64,000 nt of DNA, taken from contig NW_003314318.1 in the NCBI RefSeq assembly GCF_000143415.4, positions 868,001 to 932,000 of the forward strand, given 5' to 3'. Below, one piece after another: positions 1 to 64,000 of this stretch; within the stretch, counting starts at the first letter, position 1; each line of letters begins with the position of its first letter. Source of the DNA: Selaginella moellendorffii. Its lineage: Eukaryota; Plantae; Lycopodiophyta. The translations under genes were made by a program, and so were the position numbers. Below the pieces are notes generated by a model. The model searched no databases. It saw only the letters and a list, made by a program, of their open reading frames with translations, and was not told the origin of the DNA.

Positions 1-53
1 ACTTACAAACTGTCTCACAGATCTGAATTTCCTTTTGAGCCTATCACCAGTAT

Positions 54-976
54 TCATTGCCCCAAGGAATGTCGCTGCAGTTTCATCAGCTCTGCCACAT
101 TCGCTGCATCAACTATGATGAAGCCCATGACCTTGTCCAGGGAATGCTGCTTCCAAAAGTGACGAGGATGATGCATCGGCTTCAACTGAGGAGGCATAAC
201 CAAAAGCCGGAGCTGAATATTGGACAGCATCTTGTACTCGTCAGAGATAGTCCTCCGGAAAGCCGGGAGCATCAACATCTGAGTGAGACAGAGGGCGTTT
301 CGGAAACTTGTCCTGCATGGTCAGGATTTCACCGTCTGCAGATCTATACCTAATTGCCCGTATCGAGTCTGCTGCAGCATCGTTATTTCCCGATACAAGC
401 GTCGTGCAAACCTGCTTGTCATGTTCCAGATCGCAGAGAAATCTGCATTCGGTGGACACGAGCACGTCCATTATACCAGCGAGCTTTGCGATTTGCCGGA
501 ACTCGACAGGGCGGTCATCAAGTTCTAGTAGCGGTCTTATAAGAGGCATTCTGTCCATCACCCCGTCGTACTTCATGCTTCGGAATGACAAAGCATAAAA
601 GTTCTGCAGGCAGAATCCCTGAGCCGATGCGCAAGGCACCCGGTGACATAGTTCCAGCCACTTCGAAGGCAGGTGCAGCCATTATCCTCGTGCTGATCCT
701 CGAAGTAGTTTCTAGCTGCGACGACGCAATATTCGTGGCCCTTTCTTCCCACTCCGCCCTCAACAAGGACGATACAAGCGTCCTTCCTTTCCACGCCGAC
801 TCAAGGCCCAGTCGAGCAATCTTGCCATAGAAACTCATCTTACTTGCACTCCACTGACTTGCCTGGCGGTCGGCAAAGGCGGAGGAGTGTAGGCTGGAAC
901 AGCCACGGCGCCTGCCTGATCGTCTGCTGGAATGGAGATCGGACTTGCATACACTGGCGCCATCCTGAAAATCCAA
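54..976 (-). pseudogene. Unidentified, probably frameshifted or spliced coding region
   Basis: Three overlapping minus-strand ORFs (518-976, 241-639, 54-278) in GC-rich, codon-like sequence join only through frame changes. No recognisable family. Confidence 0.25.
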
Positions 977-2142
977 ACGATACGTTTAGAACTTTAGTAA
1001 AATCTAAGCTCTAAGATGGTAGCACAAAGGAAATCGAAATGGTAGAGCAAAACGTAGAACAAGCAAGGGAAATCCGTGTGCCCAGGGCAAGAAACGCTAG
1101 AAATGGAAGATCTACAAGCAAATGCTGCTTCATTCCGCTAGAATGCATGCTCTAGACCTCGAAATCCATGCCAATCGACCCTGGCAGCGTATTTCCATGC
1201 CAAGAAAACCTGGAGAATGCTCACATACCTCGCCCTGATCGCGCCGCGCGCCTGCCTTCACTGCCTGGATTCAGCTTTTCTCTGGTTCTACACGCCTTCA
1301 TGCCATACTTTTTATCATACGTACATTTTATCACAGGTGTGTCTCAAACTTTAATAACGCTTCCTTAACTTGAGCCTCCTCTATAAATATAATTTCTATG
1401 GTTCGTGACCTAAGATTCGAGCTCTAGACTAGGTTCTAAGCAAGCCCTTTGTCAAGCCCCTCCATTTTGACCATTCTGATGTTACTTTCGAGCGACTATA
1501 TACCTGCTGACAAAAAATAAAAAATAAAAAATGGTTGTTTTAGTGTATCATTTTTTTTTGTTTAACAATTGTAAATATGGATAGTTTAGTTTATCGTGTT
1601 AAAAGCCTCCGGACATAATAGATTAAGTTATCCATCTCTCATGTTACTTGGATTTGTGTGTGTGCTTAGTGAAAATAATTGTGTTGCAGCGTCAATGCTC
1701 TACTAGAGCAAGCAGATTATCCTGGCAAGAAACAATGTGTGGTCACACAAAAGCATAGCAATGTTGTGTGACTTATACATCTGATACTACTCTAGAAGTG
1801 CTAGGAAAATTCATCTACTCGAGGTAAGATTTTGGTTTTGAATTATTTGGATGTGCAGGAACAAGCCCGTGATTAAAAAGCTCGTCAGACGCTTTTACCA
1901 GTGGGATGAAAATCTGGCGAGGGAGCTTGGTTTTATTACCGGATTTGATCCCGAGCTCTACATTGCCAAAGCACACAAAACCTTATAGCTCAATGCATAT
2001 GAGAAGGTCTAGGAGCTATTTCTTTTGCATTATAGAAGTTTGAACTTAATTCTACAAGCAAGCAAGAATGTGAAGGAACTGCCATCCATGTCTCTCATGG
2101 CAACGGTAGCGCACGAGCTATTAGTCCTCTCTTGGTTTCAAA

Positions 2143-2238
2143 ATGCGCCTCGTATACTGTTTGCCAATTTCAGGGGTTTCATGTTCCATGCAATGCGCTT
2201 GTATACTGCTCGCCATTTCAGGGGTTTCATGTTCCATG
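2143..2238. repeat. ~48-bp tandem duplication
   Basis: Two imperfect adjacent copies of aatgcgc..gtatactg..gcca.tttcaggggtttcatgttccatg. Confidence 0.7.
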
Positions 2239-4079
2239 GCCCGACGGTCCCCATACATCTGACTTGATGGAAAATCTGATCAACGTACTCCACCAATTGT
2301 GGCAAGAAACAATCCAAACAATATAAGTTTGTTTTTTCTCATGCTCAGTTTAGTGTCATGGAATGGTTTCAAGATGAAGGATCTGCTATAGAACAAGAGT
2401 TTTTCATTCAGAGTGCAAGCTTCTGGTGGAGGGGTTTGAGATCAACCCATTTGAAGCATCCAAGTTTCCGTGCCATCTGTGCTTAACGCTCAAGCAACCC
2501 AACTTCAAACTACTTGTGACCAAGGAAAAGAGAGAGAGTTTGGCATCTATATAGCAGGTACAGTGGTCCAAGGGTGGGAACATTTTGAGCCTATACCTTA
2601 TGGTATGTATGAGGCAATTACTCATTTATAGGACCCTTTAGCTGGTGCATTGGGAAGAACTAAAAGCTGTATTAGGTGTTACAGCAAGTTTGACCACAAA
2701 TTTATGAGGATTGGCATGATGTTTTCCTTGGAAGATTTGTGAAGTTTGTTTTCCTCAGAAGAATTGGAAGGTTCATGAAGCTTTTCTTTTGTCTCAATTT
2801 TTCTTTTTCCTTTTCTTTCCATAATAAACCTCTATGAACAAAATGAAATTGCAATTGAAAGGAATTTCCAAATGATTTAAAAATATCTACAACAATAAAA
2901 TGATAAGGGGCAAAGGCTCACAGTTGTTGGATCAGGCAGGCCTGGTAGTCATGCTCATTGGCTGGAGCAAGACGGGAATTTGACACATGTTTAGAGCACA
3001 AGAGGCATTCACTTCCTCCCATTTGTGTTCCTAAGTGTTGGCACGACCACAATTGAACTATTGTACTTAGCAGCTCAATGTAATGCCTAGATAAGATGAT
3101 CACATCATCTGCAATCCAAAGCTCCCTCAATTTAAGGCAATTCAAGCTGCATGCTCGGGCTCTTGCAAAAGCTCCAAAGAAGAGGGAGTAAATCCTCTCC
3201 TGAAGGGTGGGTCGTTACCCTTCTACAACAGGGTAGAGAGTTCTAAAGTAGGAGCCAAGCAATCACAAATGAAGAGGCACATCTGGGCAATTAATCAGGT
3301 GTATCTGGTTTGTCAATACCCAAAACTTTGAAAAAAAAATTCTCTCTCTTGGATAGAGTAACCTCTTTGTGTGTTTAGATTTTGGCAACAGTGATTTTAA
3401 GTATTTGGTACATTCTAAATCCTCTTAACATTCAATGGCCAACTTACTAAGAATGTTTCAACCTTCTTACATAACTTTTTTAAAAGTTCTTGGAGGCATT
3501 GCTTGTGTGTTCTATTGCCAAAGAGCCTTACAAATTTCCCAGTGACACTTTTTGCTGCTACTCTATGGAATAGACCAATAAATCCACTCTAGTGACTCCA
3601 TCACTACTAGGAACCCATAGAGACCAAGTATGATGATAGATCAGTTCTTCCTTCACATGAAACTTTATGCTCCTACTACTCCGAAGAACTGGTAATATTT
3701 CTCTAGATTCCACAATTGACTTAGCTTACAGCATAGAAGGACTAGCAAAGAAGGGCTTATTACATTAGGGTATCATCCTCTGGCATGATCAATTCAGGGT
3801 GATTGGTTACCCCTCCCTCACATGACATCTATGTGCAGTTTAAGGCAACTCCCTTTCATGGTACTTGGGCTCTTGTAAGATAACTCCATTGTGAAGCAGC
3901 TACTCCCTCCTCAATTCAGTGATTGATCACCCCTCCCTCTATTTAGGCATGTATCTACTAGTGATAATTATGATGCCCAAGTACAAAGCATAGCATTTTC
4001 AGGCCATTAGAATCAGAATTCTCCTTTTATGGATATTTTTGTGGAATTCTCCCTTTGTGGATATCTTATTTTCTTCTCT

Positions 4080-5729
4080 TTTAAACAAACAGCTAGGATT
4101 TTTAACAGATGATTTAGAATGACTATTTTTATTTATCTGTATTGTTCACCAAAAGAACCAAGTATATTATGGGTATTTGATATGTTTGAGGATTATGCTA
4201 GAAATCAAATATACTCTTTTCATATTTCTTTACTCTATATTAAATCAAATTTCCAACTATACAGTAAATTTAATTATGATTTCGTAATATATAAGTTTAT
4301 TCAGCTGGTTGATGGGTAACAACTATTGACAAGTTCATTAAACTTTATCATTATGTGTTACAATTTAAATCCAAATCACAATTTAAGAGGGCTAGCAATT
4401 GAAATTCTAGTGATACCCATGAGGAGTATTTTAAGCCAATCTTCAATCAGTTTGTTGCAATTCAAGATAATGAGAAGTTGAAAGTAATTATAGCATGCTA
4501 AGCATCTCATATATAGAATATACTAATGCACTTGAGAATATCTCTTGAATATATCTTTGCATGAATTTCCTCATCCCATATCTCTTGTGTTATACACACA
4601 CACATCCCCATGAGGGATAATCAATCCATCAAGAAGGCAGTTACATGCTCAAATACTCAAATTTGAGTATTAAGAGCCTATATGAGTATCAGGATTTAGG
4701 ATCTTGTGAGTGCTATACTTTTTGAAACTATAATGTCCCAATTCCATGTAGTATGGAGAATGATGTATGCACAAAAGGATATCCAAAAAATTAAACAAAG
4801 AAACAACATTGAGTATTGATGGTTATTGACGACTAGATAATAGTTGTATATATATTAAAAAGAATCACATTATTGATAACTGTTGGATTGTACCATATAA
4901 AACATATCTTTGTAAAAAATATAAAGCTTATATATATGCAGCTATTAAAAGTATTAAATATTTATTTCAATATGTTTATAAAGGATATGATTGTGCAACT
5001 TTACAAATACAAACTACTACTTAGCAGCATGACGCCACACTTGATTGGGATGAATCTCAACTTTTTTGAATACTCAATATACATTTGAGCCTCTAAAGCT
5101 ATTTAGTGGTTGTTTAAATTCAAAATGCATGATCATGTACAAGCTATAATATGCAAATCTAGTTATCTATCAAAAATTTAAAATGTTTATTTTACAGAAG
5201 GAACTTAGATAAATGCTCTAAATCATGCAACATATAATGAAACAATATTAACAAAATGGTTTGAACCTGATTTAAATGCTAAGCAATACATCTACAAATT
5301 TGTTTATATTATGTGTTTAATAAACAGACAAACGGCAACCTTGGAAGAGAAACTTCTCTTGGATGTATTTAGTATCCCCTTTTTAAGACTGAATACTATC
5401 ATTTAGGACTTATTTTATTACATGAAAAAAAGTATAACATCATTTGAATTTTTAAGAACTATTGATAATATTTTATATCACACATTTCAGAAAATTACAG
5501 TTAAAATGAGACTTCTTGATAATGATAGAGTGAATGAAAAATGCATATATAAAGCATGTTCATTTCAAATGCTACAACAATTAAGATAATTTTTAGTAGT
5601 TTCTATGTATTTATTGCAATCTTAGTTTATGGGAAGAATTTTGAGATTATAAATTATAAGACTTTACAATAACTCATCCTATTGATTATTTTAATTTATA
5701 TTTACAAGATATAAATAATAAACTTAATA
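4080..5729 (+). mobile_element. Degenerate Helitron RepHel, Rep part (left fragment)
   Basis: 4863-5000 translates NHIIDNCWIVPYKTYLCKKYKAYIYAAIKSIKYLFQYVYKGYDCAT, matching Helitron Rep IDNRWVVPYN...SIKYLFKYVYKG. Also TSFEFLRTIDNILYHTF (~5440) and LYCSPKEPSILW (~4140). Many stops and frameshifts; boundaries approximate. Confidence 0.75.
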
Positions 5730-7374
5730 TATGAGGTCCAAGTGTACAATTACAATGCCATATACTAATATTAGCATAGTGGGATTTTGGTAGCAATCAG
5801 ATTGACTTCAATCTAAACCATTCACTATTGTATATAAGTTATGGTTTTTGGGTTAATTGATATACACTTTTCCTATATTATCTTTCTATATCCCATACAC
5901 TCACATTGGTAGAGATGAGGAACAACTTTGATTGTTCCTAAGGAGTGCTTGGATTTGGAATTTTTGTTTAGATATAACTTTCACATTGTTTAAATCTCCT
6001 TTTTTTCTAATTTTTTTTCCATTTTTTTTCTTTTACTCTTTCCTTTTTATTCATCTTTATAGTAGAGTAATGTCTCTTCCTCCTTTAACTCTAGAGCAAC
6101 AGTTGGTGCAATTGCTTGATGTTATGTGATTATAGTTGAACAACCAAACTTAATTGATGGTGGCATTCACAACACATAATACAACTCCTTTTGCTTTTGT
6201 TGCGAATCCTCATGTTCAGCTAGAGTTCTTCTATGGAAATACGAGATGATGTGTATTATTGGTTTGATCACTTCATAGTGATTATTACATATCATTCTTG
6301 GGATGATATTTAATGTTTGCATGAGTTTTCTACGTGTCTCCAAAAGATGGTGCTGTAGTGGTACAATAGTTTGAGTGCATCCACTCATAAGTATTGGAGT
6401 ATTCTCCTAAACATCTTTAAATGCGCATTTAGATATGCTAACAATTGTGATGATGCCTTCCAACAATTGCATCGTCTTTGTCAAGGGCCATCTGAGTCAG
6501 TGATGCAATTTGGCATTCGTTTCTGAAGTCTCTTGCTTTGTGCGAAGCCAAATATCTCAGAGCGGATCAAGCTGGGAATGTTGTGGCTAACACTTTGTCA
6601 AGATCTTGTAAAACTTCTGCATGCACTTACTCTAGCCACCTTTGATGCCCTTCACCTAGCACAACATTATAATACATTGCCTTTTCCACTTTTTGATACA
6701 TGTCCTTCAGTTCCACTTCCTGTGGGAGATAGTCCTATCTGTAAGCCACAAATTTTTGCTTTCCAATTTGCCAGCTTACCTCGTCTACCCGTCCAACATT
6801 GCCTTGGCTTTTGCTAAATTCCCTCGCCAAGGTTCCCGCCTATGGTACCAACTCCTACTTGGTTTCAGCTACTCACTGCATGAGCAACAGAGTGTTACCC
6901 ATCCATCCACGGATTCCCAAATCTTTCCCAATAAGCTCTATTTCGTTAAAGTGGGAATTGTCATTATCCCACTTGTAAAATAAGGTTTCCAAACCTTTAT
7001 ATAGTATATAAATATAATAAAATTCAACTGCATTGAGGCACATGCCATTTTATTTTAAACAAGGAAATGTCTACTCAATCACTTCTCCTCCCCCTGCCAC
7101 TGCTTCACCTCTCTCTTCTCCTTGTCATCGTCATCCAATTTCTTTCCATCCTTTTAATATTGGCTTAGTTGCTCCGAGTCTAGGTGGAGCCCAAGTCCCC
7201 ATTCAATCTTTACTTTCCCCTTATTAATAAAACAACTTCGTAGACTTCCAATAACATGCTGTAACACTTCTAGTATAATGCAAATCCTCTCAAAGAATTG
7301 TCTTTTAATATTAATACAATGGCATGGAACCCCATGCCATAATAAGTTACATTTTTAAATAAATACATGCCATC

Positions 7375-10300
7375 TCAGACTGTTATTTTTTGCCTCCAAC
7401 GCCTATACAATAATCTTGGAATTTCATCACTCTCCACACTATCAGGATTTAAACCCAATAGTAATGCCATCTCTTCTCTAATACGTCCACGCTCATGTTC
7501 AGTGGTCGAAGAACCCATCCGGTTGAGCAGATTATGGAGATGCGGATAGTGCTTGGCTAGACAATATACATGCCATAAATGATGACTGGTGTCTGTCCGA
7601 TCAAATGGCTTCTGATATACCGTTCCATCTGCCATTTGGTTGATTTCTGCAGCCACCTCCTGGACTGGCCGGTTCTCTATCACCATCGCTTCAAACCGTT
7701 TTGCAAGGTCCCCCAGAACATACGGTTTCTTCTCCCTAGTTTCCATACTGCAAGAGATGGGGTGCACTGCATATGTGTGCGTGTTTGCTGCAGTTTTAAT
7801 CGGCGAGTCATCGATGATGAGGATTTCACTTGACCTAGCAGTCCGGTTCATCACTACAGCCTCTGGCTTGACGAAGATGGGCTTGCTACCCCTCACATGG
7901 ACCATAGTCAAGCAATCCTCCTGCGTTAGGAGAAAGTCAAATGGTAATATTACTCGCGTCTGATCGTGCATCATCTGTAGCAACGTTAATGCATTGTGGC
8001 GCATCATGGATGTCCAAACTCCCAATTGCAAATTGAACCCGGCCCTCTGTTTTAAGTGTCGCATGGTTATTATTAGATCCCGCAGTTTCTCCCGTGTGAT
8101 TAATGTGAATCTATCTCTTTTGACCAACTTGCGACCGCAGGCTTTGGAGGGTGCAGTGACATTCGAGGACGAGCCACGCTCATGGGAGAAAAGGACATCG
8201 TTCAGATCAAAAACGATACAGTACTTTCGCCGTGACTCTGAAATGAAATGCGTCAGCATAAAAAATGGTACAAGTCAATTTTACCATCTACAATATTAGC
8301 GAATGGTGCTCCCGATGGTCGTTCAGAGGGTTTTGGTCGAGGAAACGTGAAGGGCGGAAATACTCTCCTCTGCAATGTGGGGTCAATCGCATCCGATGGC
8401 GTGTGGGCACATGCCATTTCAGCTGTAGACTCTGGTACAACTGGCTCAACAGTGGCATGGGGTGGTTCCGATGGCGTGTGATCACACGCCATTTCAGCTG
8501 GTGCCTCTGTTGGCAAAGTGGACATGACCGAACAGGCAGCAGGGGCGGTGTAGGGAGGTTCCAACGGCGCGTAGTCAGACGATTGGGCACACGTTGAGTC
8601 CGTTGGAAATGAGGATACGACCGGCTCGGCGGCTGGGGCGGCCTTATGCGGGTCCAATGGCGCCTGGTCACCGTCAGTTGGATACGTGGACAAGATTGAC
8701 TCAGTGGTATGGGCAGCATCAAGTGGAGCGTGGTCAGCTTGCTTGGCGTTGATATGGATAGTAGCCTCCACTAGCTCTAATGACTCTTGCAGGCAAGTAG
8801 AGTCCACTGGCGGATCCATATGCATGTCCAAATATCTCCCTTCGATTGAGATGGTATCCTCCCTACTGGCTACTAAAAACAAACTCATTAGCACATTGAA
8901 TCGACTATACTATATTTACCATCAACTGCTATTGGGCGCACTGCTGATTCTGAAGGATTGGACATACGTTTCGACCCTTGCTTGGCACTATCCTTCCTCG
9001 ACACTAAAGGCTAGAGTTTGTATCTTAATTCAACTGAATAATCTCTACTTACCATTTCTTCTGCGACCTACATGGACAATGTTAGAAATGGTAAAAGGTT
9101 AGGAATGGATGTACTATTATTTACCTGATGGTTTGTCTTGTATGACCTTCCTCCGCTGCTCTTTGGCCACCTCAGGCTGGCCATCGTCGTCATCATCGTC
9201 ATCGTCGTTATTGTGATCATCACCATTGTGAGGACCATCCAAGTCCTCTTCGTCCTCCTCTTCTTCATCCTCCTCTTCTTTGTCCTCCTCTTCGTCCTTC
9301 TGCTCTTCCTACTCATTATCTTTCTCTGGCTCCTCATCCCCCTCCTGCATTTCTTCCATAGGCTGCTCAGGATGGCTTGTTTTTCCAGGACCATCTTGGG
9401 AAAATCATCTGGCCGAGTCTCCATCTCAAAATACAAGACATCCATAGCCTGTTTCAGTGCTTGACCTAGGACCGTATCCTCACCCGACTGTCTTAACATG
9501 GTTTCTGCACGTTCTTGCACCCTTCGAAGACGACGAGATGAAAAAAACGTGGCCCTGACTTGAAAAGCATCCCTCATCCATTGTACCTCTCCATTGAGAT
9601 TGGGGAAGGGGAGTCCGCCATAGGAATCTGAGTCAGGAGGTGGTGACTGGCTCCTTTCACTCAGCCCTTGATCTGCAATGAATGGCATGAGCACACACGC
9701 CATAACCGCGAGGCATTACCTATCATCTTTTCGTTGCCCTTCTTCCTTTTCGAATCAAACGCCTCTAATCCCGACGACTGTCCAACGTGCTTTCGCTTTT
9801 TATGACCACTGTCAGTTTGAGCTTGGCTGGTGCTTGCCTATTTTGCCTTTGAAGAAGTGTCTCCTGCAAGGAATGGCATGAGACCACACGCCATTGCAAA
9901 TATAATTTGTACCTCCTTTTTTCCTATTGCTTGTCTGTTTGTCCTTCTTCGACGCGCCACCAGTGCGCTTTTCAGTCCTCGTGTCTGAATATTCACAACG
10001 ATCTATAATCAAAATGGCGTGAGGCCTCACGTGACCTTACCTTGTGCAGGTTGTGAGCTCGGCCTAACATCAGTAGCTGTTAACGCCGTTTCAGCATCTG
10101 GGGGTGGCCACGCTCCTGCATACAGAGCTTGTGAGATAACATTTAAACTTAAAGTGCGTACTCACCAGGTTCGCAGAGAAGATACTGTTTTTCTTTGGCA
10201 ACTGTAATTATATGCTCCATTGAAGTCACCTCTTCAATGGAGTTTGTCACCGCAACACACGGGACACCCTTGAGTAGTGCGGCTCGAAAGAATAGTCCGC

Positions 10301-12949
10301 CGCAGTTGTACTCGACAACGCATTTGCCCTTGGTGTCACCCGCTATTGCGTTGAAGACCCAGCTGAGCATTTCCTATGCTGCACCTAGAGCTTTCTTTGG
10401 ATTCGAAAGCTCCATAGCCGTTTTCAGTTCCTCAGGCACGGGTAAATTGACCTCCCTCAGATCAATTCGATCGGCCTTGTCGAACGAAGCTGGGAAGTCA
10501 CTCCAGTCCCACTCTGCTGCAGGACCAATAACAAGGGCGAGTGTGAAGATACGGACATTCGTCGGTATCTTCTTCTTAGCCATTATCCCATGGATCTCCC
10601 GCATCTCCTTGCCTTTCAACCGAGCCTTCACCTCGTTCAAGGCCTTCCAAAACTTGTGATAGGATTCGGAGTCGTAGATCATATAGTGGACTGAAGATTC
10701 CACCTCCGCAAGTCCCACCATTAAGTCAATGATGGAGCTGACTTCGTCTGCATGAGTGATCTCTTCGTTTGTGAAGTCCATCACACAAAAGATGCTCTTG
10801 ACCTGCTCATCTCCGCGGGAAACGATGCTCCTCCACCTTTGATCCTCATCCGAATTCACGTATACCCGGTAAGGTTCTCGATAGGCCTCTGCTGCGGGGT
10901 CGAGCTGTTTCTGAAGCCGACGGTCGACATCCCTCTTAATGAAATTTGGATACTAATCCAACTTCTCAGCTTTACTTTTCGTGGCATCCCGCAGCAGATC
11001 GATGAACTTGGGGGCCCCCTTCACGTACTCGTCGATGTCTTCATTTGACAAGTCCAGCTCTTCCATCATCTCTTGCGTGGTGTCGATGCTCACCCTCTCC
11101 ACGGCCACTTGCTCGAAGATCCAATCCTTCAATAGCGCACGAGCTCTCAGAGTCGTGCACAAGTCCTCGTATGTCACAATATGGCCAGGAGTCATTTTGG
11201 TCTTGTTGAAGACTACCTCACCACATAGAAGAGCATTAGCCACTGTCAGAAGGTCGTCGTCGTCTAGAGACCGCGAGAAACGCAAGGCGTTGAGCTTCAA
11301 ATCATTGGGCTTCCGGCCGTCCTCCACACCCATTGAGTTTAGCAACTCCCCGTCATGGTACCTCCTCAGCACATCTACCCATTTGTCAAAAACAACTTTT
11401 GTCGCGAATAGAATGTTATGGATGCTGAGTGTGTCATTGACCCCCAGTGTTTTCGAGAGAAGACTCGAGAATTCCTGCAATGGAAATGGCGTGAGGCCAC
11501 ATGCTATGCCACATGCAACGAGGCTTACCTGCCAGGCGCTAGTTGCTAGTGCACGTCCTTGTCCTGGTTTTTGTGGCTTCTTCAGTTGAACCCAGAGCTT
11601 CTGTGTTCATGCCAATGTCTCGTGCAGACCTGATTTGTAGCACGTTTCTTGCTTGACATTCTGCGCGTGGGAGATGGATATGATAGATCGGAGGGGCGAG
11701 TTGCCTTTTATCAGGCGGACAACTCTTCTCTTGAAGACTTTCTTCACCTCCTCGCCCACCATAATATCCAGAACTATTTCTTGCATCGCCAAGCTAGAAT
11801 GCTGCCCGGAGACGGCATAGAACCAGATGTTCTGATCGTCCAACACCTTCTTATTGATCAAGTTTGGAAACCTCGTCTCGCCCTTCATTGTTTGGTAGTA
11901 GGGGATCACGTCTGCGATGTCGGGTGTTACTGGACTTGCCAGCATCTTCTGCTTCAGTTTCTCCACCCACTCATCAGATACTAGCCTGTGGTTGTATTTG
12001 CTTTGGATGTCGATACGGCTCACGTCGATTGTATATACTTTGTTGGAATAGTAACAAGTACTATTATCTGCGACGATTTTTGCTGCCTCTTCTTGCTCTT
12101 TCTGCTCTTTGCAGCTCTTCTTTTTGGTGGGTGTAGTGTTCGAACCCGAGGCAATGGCATCACCGAGTAGCTTCTTTTTTGGAGCAGCAGAGTCGGACGT
12201 CGGCTTGAGCTTGACCACCCTTTTCAGCTTCAGGGTAGTTTCCAGATCGACCCCCTTCCCCTTCGCTTCGCGAACTGGAGGCACTCTCAACGGCTCAATG
12301 TTGGAATATAGTTTTTGAACATCGCCGTAGGTGAGGTCCGTGGATTCCATGTGATCTTCATAGACCCGCAGCGTCTTTGAAATTGTGGGCCTCCTGGACA
12401 ACCTCTCCCTAGCTCCCTCTAGGAATTCCTCATAGCCGCTGCCCCCCTCCGGGAAGCCGCTAGGATGTGCAAGGTGGATCTTGAAGGCGGATGCTGTCTC
12501 TACCACAAGTGCCAGTCCATATTCTTGCATGGAACTGCATGGAGTGTCTGTCACTTGGATGAGGATCCCCATGCATTCTTTTCTCCCACCATCTGTGTTG
12601 TACAGCATCAGATCCTCGCCTTCCATCCCGAAAGTCCAACTGGTGAGCTCCTCCCCCTTCTCTGCATCCACATTGACAGTGGTTGGAAGAAGAACGCAAT
12701 TCCTCGCCTGTTCAGAAATGCACAACAATTAGAGCTGACAGATGAAAAGCTAGCAGCTGGAAATAACGTGAGGCCACACGCCATTCACCACTGCATCAGA
12801 TGTCTTGAGGTTGCATCCTAAGATGGCGTGAGGCTACACGCCATCTGTAACCGGACTGCACTCGAGAGCCCAATCGGTGCATGCCAATGTTGCTACTGAA
12901 TGGCATGTGGCCTCATGCCATTTTCTACTTGGCCTAAAAGACTTACCAT
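7375..12949 (-). pseudogene. Cargo gene copy 1: ParB-like + MTase-like + FCP1/HAD multi-exon protein (disrupted)
   Basis: Same exon structure as copy 2. Premature stops at 11607, 10953, 10374 and 9838, plus a 4-bp deletion in the acidic exon. Confidence 0.8.
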
Positions 12950-13169
12950 TTGAAGCCGAATGGAGGCCGTGACAATCGAGGCCGGACTCGCTGGCGAATG
13001 TGCACTATGTGTGCAGCGGATCGTAGCAGCAAGGCTACTCTGCCACTTACAGTTGGAGAGTGGCGCTGAAATCTCCCGGGACGCCAAGTGGGCTGCGTGT
13101 GGGTGGCGGAGTGGGCGGCGGAGTTGGCGGCGAAGTTACAAACTGGGTGTGTCTTGAAGTGGACGCCAA

Positions 13170-13385
13170 TGCACACGAGCGCGATGCGAGCGCGAGTGTG
13201 ATGCAAGCGCGAGTGGACGCCGATGCACACGAGAAACCTGTAGAGAAGTGAGCGTGATCGCGAGTGGGAGCACGATGCGAGCGGGAGCGCGAGTGTGATG
13301 CGAGCGCGAGTGCGAGTGTGATGCGAGCGCGAGTGCGAGTGTGATGCGAGCGCGAGTGCGAGTGTGATGCGAGCGCGAGCGCGAG
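13170..13385. repeat. CG-rich GCGAGC/GTGTGAT tandem array in the 5' region of the cargo gene
   Basis: Units of gcgagcgcgagtgcgagtgtgat. Copy number differs between elements (longest in copy 1; equivalents ~35995-36150 and ~57540-57700). Confidence 0.85.
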
Positions 13386-14592
13386 TACGAAGCAAAATGC
13401 AAAACCTAACCTCACACGCGCGAAATGTCACAACGGTTGGTAATCCCGCCACGTCATCATTCCTCGGACTTGGGCGCCACCATTAATTTCTGGATTCCCG
13501 TGCGCATGCAAGCACGCAAAATCCAAAAGAAATCCGCAACGTCATCATTCCTCGGACTGCATGCACGCGAAATCCAAAAGAAAGATCATGATTGGGATAT
13601 CATTTAATACCCTCGCTATATTTATACCATGCATGATTGGATATTCCAAAGCATCTTGTATTTCCAAAAATGGCAGATGTTCAGGTAAATAAAGAAATTC
13701 TATCTGTTTCTATTTTTCTCTCAAATCAATATTATAGCGTGTGGGCTCATGCAATTTTGAACCAAAGAAACCCAAAAAACGTTGGACCCAAAATATTTTG
13801 AAAAAACCCAAAAAACCCTAAACATTTTAAACCCAAAAATCCAGGCGTCCTGTGGCGTTATTCCTTGAATGGCGTGTGGGCGCATGCCATTTTCAGGGCC
13901 AAATGCTGAATGGAGAAAATTCCCTTTCAGTGCAAATGCTGCAAGAGGCAGATGCCGAGCACAAAGGACTGTAACTACCTCACATGACACAGATAAACTT
14001 TTCTCTATTTGGGAAAGATAAACTTTATAGCGTGTGGGCTCATGCAATTTTGAACCCAAAAAATGCACCAAAAAATTCTCGGCGTCATCTGGCGTTATCT
14101 CTTGAATGGCGTGGGGCCGCATGCCATTTTCAAGGGCACATAGGAGTATATTCCTAGGATATTCTGACACGCGCGAGATTTTTTTGAGTTTTCTGGAGAT
14201 CCAACCGTTAGATCGCAACTAGATTTTACAAAATGGTATACAATGTCTTTCTTGATGACCCTGCAAAGAAGCATCTCGATCGGACACCACATGAGACCAC
14301 ACGAGCCTTACAATGTTTCAGGGGCATTTGCCATAGATCCGACCGTTATTTTGCTCCAAGATTTTACAGTTTGGTGTGCATTGACCTTTCCATCGACACT
14401 ACAAAGGGACATCACAATCAGATGCGGGATCACAAGAAACTAACTTCACTAACTCTGGTTTCACCAAGATCTACATAAAGAGTTATGAAATGAAAGGACC
14501 CTCTCTATTGAAATGTGTTTATGGTCCTAGTGACATATCAAAGGATTTTGCATCAAGTTCTGTATTTGCATGTTTATCAAGCTACTGAATTG

Positions 14593-14626
14593 CTAAACCC
14601 TAAACCCTAAACCCTAAACCCTAAAC
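14593..14626. repeat. Interstitial plant telomere repeat (CCCTAAA)n / telo-boxes inside the transposon
   Basis: 4 units in copy 1, 2 in copy 2 (37359-37378), 3 in copy 3 (58907-58933). Confidence 0.85.
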
Positions 14627-15920
14627 ATGTGGCAAATGCTGCGTGAAGAAAGATGCCCTTTCTGGGCAAATGCTGTAAGAGGCAGATGCCGAGCAGATGT
14701 ATCTCAGGCTAGCGAAGGGGACAAACGAAAGCTAGCTATAAACATGACGGGATGCAAATAGATTACTAGGCTGGTCCTGTGAAAATCAAAAACCATAATT
14801 GAAAACATTGAAAATGCAAAAAGAAAGGTTTATAATATTTTTGAATTTTAAGCAACCAAAGGAATGTAAGTAGGGCATGTGTTTGTAAGTTTAAAAATGC
14901 CTCAACCACTTAAATTCCCAAGTAAATAAAGCTGTTTCTATTTTTGGTACAGGTAAACTTTATAGCGTGTGGGCTCATGCAATTTTGAACCCAAAAATGC
15001 ACCAAAAAATGCTCGACTAGCATTATTCTTTGAATGGCGTGTGGCCTTATATTGCCATAAATGGACGTACACACAGAGCATAATTATTCCTTTACACGGC
15101 GAATAATCTTGGCGCGGATCGCTGACATGGCATGGCAAAGTTCGAATCACTGACATGGCACAGCTGGATCGAGGCAAGGACATGATGTGACAAAGTTCAA
15201 CCTCCGACAGCAAAGTCTAGAAGCTACTTAGTTTGAAATTTGTCAGAGGAGTCATAAGATCTGGTTTGTCAGAGGATTTGATGTGACATTCAAGCGTGTG
15301 TTATTTTTGAATTCTCGAACTCATTCTTAGGTCTATCATTTTTGTGCGCCGTGTTCTTGGTTCCGCTGAGCGCAGTGAGCGCTGCTTGTGTAAGCGGCGT
15401 TGTGGGCTGTGGTTTATGCGTCTATGAGCGGTTGCGGCATTGCGAGCGCCATTGCGAGCGGCAGTTTATGCGAGTGGCAGTTTGTGCGAGCGGCGCTACG
15501 AGTAGTTGCGGTGTTGCGAGCGGCGCTACGAGTAGTTGCGGTGTTGCGAGCGGCACTGTCTTTGGTGTGGCTACTGCTTCCTCTTGATATTCGGCACTTG
15601 TGCTTCCTGGTATGTTCACCATGGAATGGCTTAGGACCACATTTAGAAATGGCATGAGGCCACATGCCATCTTGGGCCCTTGCAATTTCATGGCTAGCGT
15701 ATTGTCATGTATGTTTTTACTTGCCTACAGCTGTGTGTATATCAAGATGGCATGAGGCCTCATGCCAATTTTGTGAATGCAAAATTTCACGTGGGTGTCA
15801 ATAGCATGTTTGAATAATGGCATGTGGCCTCATGCTATTAAGGTTGTTTGGTATGTTATGATTTAGGCCATTCTCTAATCATTTTTTGTATGGTCTTAAC
15901 TTCTTTTCTGCACTTTCAGA

Positions 15921-18353
15921 ATGGCCTTCAGGGTTGGGGAAAAAGTTTACATTTTGAATGGTGGGAAGAGAGTTGCAAAAGGGACCCTTGTGTCTATGGA
16001 TCGGAACTTTGTTATACACTGTCAAAGGCTTGGGGAAGGCAATGCTGCTGTATCAGTAGAGACTGTCTTCGATGGGAATGTGGTCGCTATTGAACGAGGA
16101 GAGATGGTCGTCGGGGTAAATGTTGTTGTTGCCTTGAAAAATCTTCAGAAGAAAGCAGATGTTGGGGACAGCGCAAGTGCGACGCATGTTCCCTCCGTGG
16201 ATCTTAAGAACCGTGCTACATGGATTCAGGCGAAGGTGTTTCTAAACAACCCCGAGGGGGAGGTGGTAGCTGAGGGCTTAGCCACAGTTGTCGATCCAAG
16301 AGATGCGGTTGCTAATCAAGAATTGGGCTGGGATGATATTGGAGTTGCGATTTTAGAGGTTGTTGACACAGAAGAAAACAGTCTGACTATTGGAAGCATT
16401 GTGTGGTGGAAATTGAGGCACTTAGTGTTTGAGAATGTGAAGGATTCACAATCAAACACCACTACAATTGATGACAGAACATCTCTTCATGGGAAAAGAA
16501 AGTACACCTTCCTAAAGCGCAGCCAAAGGGATCTGAGCAACGAACCGAAAAGGCAGAAAATGGCGATGGAGGTTCGAATGGTCTTGACAGTTGCTTGTTG
16601 CAAGAGGAGCTGCTGTCAACATGCTGATTGGGATGCTATTGAAGAGGAGAGAGCAAGATACAAGACATTGTCCTGGAAGGCAGCTCGCAATTTTGTGTAT
16701 GAGGCATTACGGTCATCTGTTGATGCTTCAGAACATCAGGTGGGGGGCATGGTCTTCCAGAGGGGTTTGGTCTGCATGAAGGCATGGAGAATCATTTATG
16801 GAGTCCCTCGAACCACATTCTACAGAATCAAAACTGAGTTCGAGGAACAAAGGGTTCAACAGGCAGTCCATGGGAACGACGGTACGCACAAAACCAGGGG
16901 TCATGTTGTATATGGAGAGGCAATCTTCAAGAGGTTTGTCGAGACATGTAGCGAGCAGCAACCACATAAAACCCGCCTCTTGGAAGATGGAACACGAGAC
17001 ACCCAACGAGTTCTCCCTTCCATGTATACCAAGGGGGCCATATTGGAAGATGTGAATCGGGAACTCCAGAGTAATGGCTACAGGAAGCTGAGCCAATCTA
17101 GATTTAGTAGATTGTGGAGCAACAGGTTCAGGGATATGAGTATAGGAAAGTACTCCAGCTTTTCAAAGTGTGACGAGTGCACTGCTATCAAAATGGCTTT
17201 GTCGAAGAATTCTTGCAGCGCTCAAGAGCGAGAGACGTTGGTTAGAAGGCAGCTCGACCACAACATCGAGCAGAGAAGCTGCAGGACTGCATATTATCAT
17301 AACAGGATTCTCTCCATGGAGAGACCTGACTCTTACCTCTGCATCATCCACGACAAAATGGACTAGAAAAAGACGTGCTTACTTCGACTCAATCCTGCCC
17401 CCAAGGCAATCTCTTCATCCATGCAGCTGCCTGTGTCTCTGTTTGGCATAATCGCTCATGGGCATGGTGCCCAGAACTATGGGAACTTCTTTGTACCTCT
17501 ATGGGGTGGCGGGGGTGCAAACATGATGATTGCGTCCCTAGCAAAACACTTAAGGTCTCTGCAAAGTGCGCAGACTGAGCTGAACGGCCAACCCTTGCAT
17601 AAGGCCCTTGTCGATCGAACCCCATACAGGGTTCAACTGGAGGAGGAGCAAAGGCTTGCAGTATCGCGTGGGGCCCCATGCCATCCCAGTGAATATGTTG
17701 GCCGTCAGATTGTAGGGTTATCACGTGAGGCCTCATGCCATTCCGACGAGGCTGGTCGCGCAGTGAATGCACAGCCTCATCCAAACGAAGCAGAATCTCA
17801 AGGAAGTTCTTGCGGCCGATGTGGCCTTCCACCCCATCTTCTGCTCCAAACAGACAATGCTGGCAGTGAGAACAAAAACATGTACGTTTTCGCGTACTTG
17901 GCGATGCTTGTTGCCAAAGGCATATTTGAAACGGTTACACTTGGCTTTCTCATGGTTGGGCACACTCATGAAGACGTCGATGCCATGTTCAGTCACCTGG
18001 CAGAGTCCCTCCAGCGATCCAATGTCCTCACCCTCCCACAACTCTACGATGAATTCCAAAATTGCATCAAAGGCACTGTTGAAGCTGCACTTCTGACAGA
18101 GGTTCCAGACTTCCAGAAAAGAGATGGGTGCTAAATCCAAGGGATCCCAGCATGAGCATATCGGTGGATAATGTTGTGCATGGTTGGATGCGGAAGCAGA
18201 GTGCCACCATCACCTTGCCAGACCATGCAAGAGATGCAGCAAGAGCATTCATAACCCGGGTTCAAGGTGAGATTCATTAATATTCCTTTACTAAGTTTCT
18301 AATGTATTTTATTTCAAAGTGAACAATCCGAATCTGAATCAGAGGAGGCCTGA
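15921..18353 (+). pseudogene. Sola1-like transposase, copy 1 (stop at 17364-17366, ~0.71 kb deletion and frameshift near 18112)
   Basis: Motifs HDKMD, LQTDNAGSENKN and GHTHEDVDAMFS. Lesions defined by comparison with copy 2. Confidence 0.85.
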
Positions 18354-18568
18354 TATAGTGTGTGAGGTAAAACAAAGATGATGTGACATATGCATTTACC
18401 AATCACACGTGCATAAATCTAATAATATGGCGTGTGGCCCATATTAATGGCACATAAACCCATATTGTGGGCTTATGTACTTTATGTACCATCATTCCCT
18501 TGCAGCGTGTGTGTTGGTTTCCTTTTATAACACAACGAACTCCATATTTTAGGGTGAAGAGCGTTCTC

Positions 18569-18826
18569 ATGGCAAGCACAAAATCTGTAAGTGAGGCAGA
18601 AAAGGAGACGGAGAAGGAGATAGGTGAAAATGTAGAATATATAAGTCTTCCAAACTCCCCGTACTATACTCCAGGTGATCATTTTTCTGAACAAACGGCA
18701 ATATTAACAACTATCGAGAACGCCCCAGTAACGTCAGAGACAACAATCCAAAGCAAAACAACTGACCCGGAGAAGGATGATAGTACCGCTGAGAGTACCA
18801 AAAAGGAGGTGTCCACTAGCGCTTAG
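18569..18826 (+). CDS. Small acidic/Thr-rich ORF (85 aa) near the right end of the transposon
   Basis: MASTKSVSEAEKE...EVSTSA is open in all three copies (42066-42323, 62951-63208) and is preceded by a ttttag acceptor. No family recognised. Confidence 0.3.
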   Translation: MASTKSVSEAEKETEKEIGENVEYISLPNSPYYTPGDHFSEQTAILTTIENAPVTSETTIQSKTTDPEKDDSTAESTKKEVSTSA

Positions 18827-20132
18827 GCTTATAATGGCATGTGCCCTCATGCCATTTACTTGATCACCAAATACCTTTTTCCCTTTGCACTAGTATATCT
18901 TAATACCGGTATGAGAAATAGAATGGCATGTGCCCTCAGGCCTTTTACTAAATCACCTTTGAAAGAAATGCAAGCCTCTATGTCGTAAAAAAAAGGTACT
19001 AGAGAAATTCCTTAATAATATGAATGTTATTTAGTTTCATGAAAATACACTAAGGGTGGTCAAATGAGTTAAATGACTTCTCCAGACTAGCAATGCCTCT
19101 TGCTACACCTTCACAATTAGATTCGTTAGAAAAAGATAACATTGAATAATATCTAAATGTTCTCACCATTAAGTGATATGTCTGGCTAATAGGAATGACA
19201 TTCATCTTGGAAAGCTCACCACACGCTCAATGAACAAACAAATAGTGTGTGCGCGCATGCCATCGCTCTTCTTTAGCTTCAGATTCGGCTTGTTCACCTT
19301 GACAATGAGATTTATTATACAACCAGATGGACTCAGTCTGGACATAAAGTCACCGCGCTAGTCACCATGCCCCAGATATGTCTAGCCCCTGGACAAAAAA
19401 CATATAATTTCACGTCATTTTCAAATACTTGAAAATTTGTACCTAGTCCCATTTTACTGAATAAATCCCACTTTAACGAAATAGAGCTTCAATCCCCCTC
19501 CCCGGGTTAGACTGAACTTAAGGTTTGGCTACACTCCCCGTAGGCACAAGCAGCCAAACACACCAAGCTTCCATATTCCTAACATCCCTTGGTACCACAA
19601 GACTTGATCATGGGACCCTTTAAATCCCAAGTCTTGGGTGCAACACTTGCTTTGGGACACTGGGGTGAAACACCGTGGCCTAATGGCCTGGTATAGGTAC
19701 CTCTACCCCCCCACTTCCATCCCGAAGGGAAGGTCCAAGCCCCTAGGAAGGGCGAGGACCAATGAGCCACAAGGTACTCAAGTGGGGCACCACTTCACAT
19801 AAGCCTGGAACACTGCAATCAGTTTCCCTTTCGGGGGTGGGAGTTGCTCTTGAGCACTTCCTTGGGTGGCCCCTCCGGCACCACCTGAGTCCATGCTCAC
19901 TCCCACCCAAGGCCCCTCAGCCCCAGTCTCAACCTCAAGTCAGTTTGGAAGCACCACTGAAGAGTTCCTTCAAGACTGGTTCCTAGACCTCACTATCCCT
20001 ACTATACTTTTGGAACCCCCTGCAGCCCCCCCCCCCGCCCCGCCCCGCTGGGAGACGCACACTTTGGGCTTTCACCCCTTGACCCGTATTACTACTCGGA
20101 CTCCTCAGGCTCGATCTCAGACTCGATCTCGG

Positions 20133-21824
20133 TGTGAGACACAAAATCCCTAGGCCCCAAAGTGGAGCCTGAAGGGTGCCATGTGGTGGTGGCCGAAGCA
20201 AAAACCAAACGAGCGTAACACGTTTGGACTAAAAGCTCCGACTTGAAAGGTTGAGAGCGGGAGTGGAACTCTCAAAAAAGTGCTCGAGGAACGAGCACGA
20301 AGCGAGCAATAAGTGAGGCTCCAAAAAGGGACCCAAAAGGACCAACACATGACACGTGGAAGTGTTCGAGATGGACCCGAGTTGGAGTCCGAAGTGGAGT
20401 CCGTGAAGGACCCCGAGATGGAGTCCGAAGTGGAGTCCGAGAAGGACCCCGAGATGGAGTCCGAGGTGGAGTCTGAGGTGGACCCGAGATGGAGTCCGAG
20501 ATGGATCCGAGATTGAGTCCGAGACGGACCCGAGATGGAGTCTGAGATGGACCCGAGATGGAGTCCGAGGTGGAGTCTGAGGTGGACCTGAGATGGACAC
20601 GAGATGGAGTCCAAGATGGAGTCCAAGATGGACCCGAGATGGACCCGAGATGGAGTCTGAGATGGAGTCCGAGATGGACCCGAGATGGAGTCCGAAGTCA
20701 AGACCGAGCCCGAGACCGAGACCGAGATCAGGACCGAGACCGAGACCAAGGCCGAGGCGGAGACCGAGCCCGAGTCCGAGTCTGAGTCCGAGTCTGAGTC
20801 CAAGTCCGAGTCTGAGTTCGAGTCTAAGAGGGTGAAAGCCCAAAGCGTTCGTCTCCCAGACCCTGGGGGGTTTGGTGAGCTCCAAAAGTATAGTAAGAGG
20901 GAGGACTGCAGTGGAGCCAGTTTGGCCAGGAAAGGCCAGTTTGGCCCAGGAAGGCCGGACCCAGTGTTGGGTGATGAGCTGCCCACTGGGAAGTCCAAGA
21001 CTAGAGTGAACACAAGCCGACAAGCGGGGTAGCTTGGTGAAGTGTTCAAGAGCCGGCTCTAGTTCCCCCAGGAGATCGACTGGCCGATGCTCCCAGTCCA
21101 AGTGTGGGTGGCACTACCTACTTGGATACCTGGTGTGGCTCAATGGAACCTCGCTCCAAGCCCATGGCTAGAGCACCCAAAGGCAGAAGGCGAGGAGAGT
21201 ACCCATGAGGCCCACGTAGGGCCACGGTGTTCCGAAATGTTGTCCCAAAGTCCCAGACTGTGGAAAGGAAAAGGAGTAGCCCTTTGGTGTGGTGACAAAG
21301 GACACGGTTACCCAATGAGGAAGTCCCAGAGGAAAGTTGGACTTAGAGGTCGGGCCTGCGAGCCTTGATCCAGTGGTAGTGTTAGTGAACTCAGCCATCG
21401 ACAGAGAGGGACTTGGTGGGGACTGGAAAAGAGATATTGGGCAAGGTTATTCCCCAAGTCTGCAAGCATCTTAAGGATGCTAAGGAGTGGATCTGGGATG
21501 ATCACTCATGGATGGATGGCCTCGTCTATGAGAGACAGGATTGCAATGTAGGTGGTGTTGGACCACCGGTGTGACCAAGGTGAATAGGTATGGCCTTAAC
21601 GTAATGGGCCGATATGTCGGTGGTACCTTGGGGTGTCGATCATGGGATCGGACATGGGGAGCACTTGGACCAAGTGCTAAGGTTGAGTGGCATGGATGCC
21701 ATTCTCGGGGCTAGCAAGCCCCAAGTCTTGAGTTGGACTTATGGAGGTTGTGAATGAGACTCCTCCAAGTGGTCGGAGGTGTGGTTAAGTGACTAAAGTA
21801 GAATGGAAAAATTAGTCGCTTACA
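20133..21824 (+). mobile_element. Solo LTR (1692 bp) of a related gypsy family, inverted inside the host LTR
   Basis: TGTGAG...CTTACA termini and 5-bp TSD CTCGG (20128-20132 / 21825-21829). Shares, in reverse complement, the hexamer array and the gggtgaaagcccaaag...ctccaaaagtatagta block with the host LTR. Confidence 0.85.
20365..20825. repeat. Hexamer-based array (CCGAGA/TGGAGT) inside the solo LTR
   Basis: Low-complexity GAGATGGAGTCC repeats. Related CTCGGA arrays at 20095-20132, 21825-22045 and 29060-29320. Confidence 0.85.
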
Positions 21825-22058
21825 CTCGGACTCGACTTCGGATTCGGTCTCGGACTCGATCTCGGACTCGATCTCGGACCCGATCTCGGACTCGACTTCG
21901 GACTCGACTTCAGACTCGGTCTTGGACCCGATTCTTGGATCTCGGACTCCGTCTCAAACTTGGTCTCCGAGTTGGCCTCGAACTCGATTCCGGACTCTAT
22001 CTCGAACTCGGTCTCAGAGTCAGTCTTGGACTCGATCTCAGACTTGGTCCCATCCGAT

Positions 22059-23899
22059 GAACTCTTTGTCATTTTGGTCATGCTTTTGAGCATCCTTTAG
22101 CCTATGACACATCAGGGAGTTGGTTCCTTACAACTCCACCACCCATAAAAGAAGTTCGATGCCCACATCGAACGTCTCTTTTTATCCTACGACTTGTTGA
22201 CTATGTCTCCAGGGGCATCCCCCCACTTAGCGGTGTGGCTAAGTTAGCCTCCCTGGCCAAGAGCCCATGACAACGGAATATAGGTGTCCTTATACTCCTC
22301 ACCCCACCACGCCCTAGTATGGGGTTGGGACTTGAACCCAGCCTTGCTTTACTAGGGGGTTGGGACTCAAACCCAACCTCCGTAGAATACGTCTACGGAT
22401 TTGACATTCCCGTGGGGAGTCGGGCGTAGTTCTCTACGCTTGGTTGAATTAGCCAACCCATGCTAATTAGCTTACCTTCAGCGCGCCTTCAAGTCCCAAC
22501 ATATGCCATTGCTCAACTTCACAAATTGATACTTTAATTGAACTTTGCATAAGTACATAGAGTTCTGCCTTGTAGAAATTCCTCCACTAGATCTCGCGCG
22601 TTCGCTAAGTTCTCCTCCGGTTCCCATGTTGCTTCGTAATGTGAAATCCTTTCCACTTCACATGGAACTCTCTCACCTCGCGTCTTTGTCGCTTGCTCTT
22701 GCGCGCATTGAGGATGGCCTCGACTTCGTATTCCTCTTCCCTTTGGATAACTTCAGGTAAAGGCCTTATTTGGTCTTTGCGAAGCGGATCCTCAAAGTAC
22801 GGCTTGAGTAAGTTCACGTGGAACACTAAGTGCATCTTCCCCATCTCTCGAGGAAGTCAGAGACGGTAAGCCACTTTACCGATTCGTGCCTCAATCTCAT
22901 AAGGCCCGGCGAAGCTGCTTAAGGAACTCAACATCAATTCATTTACGGAATACATGCATCTTTACCTTTGGGTCAACTTTGAACTCTTTGTTATTTCGGT
23001 CATGCTTTCGGGGATCCTTTAGCCTACAACACCTTGGGGAGTTGGTTCCTTAAACCTCCACCACCCATAGAAGAAGTTCGATACCCACATCGAACATCTC
23101 TTTTTTTAATCCTACGACTTGTTGACCATGTCTCCGGGGGTATCCCCCCACTTAGCGGTGTGCCTAAGTTAGCCTCCCTGGTAAGGAGCCCATGACAATG
23201 GAATATAAGTGTCCCTATACTCCTCACCCCACCACACGGGGTTGGGACTTGAACCCAGCCTTGCTTTACTAGGGGGTTGGGACTCAAACCCAACCTCTGT
23301 AGAATACGTCTACGGATTTGACATCCCCGTGGGGAGTCGGGCGTAGTTCTCTACGCTTGGTCGACCTAGCTAACCCATGCTAATTAGCTTACCTTCAGCA
23401 CGCCTTTGGGTTCCAACATATGCCATTGCTCAACTTCACAAATTGATACTTTAATTGAACTTTGCATATGTACATAGAGTTCTGCCTTGCAGAAATTCCT
23501 CCACTAGATTTCGCGTGTTTGCTAAGTTCTCCTCCGGTTCCCATGTTGCCTCACAGTGTGGAAATCTTTTCCACTTCACATGGAACTCTCTCACCTTGGG
23601 TCCTTGTCGTTTGCTCTTGCACGCATTGAGGATGGCTTCCACTTCATATTCCTTTTCCCCTTGGATAACTTTAGGTAAAGGTCTCACTTAGTCCTTGCGA
23701 AGCGGATCCTTAAAGTACGGCTTGAGTAGGTTCACATGGAACACTGGGTGCATCGTCCCCATCTCTCGAGGAAGTTAGAGATGATAAGCCACTTTACCGA
23801 TTCGTGCCTCAATCTCGTAAGGCCTCGCGAACCTGTTTAAGGAACTCAACATCAATTCATTTCCAGGAATACATGCATTTTTACCTTTGGGTCAACTTT
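22059..23899 (-). repeat. ~920-bp tandem duplication of the gypsy 3' end (IN C-terminus, chromodomain, PPT, LTR edge)
   Basis: Units 22059-22980 and 22981-23899 each encode YEVEAILNA.KSK...FHVKWK (chromodomain) and carry a PPT plus ~75 bp of LTR edge. Confidence 0.85.
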
Positions 23900-26800
23900 C
23901 GGCTGATCCCACTTGGTAGTCTGAGGTTCTTGGTGTTCAGACACACCTTCTCCCCAGCTTAGAACTCTACATCCCGACGCTTCTGGTTCACGTATTTGGT
24001 TTGCCTTTGTTGAGCTCATTCCAAGGAATCCCTCACTAGATTCCAAATGTTAAGTCTTTCCGCCGTAAATGCCTCCATTGCGGGTAACTCTCTATGATAC
24101 TCAGCCACGCTGAGCTCCACAGGACCTTCAATAGCTCGCCCATTAATGACTTCCCATGAACTCACCCCGATACTCGAATGTGGTGAGTTGTTATAACACA
24201 TTTCCGCAAGTCCCAAATGACTTACCCAATCGGTCTGGTCTCCCGAGACATAGCATCGCAAATAATCCTCCAGCTGCCTATTCACCCTTTCCATTTGTCC
24301 GTCTGTCAAGAAGTGTTAGTGCCATCAAACTTGACTTAATACCCCATACCTGTCTATGGGTGATAGGCTGTGCTGAATTTCAACTTGGTGCGATACTATT
24401 CTAGGAGAGTTCTCTAGAACCTACTGGTGAAGATCTTATCTCAATCTGAGATAATCTCTTCTGGCCTTCCCCACACTCGAACCACTTGTTCGAAGAACAG
24501 CTTCGCCACACCTTCCGCATCCACTTCCGTTGTGGTGGGTATGAAATGTGCCATCTTCGAAAATCGGTCCACCACCACGAATATCGCATCGAACCCCCCG
24601 CTTGGGGGGAGTCCCGTGATGAAGTTCATCGTAAGACATTTCCACGGACGATCTGGAATTGGGATGCTTTGCAACAAGCCCCCACTAGCCTTAGTCACGG
24701 CTTTGACCTGCTGACATGTTAGACATGTCTTTACATAGTCTTGGACATCCTTAGCCATATCTGGCCAGTGATACTTCCTCTTGAGTAAGCCCATCGTCTT
24801 GGGCACTCCGCCGTGTCTTGCAAGAGGTCCGTCATGACACTCTTCTAAGGCTACCCTCCTTAGTTCCCCTTCTGGAACATACACCCTCGTTTTCTTGTAA
24901 TAGATGAGTCCGTTGCGTTCCGCATAGCCTGTTTTCACTTCCGTTGGCAGCTCACCTCTCTGGTGGGCTTCCCGTGCTTCCAGATTCTGCAACAACACTT
25001 CTTGTGCTAGACCATTGTTCTCATATGCTATCCGCACATCATCCCAAAAGGTTGTTGTTGCGCTGGATATTGCTAACTTCAAGCTCGCTTTTCGACTTAG
25101 CGCATCCGCCACGATATTGCTCTTCCCAGGCTTGTACAGAATCTTGCAATCAAACTTGGCTAAAGCATTGGCCCACCAACTTTGTTTCTCCCTCAGGTCG
25201 GGCTATGACAAAAAGTGTTTCGTTGCCACATTGTCCGTGTAAACCTTGAAGTGTCTCCCAAGGTAGTGTTGCCACTCCTTGAGCGCCTTGACTACCGCAA
25301 ACAATTCCTTCTCATGGGCAAGCCACTTCCGTTGAGCTTTGTCCAACTTCTTCGAGAAGAACGCTACTGGGTGATTGTCTTGCTTCAAACTACACCCAAC
25401 GCAAAGTCTGAAGCATCTGTTTCTACCTCAAAGTCCTTACCAAAGTCTGGTAATGTCAACACGAGAGCCTTCCTCAACTTCCCTTTGAGGTGGACAAATG
25501 CCGCCTCGCATTTCGCTGTCCATACCATCTTCCCTTTTCCCGTTTGGTCTGTTAAGGGCAAGGCTACTCTCGAATAGTGTTTGATAAACTTTCGGTAGTA
25601 GTTGCATAGCCCCAGGAATGCCCTTAACTCATGTACATTCAATGGTCGCTCCCAATCCTGGATCGCTTGGACCTTCTCAGGGTCCATTTTGAGCCTATCC
25701 TTGCCCACCACATGCCCAAAAAACTTTACCTCTTGTTGAGCAAAGTCACATTTGCTCTCTTTAGCATACAGCTGGTGTTCCCTTAGTTTCTCAAACACCT
25801 TTGTCAAGTGTTCAGCATGCTCCTCTAGCGTTTCGCTATAGATCAAGATGTCGTTAATATAGACAACCACGAAGTGATCCAGATAGGGTACAAAGATGTG
25901 GTTCATCAATGCCGAAAACGTTGCCAGCGCATTGCATAGCCCGAAGGGCATCACCAAAAACTCAAAGCTCCCATACCTTGTTTGACATGTTGTCTTCTCG
26001 ACATCTTCTTCTGCTACTCTGATCTGGTAGTATCCTGACCTTAGATCAATCCTCGAGAAGTATTTTGCCTTTCCCAACCTATCGAATAGGTCCTTAATCC
26101 TTGGCAAAGGGTACCTGTTCTTCTTTATATACTTGTTGAGCAACTGGTAGTCTATGCACATGTGCATAGATCCATCTTTCTTTTTCACAAATAACACTGG
26201 TGCCCCATACAGCGACTTGCTCAACCTAACATACCCTTTGTCCACCAACTCCTCTAGTTGGTGCTTGAGCTCCTCGAGTTCTTTCTCGTTCAAACGATAG
26301 AGGGGATGAACCACCGCCTCAGCACCCTTGACTAACTCAATCTTATGTTCTATCGATCATGCGGGGGGCAACCCCACTGGTAACTCCTCCGACATGGTAT
26401 CCTGGAATTGGTCCAACACCCGCTGGATCACTAAAGGTACTTCTTCTGTTCCCGTCTTTCTGTCACTCTTCACCGAGAGTAAGCACAAAAAGGCTGCCTT
26501 GGTTCCTTTAGTGAGTTGTCCTCTCGTGGACACCAGGTTTAGGCATGAATCTTTGGCCTTGCATTGCCCTACCTTTAGATCCTGGGCCTCCACTCTGGAT
26601 CTTCTTCCTTGGGCATTCGCTAGTACCACAAGGTTCCTACCTTGTCCATGCAAGGCTGCCACAAACCGATTGAACCAATCCATTCTGAAGATCACGTCAG
26701 ATCCCGCTATGTCTAACACGGTGAAATCCATGTCTACTTTCCATGTCCGTACTTCGACTCTCGCTTGTTGAAGTACCTCATCGGTGCTTTGGCTACCTTG

Positions 26801-28213
26801 AACAAACTCTATAATCCTTGGTTCGCCCAACCACTGCACCGTTAGTCCAACTTGCCGGACTATATCTGCAGCCACAAAATTATCCGAAGCACCCATGTTA
26901 ATAAGGATCTTAACAAAACTACCTCCGAGCTTCCCTTAGAGGGCTAGTAGATGTCGCGAATGACTCTCTACCAAAGTTGCTCGTGTAATGAGTAACTTTG
27001 AGCTAGGGACTGGATCACATACCTCAATTTGGATGTCACCCGACTTAATGGCCATATTGGCTCTGGCCTTTTCGGGTAAGGACAAATGTCCCGCTTCACC
27101 GCAGTTGTAGCATGTGTTGTTTCCCACGCTGCTAAATTTCTTATCCGTGGGTTTGTCTCTTTTTGCTTGACTCCCCCATGTATTTGCTCGCTGGCCACCG
27201 GATTTGCCTTTCCGAAACCCCGAGGACTCATTCTTAGAGAAACTCTTCTTGAATTTCCCTTTGCTATACGTTCCCCTTGGTTTGGCCCCTTTGCTAAATG
27301 TGGACCCCGACCCCGTCACATTCCCCTTTCGCAGGTTATCGTTGAAATACACTTTGATGGCCGCATCCAACGCTTCCTTGTAGTTGGTCGGGTTCTAACG
27401 CATCACCTCACTGCGAGCCCAGGTTTGCAAGCCTGATATGAAGGCATGGAACGCATCCATATCCCCCATGTCCGTGACAAGTATCCTCTTTGCCATAAAC
27501 CCATTCACATACTCCTAAATGGTTCTGGTCTGCTTCAGCCTACTTAGCTCGTCTCTTAGATGTAGAGTAGCATTTGGAGGAACATAAGTCACGCGAATCC
27601 TCGCCTTCATCATTTCCCAAGTGGCCACCGGTCCTTCGTTGGCCTCTGTCGTTCTCCACCAAGACTTGGCATTATCTGCCAAGTATGGTTTTGCACATGG
27701 GACCTTCTCCGAGCTCAGTAACCGCAACCCTCAGAAGTAGTCCTCCATATCGTAAAACCAATCCTCCACCACCTTATAGTCGTTCACTCCCTTGAAGACC
27801 GGTGGGGGCTTTGGTTTGTACTTGGGAGCTGCCTGAGGGACTGACTCCACTTCGGTCTGATCGACCTTGTTTAGCTTTGCCTCAGTCCCTACCGAAGGGT
27901 CAGCGCTGCCAGCATCCGTAGTCTTTTGCTTTTTCTTCTGCTTCTTATCATGCTTTAGCTTGCGTATGAGAGTCTCTAGCAGGGCATTGGTCTGTGCCAA
28001 TTGTCCTTTTAGAACGTCCAATCGAGCCTTGGACAACTGAACTTTGCCACTAGACTCCTGTTTGGAAGTTGCCTCATTGAAGTCCTCCTCATGCAAGGAT
28101 TCCTCATCCATAGCCTCTTGTTCAACCGGAGGCTCTAGCTCTAGCTCTAGCGGAGGTTCCATCTCCACCTTGGTTCGCTTACACCCTGCCTTTGCCATTT
28201 CCCAGCAATCCAC
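23451..28213 (-). pseudogene. gag-pol of the gypsy element (gag/CCHC, protease, RT, RNase H, integrase, chromodomain)
   Basis: CYNCGEAGH knuckle; ILINMGASDNF (degenerate DTG); [12 protein letters not shown]-like and YINDILIYS; DASDFALG; IN HHCC and VVVDRFSK; FAGPYE; chromodomain. Many C-to-T nonsense codons. Confidence 0.92.
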
Positions 28214-30148
28214 CTCTATCCTTCACTAAAACTGAGGAAAAGGCTCCGATACCAAATTGTAAGCCACAAATTTTTCCCTTCCAATTTGCCAACTTACCTC
28301 GTCTATCCGACCAACACCGCTTTGGCTTTAGCTAAGTTCTCTCGCCAAGGTTCCTGCCTATGGTACCAGCTCCTACTTGGTCCTACTTGGTTTCAACTAC
28401 TCACTGCACGAGCAACGGAGCGTTAGCCATCCATCCACAGATTCCCAAATCTCTCTCAATCCCCTTCCCCGGGTTAGATTGGACTTAAGGTTCGGCAACA
28501 CTCCCCACAGACACAAGCAGCCAAGGACACCAAGCCTCCATATTCCTAACATCCCTTGGTACCACAAGACTTGATCATGGGACCCTCTAAATCCCAAGTC
28601 TTGAGTGCAACACATGCTTTGGGACGCCGGGGCGAAACACCATGGCCTAACAGCCCGATATGGGTACCTCTACCCCCCCACTTCCATCCCGAAGGGAAGG
28701 TCCAAACCCCTAGGAAGGGCGAGGACCAATGAGCCACAAGGTACTCAAGTGGGGCACCACTCCACATGAGCTGGGAGCACCGCAGTCGGTTTCCCTTTTG
28801 GGAGTGGGAGTTGCTCTTGAGCACTTCCTTGGATGGCCCCTCCGGCACCAACGTAGTCCATGCTCACTCCCACCCAAGGCCCCTCGGTCCCAGTCTCAAC
28901 CTTAAGTCAGTTTGGAAGCCCTACTGAAGAGTTCCTTTAAAACTTGTTCCTGGACCTCACTATCTCTACTATACTTTGAAACCCCCTACAACCCCCACCC
29001 CCCCCCCCCCCCGCTGGGAGACGCACGCTTTGGGCTTTCACCCCTTGACCTGTATTAATATTCGGACTCGGTCTCAGACTCGATCTCGGACTCGATCTCG
29101 AACCCGACTTTGGACTCGATCTCGGACTCGATCTCGGACTTGATCTCGGACCCGATCTCAGACTTGACTTCAGACTCGATTTCGGACTCGGTCTCGGACC
29201 CGATTTTGGTTCTCGGACTCTGTCTTGAACTCGGTCTCCGAGTCGGCCTCAGACTCGATCCCGGACTCTATCTCGAACTCGGTCTTAGAGTTGGTCTTGG
29301 ACTCGATCTCAAACTCAGTCTCATCCGATGAACTCTTTGTTATTTCGGTCATGCTTTCAGGGATCCTTTAGCCTACGACACCTTGGGGAGTTGGTTCATT
29401 ATATACAACTCCTATCATCATCCACCTACGAAGGACAAAGTGGATGATTTGTTTATCCCATTTTATAGTATGTGGTTTATCTAAAGAGATTCTTACTTAG
29501 TGGAAAGGTCTATATCGGTGTTGTGGCAAATTGGACCATAAGTTTATGAGGTTTGACATGACATCCAATAGGCCGATCCTCTAGAAATTATGCATATGCA
29601 ACAAGTAAAACACTTTGTATAAAGGGATCAGGAACAATTCGCACCACCTACAGATCCATCAATACCTCTTCCTGATGTTCCTTCAGATCCGAGCCCATCC
29701 ATAAGAGAACCCTAATAAAGCTCTATTTCGTTAAAGTGGGAATTGTCATTATCCCACTTGTAAAATAAGGTTTCCAAACCTTTATATAGTATATAAATAT
29801 AACAAAATTCAACTGCATTGAGGCACATGCCATTTTATTTTAAACAAGGAAATGTCTACTCAATCACTTCTCACTGCTTCACCTCTCTCTTCTCCTTGTC
29901 ATTGTCGTCCAATTTCTTTCCATCCTTTTAATATTGGCTCAGTTGCTCCGAGTCTAGGTGGAGCCCAAGTCCCCATTCAATCTTTACTTTCCCCTTATTA
30001 ATAAAACAACTTCGTAGACTTCCAATAACATGCTGTAACACTTCTAGTATAATGCAAATCCTCTCAAAGAATTGTCTTTTAATATTAATACAATGGCATG
30101 GAACCCCATGCCATAATAAGTTACATTTTTAAATAAATACATGCCATC

Positions 30149-33100
30149 TCAAACTGTTATTTTTTGCCTCCAACGCCTATACAATAATCTTGGAATTTCA
30201 TCACTCTCCACACTATCAGGATTTAAACCCAATAGTAATGCCATCTCTTCTCTAATACGTCCACGCTCATGTTCAGTGGTCGAAGAACCCATCCGGTTGA
30301 GCAGATTATGGAGATGCGGATAGTGCTTGGCTAGACAATATACATGCCATAAATGATGACTGGTGTCTGTCCGATCAAATGGCTTCTGATATACTGTTCC
30401 ATCTGCCATTTGGTTGATTTCTGCAGCCACCTCCTGGACTGGCCGGTTCTCTATCACCATCGCTTCAAGCCGTTTTGCAAGGTCCCCCAGAACATACGGT
30501 TTCTTCTCCCTAGTTTCCATACTGCAAGAGATGGGGTGCACTGCATATGTGTGCGTGTTCGCTGCAGTTTTAATCGGCGAGTCATCGATGATGAGGATTT
30601 CACTTGACCTAGCAGTCCGGTTCATCACTACAGCCTCTGCCTTGACGAAGATGGGCTTGCTACCCCTCACATGGACCATAGTCAAGCAATCCTCCTGCTT
30701 TAGGAGAAAGTCAAATGGTAATATTACTCGCGTCTGATCGTGCATCATCTGTAGCAACGTTAATGCATTGTGGCGCATCATGGATGTCCAAACTCCCAAT
30801 TGCAAATTGAACCCGGCCCTCTGTTTTAAGTGTCGCATGGTCATTATTAGATCCCGCAGTTTCTCCCGTGTGATTAATGTGAATCTGTCTCTTTTGACCA
30901 ACTTGCGACCGCAGGCTTTGGAGGGTGCAGTGACATTCGAGGACGAGCCACGCTCATGGGAGAAAAGGACACCGTTCAGATCAAAAACGATACAGTACTT
31001 TCGCCGTGACTCTGAAATGAAATGCGTTAGCATAAAAAATGGTACAAGTCAATTTTACCATCTACAATATTAGCGAATGGTGCTCCCGATGGTCGTTGAG
31101 AGGGTTTTGGTCGAGGAAACGTGAAGGGCGGAAATACTCTCCTCTGCAATGTGGGGTCAATCACATCCGATGGCGTGTGGGCACATGCCATTTCAGCTGT
31201 AGACTCTGGTACAACTGGCTCAACAGTGGCATGGGGTGGTTCCGATGGCGTGTGATCACACGCCATTTCAGCTGGTGCCTCCGTTGGCAAAGTGGACATG
31301 ACCGAACAGGCAGCAGGGGCGGTGTAGGGAGGTTCCAACGGCGCGTAGTCAGACGATTGGGCACACGTTGGAAATGAGGATACGACCGGCTCGGCGGCTG
31401 GGGCGGCCTCATGCGGGTCCAATGGCGCCTGGTCACCGTCAGTTGGATACGTGGACAAGATTGACTCAGTGGTATGGGCAGCATCAAGTGGAGCGTGGTC
31501 AGCTTGCTTGGCGTTGATATGGATAGTAGCCTCCACCAGCTCTGATGACTCTTGCAGGCAAGTAGAGTCCACTGGCGGATCCATATGCATGTCCAAATAT
31601 CTCCCTTCGATTGAGATGGTATCCTCCCGTGCTACTAAAAACAAACTCATTAGCACATTGAATCGACTATACTGTATTTACCATCAACTGCTATTGAGGA
31701 ACTAGGACCGATATCACTTGGGCGCACTGCTGATTCTGAAGGATTGGACATACGTTTCGACCCTTGCTTGGCACTATCCTTCCTCGACACTAAAGGCTAG
31801 AGTTTGTATCTTAATTCAACTGAATAATCTCTACTTACCATTTCTTCTGCGACCTACATGGACAATGTTAGAAATGGTAAAAGGTTAGGAATGGATGTAC
31901 TATTATTTACCTGATGGTTTGTCTTGTATGACCTTCCTCCGCTGCTCTTTGGCCACCTCAGGCTGGCCATCATCGTCATCATCGTCATCGTCGTTATTGT
32001 GATCGTCACCATTGTGAGGACCATCCAAGTCCTCTTCGTCCTCCTCTTCTTCGTCCTCCTCTTCTTCGTCCTCCTCTTCTTCGTCCTCCTCTTCTTCGTC
32101 CTCCTCTTCGTCCTTCTGCTCTTCCTGCTCATTATCTTTCTCTGGCTCCTCATCCCCCTCTTGCATTTCTTCCATAGGCTGCTCAGGCTGGATTGCTTGT
32201 TTTTCCAGGACCATCTTGGAAAAATCATCTGGCCGAGTCTCCATCTCAAAATACAAGACATCCATAGCCTGTTTTAGTGCGTGACCTAGGACCGTATCCT
32301 CACCCGACTGTCTTAACATGGTTTCTGCACGTTCTTGCACCCTTCGAAGACGACGAGATGAGAAAAACGTGGCCCTGACTTGAAAAGCATCCCTCATCCA
32401 TTGTACCTCTCCATTGAGATTGGGGAAGGGGAGTCCGCCATAGGAATCTGAGTCAGAAGGTGGTGACTGGCTCCTTTCACTCAGCCCTTGATCTGCAATG
32501 AATGGCATGAGCACACACGCCATAACCGCGAGGCATTACCTATCATCTTTTCGTTGCCCTTCTTCCTTTTCGAATCAAACGCCTCTGATCCCGACGACTG
32601 TCCAACGTGCTTTCGCTTTTTATGACCACTGTCAGTTTGAGCTTGGCTGGTGCTTGCCTGTTTTGCCTTTGAAGAAGTGTCTCCTGCAAGGAATGGCATG
32701 AGACCACACGCCATTGCAAATATAATTTGTACCTCCTTTTTTCCTATTGCTTGTCTGTTTGTCCTTCTTCGACGCGCCACCAGTGCGCTTTTCAGTCCTC
32801 GTGTCTGAATATTCACAACGATCTATAATCAAAATGGCGTGAGGCCTCACGTGACCTTACCTTGTGCAAGTTGTGACCTCGGCCTAACATCAGTAGCTGT
32901 TAACGCCGTTTCAGCATCTGGGGGTGGCCACGCTCCTGCATACAGAGCTTGTGAGATAACATTTAAACTTAAAGTGCGTACTCACCAGGTTCGTAGAGAA
33001 GATACTGTTTTTCTTTGGCAACTGTAATTATATGCTCCATTGAAGTCACCTCTTCAATGGAGTTTGTCACCGCAACACACGGGACACCCTTGAGTAGTGC

Positions 33101-35769
33101 GGCTCGAAAGAATAGTCTGCCGCAGTTGTACTCGACAACGCATTTGCCCTTGGAGTCACCCGCTATTGCGTTGAAGACCCAGCTGAGCATTTCCCATGCT
33201 GCACCTGGAGCTTTCTTTGGATTCGAAAGCTCCATAGCCGTCTTCAGTTCCTCAGGCACGGGTAAATTGACCTCCCTCAGATCAATTCGATCGGCTTTGT
33301 TGAACGAAGCTGGGAAGTCACTCCAGTCCCACTCTGCTGCAGGACCAATAACAAGGGCGACTGTGAAGATGCGGACATTCGTCGGTATCTTCTTCTTAGC
33401 CATTATCCCATGGATCTCCCGCATCTCCTTGCCTTTCAACCGAGCCTTCACCTCGTTCAAGGCCTTCCAGAACTTGTGATAGGATTCGGAGTCGTAGATC
33501 ATATAGTGGACTGAAGATTCCACCTCCGCAAGTCCCACCATTAAGTCAATGATGGAGCTGACTTCGTCTGCATGAGTGATCTCCTCGTTTGTGAAGTCCA
33601 TCACACAAAAGATGTTCTTGACCTGCTCATCTCCGCGGGAAACGATGCTCCTCCACCTTTGATCCTCATCCGAATTCACGTATACCCGGTAAGGTTCTCG
33701 ATAGGCCTCTGCTGCGGGGTCGAGCTGTTTCTGAAGCCGGCGGTCGACATCCCTCTTAATGAAATTTGGATACTGATCCAACTTCTCAGCTTTACTTTTC
33801 GTGGCATCCCGCAGCAGATCGATGAACTTGGGGGCCCCCTTCACGTACTCGTCGATGTCTTCATTTGACAAGTCCAGCTCTTCCATCATCTCTTGCGTGG
33901 TGTCGATGCTCACCCTCGCCACGGCCACTTGCTTGAAGATCCAATCCTTCAATAGTGCACGAGCTCTCAGAGTCGTGCACAAGTCCTCGTATGTCACAAT
34001 ATGGCCGGGAGTCATTTTGGTCTTGTTGAAGACTACCTCACCAAGTAGAAGAGCATTAGCCACTGTCAGAAGGTCGTCGTCGTCTAGAGACCGCGAGAAA
34101 CGCAAGGCGTTGAGCTTCAAATCATTGGGCTTCCGGCCGTCCTCCACACCCATTGAGTTTAGCAACTCCCCGTCATGGTACCTCCTTAGCACATCTACCC
34201 ATTTGTCAAAAACAACTTTTGTCGCGAGTAGAATGTTATGGATGCTGAGTGTGTCATTGACCCCCAGTGTTTTCGAGAGAAGACTCGAGAATTCCTGCAA
34301 TGGAAATGGCGTGAGGCCACATGCTATGCCACATGCAACGAGGCTTACCTGCCAGGCGCTAGTTGCTAGTGCACGTCCTTGTCCTGGTTTTTGTGGCTTC
34401 TTCAGTTGAACCCAGAGCTTCCGTGTTCGTGCCAATGTCTCGTGCAGACCCGATTTGTAGCACGTTTCTTGCTTGACATTCTGCGCGTGGGAGATGTATA
34501 TGATAGATCGGAGGGGCGAGTTGCCTTTTATCAGGCGGACAACTCTTGTCTTGAAGACTTTCTTCACCTCCTCGCCCACCATAATATCCACAACTATCTG
34601 TTGCATCGCCAAACTAGAATGCTGCCCGGAGACGGCATAGAACCGGATGTTCTGATCGTCCAACACCTTCCTATTGATCAAGTCTGGAAACCTCGTCTCG
34701 CCCTTCATTGTTCGGTAGTAGGGGATCACGTCTGCGATGTCGGGTGTTACTGGACTTGCCAACATCTTCTGCTTCAGTTTCTCCACCCACTCATCAGATA
34801 CTAGCCTGTGGTTGTATTTGCTTTGGATGTCGATACGGCTCACGTCGATTGTATATACTTTGTTGGAATAGTAACAAGTACTATTATCTGCGACGATTTT
34901 TGCTGCCTCTTCTTGCTCTTTCTGCTCTTTGCGGCTCTTCTTTTTGGTGGGTGTAGTGTTCGAACCCGAGGCAATGGCATCACCGAGTAGCTTCTTTTTT
35001 GGAGCAGCAGAGTCGGACGTCGGCTTGAGCTTGACCACCCTTTTCTGCTTCGGGGTAGTTTCCAGATCGACCCCCTTCCCCTTCGCTTCGCAAACTGGAG
35101 GCACTCTCAACGGCTCAATGTTGGAATATAGTTTTTGAACATCGCCGTAGGTGAGGTCCGTGGATTCCATGTGATCTTCATAGACCCGCAGCGTCTTTGA
35201 AATTGTGGGCCTCCTGGACAACCTCTCCCTAGCTCCCTCTAGGAATTCCTCATAGCCGCTGCCCCCCTCCGGGAAGCCGCTAGGATGTGCAAGGTGGATC
35301 TTGAAGGCGGACGCTGTCTCTACCACAAGTGCCAGTCCATATTCTTGCATGGAACTGCATGGAGTGTCTGTCACTTAGATGAGGATCCCCATGCATTCTT
35401 TTCTCCCACCATCTGTGTTGTACAGCATCAGATCCTCGCCTTCCATCCCGAAAGTCCAACTGGTGAGCTCCTCCCCCTTCTCTGCATCCACATTGACAGT
35501 GGTTGGAAGAAGAACGCAATTCCTCGCCTGTTCAAAAATGCACAACAATTAGAGCTGACAGATGAAAAGCTAGCAGCTGGAAATAACGTGAGGCCACACG
35601 CCATTCACCACTGCATCAGATGTCTTGAGGCTGCATCCTAAGATGGCGTGAGGCTACACGCCATCTGTAACCGGACTGCACTCGAGAGCCCAATCGGTGC
35701 ATGCCAATGTTGCTACTGAATGGCATGTGGCCTCATGCCATTTTCTACTTCGTCTAAAAGACTTACCAT
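30149..35769 (-). CDS. Cargo gene copy 2: predicted 11-exon, ~1647-aa ParB-like / amino-MTase-like / FCP1(NIF)-HAD protein (one premature TAA at 35375-35377)
   Basis: Exons: 35767-35769 (ATG), 34349-35527, 32986-34294, 32861-32935, 32733-32822, 32540-32683, 31911-32492, 31839-31853, 31682-31789, 31059-31634, 30149-31011. All introns are GT-AG; total 4944 nt in one frame. Motifs YNHR...AVSGQHSSLA...HAQNVKQE (ParB-like), KAP...VVEYNCG...AALLKG (MTase motif X/I-like), DLNGVL, VWTS and IIDDSP.K (FCP1/NIF). Confidence 0.8.
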
Positions 35770-38708
35770 TTGAAGCCGAATGGAGGCCGTGACAATCGAG
35801 GCCGGACTCGCTGGCGAATGTGCACTGTGTGTGCAGCGGATCGTAGCAGCAAGGCTACTCTGCCACTTACAGTTGGAGAGTGGTGCTGAAATCTCCCGGG
35901 ACGCCAAGTGGGCTGCGTGTGGGTGGTGGAGTGGGCGGCGGAGTTGGCGGCGAAGTTACAAACTGGGTGTGTCTTGAAGTGGACGCCGATGCACACGAGC
36001 GCGATGCGAGCGCGAGTGTGATGCAAGCGCGAGTGGACGCCGATGCACACGAGAAACCTGTAGAGAAGTGAGCGTGATCGCGAGTGGGAGCGCGATGCGA
36101 GCGGGAGCGCGAGTGTGATGCGAGCGCGAGCGCGAGTGTGCGAGCGCGAGTACAAAGCAAAATGCAAAACCTAACCTCACATGCGCGAAATGTCACAACG
36201 GTTGGTAATCTCGCCACGTCATCATTCCTCGGACTTGGGCGCCACCATTAATTTCTGGATTGCCGCGCGCATGCAAGCACGCAAAATCCAAAAGAAATCC
36301 GCAACGTCATCATTCCTCGGACTGCATGCACGCGAAATCCAAAAGAAAGATCATGATTGGGATATCATTTAATACCCTCGCTATATTTATACCATGCATG
36401 ATTGGATATTCCAAAGCATCTTGTATTTCCAAAAATGGCAGATGTTCAGCTAAATAAAGAAATTCTATCTGTTTCTATTTTTCTCTCAAATCAATATTAT
36501 AGCGTGTGGGCTCATGCAATTTTGAACCAAAGAAACCTAAAAAACGTTGGACCCAAAATATTTTGAAAAAACCCAAAAAACCCTAAACATTTTAAACCCA
36601 AAAATCCAGGCGTCCTGTGGCGTTATTCCTTGAATGGCGTGTGGGCGCATGCCATTTTCAGGGCCAAATGCTGAATGGAGAAAAATTCCCTTTCAGTGCA
36701 AATGCTGCAAGAGGCAGATGCCGAGCACAAAGGACTGTAACTACCTCACATGACACAGATAAACTTTTCTCTATTTGGCAAAGATAAACTTTATAGCGTG
36801 TGGGCTCATGCAATTTTGAACCCAAAAAATGCACCAAAAAATTCTCGGCGTCATCTGGCATTATCTCTTGAATGGCGTGGGGCCGCATGCCATTTTCAGG
36901 GGCACATAGGAGTATATTCCTAGGATATTCTGACACGCGCGAGATTTTTTTGAGTTTTCTGGAGATCCAACCGTTAGATTGCAACTAGATTTTACAAAAT
37001 GGTATACAATGTCTTTCTTGATGACCCTGCAAAGAAGCATCTCAATCGGACACCACATGAGACCACACGAGCCTTACAATGTTTCAGGGGCATTTGCCAT
37101 AGATCCGACCGTTATTTTGCTCCAAGATTTTACAGTTTGGTGTGCATTGACCTTTCCATCGACACTACAAAGGGACATCACAATCAGATGCAGGATCACA
37201 AGAAACTAACTTCACTAACTCTGGTTTCACCAAGATCTACGTAAAGAGTTATGAAATGAAAGGACCCTCTCTATTGAAATGTGTTTATGGTCCTAGTGAC
37301 ATATCAAAGGATTTTGCATCAAGTTCTGTATTTGCATGTTTATCAAGCTACTGAATTGCTAAACCCTAAACCCTAAACATGTGGCAAATGCTGCGTGAAG
37401 AAAGATGCCCTTTCTGGGCAAATGCTGTAAGAGGCAGATGCCGAGCAGATGTATCTCAGGCTAGCGAAGGGGACGAACGAAAGCTAGCTATAAACATGAC
37501 GGGATGCAAATAGATTACTAGGCTGGTCCTGCGAAAATCAAAAACCATAATTGAAAACATTGAAAATGCAAAAAGAAAGGTTTATAATATTTTTGAATTT
37601 TAGGCAACCAAAGGAATGTAAGTAGGGCATGTGTTTGTAAGTTTAAAAATGCCTCAACCACTTAAATTCCCAAGTAAATAAAGCTGTTTCTATTTTTGGT
37701 ACAGGTAAACTTTATAGCGTGTGGGCTCATGCAATTTTGAACCCAAAAATGCACCAAAAAATGCTCGACTAGCATTATTCTTTGAAATGGCCTGTGCGTG
37801 AGTTCGAGCATTATTCTTTGAATGGCGTGTGGCCTTATATTGCCATAAATGGACGTACACACACAGCGTAATTATTCCTTTACACGGCGAATAATCTTGG
37901 CGCGGATCGCTGACATGGCATGGCAAAGTTCGAATCACTGACATGGCACAGCTGGATCGAGGCAAGGACATGATGTGACAAAGCTCAACCTCTGACAGCA
38001 AAGTCTAGAAGCTACTCAGTTTGAAATTTGTCAGAGGAATCATAAGATCTGGTTTGTCAGAGGATTTGATGTGACGTTCAAGCGTGTGTTATTTTTGAAT
38101 TCTCGAACTCATTCCTAGGTCTATCATTTTTGTGCGCCGTGTTCTTGGTTCCGCTGAGCGCAGTGAGCGCTGCTTGTGTAAGCAGCGTTGTGGGCTGTGG
38201 TTTATGCGTCTACGAGCGGTTGCGGCATTGCGAGCGCCATTGCGAGCGGCAGTTTATGCGAGTGGCAGTTTGTGCGAGCGGCGCTACGAGCAGTTGCGGT
38301 GTTGCGAGCGGCGCTACGAGTAGTTGCGGTGTTGCGAGCGGCACTGTCTTTGGTGTGGCTACCGCTTCCTCTTGATATTCGGCACTTGTGCTTCCTGGTA
38401 TGTTCACCATGGAATGGCTTAGGACCACATTTAGAAATGGCATGAGGCCACATGCCATCTTGGGCCCTTGCAATTTCATGGCTAGCGTATTGTCATGTAT
38501 GTTTTTACTTGCCTGCAGCTGTGTGTATATCAAGATGGCATGAGGCCTCATGCTAATTTTGTGAATGCGAAATTTCACGTGGGTGTCAATAGCATGTTTG
38601 AATAATGGCATGTGGCCTCATGCTATTGAGGTTGTTTGGTATGTTATGATTTAGGCCATTCTCCAATCATTTTTTGTATGGTCTTAACTTCTTTTCTGCA
38701 CTTTCAGA

Positions 38709-41700
38709 ATGGCCTTCAGGGTTGGGGAAAAGGTTTACATTTTGAATGGTGGGAAGAGAGTTGCAAAAGGGACCCTTGTGTCTATGGATCGGAACTTTGT
38801 TATACACTGTGAAAGGCTTGGGGAAGGCAATGCTGTTGTATCAGTAGAGACTGTCTTCGATGGGAATGTGGTCGCTATTGAACGAGGAGAGATGGTCGTC
38901 GGGGTAAATGTTGTTGTTGCCTTGAAAAATCTTCAGAAGAAAGTAGATGTTGGGGACAGCGCAAGTGCGACGCATGTTCCCTCCGTGGATCTTAAGAACC
39001 GTGCTACATGGATTCAGGCAAAAGTGTTTCTAAACAACCCCGAGGGGGAGGTGGTAGCTGAGGGCTTAGCCACAGTTGTCGATCCAAGAGATGTGGTTGC
39101 TAATCAAGAATTGGGCTGGGATGATATTGGAGTTGCGATTTTAGAGGTTGTTGACACAGAAGAAAACAGTCTGACTATTGGAAGCATTGTGCGGTGGAAA
39201 TTGAGGCACTTAGTGTTTGAGAATGTGAAGGATTCACAATCAAACACCACTACAACTAATGACAGAACATCTCTTCATGGGAAAAGAAAGTACACCTTCC
39301 TAAAGCGCAGCCAAAGGGATCTGAGCAACGAACCGAAAAGGCAGAAAATGGCGATGGAGGTTTGAATGGTCTCGACAGTTGCTTGTTGCAAGAGGAGCTG
39401 CTGTCAACATGCTGATTGGGATGCTATTGAAGAGGAGAGAACAAGATACAAGACATTGTCCTGGAAGGCAGCTCGCAATTTTGTGTATGAGGCATTACGG
39501 TCATCTGTTGATGCTTCAGAACATCAGGTGGGGGGCATGGTCTTCCAGAGGGGTTTGGTCTGCATGAAGGCATGGAGAATCATTTATGGAGTCCCTCGAA
39601 CCACATTTTACAGAATCAAAACTGAGTTCGAGGAACAAAGGGTTCAACAGGCAGTCCATGGGAACGACGGTACGCACAAAACCAGGGGTCATGTTGTATA
39701 TGGAGAGGCAATCTTCAAGAGGTTTGTCGAGACATGTAGCGAGCAGCAACCACATAAAACCCGCCTCTTGGAAGATGGAACACGAGACACCCAACGAGTT
39801 CTCCCTTCCATGTATACCAAGGGGGCCATATTGGAAGATGTGAATCGGGAACTCCAGAGTAATGGCTACAGGAAGCTGAGCCAATCTAGATTTAGTAGAT
39901 TGTGGAGCAACAGGTTCAGGGATGTGAGTATAGGAAAGTACTCCAGCTTTTCAAAGTGTGACGAGTGCACTGCTATCAAAATGGCTTTGTCGAAGAATTC
40001 TTGCAGCGCTCAAGAGCGAGAGACGTTGGTTAGAAGGCGGCTCGACCACAACATCGAGCAGAGAAGCTGCAGGACTGCATATTATCATAACAGGATTCTC
40101 TCCATGGAGAGACCTGACTCTTACCTCTGCATCATCCACGACAAAATGGACCAGAAAAAGACGTGCTTACCTCGACTCAATCCTGCCCCCAAGGCAATCT
40201 CTTCATCCATGCAGCTGCCTGTGTCTCTGTTTGGCATAATCGCTCATGGGCATGGTGCCCAGAACTATGGGAACTTCTTTGTACCTCTATGGGGTGGCAG
40301 GGGTGCAAACATGATGATTGCGTCCCTAGCAAAACACTTAAGGTCTCTGCAAAGTGCGCAGACTGAGCTGAACGGCCAACCCTTGCATAAGGCCCTTGTC
40401 GATCGAACCCCATACAGGGTTCAGCTGGAGGAGGAGCAAAGGCTTGCAGTATCGCGTGGGGCCCCATGCCATCCCAGTGAATATGTTGGCCGTCAGATTG
40501 TAGGGTTATCACGTGAGGCCTCATGCCATTCCGACGAGGCTGGTCGCCCGGTGAATGCACAGCCTCATCCAAACGAAGCAGAATCTCAAGGAAGTTCTTG
40601 CGGCCGATGTGGCCTTCCACCCCATCTTCTGCTCCAAACAGACAATGCTGGCAGTGAGAACAAAAACATGTACGTCTTCGCGTACTTGGCGATGCTTGTT
40701 GCCAAAGGCATATTTGAAACGGTTACACTTGGCTTTCTCATGGTTGGGCACACTCATGAAGACGTTGATGCCATGTTCAGTCACCTGGCAGAGTCCCTCC
40801 GGCGATCCAATGTCCTCACCCTCCCACAACTCTACGATGAATTCCAAAATTGCATCAAAGGCACTGTTGAAGCTGCACTTCTGACAGAGGTTCCAGACTT
40901 TAAGGGGTTTGTAAGAGGCTACATCAGGGATGGATCCGAAACGCTGATTGGCCACTCCAAGCCTCTTCAGTTTCATTTCAGCATGTGTGACGGTGCTCCA
41001 GTGATGAGGTACAAGATGAGAGAATGGGACACAGTGTGGCTGCCAGTGGACGGCATTGAACTCTTCAAGAGAGATCCCATAACTGGGGAACCTATGATTC
41101 CTCAGGGTTCCCCACGGCCGATGCACCCGGATGGACTCAAAGACCAGGAAAGTATAGTGGCCGGGATTAGACAGCATATTGCCTTCTGGAAGAGGGGGTT
41201 GGTGTTTGGTGGAGAATCCTATTTTCAGAGGTGCAAGCCTTTGCTCGAATACTGGGAGAAGATTATATCTGCTATCCAAAATGGGCCGGTTGTATATGAA
41301 GAATTGGAAGAGTCCTTTTGGCCAGAACCCAGAGCACCAGATAGTAGCGGAACAATGTCCTCTGGAAATGCAGTGACAGATAATGATGTTGAGGATCACT
41401 ATTGTGGGCCGAGGAACAAGAAGCCGGATTCAGCATTCAATCCAGTACAGGTTTGCAAAGGAATGGTCGTGCTTGTCAGACCCAGTAATAAAAAACAAAT
41501 GATATGGGTGGGGCGCTGCATCACTGATGCAGAGGAGGACGCGGAAACTAACTCCTTCAATGTAACTGTGGAGTGGTTCAAGCCAAGTTCCGGATATACG
41601 AAGGATTGCCTAGAAAAGAGATGGGTGCTGAATCCAAGGGATCCCAGCATGAGCATATCGGTGGATAATGTTGTGCATGGTTGGATGCGGAAGCAGAGTG

Positions 41701-41850
41701 CCACCATCACCTTGCCAGACCATGCAAGAGATGCAGCAAGAGCATTCATAACTCGGGTTCAAGGTGAGATTCATTAATATTCCTTTACAAAGTTTCTAAT
41801 GTATTTTATTTCAAGGTGAACAATCCGAATCTGAATCAGAGGAGGCTTGA
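38709..41850 (+). CDS. Sola1-like DDD transposase, ~1020-1030 aa (one CGA-to-TGA stop at 39363-39365)
   Basis: FSKCDEC, IIHDKMDQ, LLLQTDNAGSENKN, FLMVGHTHEDVDAMFS. The 4-bp TSDs fit the Sola superfamily. Probable 5'UTR intron ends just before the ATG. Probable last intron 41764-41815 (unspliced stop at 41777). Confidence 0.85.
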
Positions 41851-43156
41851 TATAGTGTGTGAGGTAAAACAAAGATGATGTGACATATGCATTTACCAAT
41901 CACACGTGCATAAATCTAATAATATGGCGTGTGGCCCATATTAATGGCACATAAACCCATATTGTGGGCTTACGTGCTTTATGTACCATCATTCCCTTGC
42001 AGCGTGTGTGTTGGTTTCCTTTTATAACACAACGAACTCCATATTTTAGGGTGAAGAGCGTTCTCATGGCAAGCACAAAATCTGTAAGTGAGGCAGAAAA
42101 GGAGACGGAGAAGGAGATAGGTGAAGATGTAGAATATATAAGTCTTCCAAACTCCCCGTACTATACTCCAGGTGATCATTTTTCTGAACAAACGGCAACA
42201 TTAACAACTATCGAGAACGCCCCAGTAACGTCAGAGACAACAATCCAAAGCAAAACAACTGACCCGGAGAAGGATGATAGTACCGCTGAGAGTACCAAAA
42301 AGGAGGTGTCCACTAGCGCTTAGGCTTATAATGGCGTGTGCCCTCATGCCATTTACTTGATCACCAAATACCTTTTTCCCTTTGCACTAGTATATCTTAA
42401 TACCGGTCTGAGAAATAGAATGGCATGTGCCCTCAGGCCTTTTACTAAATCACCTTTGAAAGAAATGCAAGCCTCTATGTCGTAAAAAAAAGGTACTAGA
42501 GAAATTCCTTAATAATATGAATGTTATTTAGTTTCATGAAAATACACTAAGGGTCAAATGAGTTAAATGACTTCTCCAGACTAGCAATGCCTCTTGCTAC
42601 ACCTTCACAATTAGATTCGTTAGAAAAAGATAACATTGAATAATATCTAAATGTTCTCACCATTAAGTTATATGTCTGGCTAATAGGAATGATGTTCATC
42701 TTGGAAAGCTCACCACACGCTCAATGAACAAACAAATAGTGTGTGCGCGCATGCCATCGCTCTTCTTTAGCTTCATATTCGGCTTGTTCACCTTGACAAT
42801 GAGATTTATTATACAACTAGATGGACTCAGTCTGGACATAAGGTCACCGCGCTAGTCACCATGCCCCAGATATGTCTAGCCCCTGGACAAAAAACATATA
42901 ATTTCACGTCATTTTCAAATACTTGAAAATTTGTACCTAGTCCCATTTTACTGAATAAATCCCACTTTAACGAAATAGAGCTTAATAGTCTTCCATCATT
43001 CTAAGATGAGGGAATGATGTGAGGTTCAAGTATACAATTACAATGCCATATACTAATATTAGCATAATAAGATTTTTGTATATAAGTTAGGGTTTTGGGC
43101 TAATTGATATACATATTTCTTATATTATTTTTCCATATTCCATGCACTCACAAATA

Positions 43157-43970
43157 TATATTATAAAAGAAATTAAACTTTCATATGACATTTAAAATTT
43201 TAGCCACTAAGATAGCAATAGATCAAAAGAAATTGCATCACAAAACTCAAGCTTATATAAATTTATTCAATGTTGACTTTTGACAAATGTTATTTATTGT
43301 CTCTCATGGTCTCTTAAGCACTAATAATTTTTTATTCTGTCAAGATGTATAGATTGTGGCCATTTACAAAACTATCAATTAAAAAGAATATGAAACTTAC
43401 ATGGTTGGCCATACCCATTACTTTCTATTGTTTCAATTAAATTACCTTTGAAAACTTTGTTAAAGTTATCTTATTATTTTTCAAAATTCTAATGATATTT
43501 CAAACCCCCAGTTATTCTTACCCCACTCAATGATGATACATTTCCAATTAGCAATTCTATAACCTTTTTCATCTCTTTATTACAAGGTGATACATATTAC
43601 AAGTATTGACTCTGCTGACACAGAAACAAAACACCCAGAAGATTTTCCTTAAACTTTATTACACTCCTTCCACATAAATTAATTCATAAAGAAGGTGCTC
43701 TACTCATCCTTTTTTCTTAAAAAAGCATCCATTGCAATTTTACACTGTGAGGACAATTCAAAGGATCAAGCGTTTTTATCCCTTCAATAACATTGTCACC
43801 CTCCAATACTGAGATACCATTCAAAATGTTGAGAAGTGGTCAGTTATATGTGGCTCTATAGATGTACATATCTGTCTGGCCTCGGTATCAAAGTGCAGAA
43901 CAAGGCCAGATTCTACCTTTAGATTTGTCTATTCACAATAAACACTGTGTACAAGGAAATACTTTATTGA
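43157..43970 (+). mobile_element. Degenerate Helitron RepHel, PIF1-helicase part (right fragment)
   Basis: LWPFTKLSIKKNMK (~43355), GQLYVAL (~43838, PIF1 motif VI) and NTVYKEIL (~43940, typical RepHel C-terminus). Continues the 4080-5729 fragment. Confidence 0.6.
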
Positions 43971-44444
43971 TTACATTGTAAGCATTTTTCTTTTCTATCA
44001 CATCCATCTCCCACTCCAGGTGTTGCTCAGTGCTACATTAGTGTTCTTCACTTGCATCTTGACTGTCATAATAAAGAGACTAGGTATGTGCTAAACAGCT
44101 TGCAACGACTCTCTTAGAGGTTTTGTTTTATTGCCAGGTCAATATCACAAATCCACTGGTTTTCTCCGGCAGACTCACAAACAAAAGGGGGGGATCTGAT
44201 TGAGTGGGAGCAATGGTGCATAAAAGGGAGCAACAGAATCAAGGATTTTCTTTTTAGAAATGGTCACCTTGACTGGCCAGCTCCTGGCAATTTCTAGTAT
44301 TTAATAATGATATTGTCCATGCAACTTCTGTTCGAGAAGAAGGCGAATTTGGAACTTTTAAAAATAGTCAACGTTTTAAAGTGTTTTTAACACCGGGAGC
44401 AAAGACTCTATTTAGGGTTCTTCATTTAAGGAGATAGGGTGGTG

Positions 44445-45885
44445 ATGGGATTCGGGCAATCGAAAATAACGAGTGGTGGAGGATCTGCACCAGGGATCCC
44501 TGACCATGGATCGGGAGGGCAAAGGAAGCTTCCGCTTATGATGGTCAGAGTTTTTATTTAGAGAGCGAGCTGATTGATTCCTCTCTTGTAGGTGAGCACT
44601 TACTATAACAACCATATTTCGGGGAATGGGCCGAATAGGGTTCTGATGGGCCCTTTCGAAACTGCTGTGGCTCGCAAGAATCCGGAAGGCGAGTTCAAGT
44701 ATACCGTAAGCATTTTTTTCATTTTTTTCCATCTCTTTGATTCTAGTAAATTTTTTTTTTCCAGTATGGTTTTGAACTCCTCCACCTTGAAGACGAAGGA
44801 GAGGTTCTGGTTGCAGTGGTTAACACGACCCGCACAAAAAACTTGGGTAAGTTTGTGTCGTGATTCTTGTATCTTTGTTTCATCTCTGTTTGTCTCCCAG
44901 CGTCTATGAACCTTTATCTCTGGAATGTTTCTTCGTTCGATAAGCACTGCGTGCGTATTCTTTCAAACGAAGACCGGCTAACTGAAGCGAGGATTCGGTA
45001 TCTCATGGAACAGTATGCGTTGCTTTTGCTCCATTTAGACCGATTTGATGAGATTACTCGTTGCAGCGTCGACGAGCTAGTACCTCCAACAATTGAGGAG
45101 GCACGCATCAAGGCACTGTCACGAATGGAGAAGGCAAAAGAGGAAAAGGCAAAAGCGGCAAAAGAGGACCCATTTTACTCATCCTCTGATGAGGAGGAGG
45201 AGGAGGAGGAGGATCGATATTGGAATGAGAACATCAAGGTTTGGTTGAGTTGGTTAACATTTGGGATTCCTTGCTGTGATTACAGCCAGAAGAGTGGCAT
45301 GTTTGCAAGAACACAACTCTCGTGGCCATCGCTGAGCAGCGGATATTTGTTGCTGGTCCAGGACGCTTCTCAGTTGTTATTGCTGGACCTGCTGGTGCTC
45401 GGGTAAAGCCTTACATTCTTACTTGAATCTCAGGGGATCACCCAAATCTTTTTGTAGGTGCTGTCTGAGGCGGACCCGGAAGCCTTGGATATCCAGATTT
45501 TTGAGTATGAGGTACATTTTGTCCTTGTCTTGTTTCTTAGACCAACTTTCTTTGCATGCAGCACCGGCTTGCACCCAACGAGTTTCTAGTCATGCTTCCT
45601 GAGACTTTGCATGTGTCAAAACTTGACACTGTGGCCTGGAACGAATGGGTTCAGGTTTGTCATGACTGAATACTTCTTGGCAGTGCTAATGACAGTTTGT
45701 CATTTCAGAGAGGATATTGGGAAGTGGCAGACAGATTGTGTGAAATGGATGACGCCAGTGAAAGCTCAGTTCTGGTGCTTCACAAGGAGGAATCTCGAGC
45801 TACCAACTCCAACAAGGTGATCAATGGGGAAGAACCATCGACGAGCCTTAGCAAGTTACAGAGCGGGACATCGACTCCACATTGA
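44445..45885 (+). CDS. Multi-exon host gene, divergent PP2C-like protein
   Basis: MGFGQS (myristoylation-like) start and short GT-AG introns. TTLVAIAEQRIFVAGPGRFSVVI and IQIFEYEHRLAPNEFLVM resemble PP2C motifs with non-canonical catalytic residues. Confidence 0.5.
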
Positions 45886-46419
45886 AGTTGCGAATACGAC
45901 GAGCAAAACGACTGATCCTTGTAGACCGCGGCATATTCGTTTTTTGAGTGCCGAGTATTCGATTTTATCTTTGAACAACTAGGAATTCTCGAGCCCTCTC
46001 TCCGTCAAACGAAGGGCCCTCTCTGAGGAATCGGACGCAGTCGAGGAGGCGGAGTGGAAGAAATGCACTTGCAGAGCAGCTCCTTGAGACGCTCGCAACG
46101 GTATCCCTAGGGCTCTTCCAGCTTCAAAGCCCTGACACGTCAGCATGTTGGCACTTTTACCAAGAACCCTAAAATTTAAATCAAAGCGGACGGTGGATTG
46201 CTCCAGCTCGTGAGATTGTGGTGGAGGGCGATTCGCAAGGATGAGATGGCACCTAATTAATCCCCCAGCGCTCCCACTCGCGATCGGCAGTCTCCACAGA
46301 CCCGCAAGTCAGTGGCTGCAGCCATCGCCCTGGAACGTCATGAAGAACGTATCTCCTGGATCCTGTCCACCTCGGCGTAAATCTCCGTCGTGTGCGGGTG
46401 CGAGAGAGCGTGTTCTTGA

Positions 46420-47075
46420 TGCTAATCACTCTTGCCGGGCTCTTTCTTGATCCCCCTGTCCGTCATGATCCCGTTGTTGATCTTCATGATGATCTCTTCC
46501 ACGCGCTGCGTCCGCGGAGCACCGTTCTGAGACTTGCAGCAGCGCTAACCACGTTTACCTGGAGCGGCACCATCCACCCCCCTTCCCCAGCATGTCGTGA
46601 GCAATGTCGTTCGCGCCCCTGTACTGATTGAGAGCCAGGTATCCCTTCGTCATCGCCGATACCACCTTGTCCTTCGTAGCACACCCGAGCAAGGATCATA
46701 CTTCCGAACTTCTCCGCCCGACTTTGGCGCTCAGCCCAATCTTCTCCTGGACTAGCCTCTGCAGTTTCTTGGCTTCGTCCACTGTGATGTTCCTGGATTT
46801 CTGAGCGACGAGAACGTAAGTGTCCTCGTCCAGCGGCGCTCCTTCCTTGGCCAGGCGCGTTATACTTCTCAAGCCGGCAGGAGCATCGTCGTCCAAGCCT
46901 TCATTCTCGAAAGCATTGGATGCTGCCAACTTTTGCGTACATTCTCATCACCGCAAACGTTAGGAGCGAGGGGATTTTTCTCGCCTCCGGTGCAAGCTGC
47001 TAGAATCTGTGGCCAGGCATCCTTGTTGAGGAGTTTTAAGAACGCGTCGATCTTACTCCCCAGATCCGAACCCAA
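46420..47075 (-). pseudogene. PPR-like (PLS/E-class) gene remnant
   Basis: TYVLVAQKSRNITVDEAKKLQRLVQEKIGL and IMTDRGIKKEPGKS (E-domain-like) lie in different frames with stops. Confidence 0.4.
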
Positions 47076-47096
47076 ACCCTAAACCCTAAACCCTAG
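47074..47096. promoter_or_regulatory. Telo-box cluster (AAACCCT x3)
   Basis: aaaccctaaaccctaaaccctag at the 5' end of the PPR-like remnant. Confidence 0.5.
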
Positions 47097-47329
47097 GCTA
47101 TTCTTCCGGGCGTAAGTTTTACTTCCAAATAAGTGGCAGTGTCGGATTTTCTTTCGCTTGTGTGGATATAATACAAGGTCTCGATTGGATCAAACTTCCT
47201 GAAAAACAAGAGAACAAGCTTAGGCTTTAAGAAGTTACGATTGAGCTATAGTCTTTACCATGATCGAGTAAATCTCTTCAAACTCTTTGGCACGAGCTAT
47301 GGAATTCATCGATGGGAACGCCGCAGATG

Positions 47330-48021
47330 CTTACTCGCCGCCTTGCTTCTTCTCTTCTGCATGAAACAAAGCTCGCCAAAGTAGCAAAAGAGAAACAGGA
47401 CGACTTGCCTTCGCTCTTGCTGCTCTCCTCGTCGTCAGAGAGAACGGTCTTGTTCCTCTTCTTCTTCGCAAAAGGGAGTGGCTCGTAAAACAAGTTTGCT
47501 TGCCTCCTCCCCCTCCCCTCTGTGATGATATTACCTACATCAATTCCTTCGAGGTCTTTTTGCTTGTCTTTCTTTTTTCTCACGGCCTTGAGCTCTACAA
47601 ACACGAGACACAACTCAGATAAGAGACATTGTCTTGGATTTGATTTACCTTTCTCCGACGAGTTCCTGTTCAATCCCTCCTTTTGCAAAATGCTCTCGAG
47701 CTCTTTAATCAGCAAACTCTCCCGCTTTGACTCTGGCACTTGCTTCACCCGTTTGTAAACGGAAGGAGGGATACTGCGAAGAAAACAAAAACAAATTATT
47801 ACCCGTGTTGTTTGAGCAGCACAAACACATGACTTACTTTATTCCAGAGACCTTGATCATCTGCTTTAGTTGCTCCACGACCTTACTTACAACCGGTTTT
47901 GATTCCGGCGGTTTCGCAGCCTTCTTCTGCAATAGATGAATGATCACAGCTGAAGTGAGAGACGAGTAAAAATGTTAACTATACCTTTGACGTCTTCTTC
48001 GCAGGACTCTCATCACTATCG
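47330..48021 (-). CDS. HIRIP3-like histone chaperone (CHZ domain), 3' exons
   Basis: VVEQLKQMIKVSG / KRVKQVPESKRESLLIKELESILQKEGL / KKKDKQKDLEGIDVGNIITEGRGRR, joined by short introns. 5' exons not found. Confidence 0.65.
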
Positions 48022-48389
48022 GCATTGTATTCATGCAACTTGGGGCAGGAATTTATTTTTGGCATTGATGGTGACTCTTCATTAATGAAAACCTTTCTAA
48101 TGTAATATATAAATTATAGTTTTACCCCTTCAAGGCATTTGTTGTTATTTGCTAATAGCACTATATATGTGGACGACAACACACCCAAAAACCCTTAGCC
48201 ATCAATCTAATGTAGTGTTCCAATTGCAAGTCTACACTGAATGCACACATGAAACTTATTAATGGTCTCAAAGGAAAAGAGAAGATTTATATCTTGTGTC
48301 ATTGTAGCACATATAAAATCTTTATTGAATTTGTTATACATTTCTATGTTTGTATTACAAAAACCAGCTAAAGGAATATGACAATGTAT

Positions 48390-48672
48390 ATCCTCCACAC
48401 AGCCTCCCCGAGTGTTTGAGGTCATCTGGCTCCGCCTCTGCGTCGGATTTGTGTCAAATTCCAACCAGCTGTTTGCAAAGGTTTTGAATCTTTCCTAGAG
48501 ATCTCGTTCACTTCCAGCAAAACCTCGGTTTGGCTGCGATTAGAATCCAAAAACCGGGAAGCACAAAGCATTGTTCCAGACAAACTCCAAACATCACGAA
48601 CAAAGTTCTTGTGTGGATTGGCCGGACTTTACTGACAAAAAGTCCAACTAATAAATTGCAAAAGTTTCAATA
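48390..48672 (+). pseudogene. Germin-like gene 3' fragment with many small deletions
   Basis: Colinear similarity to 50892-51280, including the 3'UTR (gaggtcatctggctcc, gttcacttccagc, ttgttccagac, caataaa). Confidence 0.8.
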
Positions 48673-48683
48673 AATAATCAAAA

Positions 48684-48707
48684 CCAATCTTAGCTCAGTT
48701 GGCAGAG
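48684..48707 (+). pseudogene. tRNA-Tyr 5' half remnant (A-box)
   Basis: ccaatcttagctcagttggcagag resembles plant tRNA-Tyr CCGACCTTAGCTCAGTTGGYAGAG. Confidence 0.55.
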
Positions 48708-49565
48708 AAAGTGTTAGAAATTGGACAATGGAATTTACATCCTGTAATAGAAGTCCGATCTGCAGGAATCAAACCAAGACTTAAAGTTATCCATTGAAAG
48801 AAATCTCAACACTACAGTGAAATTTGTTTCTGACTCTAAGAGTTTCAGTGCTGCCTGGGAGGGCGGCCTCAGCAGAAAGCCTTGAAATTTCACGAGGACC
48901 AAGATGACAGAGAGGCTAAGGTATAACTCCAGCTCCAGCTGAAGTCCAATAAGGGATGGAACATGCCCATGTAAGCATAAAGTTAAACAGCGATTGCTAT
49001 ACTACATGCAAAATGATATTCATCAGGATGTGTCTAGCACGTCTATAGCGTTGCCTCCTTGAAGCCTTTGAATCCAGGTCTTTGTTTTGCACAGTGAGTT
49101 CACCTTTGTTTACATTGTTTTGAGTCATTGTTGTGTTGGAGTTTATTCTTCCAAGCTGGAGTTCTTCCTTGCCTGGATTTTTATCAACTTTGTCAAAGTG
49201 TCCACTGTTTACCGTGGAGATTTGCGGTTGATGGCCAATATTCCTTCCTATATCTTTCTGGAGAAGATGCACAAAAAGAGTGCGCCGTTGGTATATGAAA
49301 TTTCGAAAAATCAAGACGAATACTTTGTATGAATCTGTGGCCTCTGCTCGACGGTATTTATTCGCAGTGCTCAATAGCATCGAGAGCCAATTTTTTTTTA
49401 CATGGTCACATATACAAATCATTGTTAACTTCCAAAAAGTTGTTTGAGAAGGTTTTGTATCCTGGTTATCTTTCTCAAGGGCCTTAAAATAGCAAACCAC
49501 ACGAATGAAGTTGATGAGGCAGCAAAAATGAGATTAATAAGTTACTAAATGTGTGATAACACTCA

Positions 49566-49600
49566 ACCCTTAGATTGCTGGTTCGATTCCGGCAGATTAA
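49566..49600 (+). pseudogene. tRNA-Tyr 3' half remnant (B-box)
   Basis: acccttagattgctggttcgattccggcagattaa resembles ATCCTTAGGTCGCTGGTTCGAWTCCGG. A second remnant lies at 63881-63915. Confidence 0.55.
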
Positions 49601-50577
49601 ATATTAGTTTTACAATGATAAATCAGGTAGAAGCATAGTATTTAAACCCAGGACCTCAGGGAGAAGAGCCTTGTCTCTAACCCATAAAAGCTTAATTCAA
49701 AGAGCAAACAGCAAGCCAGATCTAGGATAGTAAGCTTTTCTCTCATTTTCATTGGCAATAAGAGCGTCTCTTTGTGTTTCTAGTGCGAAGATACTTGAAT
49801 AAAAGAATGAGGAATGTGTTGATGACAAATATAATAATATAATTTTGATAGGAATTCTGACTAAAGCTCCTCACAATCGTGCTGTGGGCCAAACAGGGAA
49901 TGAGGAGGACTTTTTATGCTTAGAAGATCAGCCAGTGACGAGAGCCTTGAAATCCAAGTCTGACCCCACCTTATAAGGATGAAAGCTAATTGATCCAGTA
50001 GCTTAGACAAAACAATCTTTGTAACATCTTTGAGAAGATCTGAGGCATTAACAATTAACACAACACACTTCTAAGTACAAAAATAATTCAAGGCTTGAGC
50101 CTTTTAATCCACAGCCCTTGGGATCACCTTGAATGGAAGTGAATTGAGTCATTGCTGTGCTAAGTTAATTCTTCCAAGCTGGGTTTTTCCGTGGCTGGAT
50201 CTCTGTCAACTTTTCAAAGTGTGCACTGTTTACCGTGGAGATTTGGGGTTGATAGAGGCTTCCTTTATTGTTGAAATTTCAGTTCTAGAAATGTTTTAAA
50301 AAGTCTGATTTATAAGTCTCCGAATTTTCCATGCTGCTTTTCACGGCTCCTCTTCTTTTGAGCTCTTTCACTCAAGATCCACTACTTCACGCCAACGGGT
50401 GACATGACATACCGTTGTCTCTGCATGGGTCTATGAATGTATACGTGACCATGAGAAACAATTAAAAATTACAGCTCTCGATGTCATTTCTGCAAATAAA
50501 TACCAGCGGGCACAGGCCACAGATTCATACCAAGTAGTTTCGTCTTGAGTTTTCACAATTTCAAGTGTTCTATACCA

Positions 50578-51231
50578 ATGGCTCTCATCAAAATTGTCAC
50601 GGTGTCATTCTTTCTGTGCTTAACTATTATTGGAGTTTTGGGCGATGAGGATCCTCTCCAGGATTTCTGCGTCGAAGATCCAAACTCCAATGTGTTCATC
50701 AACGGAGTTCCTTGCAAAGGTCCCACCACAGTCACTGCCGATGACTTCACCTCCACAATCCTTCGTCAGGCTCCAGTCACAAACAACACACTGCGAATCC
50801 AAGCCGACTTGATCGATGTCAGACTGTTTCCAGGCCTCAACACGCAGGGACTCTCCATTGCTCGCCTTGCATTCGGTCCATTTGGCGTGAATCCTCCGCA
50901 CAACCATCCCCGAGCGTCCGAGGTCATCTGGCTCCTCCAAGGACGCCTCTATGTTGGATTTGTGTCAACTTCCAACCGGTTGTTTGCAAAAGTTTTGTAT
51001 CCCGGTGATCTGTTCATCTTTCCCAGGGGACTAGTTCACTTCCAGCGAAACCTGGATAAGTCGGATACGGTTGCGGTGGCTGCGCTTGGAAGTCAAAACC
51101 CAGGAAGGACAGACATTGCTAGAGTGTTGTTCCAGACCACTCCAGACATCATGAACGAAGTTCTGGAGGCAACTTTGCAGGTTGACGAAACTGAGATTGA
51201 TGAGTTACGACGTGGAGTGAGTCGGACTTGA
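50578..51231 (+). CDS. Germin-like protein (cupin), 217 aa, intronless
   Basis: Signal peptide, box A QDFCV, GLNTQGLSIARL, GVNPPHNHPRASE (box B) and FPRGLVHFQ (box C). Confidence 0.95.
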   Translation: MALIKIVTVSFFLCLTIIGVLGDEDPLQDFCVEDPNSNVFINGVPCKGPTTVTADDFTSTILRQAPVTNNTLRIQADLIDVRLFPGLNTQGLSIARLAFGPFGVNPPHNHPRASEVIWLLQGRLYVGFVSTSNRLFAKVLYPGDLFIFPRGLVHFQRNLDKSDTVAVAALGSQNPGRTDIARVLFQTTPDIMNEVLEATLQVDETEIDELRRGVSRT

Positions 51232-51737
51232 TTCTGAACAAAAGATCCAACTACAAAATGCTTGCAAAAATCTCAATAAAGCTCTTAGTTCAAAGAAGCT
51301 CTATTTCGTTAAAGTGGGAATTGTCATTATCCCACTTGTAAAATAAGGTTTCCAAACCTTTATATAGTATATAAATATAACAAAATTCAACTGCATTGAG
51401 GCACATGCCATTTTATTTTAAACAAGGAAATGTCTACTCAATCACTTCTCCTCCCCCTGCCACTGCTTCACCTCTCTCTTCTCCTTGTCATCGTCGTCCA
51501 ATTTCTTTCCATCCTTTTAATATTGGCTTAGTTGCTCCGAGTCTAGGTGGAGCCCAAGTCCCCATTCAATCTTTACTTTCCCCTTATTAATAAAACAACT
51601 TCGTAGACTTCCAATAACATGCTGTAACACTTCTAGTATAATGCAAATCCTCTCAAAGAATTGTCTTTTAATATTAATACAATGGCATGGAACCCCATGC
51701 CATAATAAGTTACATTTTTAAATAAATACATGCCATC

Positions 51738-54700
51738 TCAGACTGTTATTTTTTGCCTCCAACGCCTATACAATAATCTTGGAATTTCATCACTCTCCAC
51801 ACTATCAGGATTTAAACCCAATAGTAATGCCATCTCTTCTCTAATACGTCCACGCTCATGTTCAGTGGTCGAAGAACCCATCCGGTTGAGCAGATTATGG
51901 AGATGCGGATAGTGCTTGGCTAGACAATATACATGCCATAAATGATGACTGGTGTCTGTCTGATCAAATGGCTTCTGATATACCGTTCCATCTGCCATTT
52001 GGTTGATTTCTGCAGCCACCTCTTGGATTGGCCGGTTCTCTATCACCATCGCTTCAAGCTGTTTTGCAAGGTCCCCCAGAACATACGGTTTCTTCTCCCT
52101 AGTTTCCATACTGCAAGAGATGGGGTGCACTGCATATGTGTGCGTGTTCGCTGTAGTTTTAATCGGCGAGTCATCGATGATGAGGATTTCACTTGACCTA
52201 GCAGTCCGGTTCATCACTACAGCCTCTGGCTTGACGAAGATGGGCTTGCTACCCCTCACATGGACCATAGTCAAGCAATCCTCCTGCGTTAGGAGAAAGT
52301 CAAATGGTAATATTACTCGCGTCTGATCGTGCATCATCTGTAGCAACGTTAATGCATTGTGGCGCATCATGGATGTCCAAACTCCCAATTGCAAATTGAA
52401 CCCGGCCCTCTGTTTTAAGTGTCGCATGGTTATTATTAGATCCCGCAGTTTCTCCCGTGTGATTAATGTGAATCTGTCTCTTTTGACCAACTTGCGACCG
52501 CAGGCTTTGGAGGGTGCAGTGACATTCGAGGACGAGCCACGCTCATGGGAGAAAAGGACACCGTTCAGATCAAAAACGATACAGTACTTTCGCCGTGACT
52601 CTGAAATGAAATGCGTCAGCATAAAAAATGGTACAAGTCAATTTTACCATCTACAATATTAGCAAATGGTGCTCCCGATGGTCGTTCAGAGGGTTTTGGT
52701 TGAGGAAACGTGAAGGGCGGAAATATCTCCTTTGCAATGTGGGGTCAATCGCATCCGATGGCGTGTGGGCACATGCCATTTCAGCTGTAGACTCTGGTAC
52801 AACTGGCTCAACAGTGGCATGGGGTGGTTCTGATGGCGTGTGATCACACGCCATTTCAGCTGGTGCCTCCGTTGGCAAAGTGGACATGACCGAACAGGCA
52901 GCAAGGGCGGTGTAGGGAGGTTCCAACGGCACGTAGTCAGACGATTGGGCACACGTTGAGTCTGTTGGAAATGAGGATATGACCGGCTCGGCGGCTGGGG
53001 CGGCCTCATGCGGGTCCAATGGCGCCTGGTCACCGTCAGTTGGATACGTGGACAAGATTGACTCAATGGTATGGGCAGCATCAAGTGGAGCGTGGTCAGC
53101 TTGCTTGGCGTTGATATGGATAGTAGCCTCCACCAGCTCTGATGACTCTTGCAGGCAAGTAGAGTCCACTGGCGGATCCATATGCATGTCCAAATATCTC
53201 CCTTCGATTGAGATGGTATCCTCCCTACTGGCTACTAAAAACAAACTCATTAGCACATTGAATCGACTATACTGTATTTACCATCAACTGCTATTGGGCG
53301 CACTGCTGATTCTGAAGGATTGGACATACATTTCGACCCTTGCTTGGCACTATCCTTCCTCGACACTAAAGGCTAGAGTTTGTATCTTAATTCAACTGAA
53401 TAATCTCTACTTACCATTTCTTCTGCGACCTACATGGACAATGTTAGAAATGGTAAAAGGTTAGGAATGGATGTACTATTATTTACCTGATGGTTTGTCT
53501 TGTATGACCTTCCTCCGCTGCTCTTTGGCCACCTCAGGCTGGCCATCGTCGTCATCATCGTCATCGTCGTTATTGTGATCGTCACCATTGTGAGGACCAT
53601 CCAAGTCCTCTTCGTCCTCCTCTTCTTCATCCTCCTCTTCTTTGTCCTCCTCTTCGTCCTTCTGCTCTTCCTGCTCATTATCTTTCTCTGGCTCCTCATC
53701 CCCCTCCTGCATTTCTTCCATAGGCTGCTCAGGCTGGATGGCTTGTTTTTCCAGGACCATCTTGGGAAAATCATTTGGCCGAGTCTCCATCTCAAAATAC
53801 AAGACATCCATAGCCTGTTTCAGTGCTTGACCTAGGACCGTATCCTCACCCGACTGTCTTAACATGGTTTCTGCACGTTCTTGCACCCTTCGAAGACGAC
53901 GAGATGAGAAAAACATGGCCCTGACTTGAAAAGCATCCCTCATCCATTGTACCTCTCCATTGAGATTGGGGAAGGGGAGTCCGCCATAGGAATTTGAGTC
54001 AGGAGGTGGTGACTGGCTCCTTTCACTCAGCCCTTGATCTGCAATGAATGGCATGAGCACACACGCCATAACCGCGAGGCATTACCTATCATCTTTTCGT
54101 TGCCCTTCTTCCTTTTCGAATCAAACGCCTCTGATCCCGACGACTGTCCAACGTGCTTTCGCTTTTTATGACCACTGTCAGTTTGAGCTTGGCTGGTGCT
54201 TGCCTATTTTGCCTTTGAAGAAGTGTCTCCTGCAAGGAATGGCATGAGACCACACGCCATTGCAAATATAATTTGTACCTCCTTTTTTCCTATTGCTTGT
54301 CTGTTTGTCCTTCTTCGACGCGCCACCAGTGCGCTTTTCAGTCCTCGTGTCTGAATATTCACAACGATCTATAATCAAAATGGCGTGAGGCCTCACGTGA
54401 CCTTACCTTGTGCAGGTTGTGAGCTCGGCCTAACATCAGTAGCTGTTAACGCCGTTTCAGCATCTGGGGGTGGCCACGCTCCTGCATACAGAGCTTGTGA
54501 GATAACATTTAAACTTAAAGTGCGTACTCACCAGGTTCGCAGAGAAGATACTGTTTTTCTTTGGCAACTGTAATTATATGCTCCATTGAAGTCACCTCTT
54601 CAATGGAGTTTGTCATCGCAACACACGGAACACCCTTGAGTAGTGCGGCTCGAAAGAATAGTCCGCCGCAGTTGTACTCGACAACGCATTTGCCCTTGGT

Positions 54701-57315
54701 GTCACCCGCTATTGCGTTGAAGACCCAGCTGAGCATTTCCCATGCTGCACCTGGAGCTTTCATTGGATTCGAAAGCTCCATAGCCGTCTTCAGTTCCTCA
54801 GGCACGGGTAAATTGACCTCCCTCAGATCAATTCGATCGGCCTTGTCGAACGAAGCTAGGAAGTCACTCCAGTCCCACTCTGCTGTAGGACCAATAACAA
54901 GGGCGAGTGTGAAGATGCGGACATTCGTCGGTATCTTCTTCTTAGCCATTATCCCATGGATCTCCCGCATCTCCTTGCCTTTCAATCGAGCCTTCACCTC
55001 GTTCAAGGCCTTCCAGAACTTGTGATAGGATTCGGAGTCGTAGATCATATAGTGGACTGAAGATTCCACCTCCGCAAGTCCCACCATTAAGTCAATGATG
55101 GAGCTGACTTCGTCTGCATGAGTGATCTCTTCGTTTGTGAAGTCCATCACACAAAAGATGCTCTTGACCTGCTCATCTCCGCGGGAAACGATGCTCCTCC
55201 ACCTTTGATCCTCATTTGAATTCACGTATACCCGGTAAGGTTCTCGATAGGCCTCTGCTGCGGGGTCGAGCTGTTTCTGAAGCCGGCGGTCGACATCCCT
55301 CTTAATGAAATTTGGATACTGATCCAACTTCTCAGCTTTACTTTTCGTGGCATCCCGCAGCAGATCGATGAACTTGGGGGCCCCCTTCACGTACTCGTCG
55401 ATGTCTTCATTTGACAAGTCCAGCTCTTCCATCATCTCTTGCGTGGTGTCGATGCTCACCCTCTCCACGGCCACTTGCTCGAAGATCCAATCCTTCAATA
55501 GCGCACGAGCTCTCAGAGTCGTGCACAAGTCCTCGTATGTCACAATATGGCCGGGAGTCATTTTGGTCTTGTTGAAGACTACCTCACCACGTAGAAGAGC
55601 ATTAGCCACTGTCAGAAGGTCGTCGTCGTCTAGAGACCGCGAGAAACGCAAGGCGTTGAGCTTCAAATCATTGGGCTTCCGGCCGTCCTCCACACCCATT
55701 GAGTTTAGCAACTCCCCGTCATGGTACCTCCTCAGCACATCTACCCATTTGTCAAAAACAACTTTTGTCGCGAATAGAATGTTATGGATGCTGAGTGTGT
55801 CATTGACCCCCAGTGTTTTCGAGAGAAGACTCGAGAATTCCTGCAATGGAAATGGCGTGAGGCCACATGCTATGCCACATGCAACGAGGCTTACCTGCCA
55901 GGCGCTAGTTGCTAGTGCACGTCCTTGTCCTGGTTTTTGTGGCTTCTTCAGTTGAACCCAGAGCTTCTGTGTTCATGCCAATGTCTCGTGCAGACCTGAT
56001 TTGTAGCACGTTTCTTGCTTGACATTCTGCGCGTGGGAGATGGATATGATAGATCGAAGGGGCGAGTTGCCTTTTATCAGGCGGACAACTCTTCTCTTGA
56101 AGACTTTCTTCACCTCCTCGCCCACCATAATATCCAGAACTATCTCTTGCATCGCCAAGCTAGAATGCTGCCCGGAGATGGCATAGAACCAGATGTTCTG
56201 ATCGTCCAATACCTTCTTATTGATCAAGTTTGGAAACCTCGTCTCGCCCTTCATTGTTTGGTAGTAGGGGATCACGTCTGCGATGTCGGGTGTTACTGGA
56301 CTTGCCAGCATCTTCTGCTTCAGTTTCTCCACCCACTCATCAGATACTAGCCTGTGGTTGTATTTGCTTTGGATGTCGATACGGCTCACGTCGATTGTAT
56401 ATACTTTGTTGGAATAGTAACAAGTACTATTATCTGCGACGATTTTTGCTGCCTCTTCTTGCTCTTTCTGCTCTTTGCAGCTCTTCTTTTTGGTGGGTGT
56501 AGTGTTCGAACCCGAGGCAATGGCATCACCGAGTAGCTTCTTTTTTGGAGTAGCAGAGTCGGACGTCGGCTTGAGCTTGACCACCCTTTTCAGCTTCAGG
56601 GTAGTTTCCAGATCGACCCCCTTCCCCTTCGCTTCGCGAACTGGAGGCACTCTCAACGGCTCAATGTTGGAATATAGTTTTTGAACATCGCCGTAGGTGA
56701 GGTCCGTGGATTCCATGTGATCTTCATAGACCCGCAGCGTCTTTGAAATTGTGGGCCTCCTGGACAACCTCTCCCTAGCTCCCTCTAGGAATTCCTCATA
56801 GCCGCTGCCCCCCTCCGGGAAGCCGCTAGGATGTGCAAGGTGGATCTTGAAGGCGGATGCTGTCTCTACCACAAGTGCCAGTCCATATTCTTGCATGGAA
56901 CTGCATGGAGTGTCTGTCACTTGGATGAGGATCCCCATGCATTCTTTTCTCCCACCATCTGTGTTGTACAGCATCAGATCCTCGCCTTCCATCCCGAAAG
57001 TCCAACTGGTGAGCTCCTCCCCCTTCTCTGCATCCACATTGACAGTGGTTGGAAGAAGAACGCAATTCCTCGCCTGTTCAGAAATGCACAACAATTAGAG
57101 CTGACAGATGAAAAGCTAGCAGCTGGAAATAACGTGAGGCCACACGCCATTCACCACTGCATCAGATGTCTTGAGGTTGCATCCTAAGATGGCGTGAGGC
57201 TACACGCCATCTGTAACCGGACTGCACTCGAGAGCCCAATCGGTGCATGCCAATGTTGCTACTGAATGGCATGTGGCCTCATGCCATTTTCTACTTGGCC
57301 TAAAAGACTTACCAT
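51738..57315 (-). pseudogene. Cargo gene copy 3 (disrupted)
   Basis: Same exons as copy 2. TGA at 55973 and the exon-6 TAG are shared with copy 1. 2-bp deletion near 52726. Confidence 0.8.
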
Positions 57316-60215
57316 TTGAAGCCGAATGGAGGCCGTGACAATCGAGGCCGGACTCGCTGGCGAATGTGCACTATGTGTGCAGCGGATCGTAGCAGCAAGG
57401 CTACTCTGCCACTTACAGTTGGAGAGTGGCGCTGAAATCTCCCGGGACGCCAAGTGGGCTGCGTGTGGGTGGCGGAGTGGGCGGCGGAGTTGGCGGCGAA
57501 GTTACAAACTGGGTGTGTCTTGAAATGGACGCCAATGCACACGAGCGCGATGCGAGCGCGAGTGTGATGCAAGCGCGAGTGGACGCCGATGCACACGAGA
57601 AACCTGTAGAGAAGTGAGCGTGATCGCGAGTGGGAGCGCGATGCGAGCGGGAGCGCGAGTGTGATGCGAGCGCGAGTGCGAGTGTGATGCGAGCGCGAGT
57701 ACGAAGCAAAATGCAAAACCTAACCTCACACGCGCGAAATGTCACAACGGTTGGTAATCCCGCCACGTCATCATTCCTCGGACTTGGGCGCCACCATTAA
57801 TTTCTGGATTGCCGTGCGCATGCAAGCATGCAAAATCCAAAAGAAATCCGCAACGTCATCATTCCTCGGACTGCATGCATGCGAAATCCAAAAGAAAGAT
57901 CATGATTGGGATATCATTTAATACCCTCGCTATATTTATACCATGCATGATTGGATATTCCAAAGCATCTTGTATTTCCAAAAATGGCAGATGTTCAGGT
58001 AAATAAAGAAATTCTATCTGTTTCTATTTTTCTCTCAAATCAATATTATAGCGTGTGGGCTCATGCAATTTTGAACCAAAGAAACCCAAAAAACGTTGGA
58101 CCCAAAATATTTTGAAAAAACCCAAAAAACCCTAAACATTTTAAACCCAAAAATCCAGGCGTCCTGTGGCGTTATTCCTTGAATGGCGTGTGGGCGCATG
58201 CCATTTTCAGGGCCAAATGCTGAATGGAGAAAATTCCCTTTCAGTGCAAATGCTGCAAGAGGCAGATGCCGAGCACAAAGGACTGTAACTACCTCACATG
58301 ACACAGATAAACTTTTCTCTATTTGGGAAAGATAAACTTTATAGCGTGTGGGCTCATGCAATTTTGAACCCAAAAAATGCACCAAAAAATTCTCGGCGTC
58401 ATCTGGCGTTATCTCTTGAATGGCATGGGGCCGCATGCCATTTTCAAGGGCACATAGGAGTATATTCCTAGGATATTCTGACACGCGCGAGATTTTTTTG
58501 AGTTTTCTGGAGATCCAACCGTTAGATCGCAACTAGATTTTTCAAAATGGTATACAATGTCTTTCTTGATGACCCTGCAAAGAAGCATCTCGATCGGACA
58601 CCACATGAGACCACACGAGCCTTACAATGTTTCAGGGGCATTTGCCATAGATCCGACCGTTATTTTGCTCCAAGATTTTACAGTTTGGTGTGCATTGACC
58701 TTTCCATCGACACTACAAAGGGACATCACAATCAGATGCGGGATCACAAGAAACTAACTTCACTAACTCTGGTTTCACCAAGATCTACATAAAGAGTTAT
58801 GAAATGAAAGGACCCTCTCTATTGAAATGTGTTTATGGTCCTAGTGACATATCAAAGGATTTTGCATTAAGTTCTGTATTTGCATGTTTATCAAGCTACT
58901 GAATTGCTAAACCCTAAACCCTAAACCCTAAACATGTGGCAAATGTTGCGTGAAGAAAGATGCCCTTTCTGGGCAAATACTGTAAGAGGTAGATGCCGAG
59001 CAGATGTATCTCAGGCTAGCGAAGGGGACAAACGAAAGCTAGCTATAAACATGACGGGATGCAAATAGATTACTAGGCTGGTCCTGCGAAAATCAAAAAC
59101 CATAATTGAAAACATTGAAAATGCAAAAAGAAAGGTTTATAATATTTTTGAATTTTAAGCAACCAAAGGAATGTAAGTAGGGCATGTGTTTGTAAGTTTA
59201 AAAATGCCTCAACCACTTAAATTCCCAAGTAAATAAAGCTGTTTCTATTTTTGGTACAGGTAAACTTTATAGCGTGTGGGCTCATGCAATTTTGAACCCA
59301 AAAATGCACCAAAAAATGCTCGACTAGCATTATTCTTTGAATGGCGTGTGGCCTTATATTGCCATAAATGGACGTACACACAGAGCATAATTATTCCTTT
59401 ACACGGCGAATAATCTTGGCGCGGATCGCTGACATGGCATGGCAAAGTTCGAATCACTGACATGGCACAGCTGGATCGAGGCAAGGACATGATGTGACAA
59501 AGTTCAACCTCCGACAGCAAAGTCTAGAAGCTACTCAGTTTGAAATTTGTCAGAGGAGTCATAAGATCTGGTTTGTCAGAGGATTTGATGTGACATTCAA
59601 GCGTGTGTTATTTTTGAATTCTCGAACTCATTCCTAGGTCTATCATTTTTGTGCGCCGTGTTCTTGGTTCCGCTGAGCGCAGTGAGCGCTACTTGTGTAA
59701 GCGGCGTTGTGGGCTGTGGTTTATGCGTCTACGAGCGATTGCGGCATTGCGAGCGGCAGTTTATGCGAGTGGCAGTTTGTGCGAGCGGCGCTACGAGCAG
59801 TTGCGGTGTTGCGAGCGGCACTACGAGTAGTTGCGGTGTTGCGAGCGGCACTGTCTTTGGTGTGGCTACCGCTTCCTCTTGATATTCGGCACTTGTGCTT
59901 CCTGGTATGTTCACCATGGAATGGCTTAGGACCACATTTAGAAATGGCATGAGGCCACATGCCATCTTGGGCCCTTGCAATTTCATGACTAGCGTATTGT
60001 CATGTATGTTTTTACTTGCCTGCAGCTGTGTGTATATCAAGATGGCATGAGGCCTCATGCCAATTTTGTGAATGCAAAATTTCACGTGGGTGTCAATAGC
60101 ATGTTTGAATAATGGCATGTGGCCTCATGCTATTGAGGTTGTTTGGTATGTTATGATTTAGGTTATTCTCCAATCATTTTTTGTATGGTCTTAACTTCTT
60201 TTCTGCACTTTCAGA

Positions 60216-62735
60216 ATGGCCTTCAGGGTTGGGGAAAAGGTTTACATTTTGAATGGTGGGAAGAGAGTTGCAAAAGGGACCCTTGTGTCTATGGATCGGA
60301 ACTTTGTTATACACTGTCAAAGGCTTGGGGAGGGCAATGCTGCTGTATCAGTAGAGACTGTCTTCGATGGGAATGTGGTCGCTATTGAACGAGGAGAGAT
60401 GGTCGTCGAGGTAAATGTTGTTGTTGCCTTGAAAAATCTTCAGAAGAAAGCAGATGTTGGGGACAGCGCAAGTGCGACGCATGTTCCCTCCGTGGATCTT
60501 AAGAACCGTGCTACATGGATTCAGGCGAAGGTGTTTCTAAACAACCCCGAGGGGGAGGTGGTAGCTGAGGGCTTAGCCACAGTTGTCGATCCAAGAAATG
60601 CGGTTGCTAATCAAGAATTGGGCTGGGATGATATTGGAGTTGCGATTTTAGAGGTTGTTGACACAGAAGAAAACAGTCTGACTATTGGAAGCATTGTGCG
60701 GTGGAAATTGAGGCACTTAGTGTTTGAGAATGTGAAGGATTCACAATCAAACACCACTACAACTGATGACAGAACATCTCTTCATGGGAAAAGAAAGTAC
60801 ACCTTCCTAAAGCGCAGCCAAAGGGATCTGAGCAACGAACCGAAAAGGCAGAAAATGGCAATGGAAGTTCGAATGGTCTCGACAGTTGCTTGTTGCAAGA
60901 GGAGCTGCTGTCAACATGCTGATTGGGATGCTATTGAAGAGGAGAGAACAAGATACAAGACATTGTCCTGGAAGGCAGCTCGCAATTTTGTGTATGAGGC
61001 ATTACGGTCATCTGTTGATGCTTCAGAACATCAGGTGGGGGGCATGGTCTTCCAGAGGGGTTTGGTCTGCATGAAGGCATGGAGAATCATTTATGGAGTC
61101 CCTCGAACCACATTCTAATGAATCAAAACTGAGTTCGAGGAACAAAGGGTTCAACAGGCAGTCCATGGGAACGACGGTACGCACAAAACCAGGGGTCATG
61201 TTGTATATGGAGAGGCAATCTTCAAGAGGTTTGTCGAGACATGTAGCGAGCAGCAACCACATAAAACCCGCCTCTTGGAAGATGGAACACGAGACACCCA
61301 ACGAGTTCTCCCTTCCATGTATACCAAGGGGGCCATATTGGAAGATGTGAATCGGGAACTCCAGAGTAATGGCTACAGGAAGCTGAGCCAATCTAGATTT
61401 AGTAGATTGTGGAGCAACAGGTTCAGGGATGTGAGTATAGGAAAGTACTCCAGCTTTTCAAAGTGTGACGAGTGCACTGCTATCAAAATGGCTTTGTCGA
61501 AGAATTCTTGCAGCGCTCAAGAGCGAGAGACGTTGGTTAGAAGGCGGCTCGACCACAACATCGAGCAGAGAAGCTGCAGGACTGCATATTATCATAACAG
61601 GATTCTCTCCATGGAGAGACCTAACTCTTACCTCTGCATCATCCACGACAAAATGGACTAGAAAAAGACGTGCTTACCTCGACTCAATCCTGCCCCCAAG
61701 GCAATCTCTTCATCCATGCAGCTGCCTGTGTCTCTGTTTGGCATAATCACTCATGGGCATGGTGCCCAGAACTATGGGAACTTCTTTGTACCTCTATGGG
61801 GTGGCGGGGGTGCAAACATGATGATTGCGTCCCTAGCAAAACACTTAAGGTCTCTGCAAAGTGCGCAGACNNNNNNNNNNNNNNNNNNNNNNNNNNNNNN
61901 NNNNNNNNNNNNNNNNNNNNNNNNNNNNNNNNNNNNNNNNNNNNNNNNNNNNNNNNNNNNNNNNNNNNNNCAACCCTTGCATAAGGCCCTTGTCGATCGA
62001 ACCCCATACAGGGTTCAGCTGGAGGAGGAGCAAAGGCTTGCAGTATCGCGTGGGGCCCCATGCCATCCCAGTGAATATGTTGGCCGTCAGATTGTAGGGT
62101 TATCACGTGAGGCCTCATGCCATTCCGACGAGGCTGGTCGCCCGGTGAATGCACAGCCTCATCCAAACGAAGCAAAATCTCAAGGAAGTTCTTGCGGCCG
62201 ATGTGGCCTTCCACCCCATCTTCTGCTCCAAACAGACAATGCTGGTAGTGAGAACAAAAACATGTACGTCTTCGCGTACTTGGCGATGCTTGTTGCCAAA
62301 GGCATATTTGAAACGGTTACACTTGGCTTTCTTATGGTTGGGCACACTCATGAAGACGTCGATGCCATGTTCAGTCACCTGGCAGAGTCCCTCCGGCGAT
62401 CCAATGTCCTCACCCTCCCACAACTCTACGATGAATTCCAAAATTGCATCAAAGGCACTGTTGAAGCTGCACTTCTGACAGAGGTTCCAGACTTCCAGAA
62501 AAGAGATGGGTGCTGAATCCAAGGGATCCCAGCATGAGCATATCGGTGGATAATGTTGTGCATGGTTGGATGCGGAAGCAGAGTGCCACCATCACCTTGC
62601 CAGACCATGCAAGAGATGCAGCAAGAGCATTCATAACCCGGGTTCAAGGTGAGATTCATTAATATTCCTTTACTAAGTTTCTAATGTATTTTATTTCAAA
62701 GTGAACAATCCGAATCTGAATCAGAGGAGGCCTGA
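60216..62735 (+). pseudogene. Sola1-like transposase, copy 3 (stops at 61116 and 61659, ~0.71 kb deletion)
   Basis: Comparison with copy 2. Confidence 0.85.
61871..61970. other. Assembly gap (100 N)
   Basis: Replaces 13 bp (tgagctgaacggc) present in copies 1 and 2. Confidence 0.95.
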
Positions 62736-64000
62736 TATAGTGTGTGAGGTAAAACAAAGATGATGTGACATATGCATTTACCAATCACACGTGCATAAAT
62801 CTAATAATATGGCGTGTGGCCCATATTAATGGCACATAAACCCATATTGTGGGCTTACGTACTTTATGTACCATCATTCCCTTGCAGCGTGTGTGTTGGT
62901 TTCCTTTTATAACACAACGAACTCCATATTTTAGGGTGAAGAGCATTCTCATGGCAAGCACAAAATCTGTAAGTGAGGCAGAAAAGGAGACGGAGAAGGA
63001 GATAGGTGAAGATGTAGAATATATAAGTCTTCCAAACTCCCCATACTATACTCCAGGTGATCATTTTTCTGAACAAACGGCAATATTAACAACTATCGAG
63101 AATGCCCCAGTAACGTCAGAGACAACAATCCAAAGCAAAACAACTGACCCGGAGAAGGATGATAGTACCGCTGAGAGTACCAAAAAGGAGGTGTCCACTA
63201 GCGCTTAGGCTTATAATGGCGTGTGCCCTCATGCCATTTACTTGATCACCAAATACCTTTTTCCCTTTGCACTAGTATATCTTAATACCGGTATGAGAAA
63301 TAGAATGGCATGTGCCCTCAGGCCTTTTACTAAATCACCTTTGAAAGAAATGCAAGCCTCTATGTCGTAAAAAAAAGGTACTAGAGAAATTCCTTAATAA
63401 TATGAATGTTATTTAGTTTCATGAAAATACACTAAGGGTGGTCAAATGAGTTAAATGACTTCTCCAGACTAGCAATGCCTCTTGCTACACCTTCACAATT
63501 AGATTCGTTAGAAAAAGATAACATTGAATAATATCTAAATGTTCTAATCATTAAGTGATATGTCTGGCTAATAGGAATGATGTTCATCTTGGAAAGCTCA
63601 CCACATGCTCAATGAACAAACAAATAGTGTGTGCGCGCATGCCATCGCTCTTCTTTAGCTTCAGATTCGGTTTGTTCACCTTGACAATGAGATTTATTAT
63701 ACAACCAGATGGACTCAGTCTGGACATAAAGTCACCGCGCTAGTCACCATGCCCCAGATATGTCTAGCCCCTGGACAAAAAACATATAATTTCACGTCAT
63801 TTTCAAATACTTGAAAATTTGTACCTAATCCCATTTTACTGAATAAATCCCACTTTAACGAAATAGAGCTTAAAGGTTGAATCCTTGGGTCGCCAGTCCA
63901 ATTCCGGCAGATTGAACTACAGTTTTTCAGGCCTCTCCAAGATTTTTGTGCCGCTTCTTACAAGCATGGATGGAGCATTCTAGTAGAGAAATTTTTGGAG

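Follow-up and report, generated by a model that had tools for sequence, protein, structure and literature searches.

An element-confined palindrome array and a ParB-like/methyltransferase-like accessory gene in giant Sola1-type transposons of Selaginella moellendorffii

Self-comparison of the window (the whole analysed stretch of 64,000 nucleotides of Selaginella moellendorffii, contig NW_003314318.1) revealed three copies of a transposon with terminal inverted repeats (TIRs), which are 12.6-13.3 kb long, 97-99% identical and surrounded by unrelated flanking DNA. Copy 1 (6933-19489), copy 2 (29718-42983), with 13,266 bp the fullest, and copy 3 (51296-63871), none of them assigned a strand, have a 24-nt TIR in common (AAGCTCTATTTCGTTAAAGTGGGA), located in copy 2 at 29718-29741 on the plus strand and at 42960-42983 on the minus strand. 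The 4-bp target site duplications (TSDs) are CAAT in copy 1, AATA in copy 2 (29714-29717 and 42984-42987) and AAAG in copy 3, and because they differ and the flanks are unrelated, the copies are regarded as independent insertions and not as a segmental repeat. Copies 1 and 3 display the same 709-bp deletion within the transposase gene and were therefore mobilised in trans. The transposase gene of copy 2 (38709-41777, plus strand) forms a single reading frame that only one in-frame stop (39363-39365) interrupts, contains a DUF7869 DDE transposase domain (40614-41024, plus strand, E 2e-42) and has homologues of about 1060 aa that are 38-42% identical. Both the three 13-kb TIR copies and the Sola1-like transposase described in an earlier, sequence-only reading of this DNA were thus recovered, and the family is a young and recently mobile one of giant Sola1-type DNA transposons that move by cut-and-paste.

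Divergent from the transposase gene, a long accessory gene lies on the minus strand. Its open frame of 801 codons (32969-35374), intact in copy 2 only and broken in two of the three copies, covers a lysine-rich, NLS-like N-terminus followed by a ParB/Srx, a helical and a methyltransferase-like domain; downstream follow 15-nt repeats (32000-32175), which encode an acidic, D/E-rich stretch, and a last open frame (30149-31033) with the NIF/FCP1-like HAD domain in which the gene ends. The ParB/Srx-fold domain (aa 166-306, 34457-34879, pLDDT 87-95), carrying the family motif (S/D)GQHS, was matched in the window's own protein to the ParB N-terminal domain with Z 10.8 and an rmsd of 1.9 A over 95 residues, and the top Foldseek matches were all ParB, Noc, KorB, PadC or sulfiredoxin. 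The CTP-binding GERR box is replaced by SGQHS, so that clamp-and-spread behaviour cannot be assumed for the accessory protein. The conserved helical middle domain (33794-34294, pLDDT 70-92) matched no known fold in the structure search and also occurs in a Selaginella gene resembling a host gene. The third domain (aa 559-791, 33002-33700 in copy 2) has a fold like that of beta-class N6/N4 DNA methyltransferases, which took the top 11 ranks in a structure search independent of Foldseek (Z 8.2-10.6) and were also on top in Foldseek; the profile of the accessory family matches M.RsrI (E 2.4e-6), and PF01555 was the top sub-threshold Pfam match in three relatives. It is degenerate: the catalytic (D/N/S)PP(Y/F) motif is absent in every family member, the position of the tetrapeptide reads DFTN, and motif I differs between copy 2 (NCGR) and copy 3 (NCGG). 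The NIF domain scored above the Pfam cut-off, with DLNGVL as motif I, where a conserved DxN replaces DxD, and with IIDDSP retained. The assignments ParB-like, methyltransferase-like and HAD, proposed previously from the letters, are accordingly upheld by fold, by fold and profile, and by Pfam, respectively. The gene encodes a predicted nuclear multidomain protein with pseudo-enzyme domains, the catalytic motifs of which are lost. In the Atlas, the second-nearest cluster to this protein, whose length the earlier reading put at about 1647 aa, is a plant cluster (1673 aa).

The 22-bp dyad ATGGCRTG-N6-CAYGCCAT, with a CpG in each half, is present in each of the three copies 11 times exactly, 22 times at up to two mismatches and 24 times at up to three, and was not found in the 25.6 kb of DNA flanking the copies within the window, in agreement with the earlier count of about 20-25 sites missing from the flanks. 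At up to one mismatch, 44 sites were counted in the window versus 0.00 expected (100 shuffles). In copy 2 the 24 sites span 29812-42757 (no strand assigned), starting at 29812, 30093, 31170, 31245, 32502, 32693, 32834, 34306, 35583, 35643, 35720, 36499, 36634, 36793, 36872, 37714, 38437, 38535, 38605, 40451, 40508, 42331, 42420 and 42736. Eight of them, some in 78-nt repeats, belong to the divergent intergenic region between accessory and transposase gene (36200-38708, no strand). None falls into a conserved coding block; the sites lie between genes, in mini-introns or in variable loops of the proteins, those of the transposase gene in a loop missing from its homologues and those of the accessory gene in GT..AG mini-introns or a duplicated loop. 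One site nearly fills an in-frame mini-intron candidate of 54 nt (34295-34348, minus strand, CAG|GTAAGC...TTGCAG|G), the position of which is conserved in relatives. Positions 1, 7, 15, 16 and 18 are invariant in all 24 sites, and at the variable positions 9 and 14 no compensatory pairing was detected (complementary in 7/24, 8.2 expected), which argues for conserved half-sites as expected for a protein dimer and not for a hairpin.

The same architecture of ParB, helical and methyltransferase-like domains, in part with NIF, was encountered at 18-30% identity in Riccia sorocarpa, in Calypogeia fissa and in three contigs (L003, L005, L006). In Riccia the accessory gene diverges from a DUF7869 transposase gene, the same arrangement as in the window. 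Other arrays, recognised by the same architecture or the same transposase, were retrieved from Riccia (GGGACGCGTCCC, 35 times and only within 659-13675), Calypogeia (GCCTCGAGA-N3-TCTCGAGGC, 14 times) and two metagenome contigs, L005 (CAACGC-S-GCGTTG, 26 times) and L009 (CACGGGTG-WW-CACCCGTG, 17 times). Five related lineages each possess their own, unrelated palindrome, and a cross-scan was strictly diagonal; the check on co-evolution of motif and cargo that the earlier reading had called for was thus positive. In four lineages palindromes occur in the intron directly after the ParB domain. In Calypogeia and L005 the array surrounds the accessory gene, and the DNA retrieved contained no detectable transposase; L009 presents transposase and array, and its accessory gene, if present, lies beyond the fetched DNA; for L003 and L006, 4-7 kb were available, which include the accessory gene and showed no palindromes. 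These data show that the sites are confined to the element and turn over between lineages, and a different palindrome in each related plant element suggests a self-recognition system.

Dimers of ParB, Noc and KorB read palindromes of 14-16 bp, and restriction-type methyltransferases read short palindromes; with these as a model, the accessory protein is the candidate reader. We give about even chances to the reading that the 22-bp sites bind a dimeric element-encoded protein, most likely the accessory protein, in a self-recognition role. Such a protein would occupy the approximately 24 palindromes along the whole element, clustered in the bidirectional promoter region, and would thereby recognise its own family; its pseudo-enzyme domains might then set the transcription or chromatin state of the element, either in self-regulation or in countering silencing. 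Several observations count against the accessory protein in this role, namely the broken frame in two of the three window copies, zero RNA-seq reads for the gene in two runs, with no spliced reads or transcripts found, the presence of the gene without palindromes in L003 and L006, and the structure searches, which revealed neither an HTH nor any other domain for reading DNA.

That the palindromes are instead bound by the DUF7869 transposase, as internal and subterminal sites for transpososome assembly over 13 kb or as targets through which it controls transcription of its own copies, with an unrelated function of the accessory protein, appears unlikely, although many transposases bind repeated subterminal motifs. 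The window, Riccia and L009 each combine an array with the transposase, L009 without a visible accessory gene, and copies 1 and 3, which lack an intact transposase and were mobilised in trans, keep all 24 sites. For a Mutator transposase, sequence-specific activation of transcription is reported in a 2026 preprint (10.64898/2026.08.24.746577). However, the sites are evenly spread and reach their highest density in the intergenic centre of the element rather than near its ends, TIR and half-site have no sequence in common, and the arrays of Calypogeia and L005 are centred on the accessory gene with no transposase detectable nearby. Furthermore, inverted-repeat arrays of red algae track the ParB-like gene across transposase superfamilies, which ties arrays to this gene and not to one type of transposase (10.1101/2025.02.11.637652). 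Wherever both could be checked, accessory gene and transposase occur together, and the comparative data thus do not cleanly separate them.

An action mediated by the host or by nucleic-acid structure, be it a CpG-methylation-sensitive factor, a boundary, or DNA or pre-mRNA hairpins involved in splicing or small RNA, is considered very unlikely. It would fit the CpG in each half of every lineage's palindrome, the change of CpG to TpG/CpA as the sole common variation among window sites, and the position of many sites in mini-introns, where a candidate 3' splice site follows 6-11 nt downstream; yet a host factor leaves a wholly different sequence per lineage unexplained, the lack of compensatory changes speaks against a selected hairpin, and many sites are intergenic or terminal, outside transcribed exons and introns. 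Still less probable in our view are functionless arrays, in which a palindromic unit multiplies by local duplication, slippage or cruciform repair and persists where harmless. The arrays are partly tandem, with periods of 26 (L005), 28 (Riccia), 35 (Calypogeia) and 53 bp (L009), some window sites lie within duplicated units of 75-78 nt, and purifying selection alone would keep sites out of conserved coding blocks. On the other hand, at least five lineages of one element family acquired or exchanged the trait independently, always within the bounds of the element, conservation of the half-sites far exceeds that of the adjacent non-coding DNA, and both genes retain sites at the price of tiny introns and loop insertions.

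Dispersed palindromic operators on plasmid RK2 serve KorB in long-range gene control, and this regulator of the ParB family is one of the fold matches of the window's ParB domain. With ParB-parS, Noc-NBS and KorB-OB the Selaginella element shares the N-terminal ParB/Srx fold (Z 10.8) and multiple dyad sites of similar size on the encoding replicon, whereas SGQHS in place of the GERR box, no identified HTH, the eukaryotic, predicted nuclear setting, the extra domains and the lack of a partition ATPase partner set its protein apart. The protein language-model neighbours are families of phage ParB_N + N6_N4 methyltransferase fusions, and as in such phage and prophage fusions (ParB-Tls loci; PMC4738411) ParB_N is followed by a beta-class methyltransferase domain; unlike them, the plant family is devoid of the catalytic (D/N/S)PP(Y/F) and adds the helical domain, acidic tract and NIF domain, and the window protein had no sequence-level match in PHROGs. 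VANC of Arabidopsis VANDAL elements is likewise an element-encoded accessory protein with short element-specific motifs in non-coding parts and motif turnover between related families (PMC5735166). Its motifs are short non-palindromic tandem repeats, and its anti-silencing function, loss of DNA methylation, was demonstrated (PMC5735166), whereas the Selaginella element, assessed from sequence, is likened to it in logic only; homology between the two proteins is neither known nor was it found.

The closest precedents are algal. In Sola1-1_Ec32 of the brown alga Ectocarpus, a giant Sola1 element, the transposase and an accessory gene combining ParB-like and DNA methyltransferase parts occupy opposite strands, and the authors suggest that the accessory protein binds and modifies its own transposon (PMC12477816, 2025). 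By published description, it shares with the Selaginella element the giant Sola1-type structure, the opposed accessory gene and a ParB-like domain joined to an N6/N4-type DNA methyltransferase domain, and differs in its brown-algal host, a protein of 1104 aa, no reported HAD/NIF domain and a methyltransferase described as predicted active, while the window family is without the catalytic motif; the string 'palindrom' is absent from the text of that article. In Plavaka elements of red algae, Petroll et al. (2025; bioRxiv 10.1101/2025.02.11.637652) described tandem arrays of inverted repeats that adjoin ParB-like accessory genes and proposed self-binding, an idea put forward for such genes in several red-algal TE superfamilies. 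PAG3 of Bostrychia Plavaka/EnSpm elements has an N-terminal ParB-like domain, whose best HHpred match, 7BNR, is also among the top matches here; inverted-repeat arrays adjoin the gene in several families, again with self-binding proposed, and a PF01555 methyltransferase is present as well, on PAG2. PAG3 differs in belonging to another transposase superfamily, in the fusion of its ParB-like domain to a 2OG oxygenase and not to methyltransferase-like and NIF domains, and in tandem repeats adjacent to the gene, whereas those of the window are dispersed over the element, its introns and protein loops. The statement of the sequence-only reading that it knew of no Sola element with this module is consequently wrong and its claim of novelty overstated, since the basic module was recently published in algae; prior publication touches the novelty and not the biology of that interpretation, of which the folds, the element-confined palindrome and the co-evolution stand. 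What is new here compared with these systems is that related elements with the same architecture or transposase carry their own unrelated, CpG-containing palindromes.

The main new result of this analysis is that the accessory (cargo) gene of the Selaginella moellendorffii transposon has relatives with the same protein architecture, several of them with palindrome arrays that are private to their lineage. The gene itself runs on the minus strand from about 36.1 kb to 30149 and has as its core a frame of 801 codons (32969-35374), open in copy 2 only. Its order of ParB, helical and methyltransferase-like domains, in part followed by a NIF domain, was recovered at 18-30% identity in the liverworts Riccia sorocarpa (L008) and Calypogeia fissa (L002) and on three further contigs (L003, L005 and L006), and in Riccia the cargo gene is divergent from a DUF7869 transposase, as in the window. 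In sequence data the family is very thinly represented; an exhaustive HMMER search returned 19 weak matches only (best 6e-10), a word-indexed search of proteins gave no match for the 801-aa frame, probably on account of its length filter, and retrieved for the L003 protein nothing except that protein itself, and two metagenome scans with ParB-domain alignments gave no confirmed relatives.

The ParB/Srx fold was revealed by structure prediction only, and neither the domain nor its alignment had a match in Pfam, NCBIfam, PHROGs or the PDB sequences. A first AF2 model, which covered all 801 aa, had high confidence in the ParB domain alone (residues 150-300, pLDDT 87-95), and the best match of model residues 172-305 was M. 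xanthus ParB 37-132, with Z 10.8 and an rmsd of 1.9 Å over 95 residues, while the top Foldseek matches were all ParB, Noc, KorB, PadC, Srx (sulfiredoxin) or SbnI. The GERRxR nucleotide-binding box of CTP-dependent ParB clamps is absent; its position reads (S/D)GQHS, in which G-Q-H is invariant across 12 family members and which we take to resemble the DGQHR/DGQQR boxes of DndB and DUF262 proteins. Where such clamps have an HTH domain for reading a palindrome, behind the N-terminal domain, the cargo protein has a helical domain, which was confidently modelled (pLDDT 70-92) and found no fold match in the structure search.

For the methyltransferase fold a second model was needed, built with a better alignment that comprised relatives from five lineages. 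Residues 559-791 are predicted to adopt the fold of beta-class N6/N4 DNA methyltransferases, in which the motifs are permuted and motif I comes last: in a structure search other than Foldseek the top 11 of 48,161 chains were all of this class (Z 8.2-10.6, 174-205 residues aligned), and Foldseek agreed (best E 5.7e-4). By sequence, the profile of the cargo family matched M.RsrI (E 2.4e-6), PF01555 was the top sub-threshold Pfam match in three relatives, and a protein language model placed this part, taken by itself, next to PF01555 families almost throughout. The position of the catalytic (D/N/S)PP(Y/F/W), however, reads DFTN in the window and DVTH, DTTS, DATT and DSAN in relatives, and both prolines and the aromatic residue are missing from every family member, so that the domain, judged from these residues, is most likely inactive as a methyltransferase. 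Motif I, the FxGxG AdoMet loop, is LDFFSGG in relatives and appears eroded in the window (EYNCGR in copy 2, EYNCGG in copy 3). The last frame of the cargo gene contains a NIF domain (PF03031) with 24.9 bits against a Pfam gathering cut-off of 21.8 (E 1.8e-5) and without a match among PDB sequences; L003 and L008 carry it too. Its motif I is DLNGVL instead of DxDx(T/V), the second Asp being replaced by Asn, with IIDDSP retained. As DLNGVL is identical in the L003 protein, which is only 25% identical to that of the window, it represents a conserved DxN variant and not decay. The sequence-only reading had described the protein as ParB-like, MTase-like and HAD. Structure search upheld the first of these calls and the Pfam score the last, as a NIF/FCP1-like HAD domain; the second was right as to the fold.

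Each transposon copy carries 24 sites of the dyad ATGGCRTG-N6-CAYGCCAT at up to three mismatches, 11 of them exact, at positions identical across copies 1-3 (29812-42757 in copy 2). At no more than one mismatch 44 sites are present in the window, where shuffling predicts 0.00, and the 25.6 kb outside the three copies are devoid of sites, which agrees with the earlier claim that the palindrome is missing from flanking DNA. The sites are spread along the entire element, about one per 550 bp, with eight inside the 2.5-kb region separating the divergent genes. Positions 1, 7, 15, 16 and 18 are without variation in 24/24 sites, and the sole frequent variation concerns the CpG of each half-site. Compensatory pairing was not observed at the variable central positions (positions 9/14 are complementary in 7/24 sites, 8.2 being expected); the symmetry thus stems from two conserved half-sites, of the type bound by a dimeric protein, and not from a selected hairpin. 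The CpG decay was seen to be asymmetric at positions 6 and 17 of copy 2's 24 sites, since an intact left half is combined with a right half changed to TpG in 11 and the reverse is found in 2-3, counts which are not independent because three of these sites belong to duplicated repeats. The excess is located in that half of the element which comprises the intergenic region and the transposase.

None of the 24 palindromes falls into the conserved coding blocks, which by our count make up about a third of the element; the chance of such avoidance is about 1 in 10,000, and purifying selection alone also predicts it. The two palindromes within the transposase frame encode a loop missing from all aligned homologues. 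Within the cargo gene, the palindrome at 34306 nearly fills an in-frame segment of 54 nt with the borders CAG|GTAAGC and TTGCAG|G, a candidate intron at the exact site of the post-ParB intron of relatives. Further palindromes of this gene lie 6-11 nt 5' of the AG within candidate introns that measure 38-49 nt, or in a duplicated loop of 25 codons; all candidate introns with palindromes are unusually short. Palindromes occupy the post-ParB intron of the window and that of Riccia, Calypogeia and L005; in L003 and L006 this intron is ordinary and AT-rich.

The relatives possess palindromes of their own. In Riccia L008, GGGACGCGTCCC occurs in 35 copies, restricted to 659-13675 and absent from the 9 kb beyond, and the same palindrome is present nine times at a second Riccia locus (L007). 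Calypogeia L002 has 14 copies of GCCTCGAGA-N3-TCTCGAGGC, and near this copy no recognisable transposase was found; L005 has 26 copies of CAACGC-S-GCGTTG, including a 26-bp tandem array at the gene start; and L009, a relative of the transposase, has 17 copies of CACGGGTG-WW-CACCCGTG. By chance, 0.00-0.02 matches were expected for these arrays. All five palindromes carry a CpG in each half, flanking DNA was free of them in the window, L008 and L002, and repeated palindromes were found neither in the L003 and L006 contigs nor at the Selaginella locus L001. Scanned against nine loci, the five palindromes gave a strictly diagonal pattern, and the co-evolution of motif and cargo gene for which the sequence-only reading had proposed to look is thus reflected in lineage-specific palindromes.

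Two of these loci showed further peculiarities. In L009 the palindromes form tandem clusters at 933-1319 and 9276-9486 (periods of 53 nt and 47-51 nt), 8 kb apart with none between, and the gap may represent a nested insertion; a minus-strand gene, possibly the cargo gene, begins at position 592 and extends past the fetched DNA. L001 (Selaginella moellendorffii GL377575.1) harbours at 10001-11425, among ordinary host genes, a gene of 451 aa whose similarity to the cargo protein is limited to the helical and methyltransferase-like domains and which has a window-like motif, EYGCGG. Directly upstream lies a short ParB-like remnant, palindromes number zero, and the gene may be a domesticated or relic copy.

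In copy 2 the transposase gene (38709-41777, plus strand) is a single frame interrupted by one stop. Pfam assigns it to DUF7869 (E 2e-42), and its homologues, about 1060 aa long and 38-42% identical, come from liverworts, metagenomes, molluscs and stramenopiles; in the Atlas it is structurally akin to ISAzo13-type DDE transposases. In a self-comparison of the window, copies 1-3 (6933-19489, 29718-42983 and 51296-63871) are in the same orientation and 97-99% identical. All three end in identical 24-nt TIRs, their 4-bp TSDs each differ (CAAT, AATA, AAAG) and the DNA between them is unrelated, except for the two LTRs of one retrotransposon. Because of these differing TSDs and unrelated surroundings they are regarded as three separate insertions of one cut-and-paste transposon, and segmental or tandem duplication of a 22-kb unit is ruled out. 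Sola elements reportedly make 4-bp TSDs, and TSDs of this length together with short TIRs, as in Sola1, are present at all three insertions. Sola1 is a candidate grouping for the transposase, suggested indirectly by an accessory-gene layout like that of the published Sola1-1_Ec32.

Copies 1 and 3 have in common, relative to copy 2, several small indels and a 709-bp deletion (copy 2 coordinates 40900-41612), which removed the end of DUF7869 and the adjoining part of the transposase and left all 24 palindromes in place. A deletion derivative without transposase has moved at least twice, as seen from the different TSDs, and was therefore mobilised in trans. Transitions account for 81% of the 246 substitutions that are confined to one copy, and changes of CpG to TpG/CpA for a quarter, a pattern to be expected of copies that are methylated and silenced. 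A 23-nt GC-rich tandem repeat, GAGCGCGAGTGCGAGTGTGATGC, is situated upstream of the cargo gene at 13233-13407, 36053-36158 and 57599-57727, with a copy number varying among copies 1-3. An LTR retrotransposon (19489-29100) takes up most of the space that separates copy 1 from copy 2, and its LTRs (19489-20131 and 28456-29100) are 90% identical, the left one beginning exactly at the right TSD of copy 1; tandem repeats of 23 nt and 12 nt occur in its region at 20427-20701, 21801-22073 and 29025-29344, and a 920-bp tandem duplication, 90% identical, at 22058-23899.

Two raw RNA-seq runs contained no reads of the cargo gene save for a spurious block of 40 nt, and no splice joints were found; contigs of two other runs were colinear with the genome. 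The block (35834-35873, in the 5' region of the gene) attracted hundreds of reads, which continue on either side into unrelated sequence, with loose ends in 0.98-0.99 agreement. It thus matches part of an abundant RNA made elsewhere, and these reads are not evidence of transcription of the element.

Dyad sites that are private, conserved within an element, replaced between lineages and retained even where they fall inside genes are best explained, as far as sequence comparison can tell, by an element-encoded dimeric protein binding them sequence-specifically. ParB and restriction-type methyltransferases classically read palindromes, and the accessory protein, which combines a ParB fold with the scaffold of a restriction-type methyltransferase, is favoured as the putative reader. 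It is further favoured since the arrays centre on the cargo gene where no transposase was seen (L002, L005) and since red-algal inverted-repeat arrays track a ParB-like gene across transposon superfamilies (Petroll et al. 2025). Reading of the palindromes by the DUF7869 transposase nevertheless stays a serious rival, because transposase and cargo genes co-occur in every case where both were checkable. Binding could serve to self-regulate the bidirectional promoter, to protect the element from silencing or, by way of the NIF domain, to engage Pol II.

With the accessory protein as reader, an arrangement resembling ParB-parS can be envisaged, in which the element-encoded ParB-fold protein would load in dimeric form onto some 24 private palindromes with CpGs, maintained by selection every few hundred bases even within mini-introns and protein loops, and would bridge or coat all 13 kb. 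The pseudo-methyltransferase and the DxN NIF domain, the latter a possible trap for the phosphorylated Pol II CTD, would shield the family from host silencing, and co-evolution of protein and sites would let each lineage recognise itself only. That loading, bridging or coating, silencing shield and co-evolution should all hold jointly, so that a land-plant transposon would house the equivalent in eukaryotes of ParB-parS or KorB-operator systems, we consider rather unlikely.

The earlier statement that no Sola element had been described with such a module is out of date, as Sola1-1_Ec32 of Ectocarpus, 21.5 kb in size, encodes a 1104-aa protein with ParB-like and DNA methyltransferase parts opposite its transposase (PMC12477816, 2025). 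Red-algal ParB-like PAG3 genes adjoin tandem inverted-repeat arrays, for which self-binding was proposed (Petroll et al. 2025, 10.1101/2025.02.11.637652), and phage ParB-Tls methyltransferases, the source of such genes, were described in PMC4738411. No report was found of land-plant members, NIF fusion or loss of the catalytic motif, nor of palindromes scattered over an entire element, introns included, or of motifs being replaced from lineage to lineage. The bacterial or phage-type module of ParB and methyltransferase, reported until now in algal giant transposons only, extends to land plants, where it has lost its catalytic motifs, gained a NIF domain and travels with lineage-private palindrome arrays tolerated inside genes. 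As the element documents, selection for dense, putative binding sites can mould the introns and loops of the genes that a transposon itself carries, and the five distinct pairs of protein and sites offer natural 'swap' experiments on sequence-specific self-recognition by a eukaryotic ParB-fold protein as well as a possible toolkit of orthogonal DNA-binding modules. To our knowledge, transposon accessory genes for self-recognition or self-regulation are rare, and we know of VANC of Arabidopsis as the only one understood in plants. The motifs described here are concentrated in the element and differ between related families, as in self-recognition systems of the VANC type and in those of the algal ParB-like genes.
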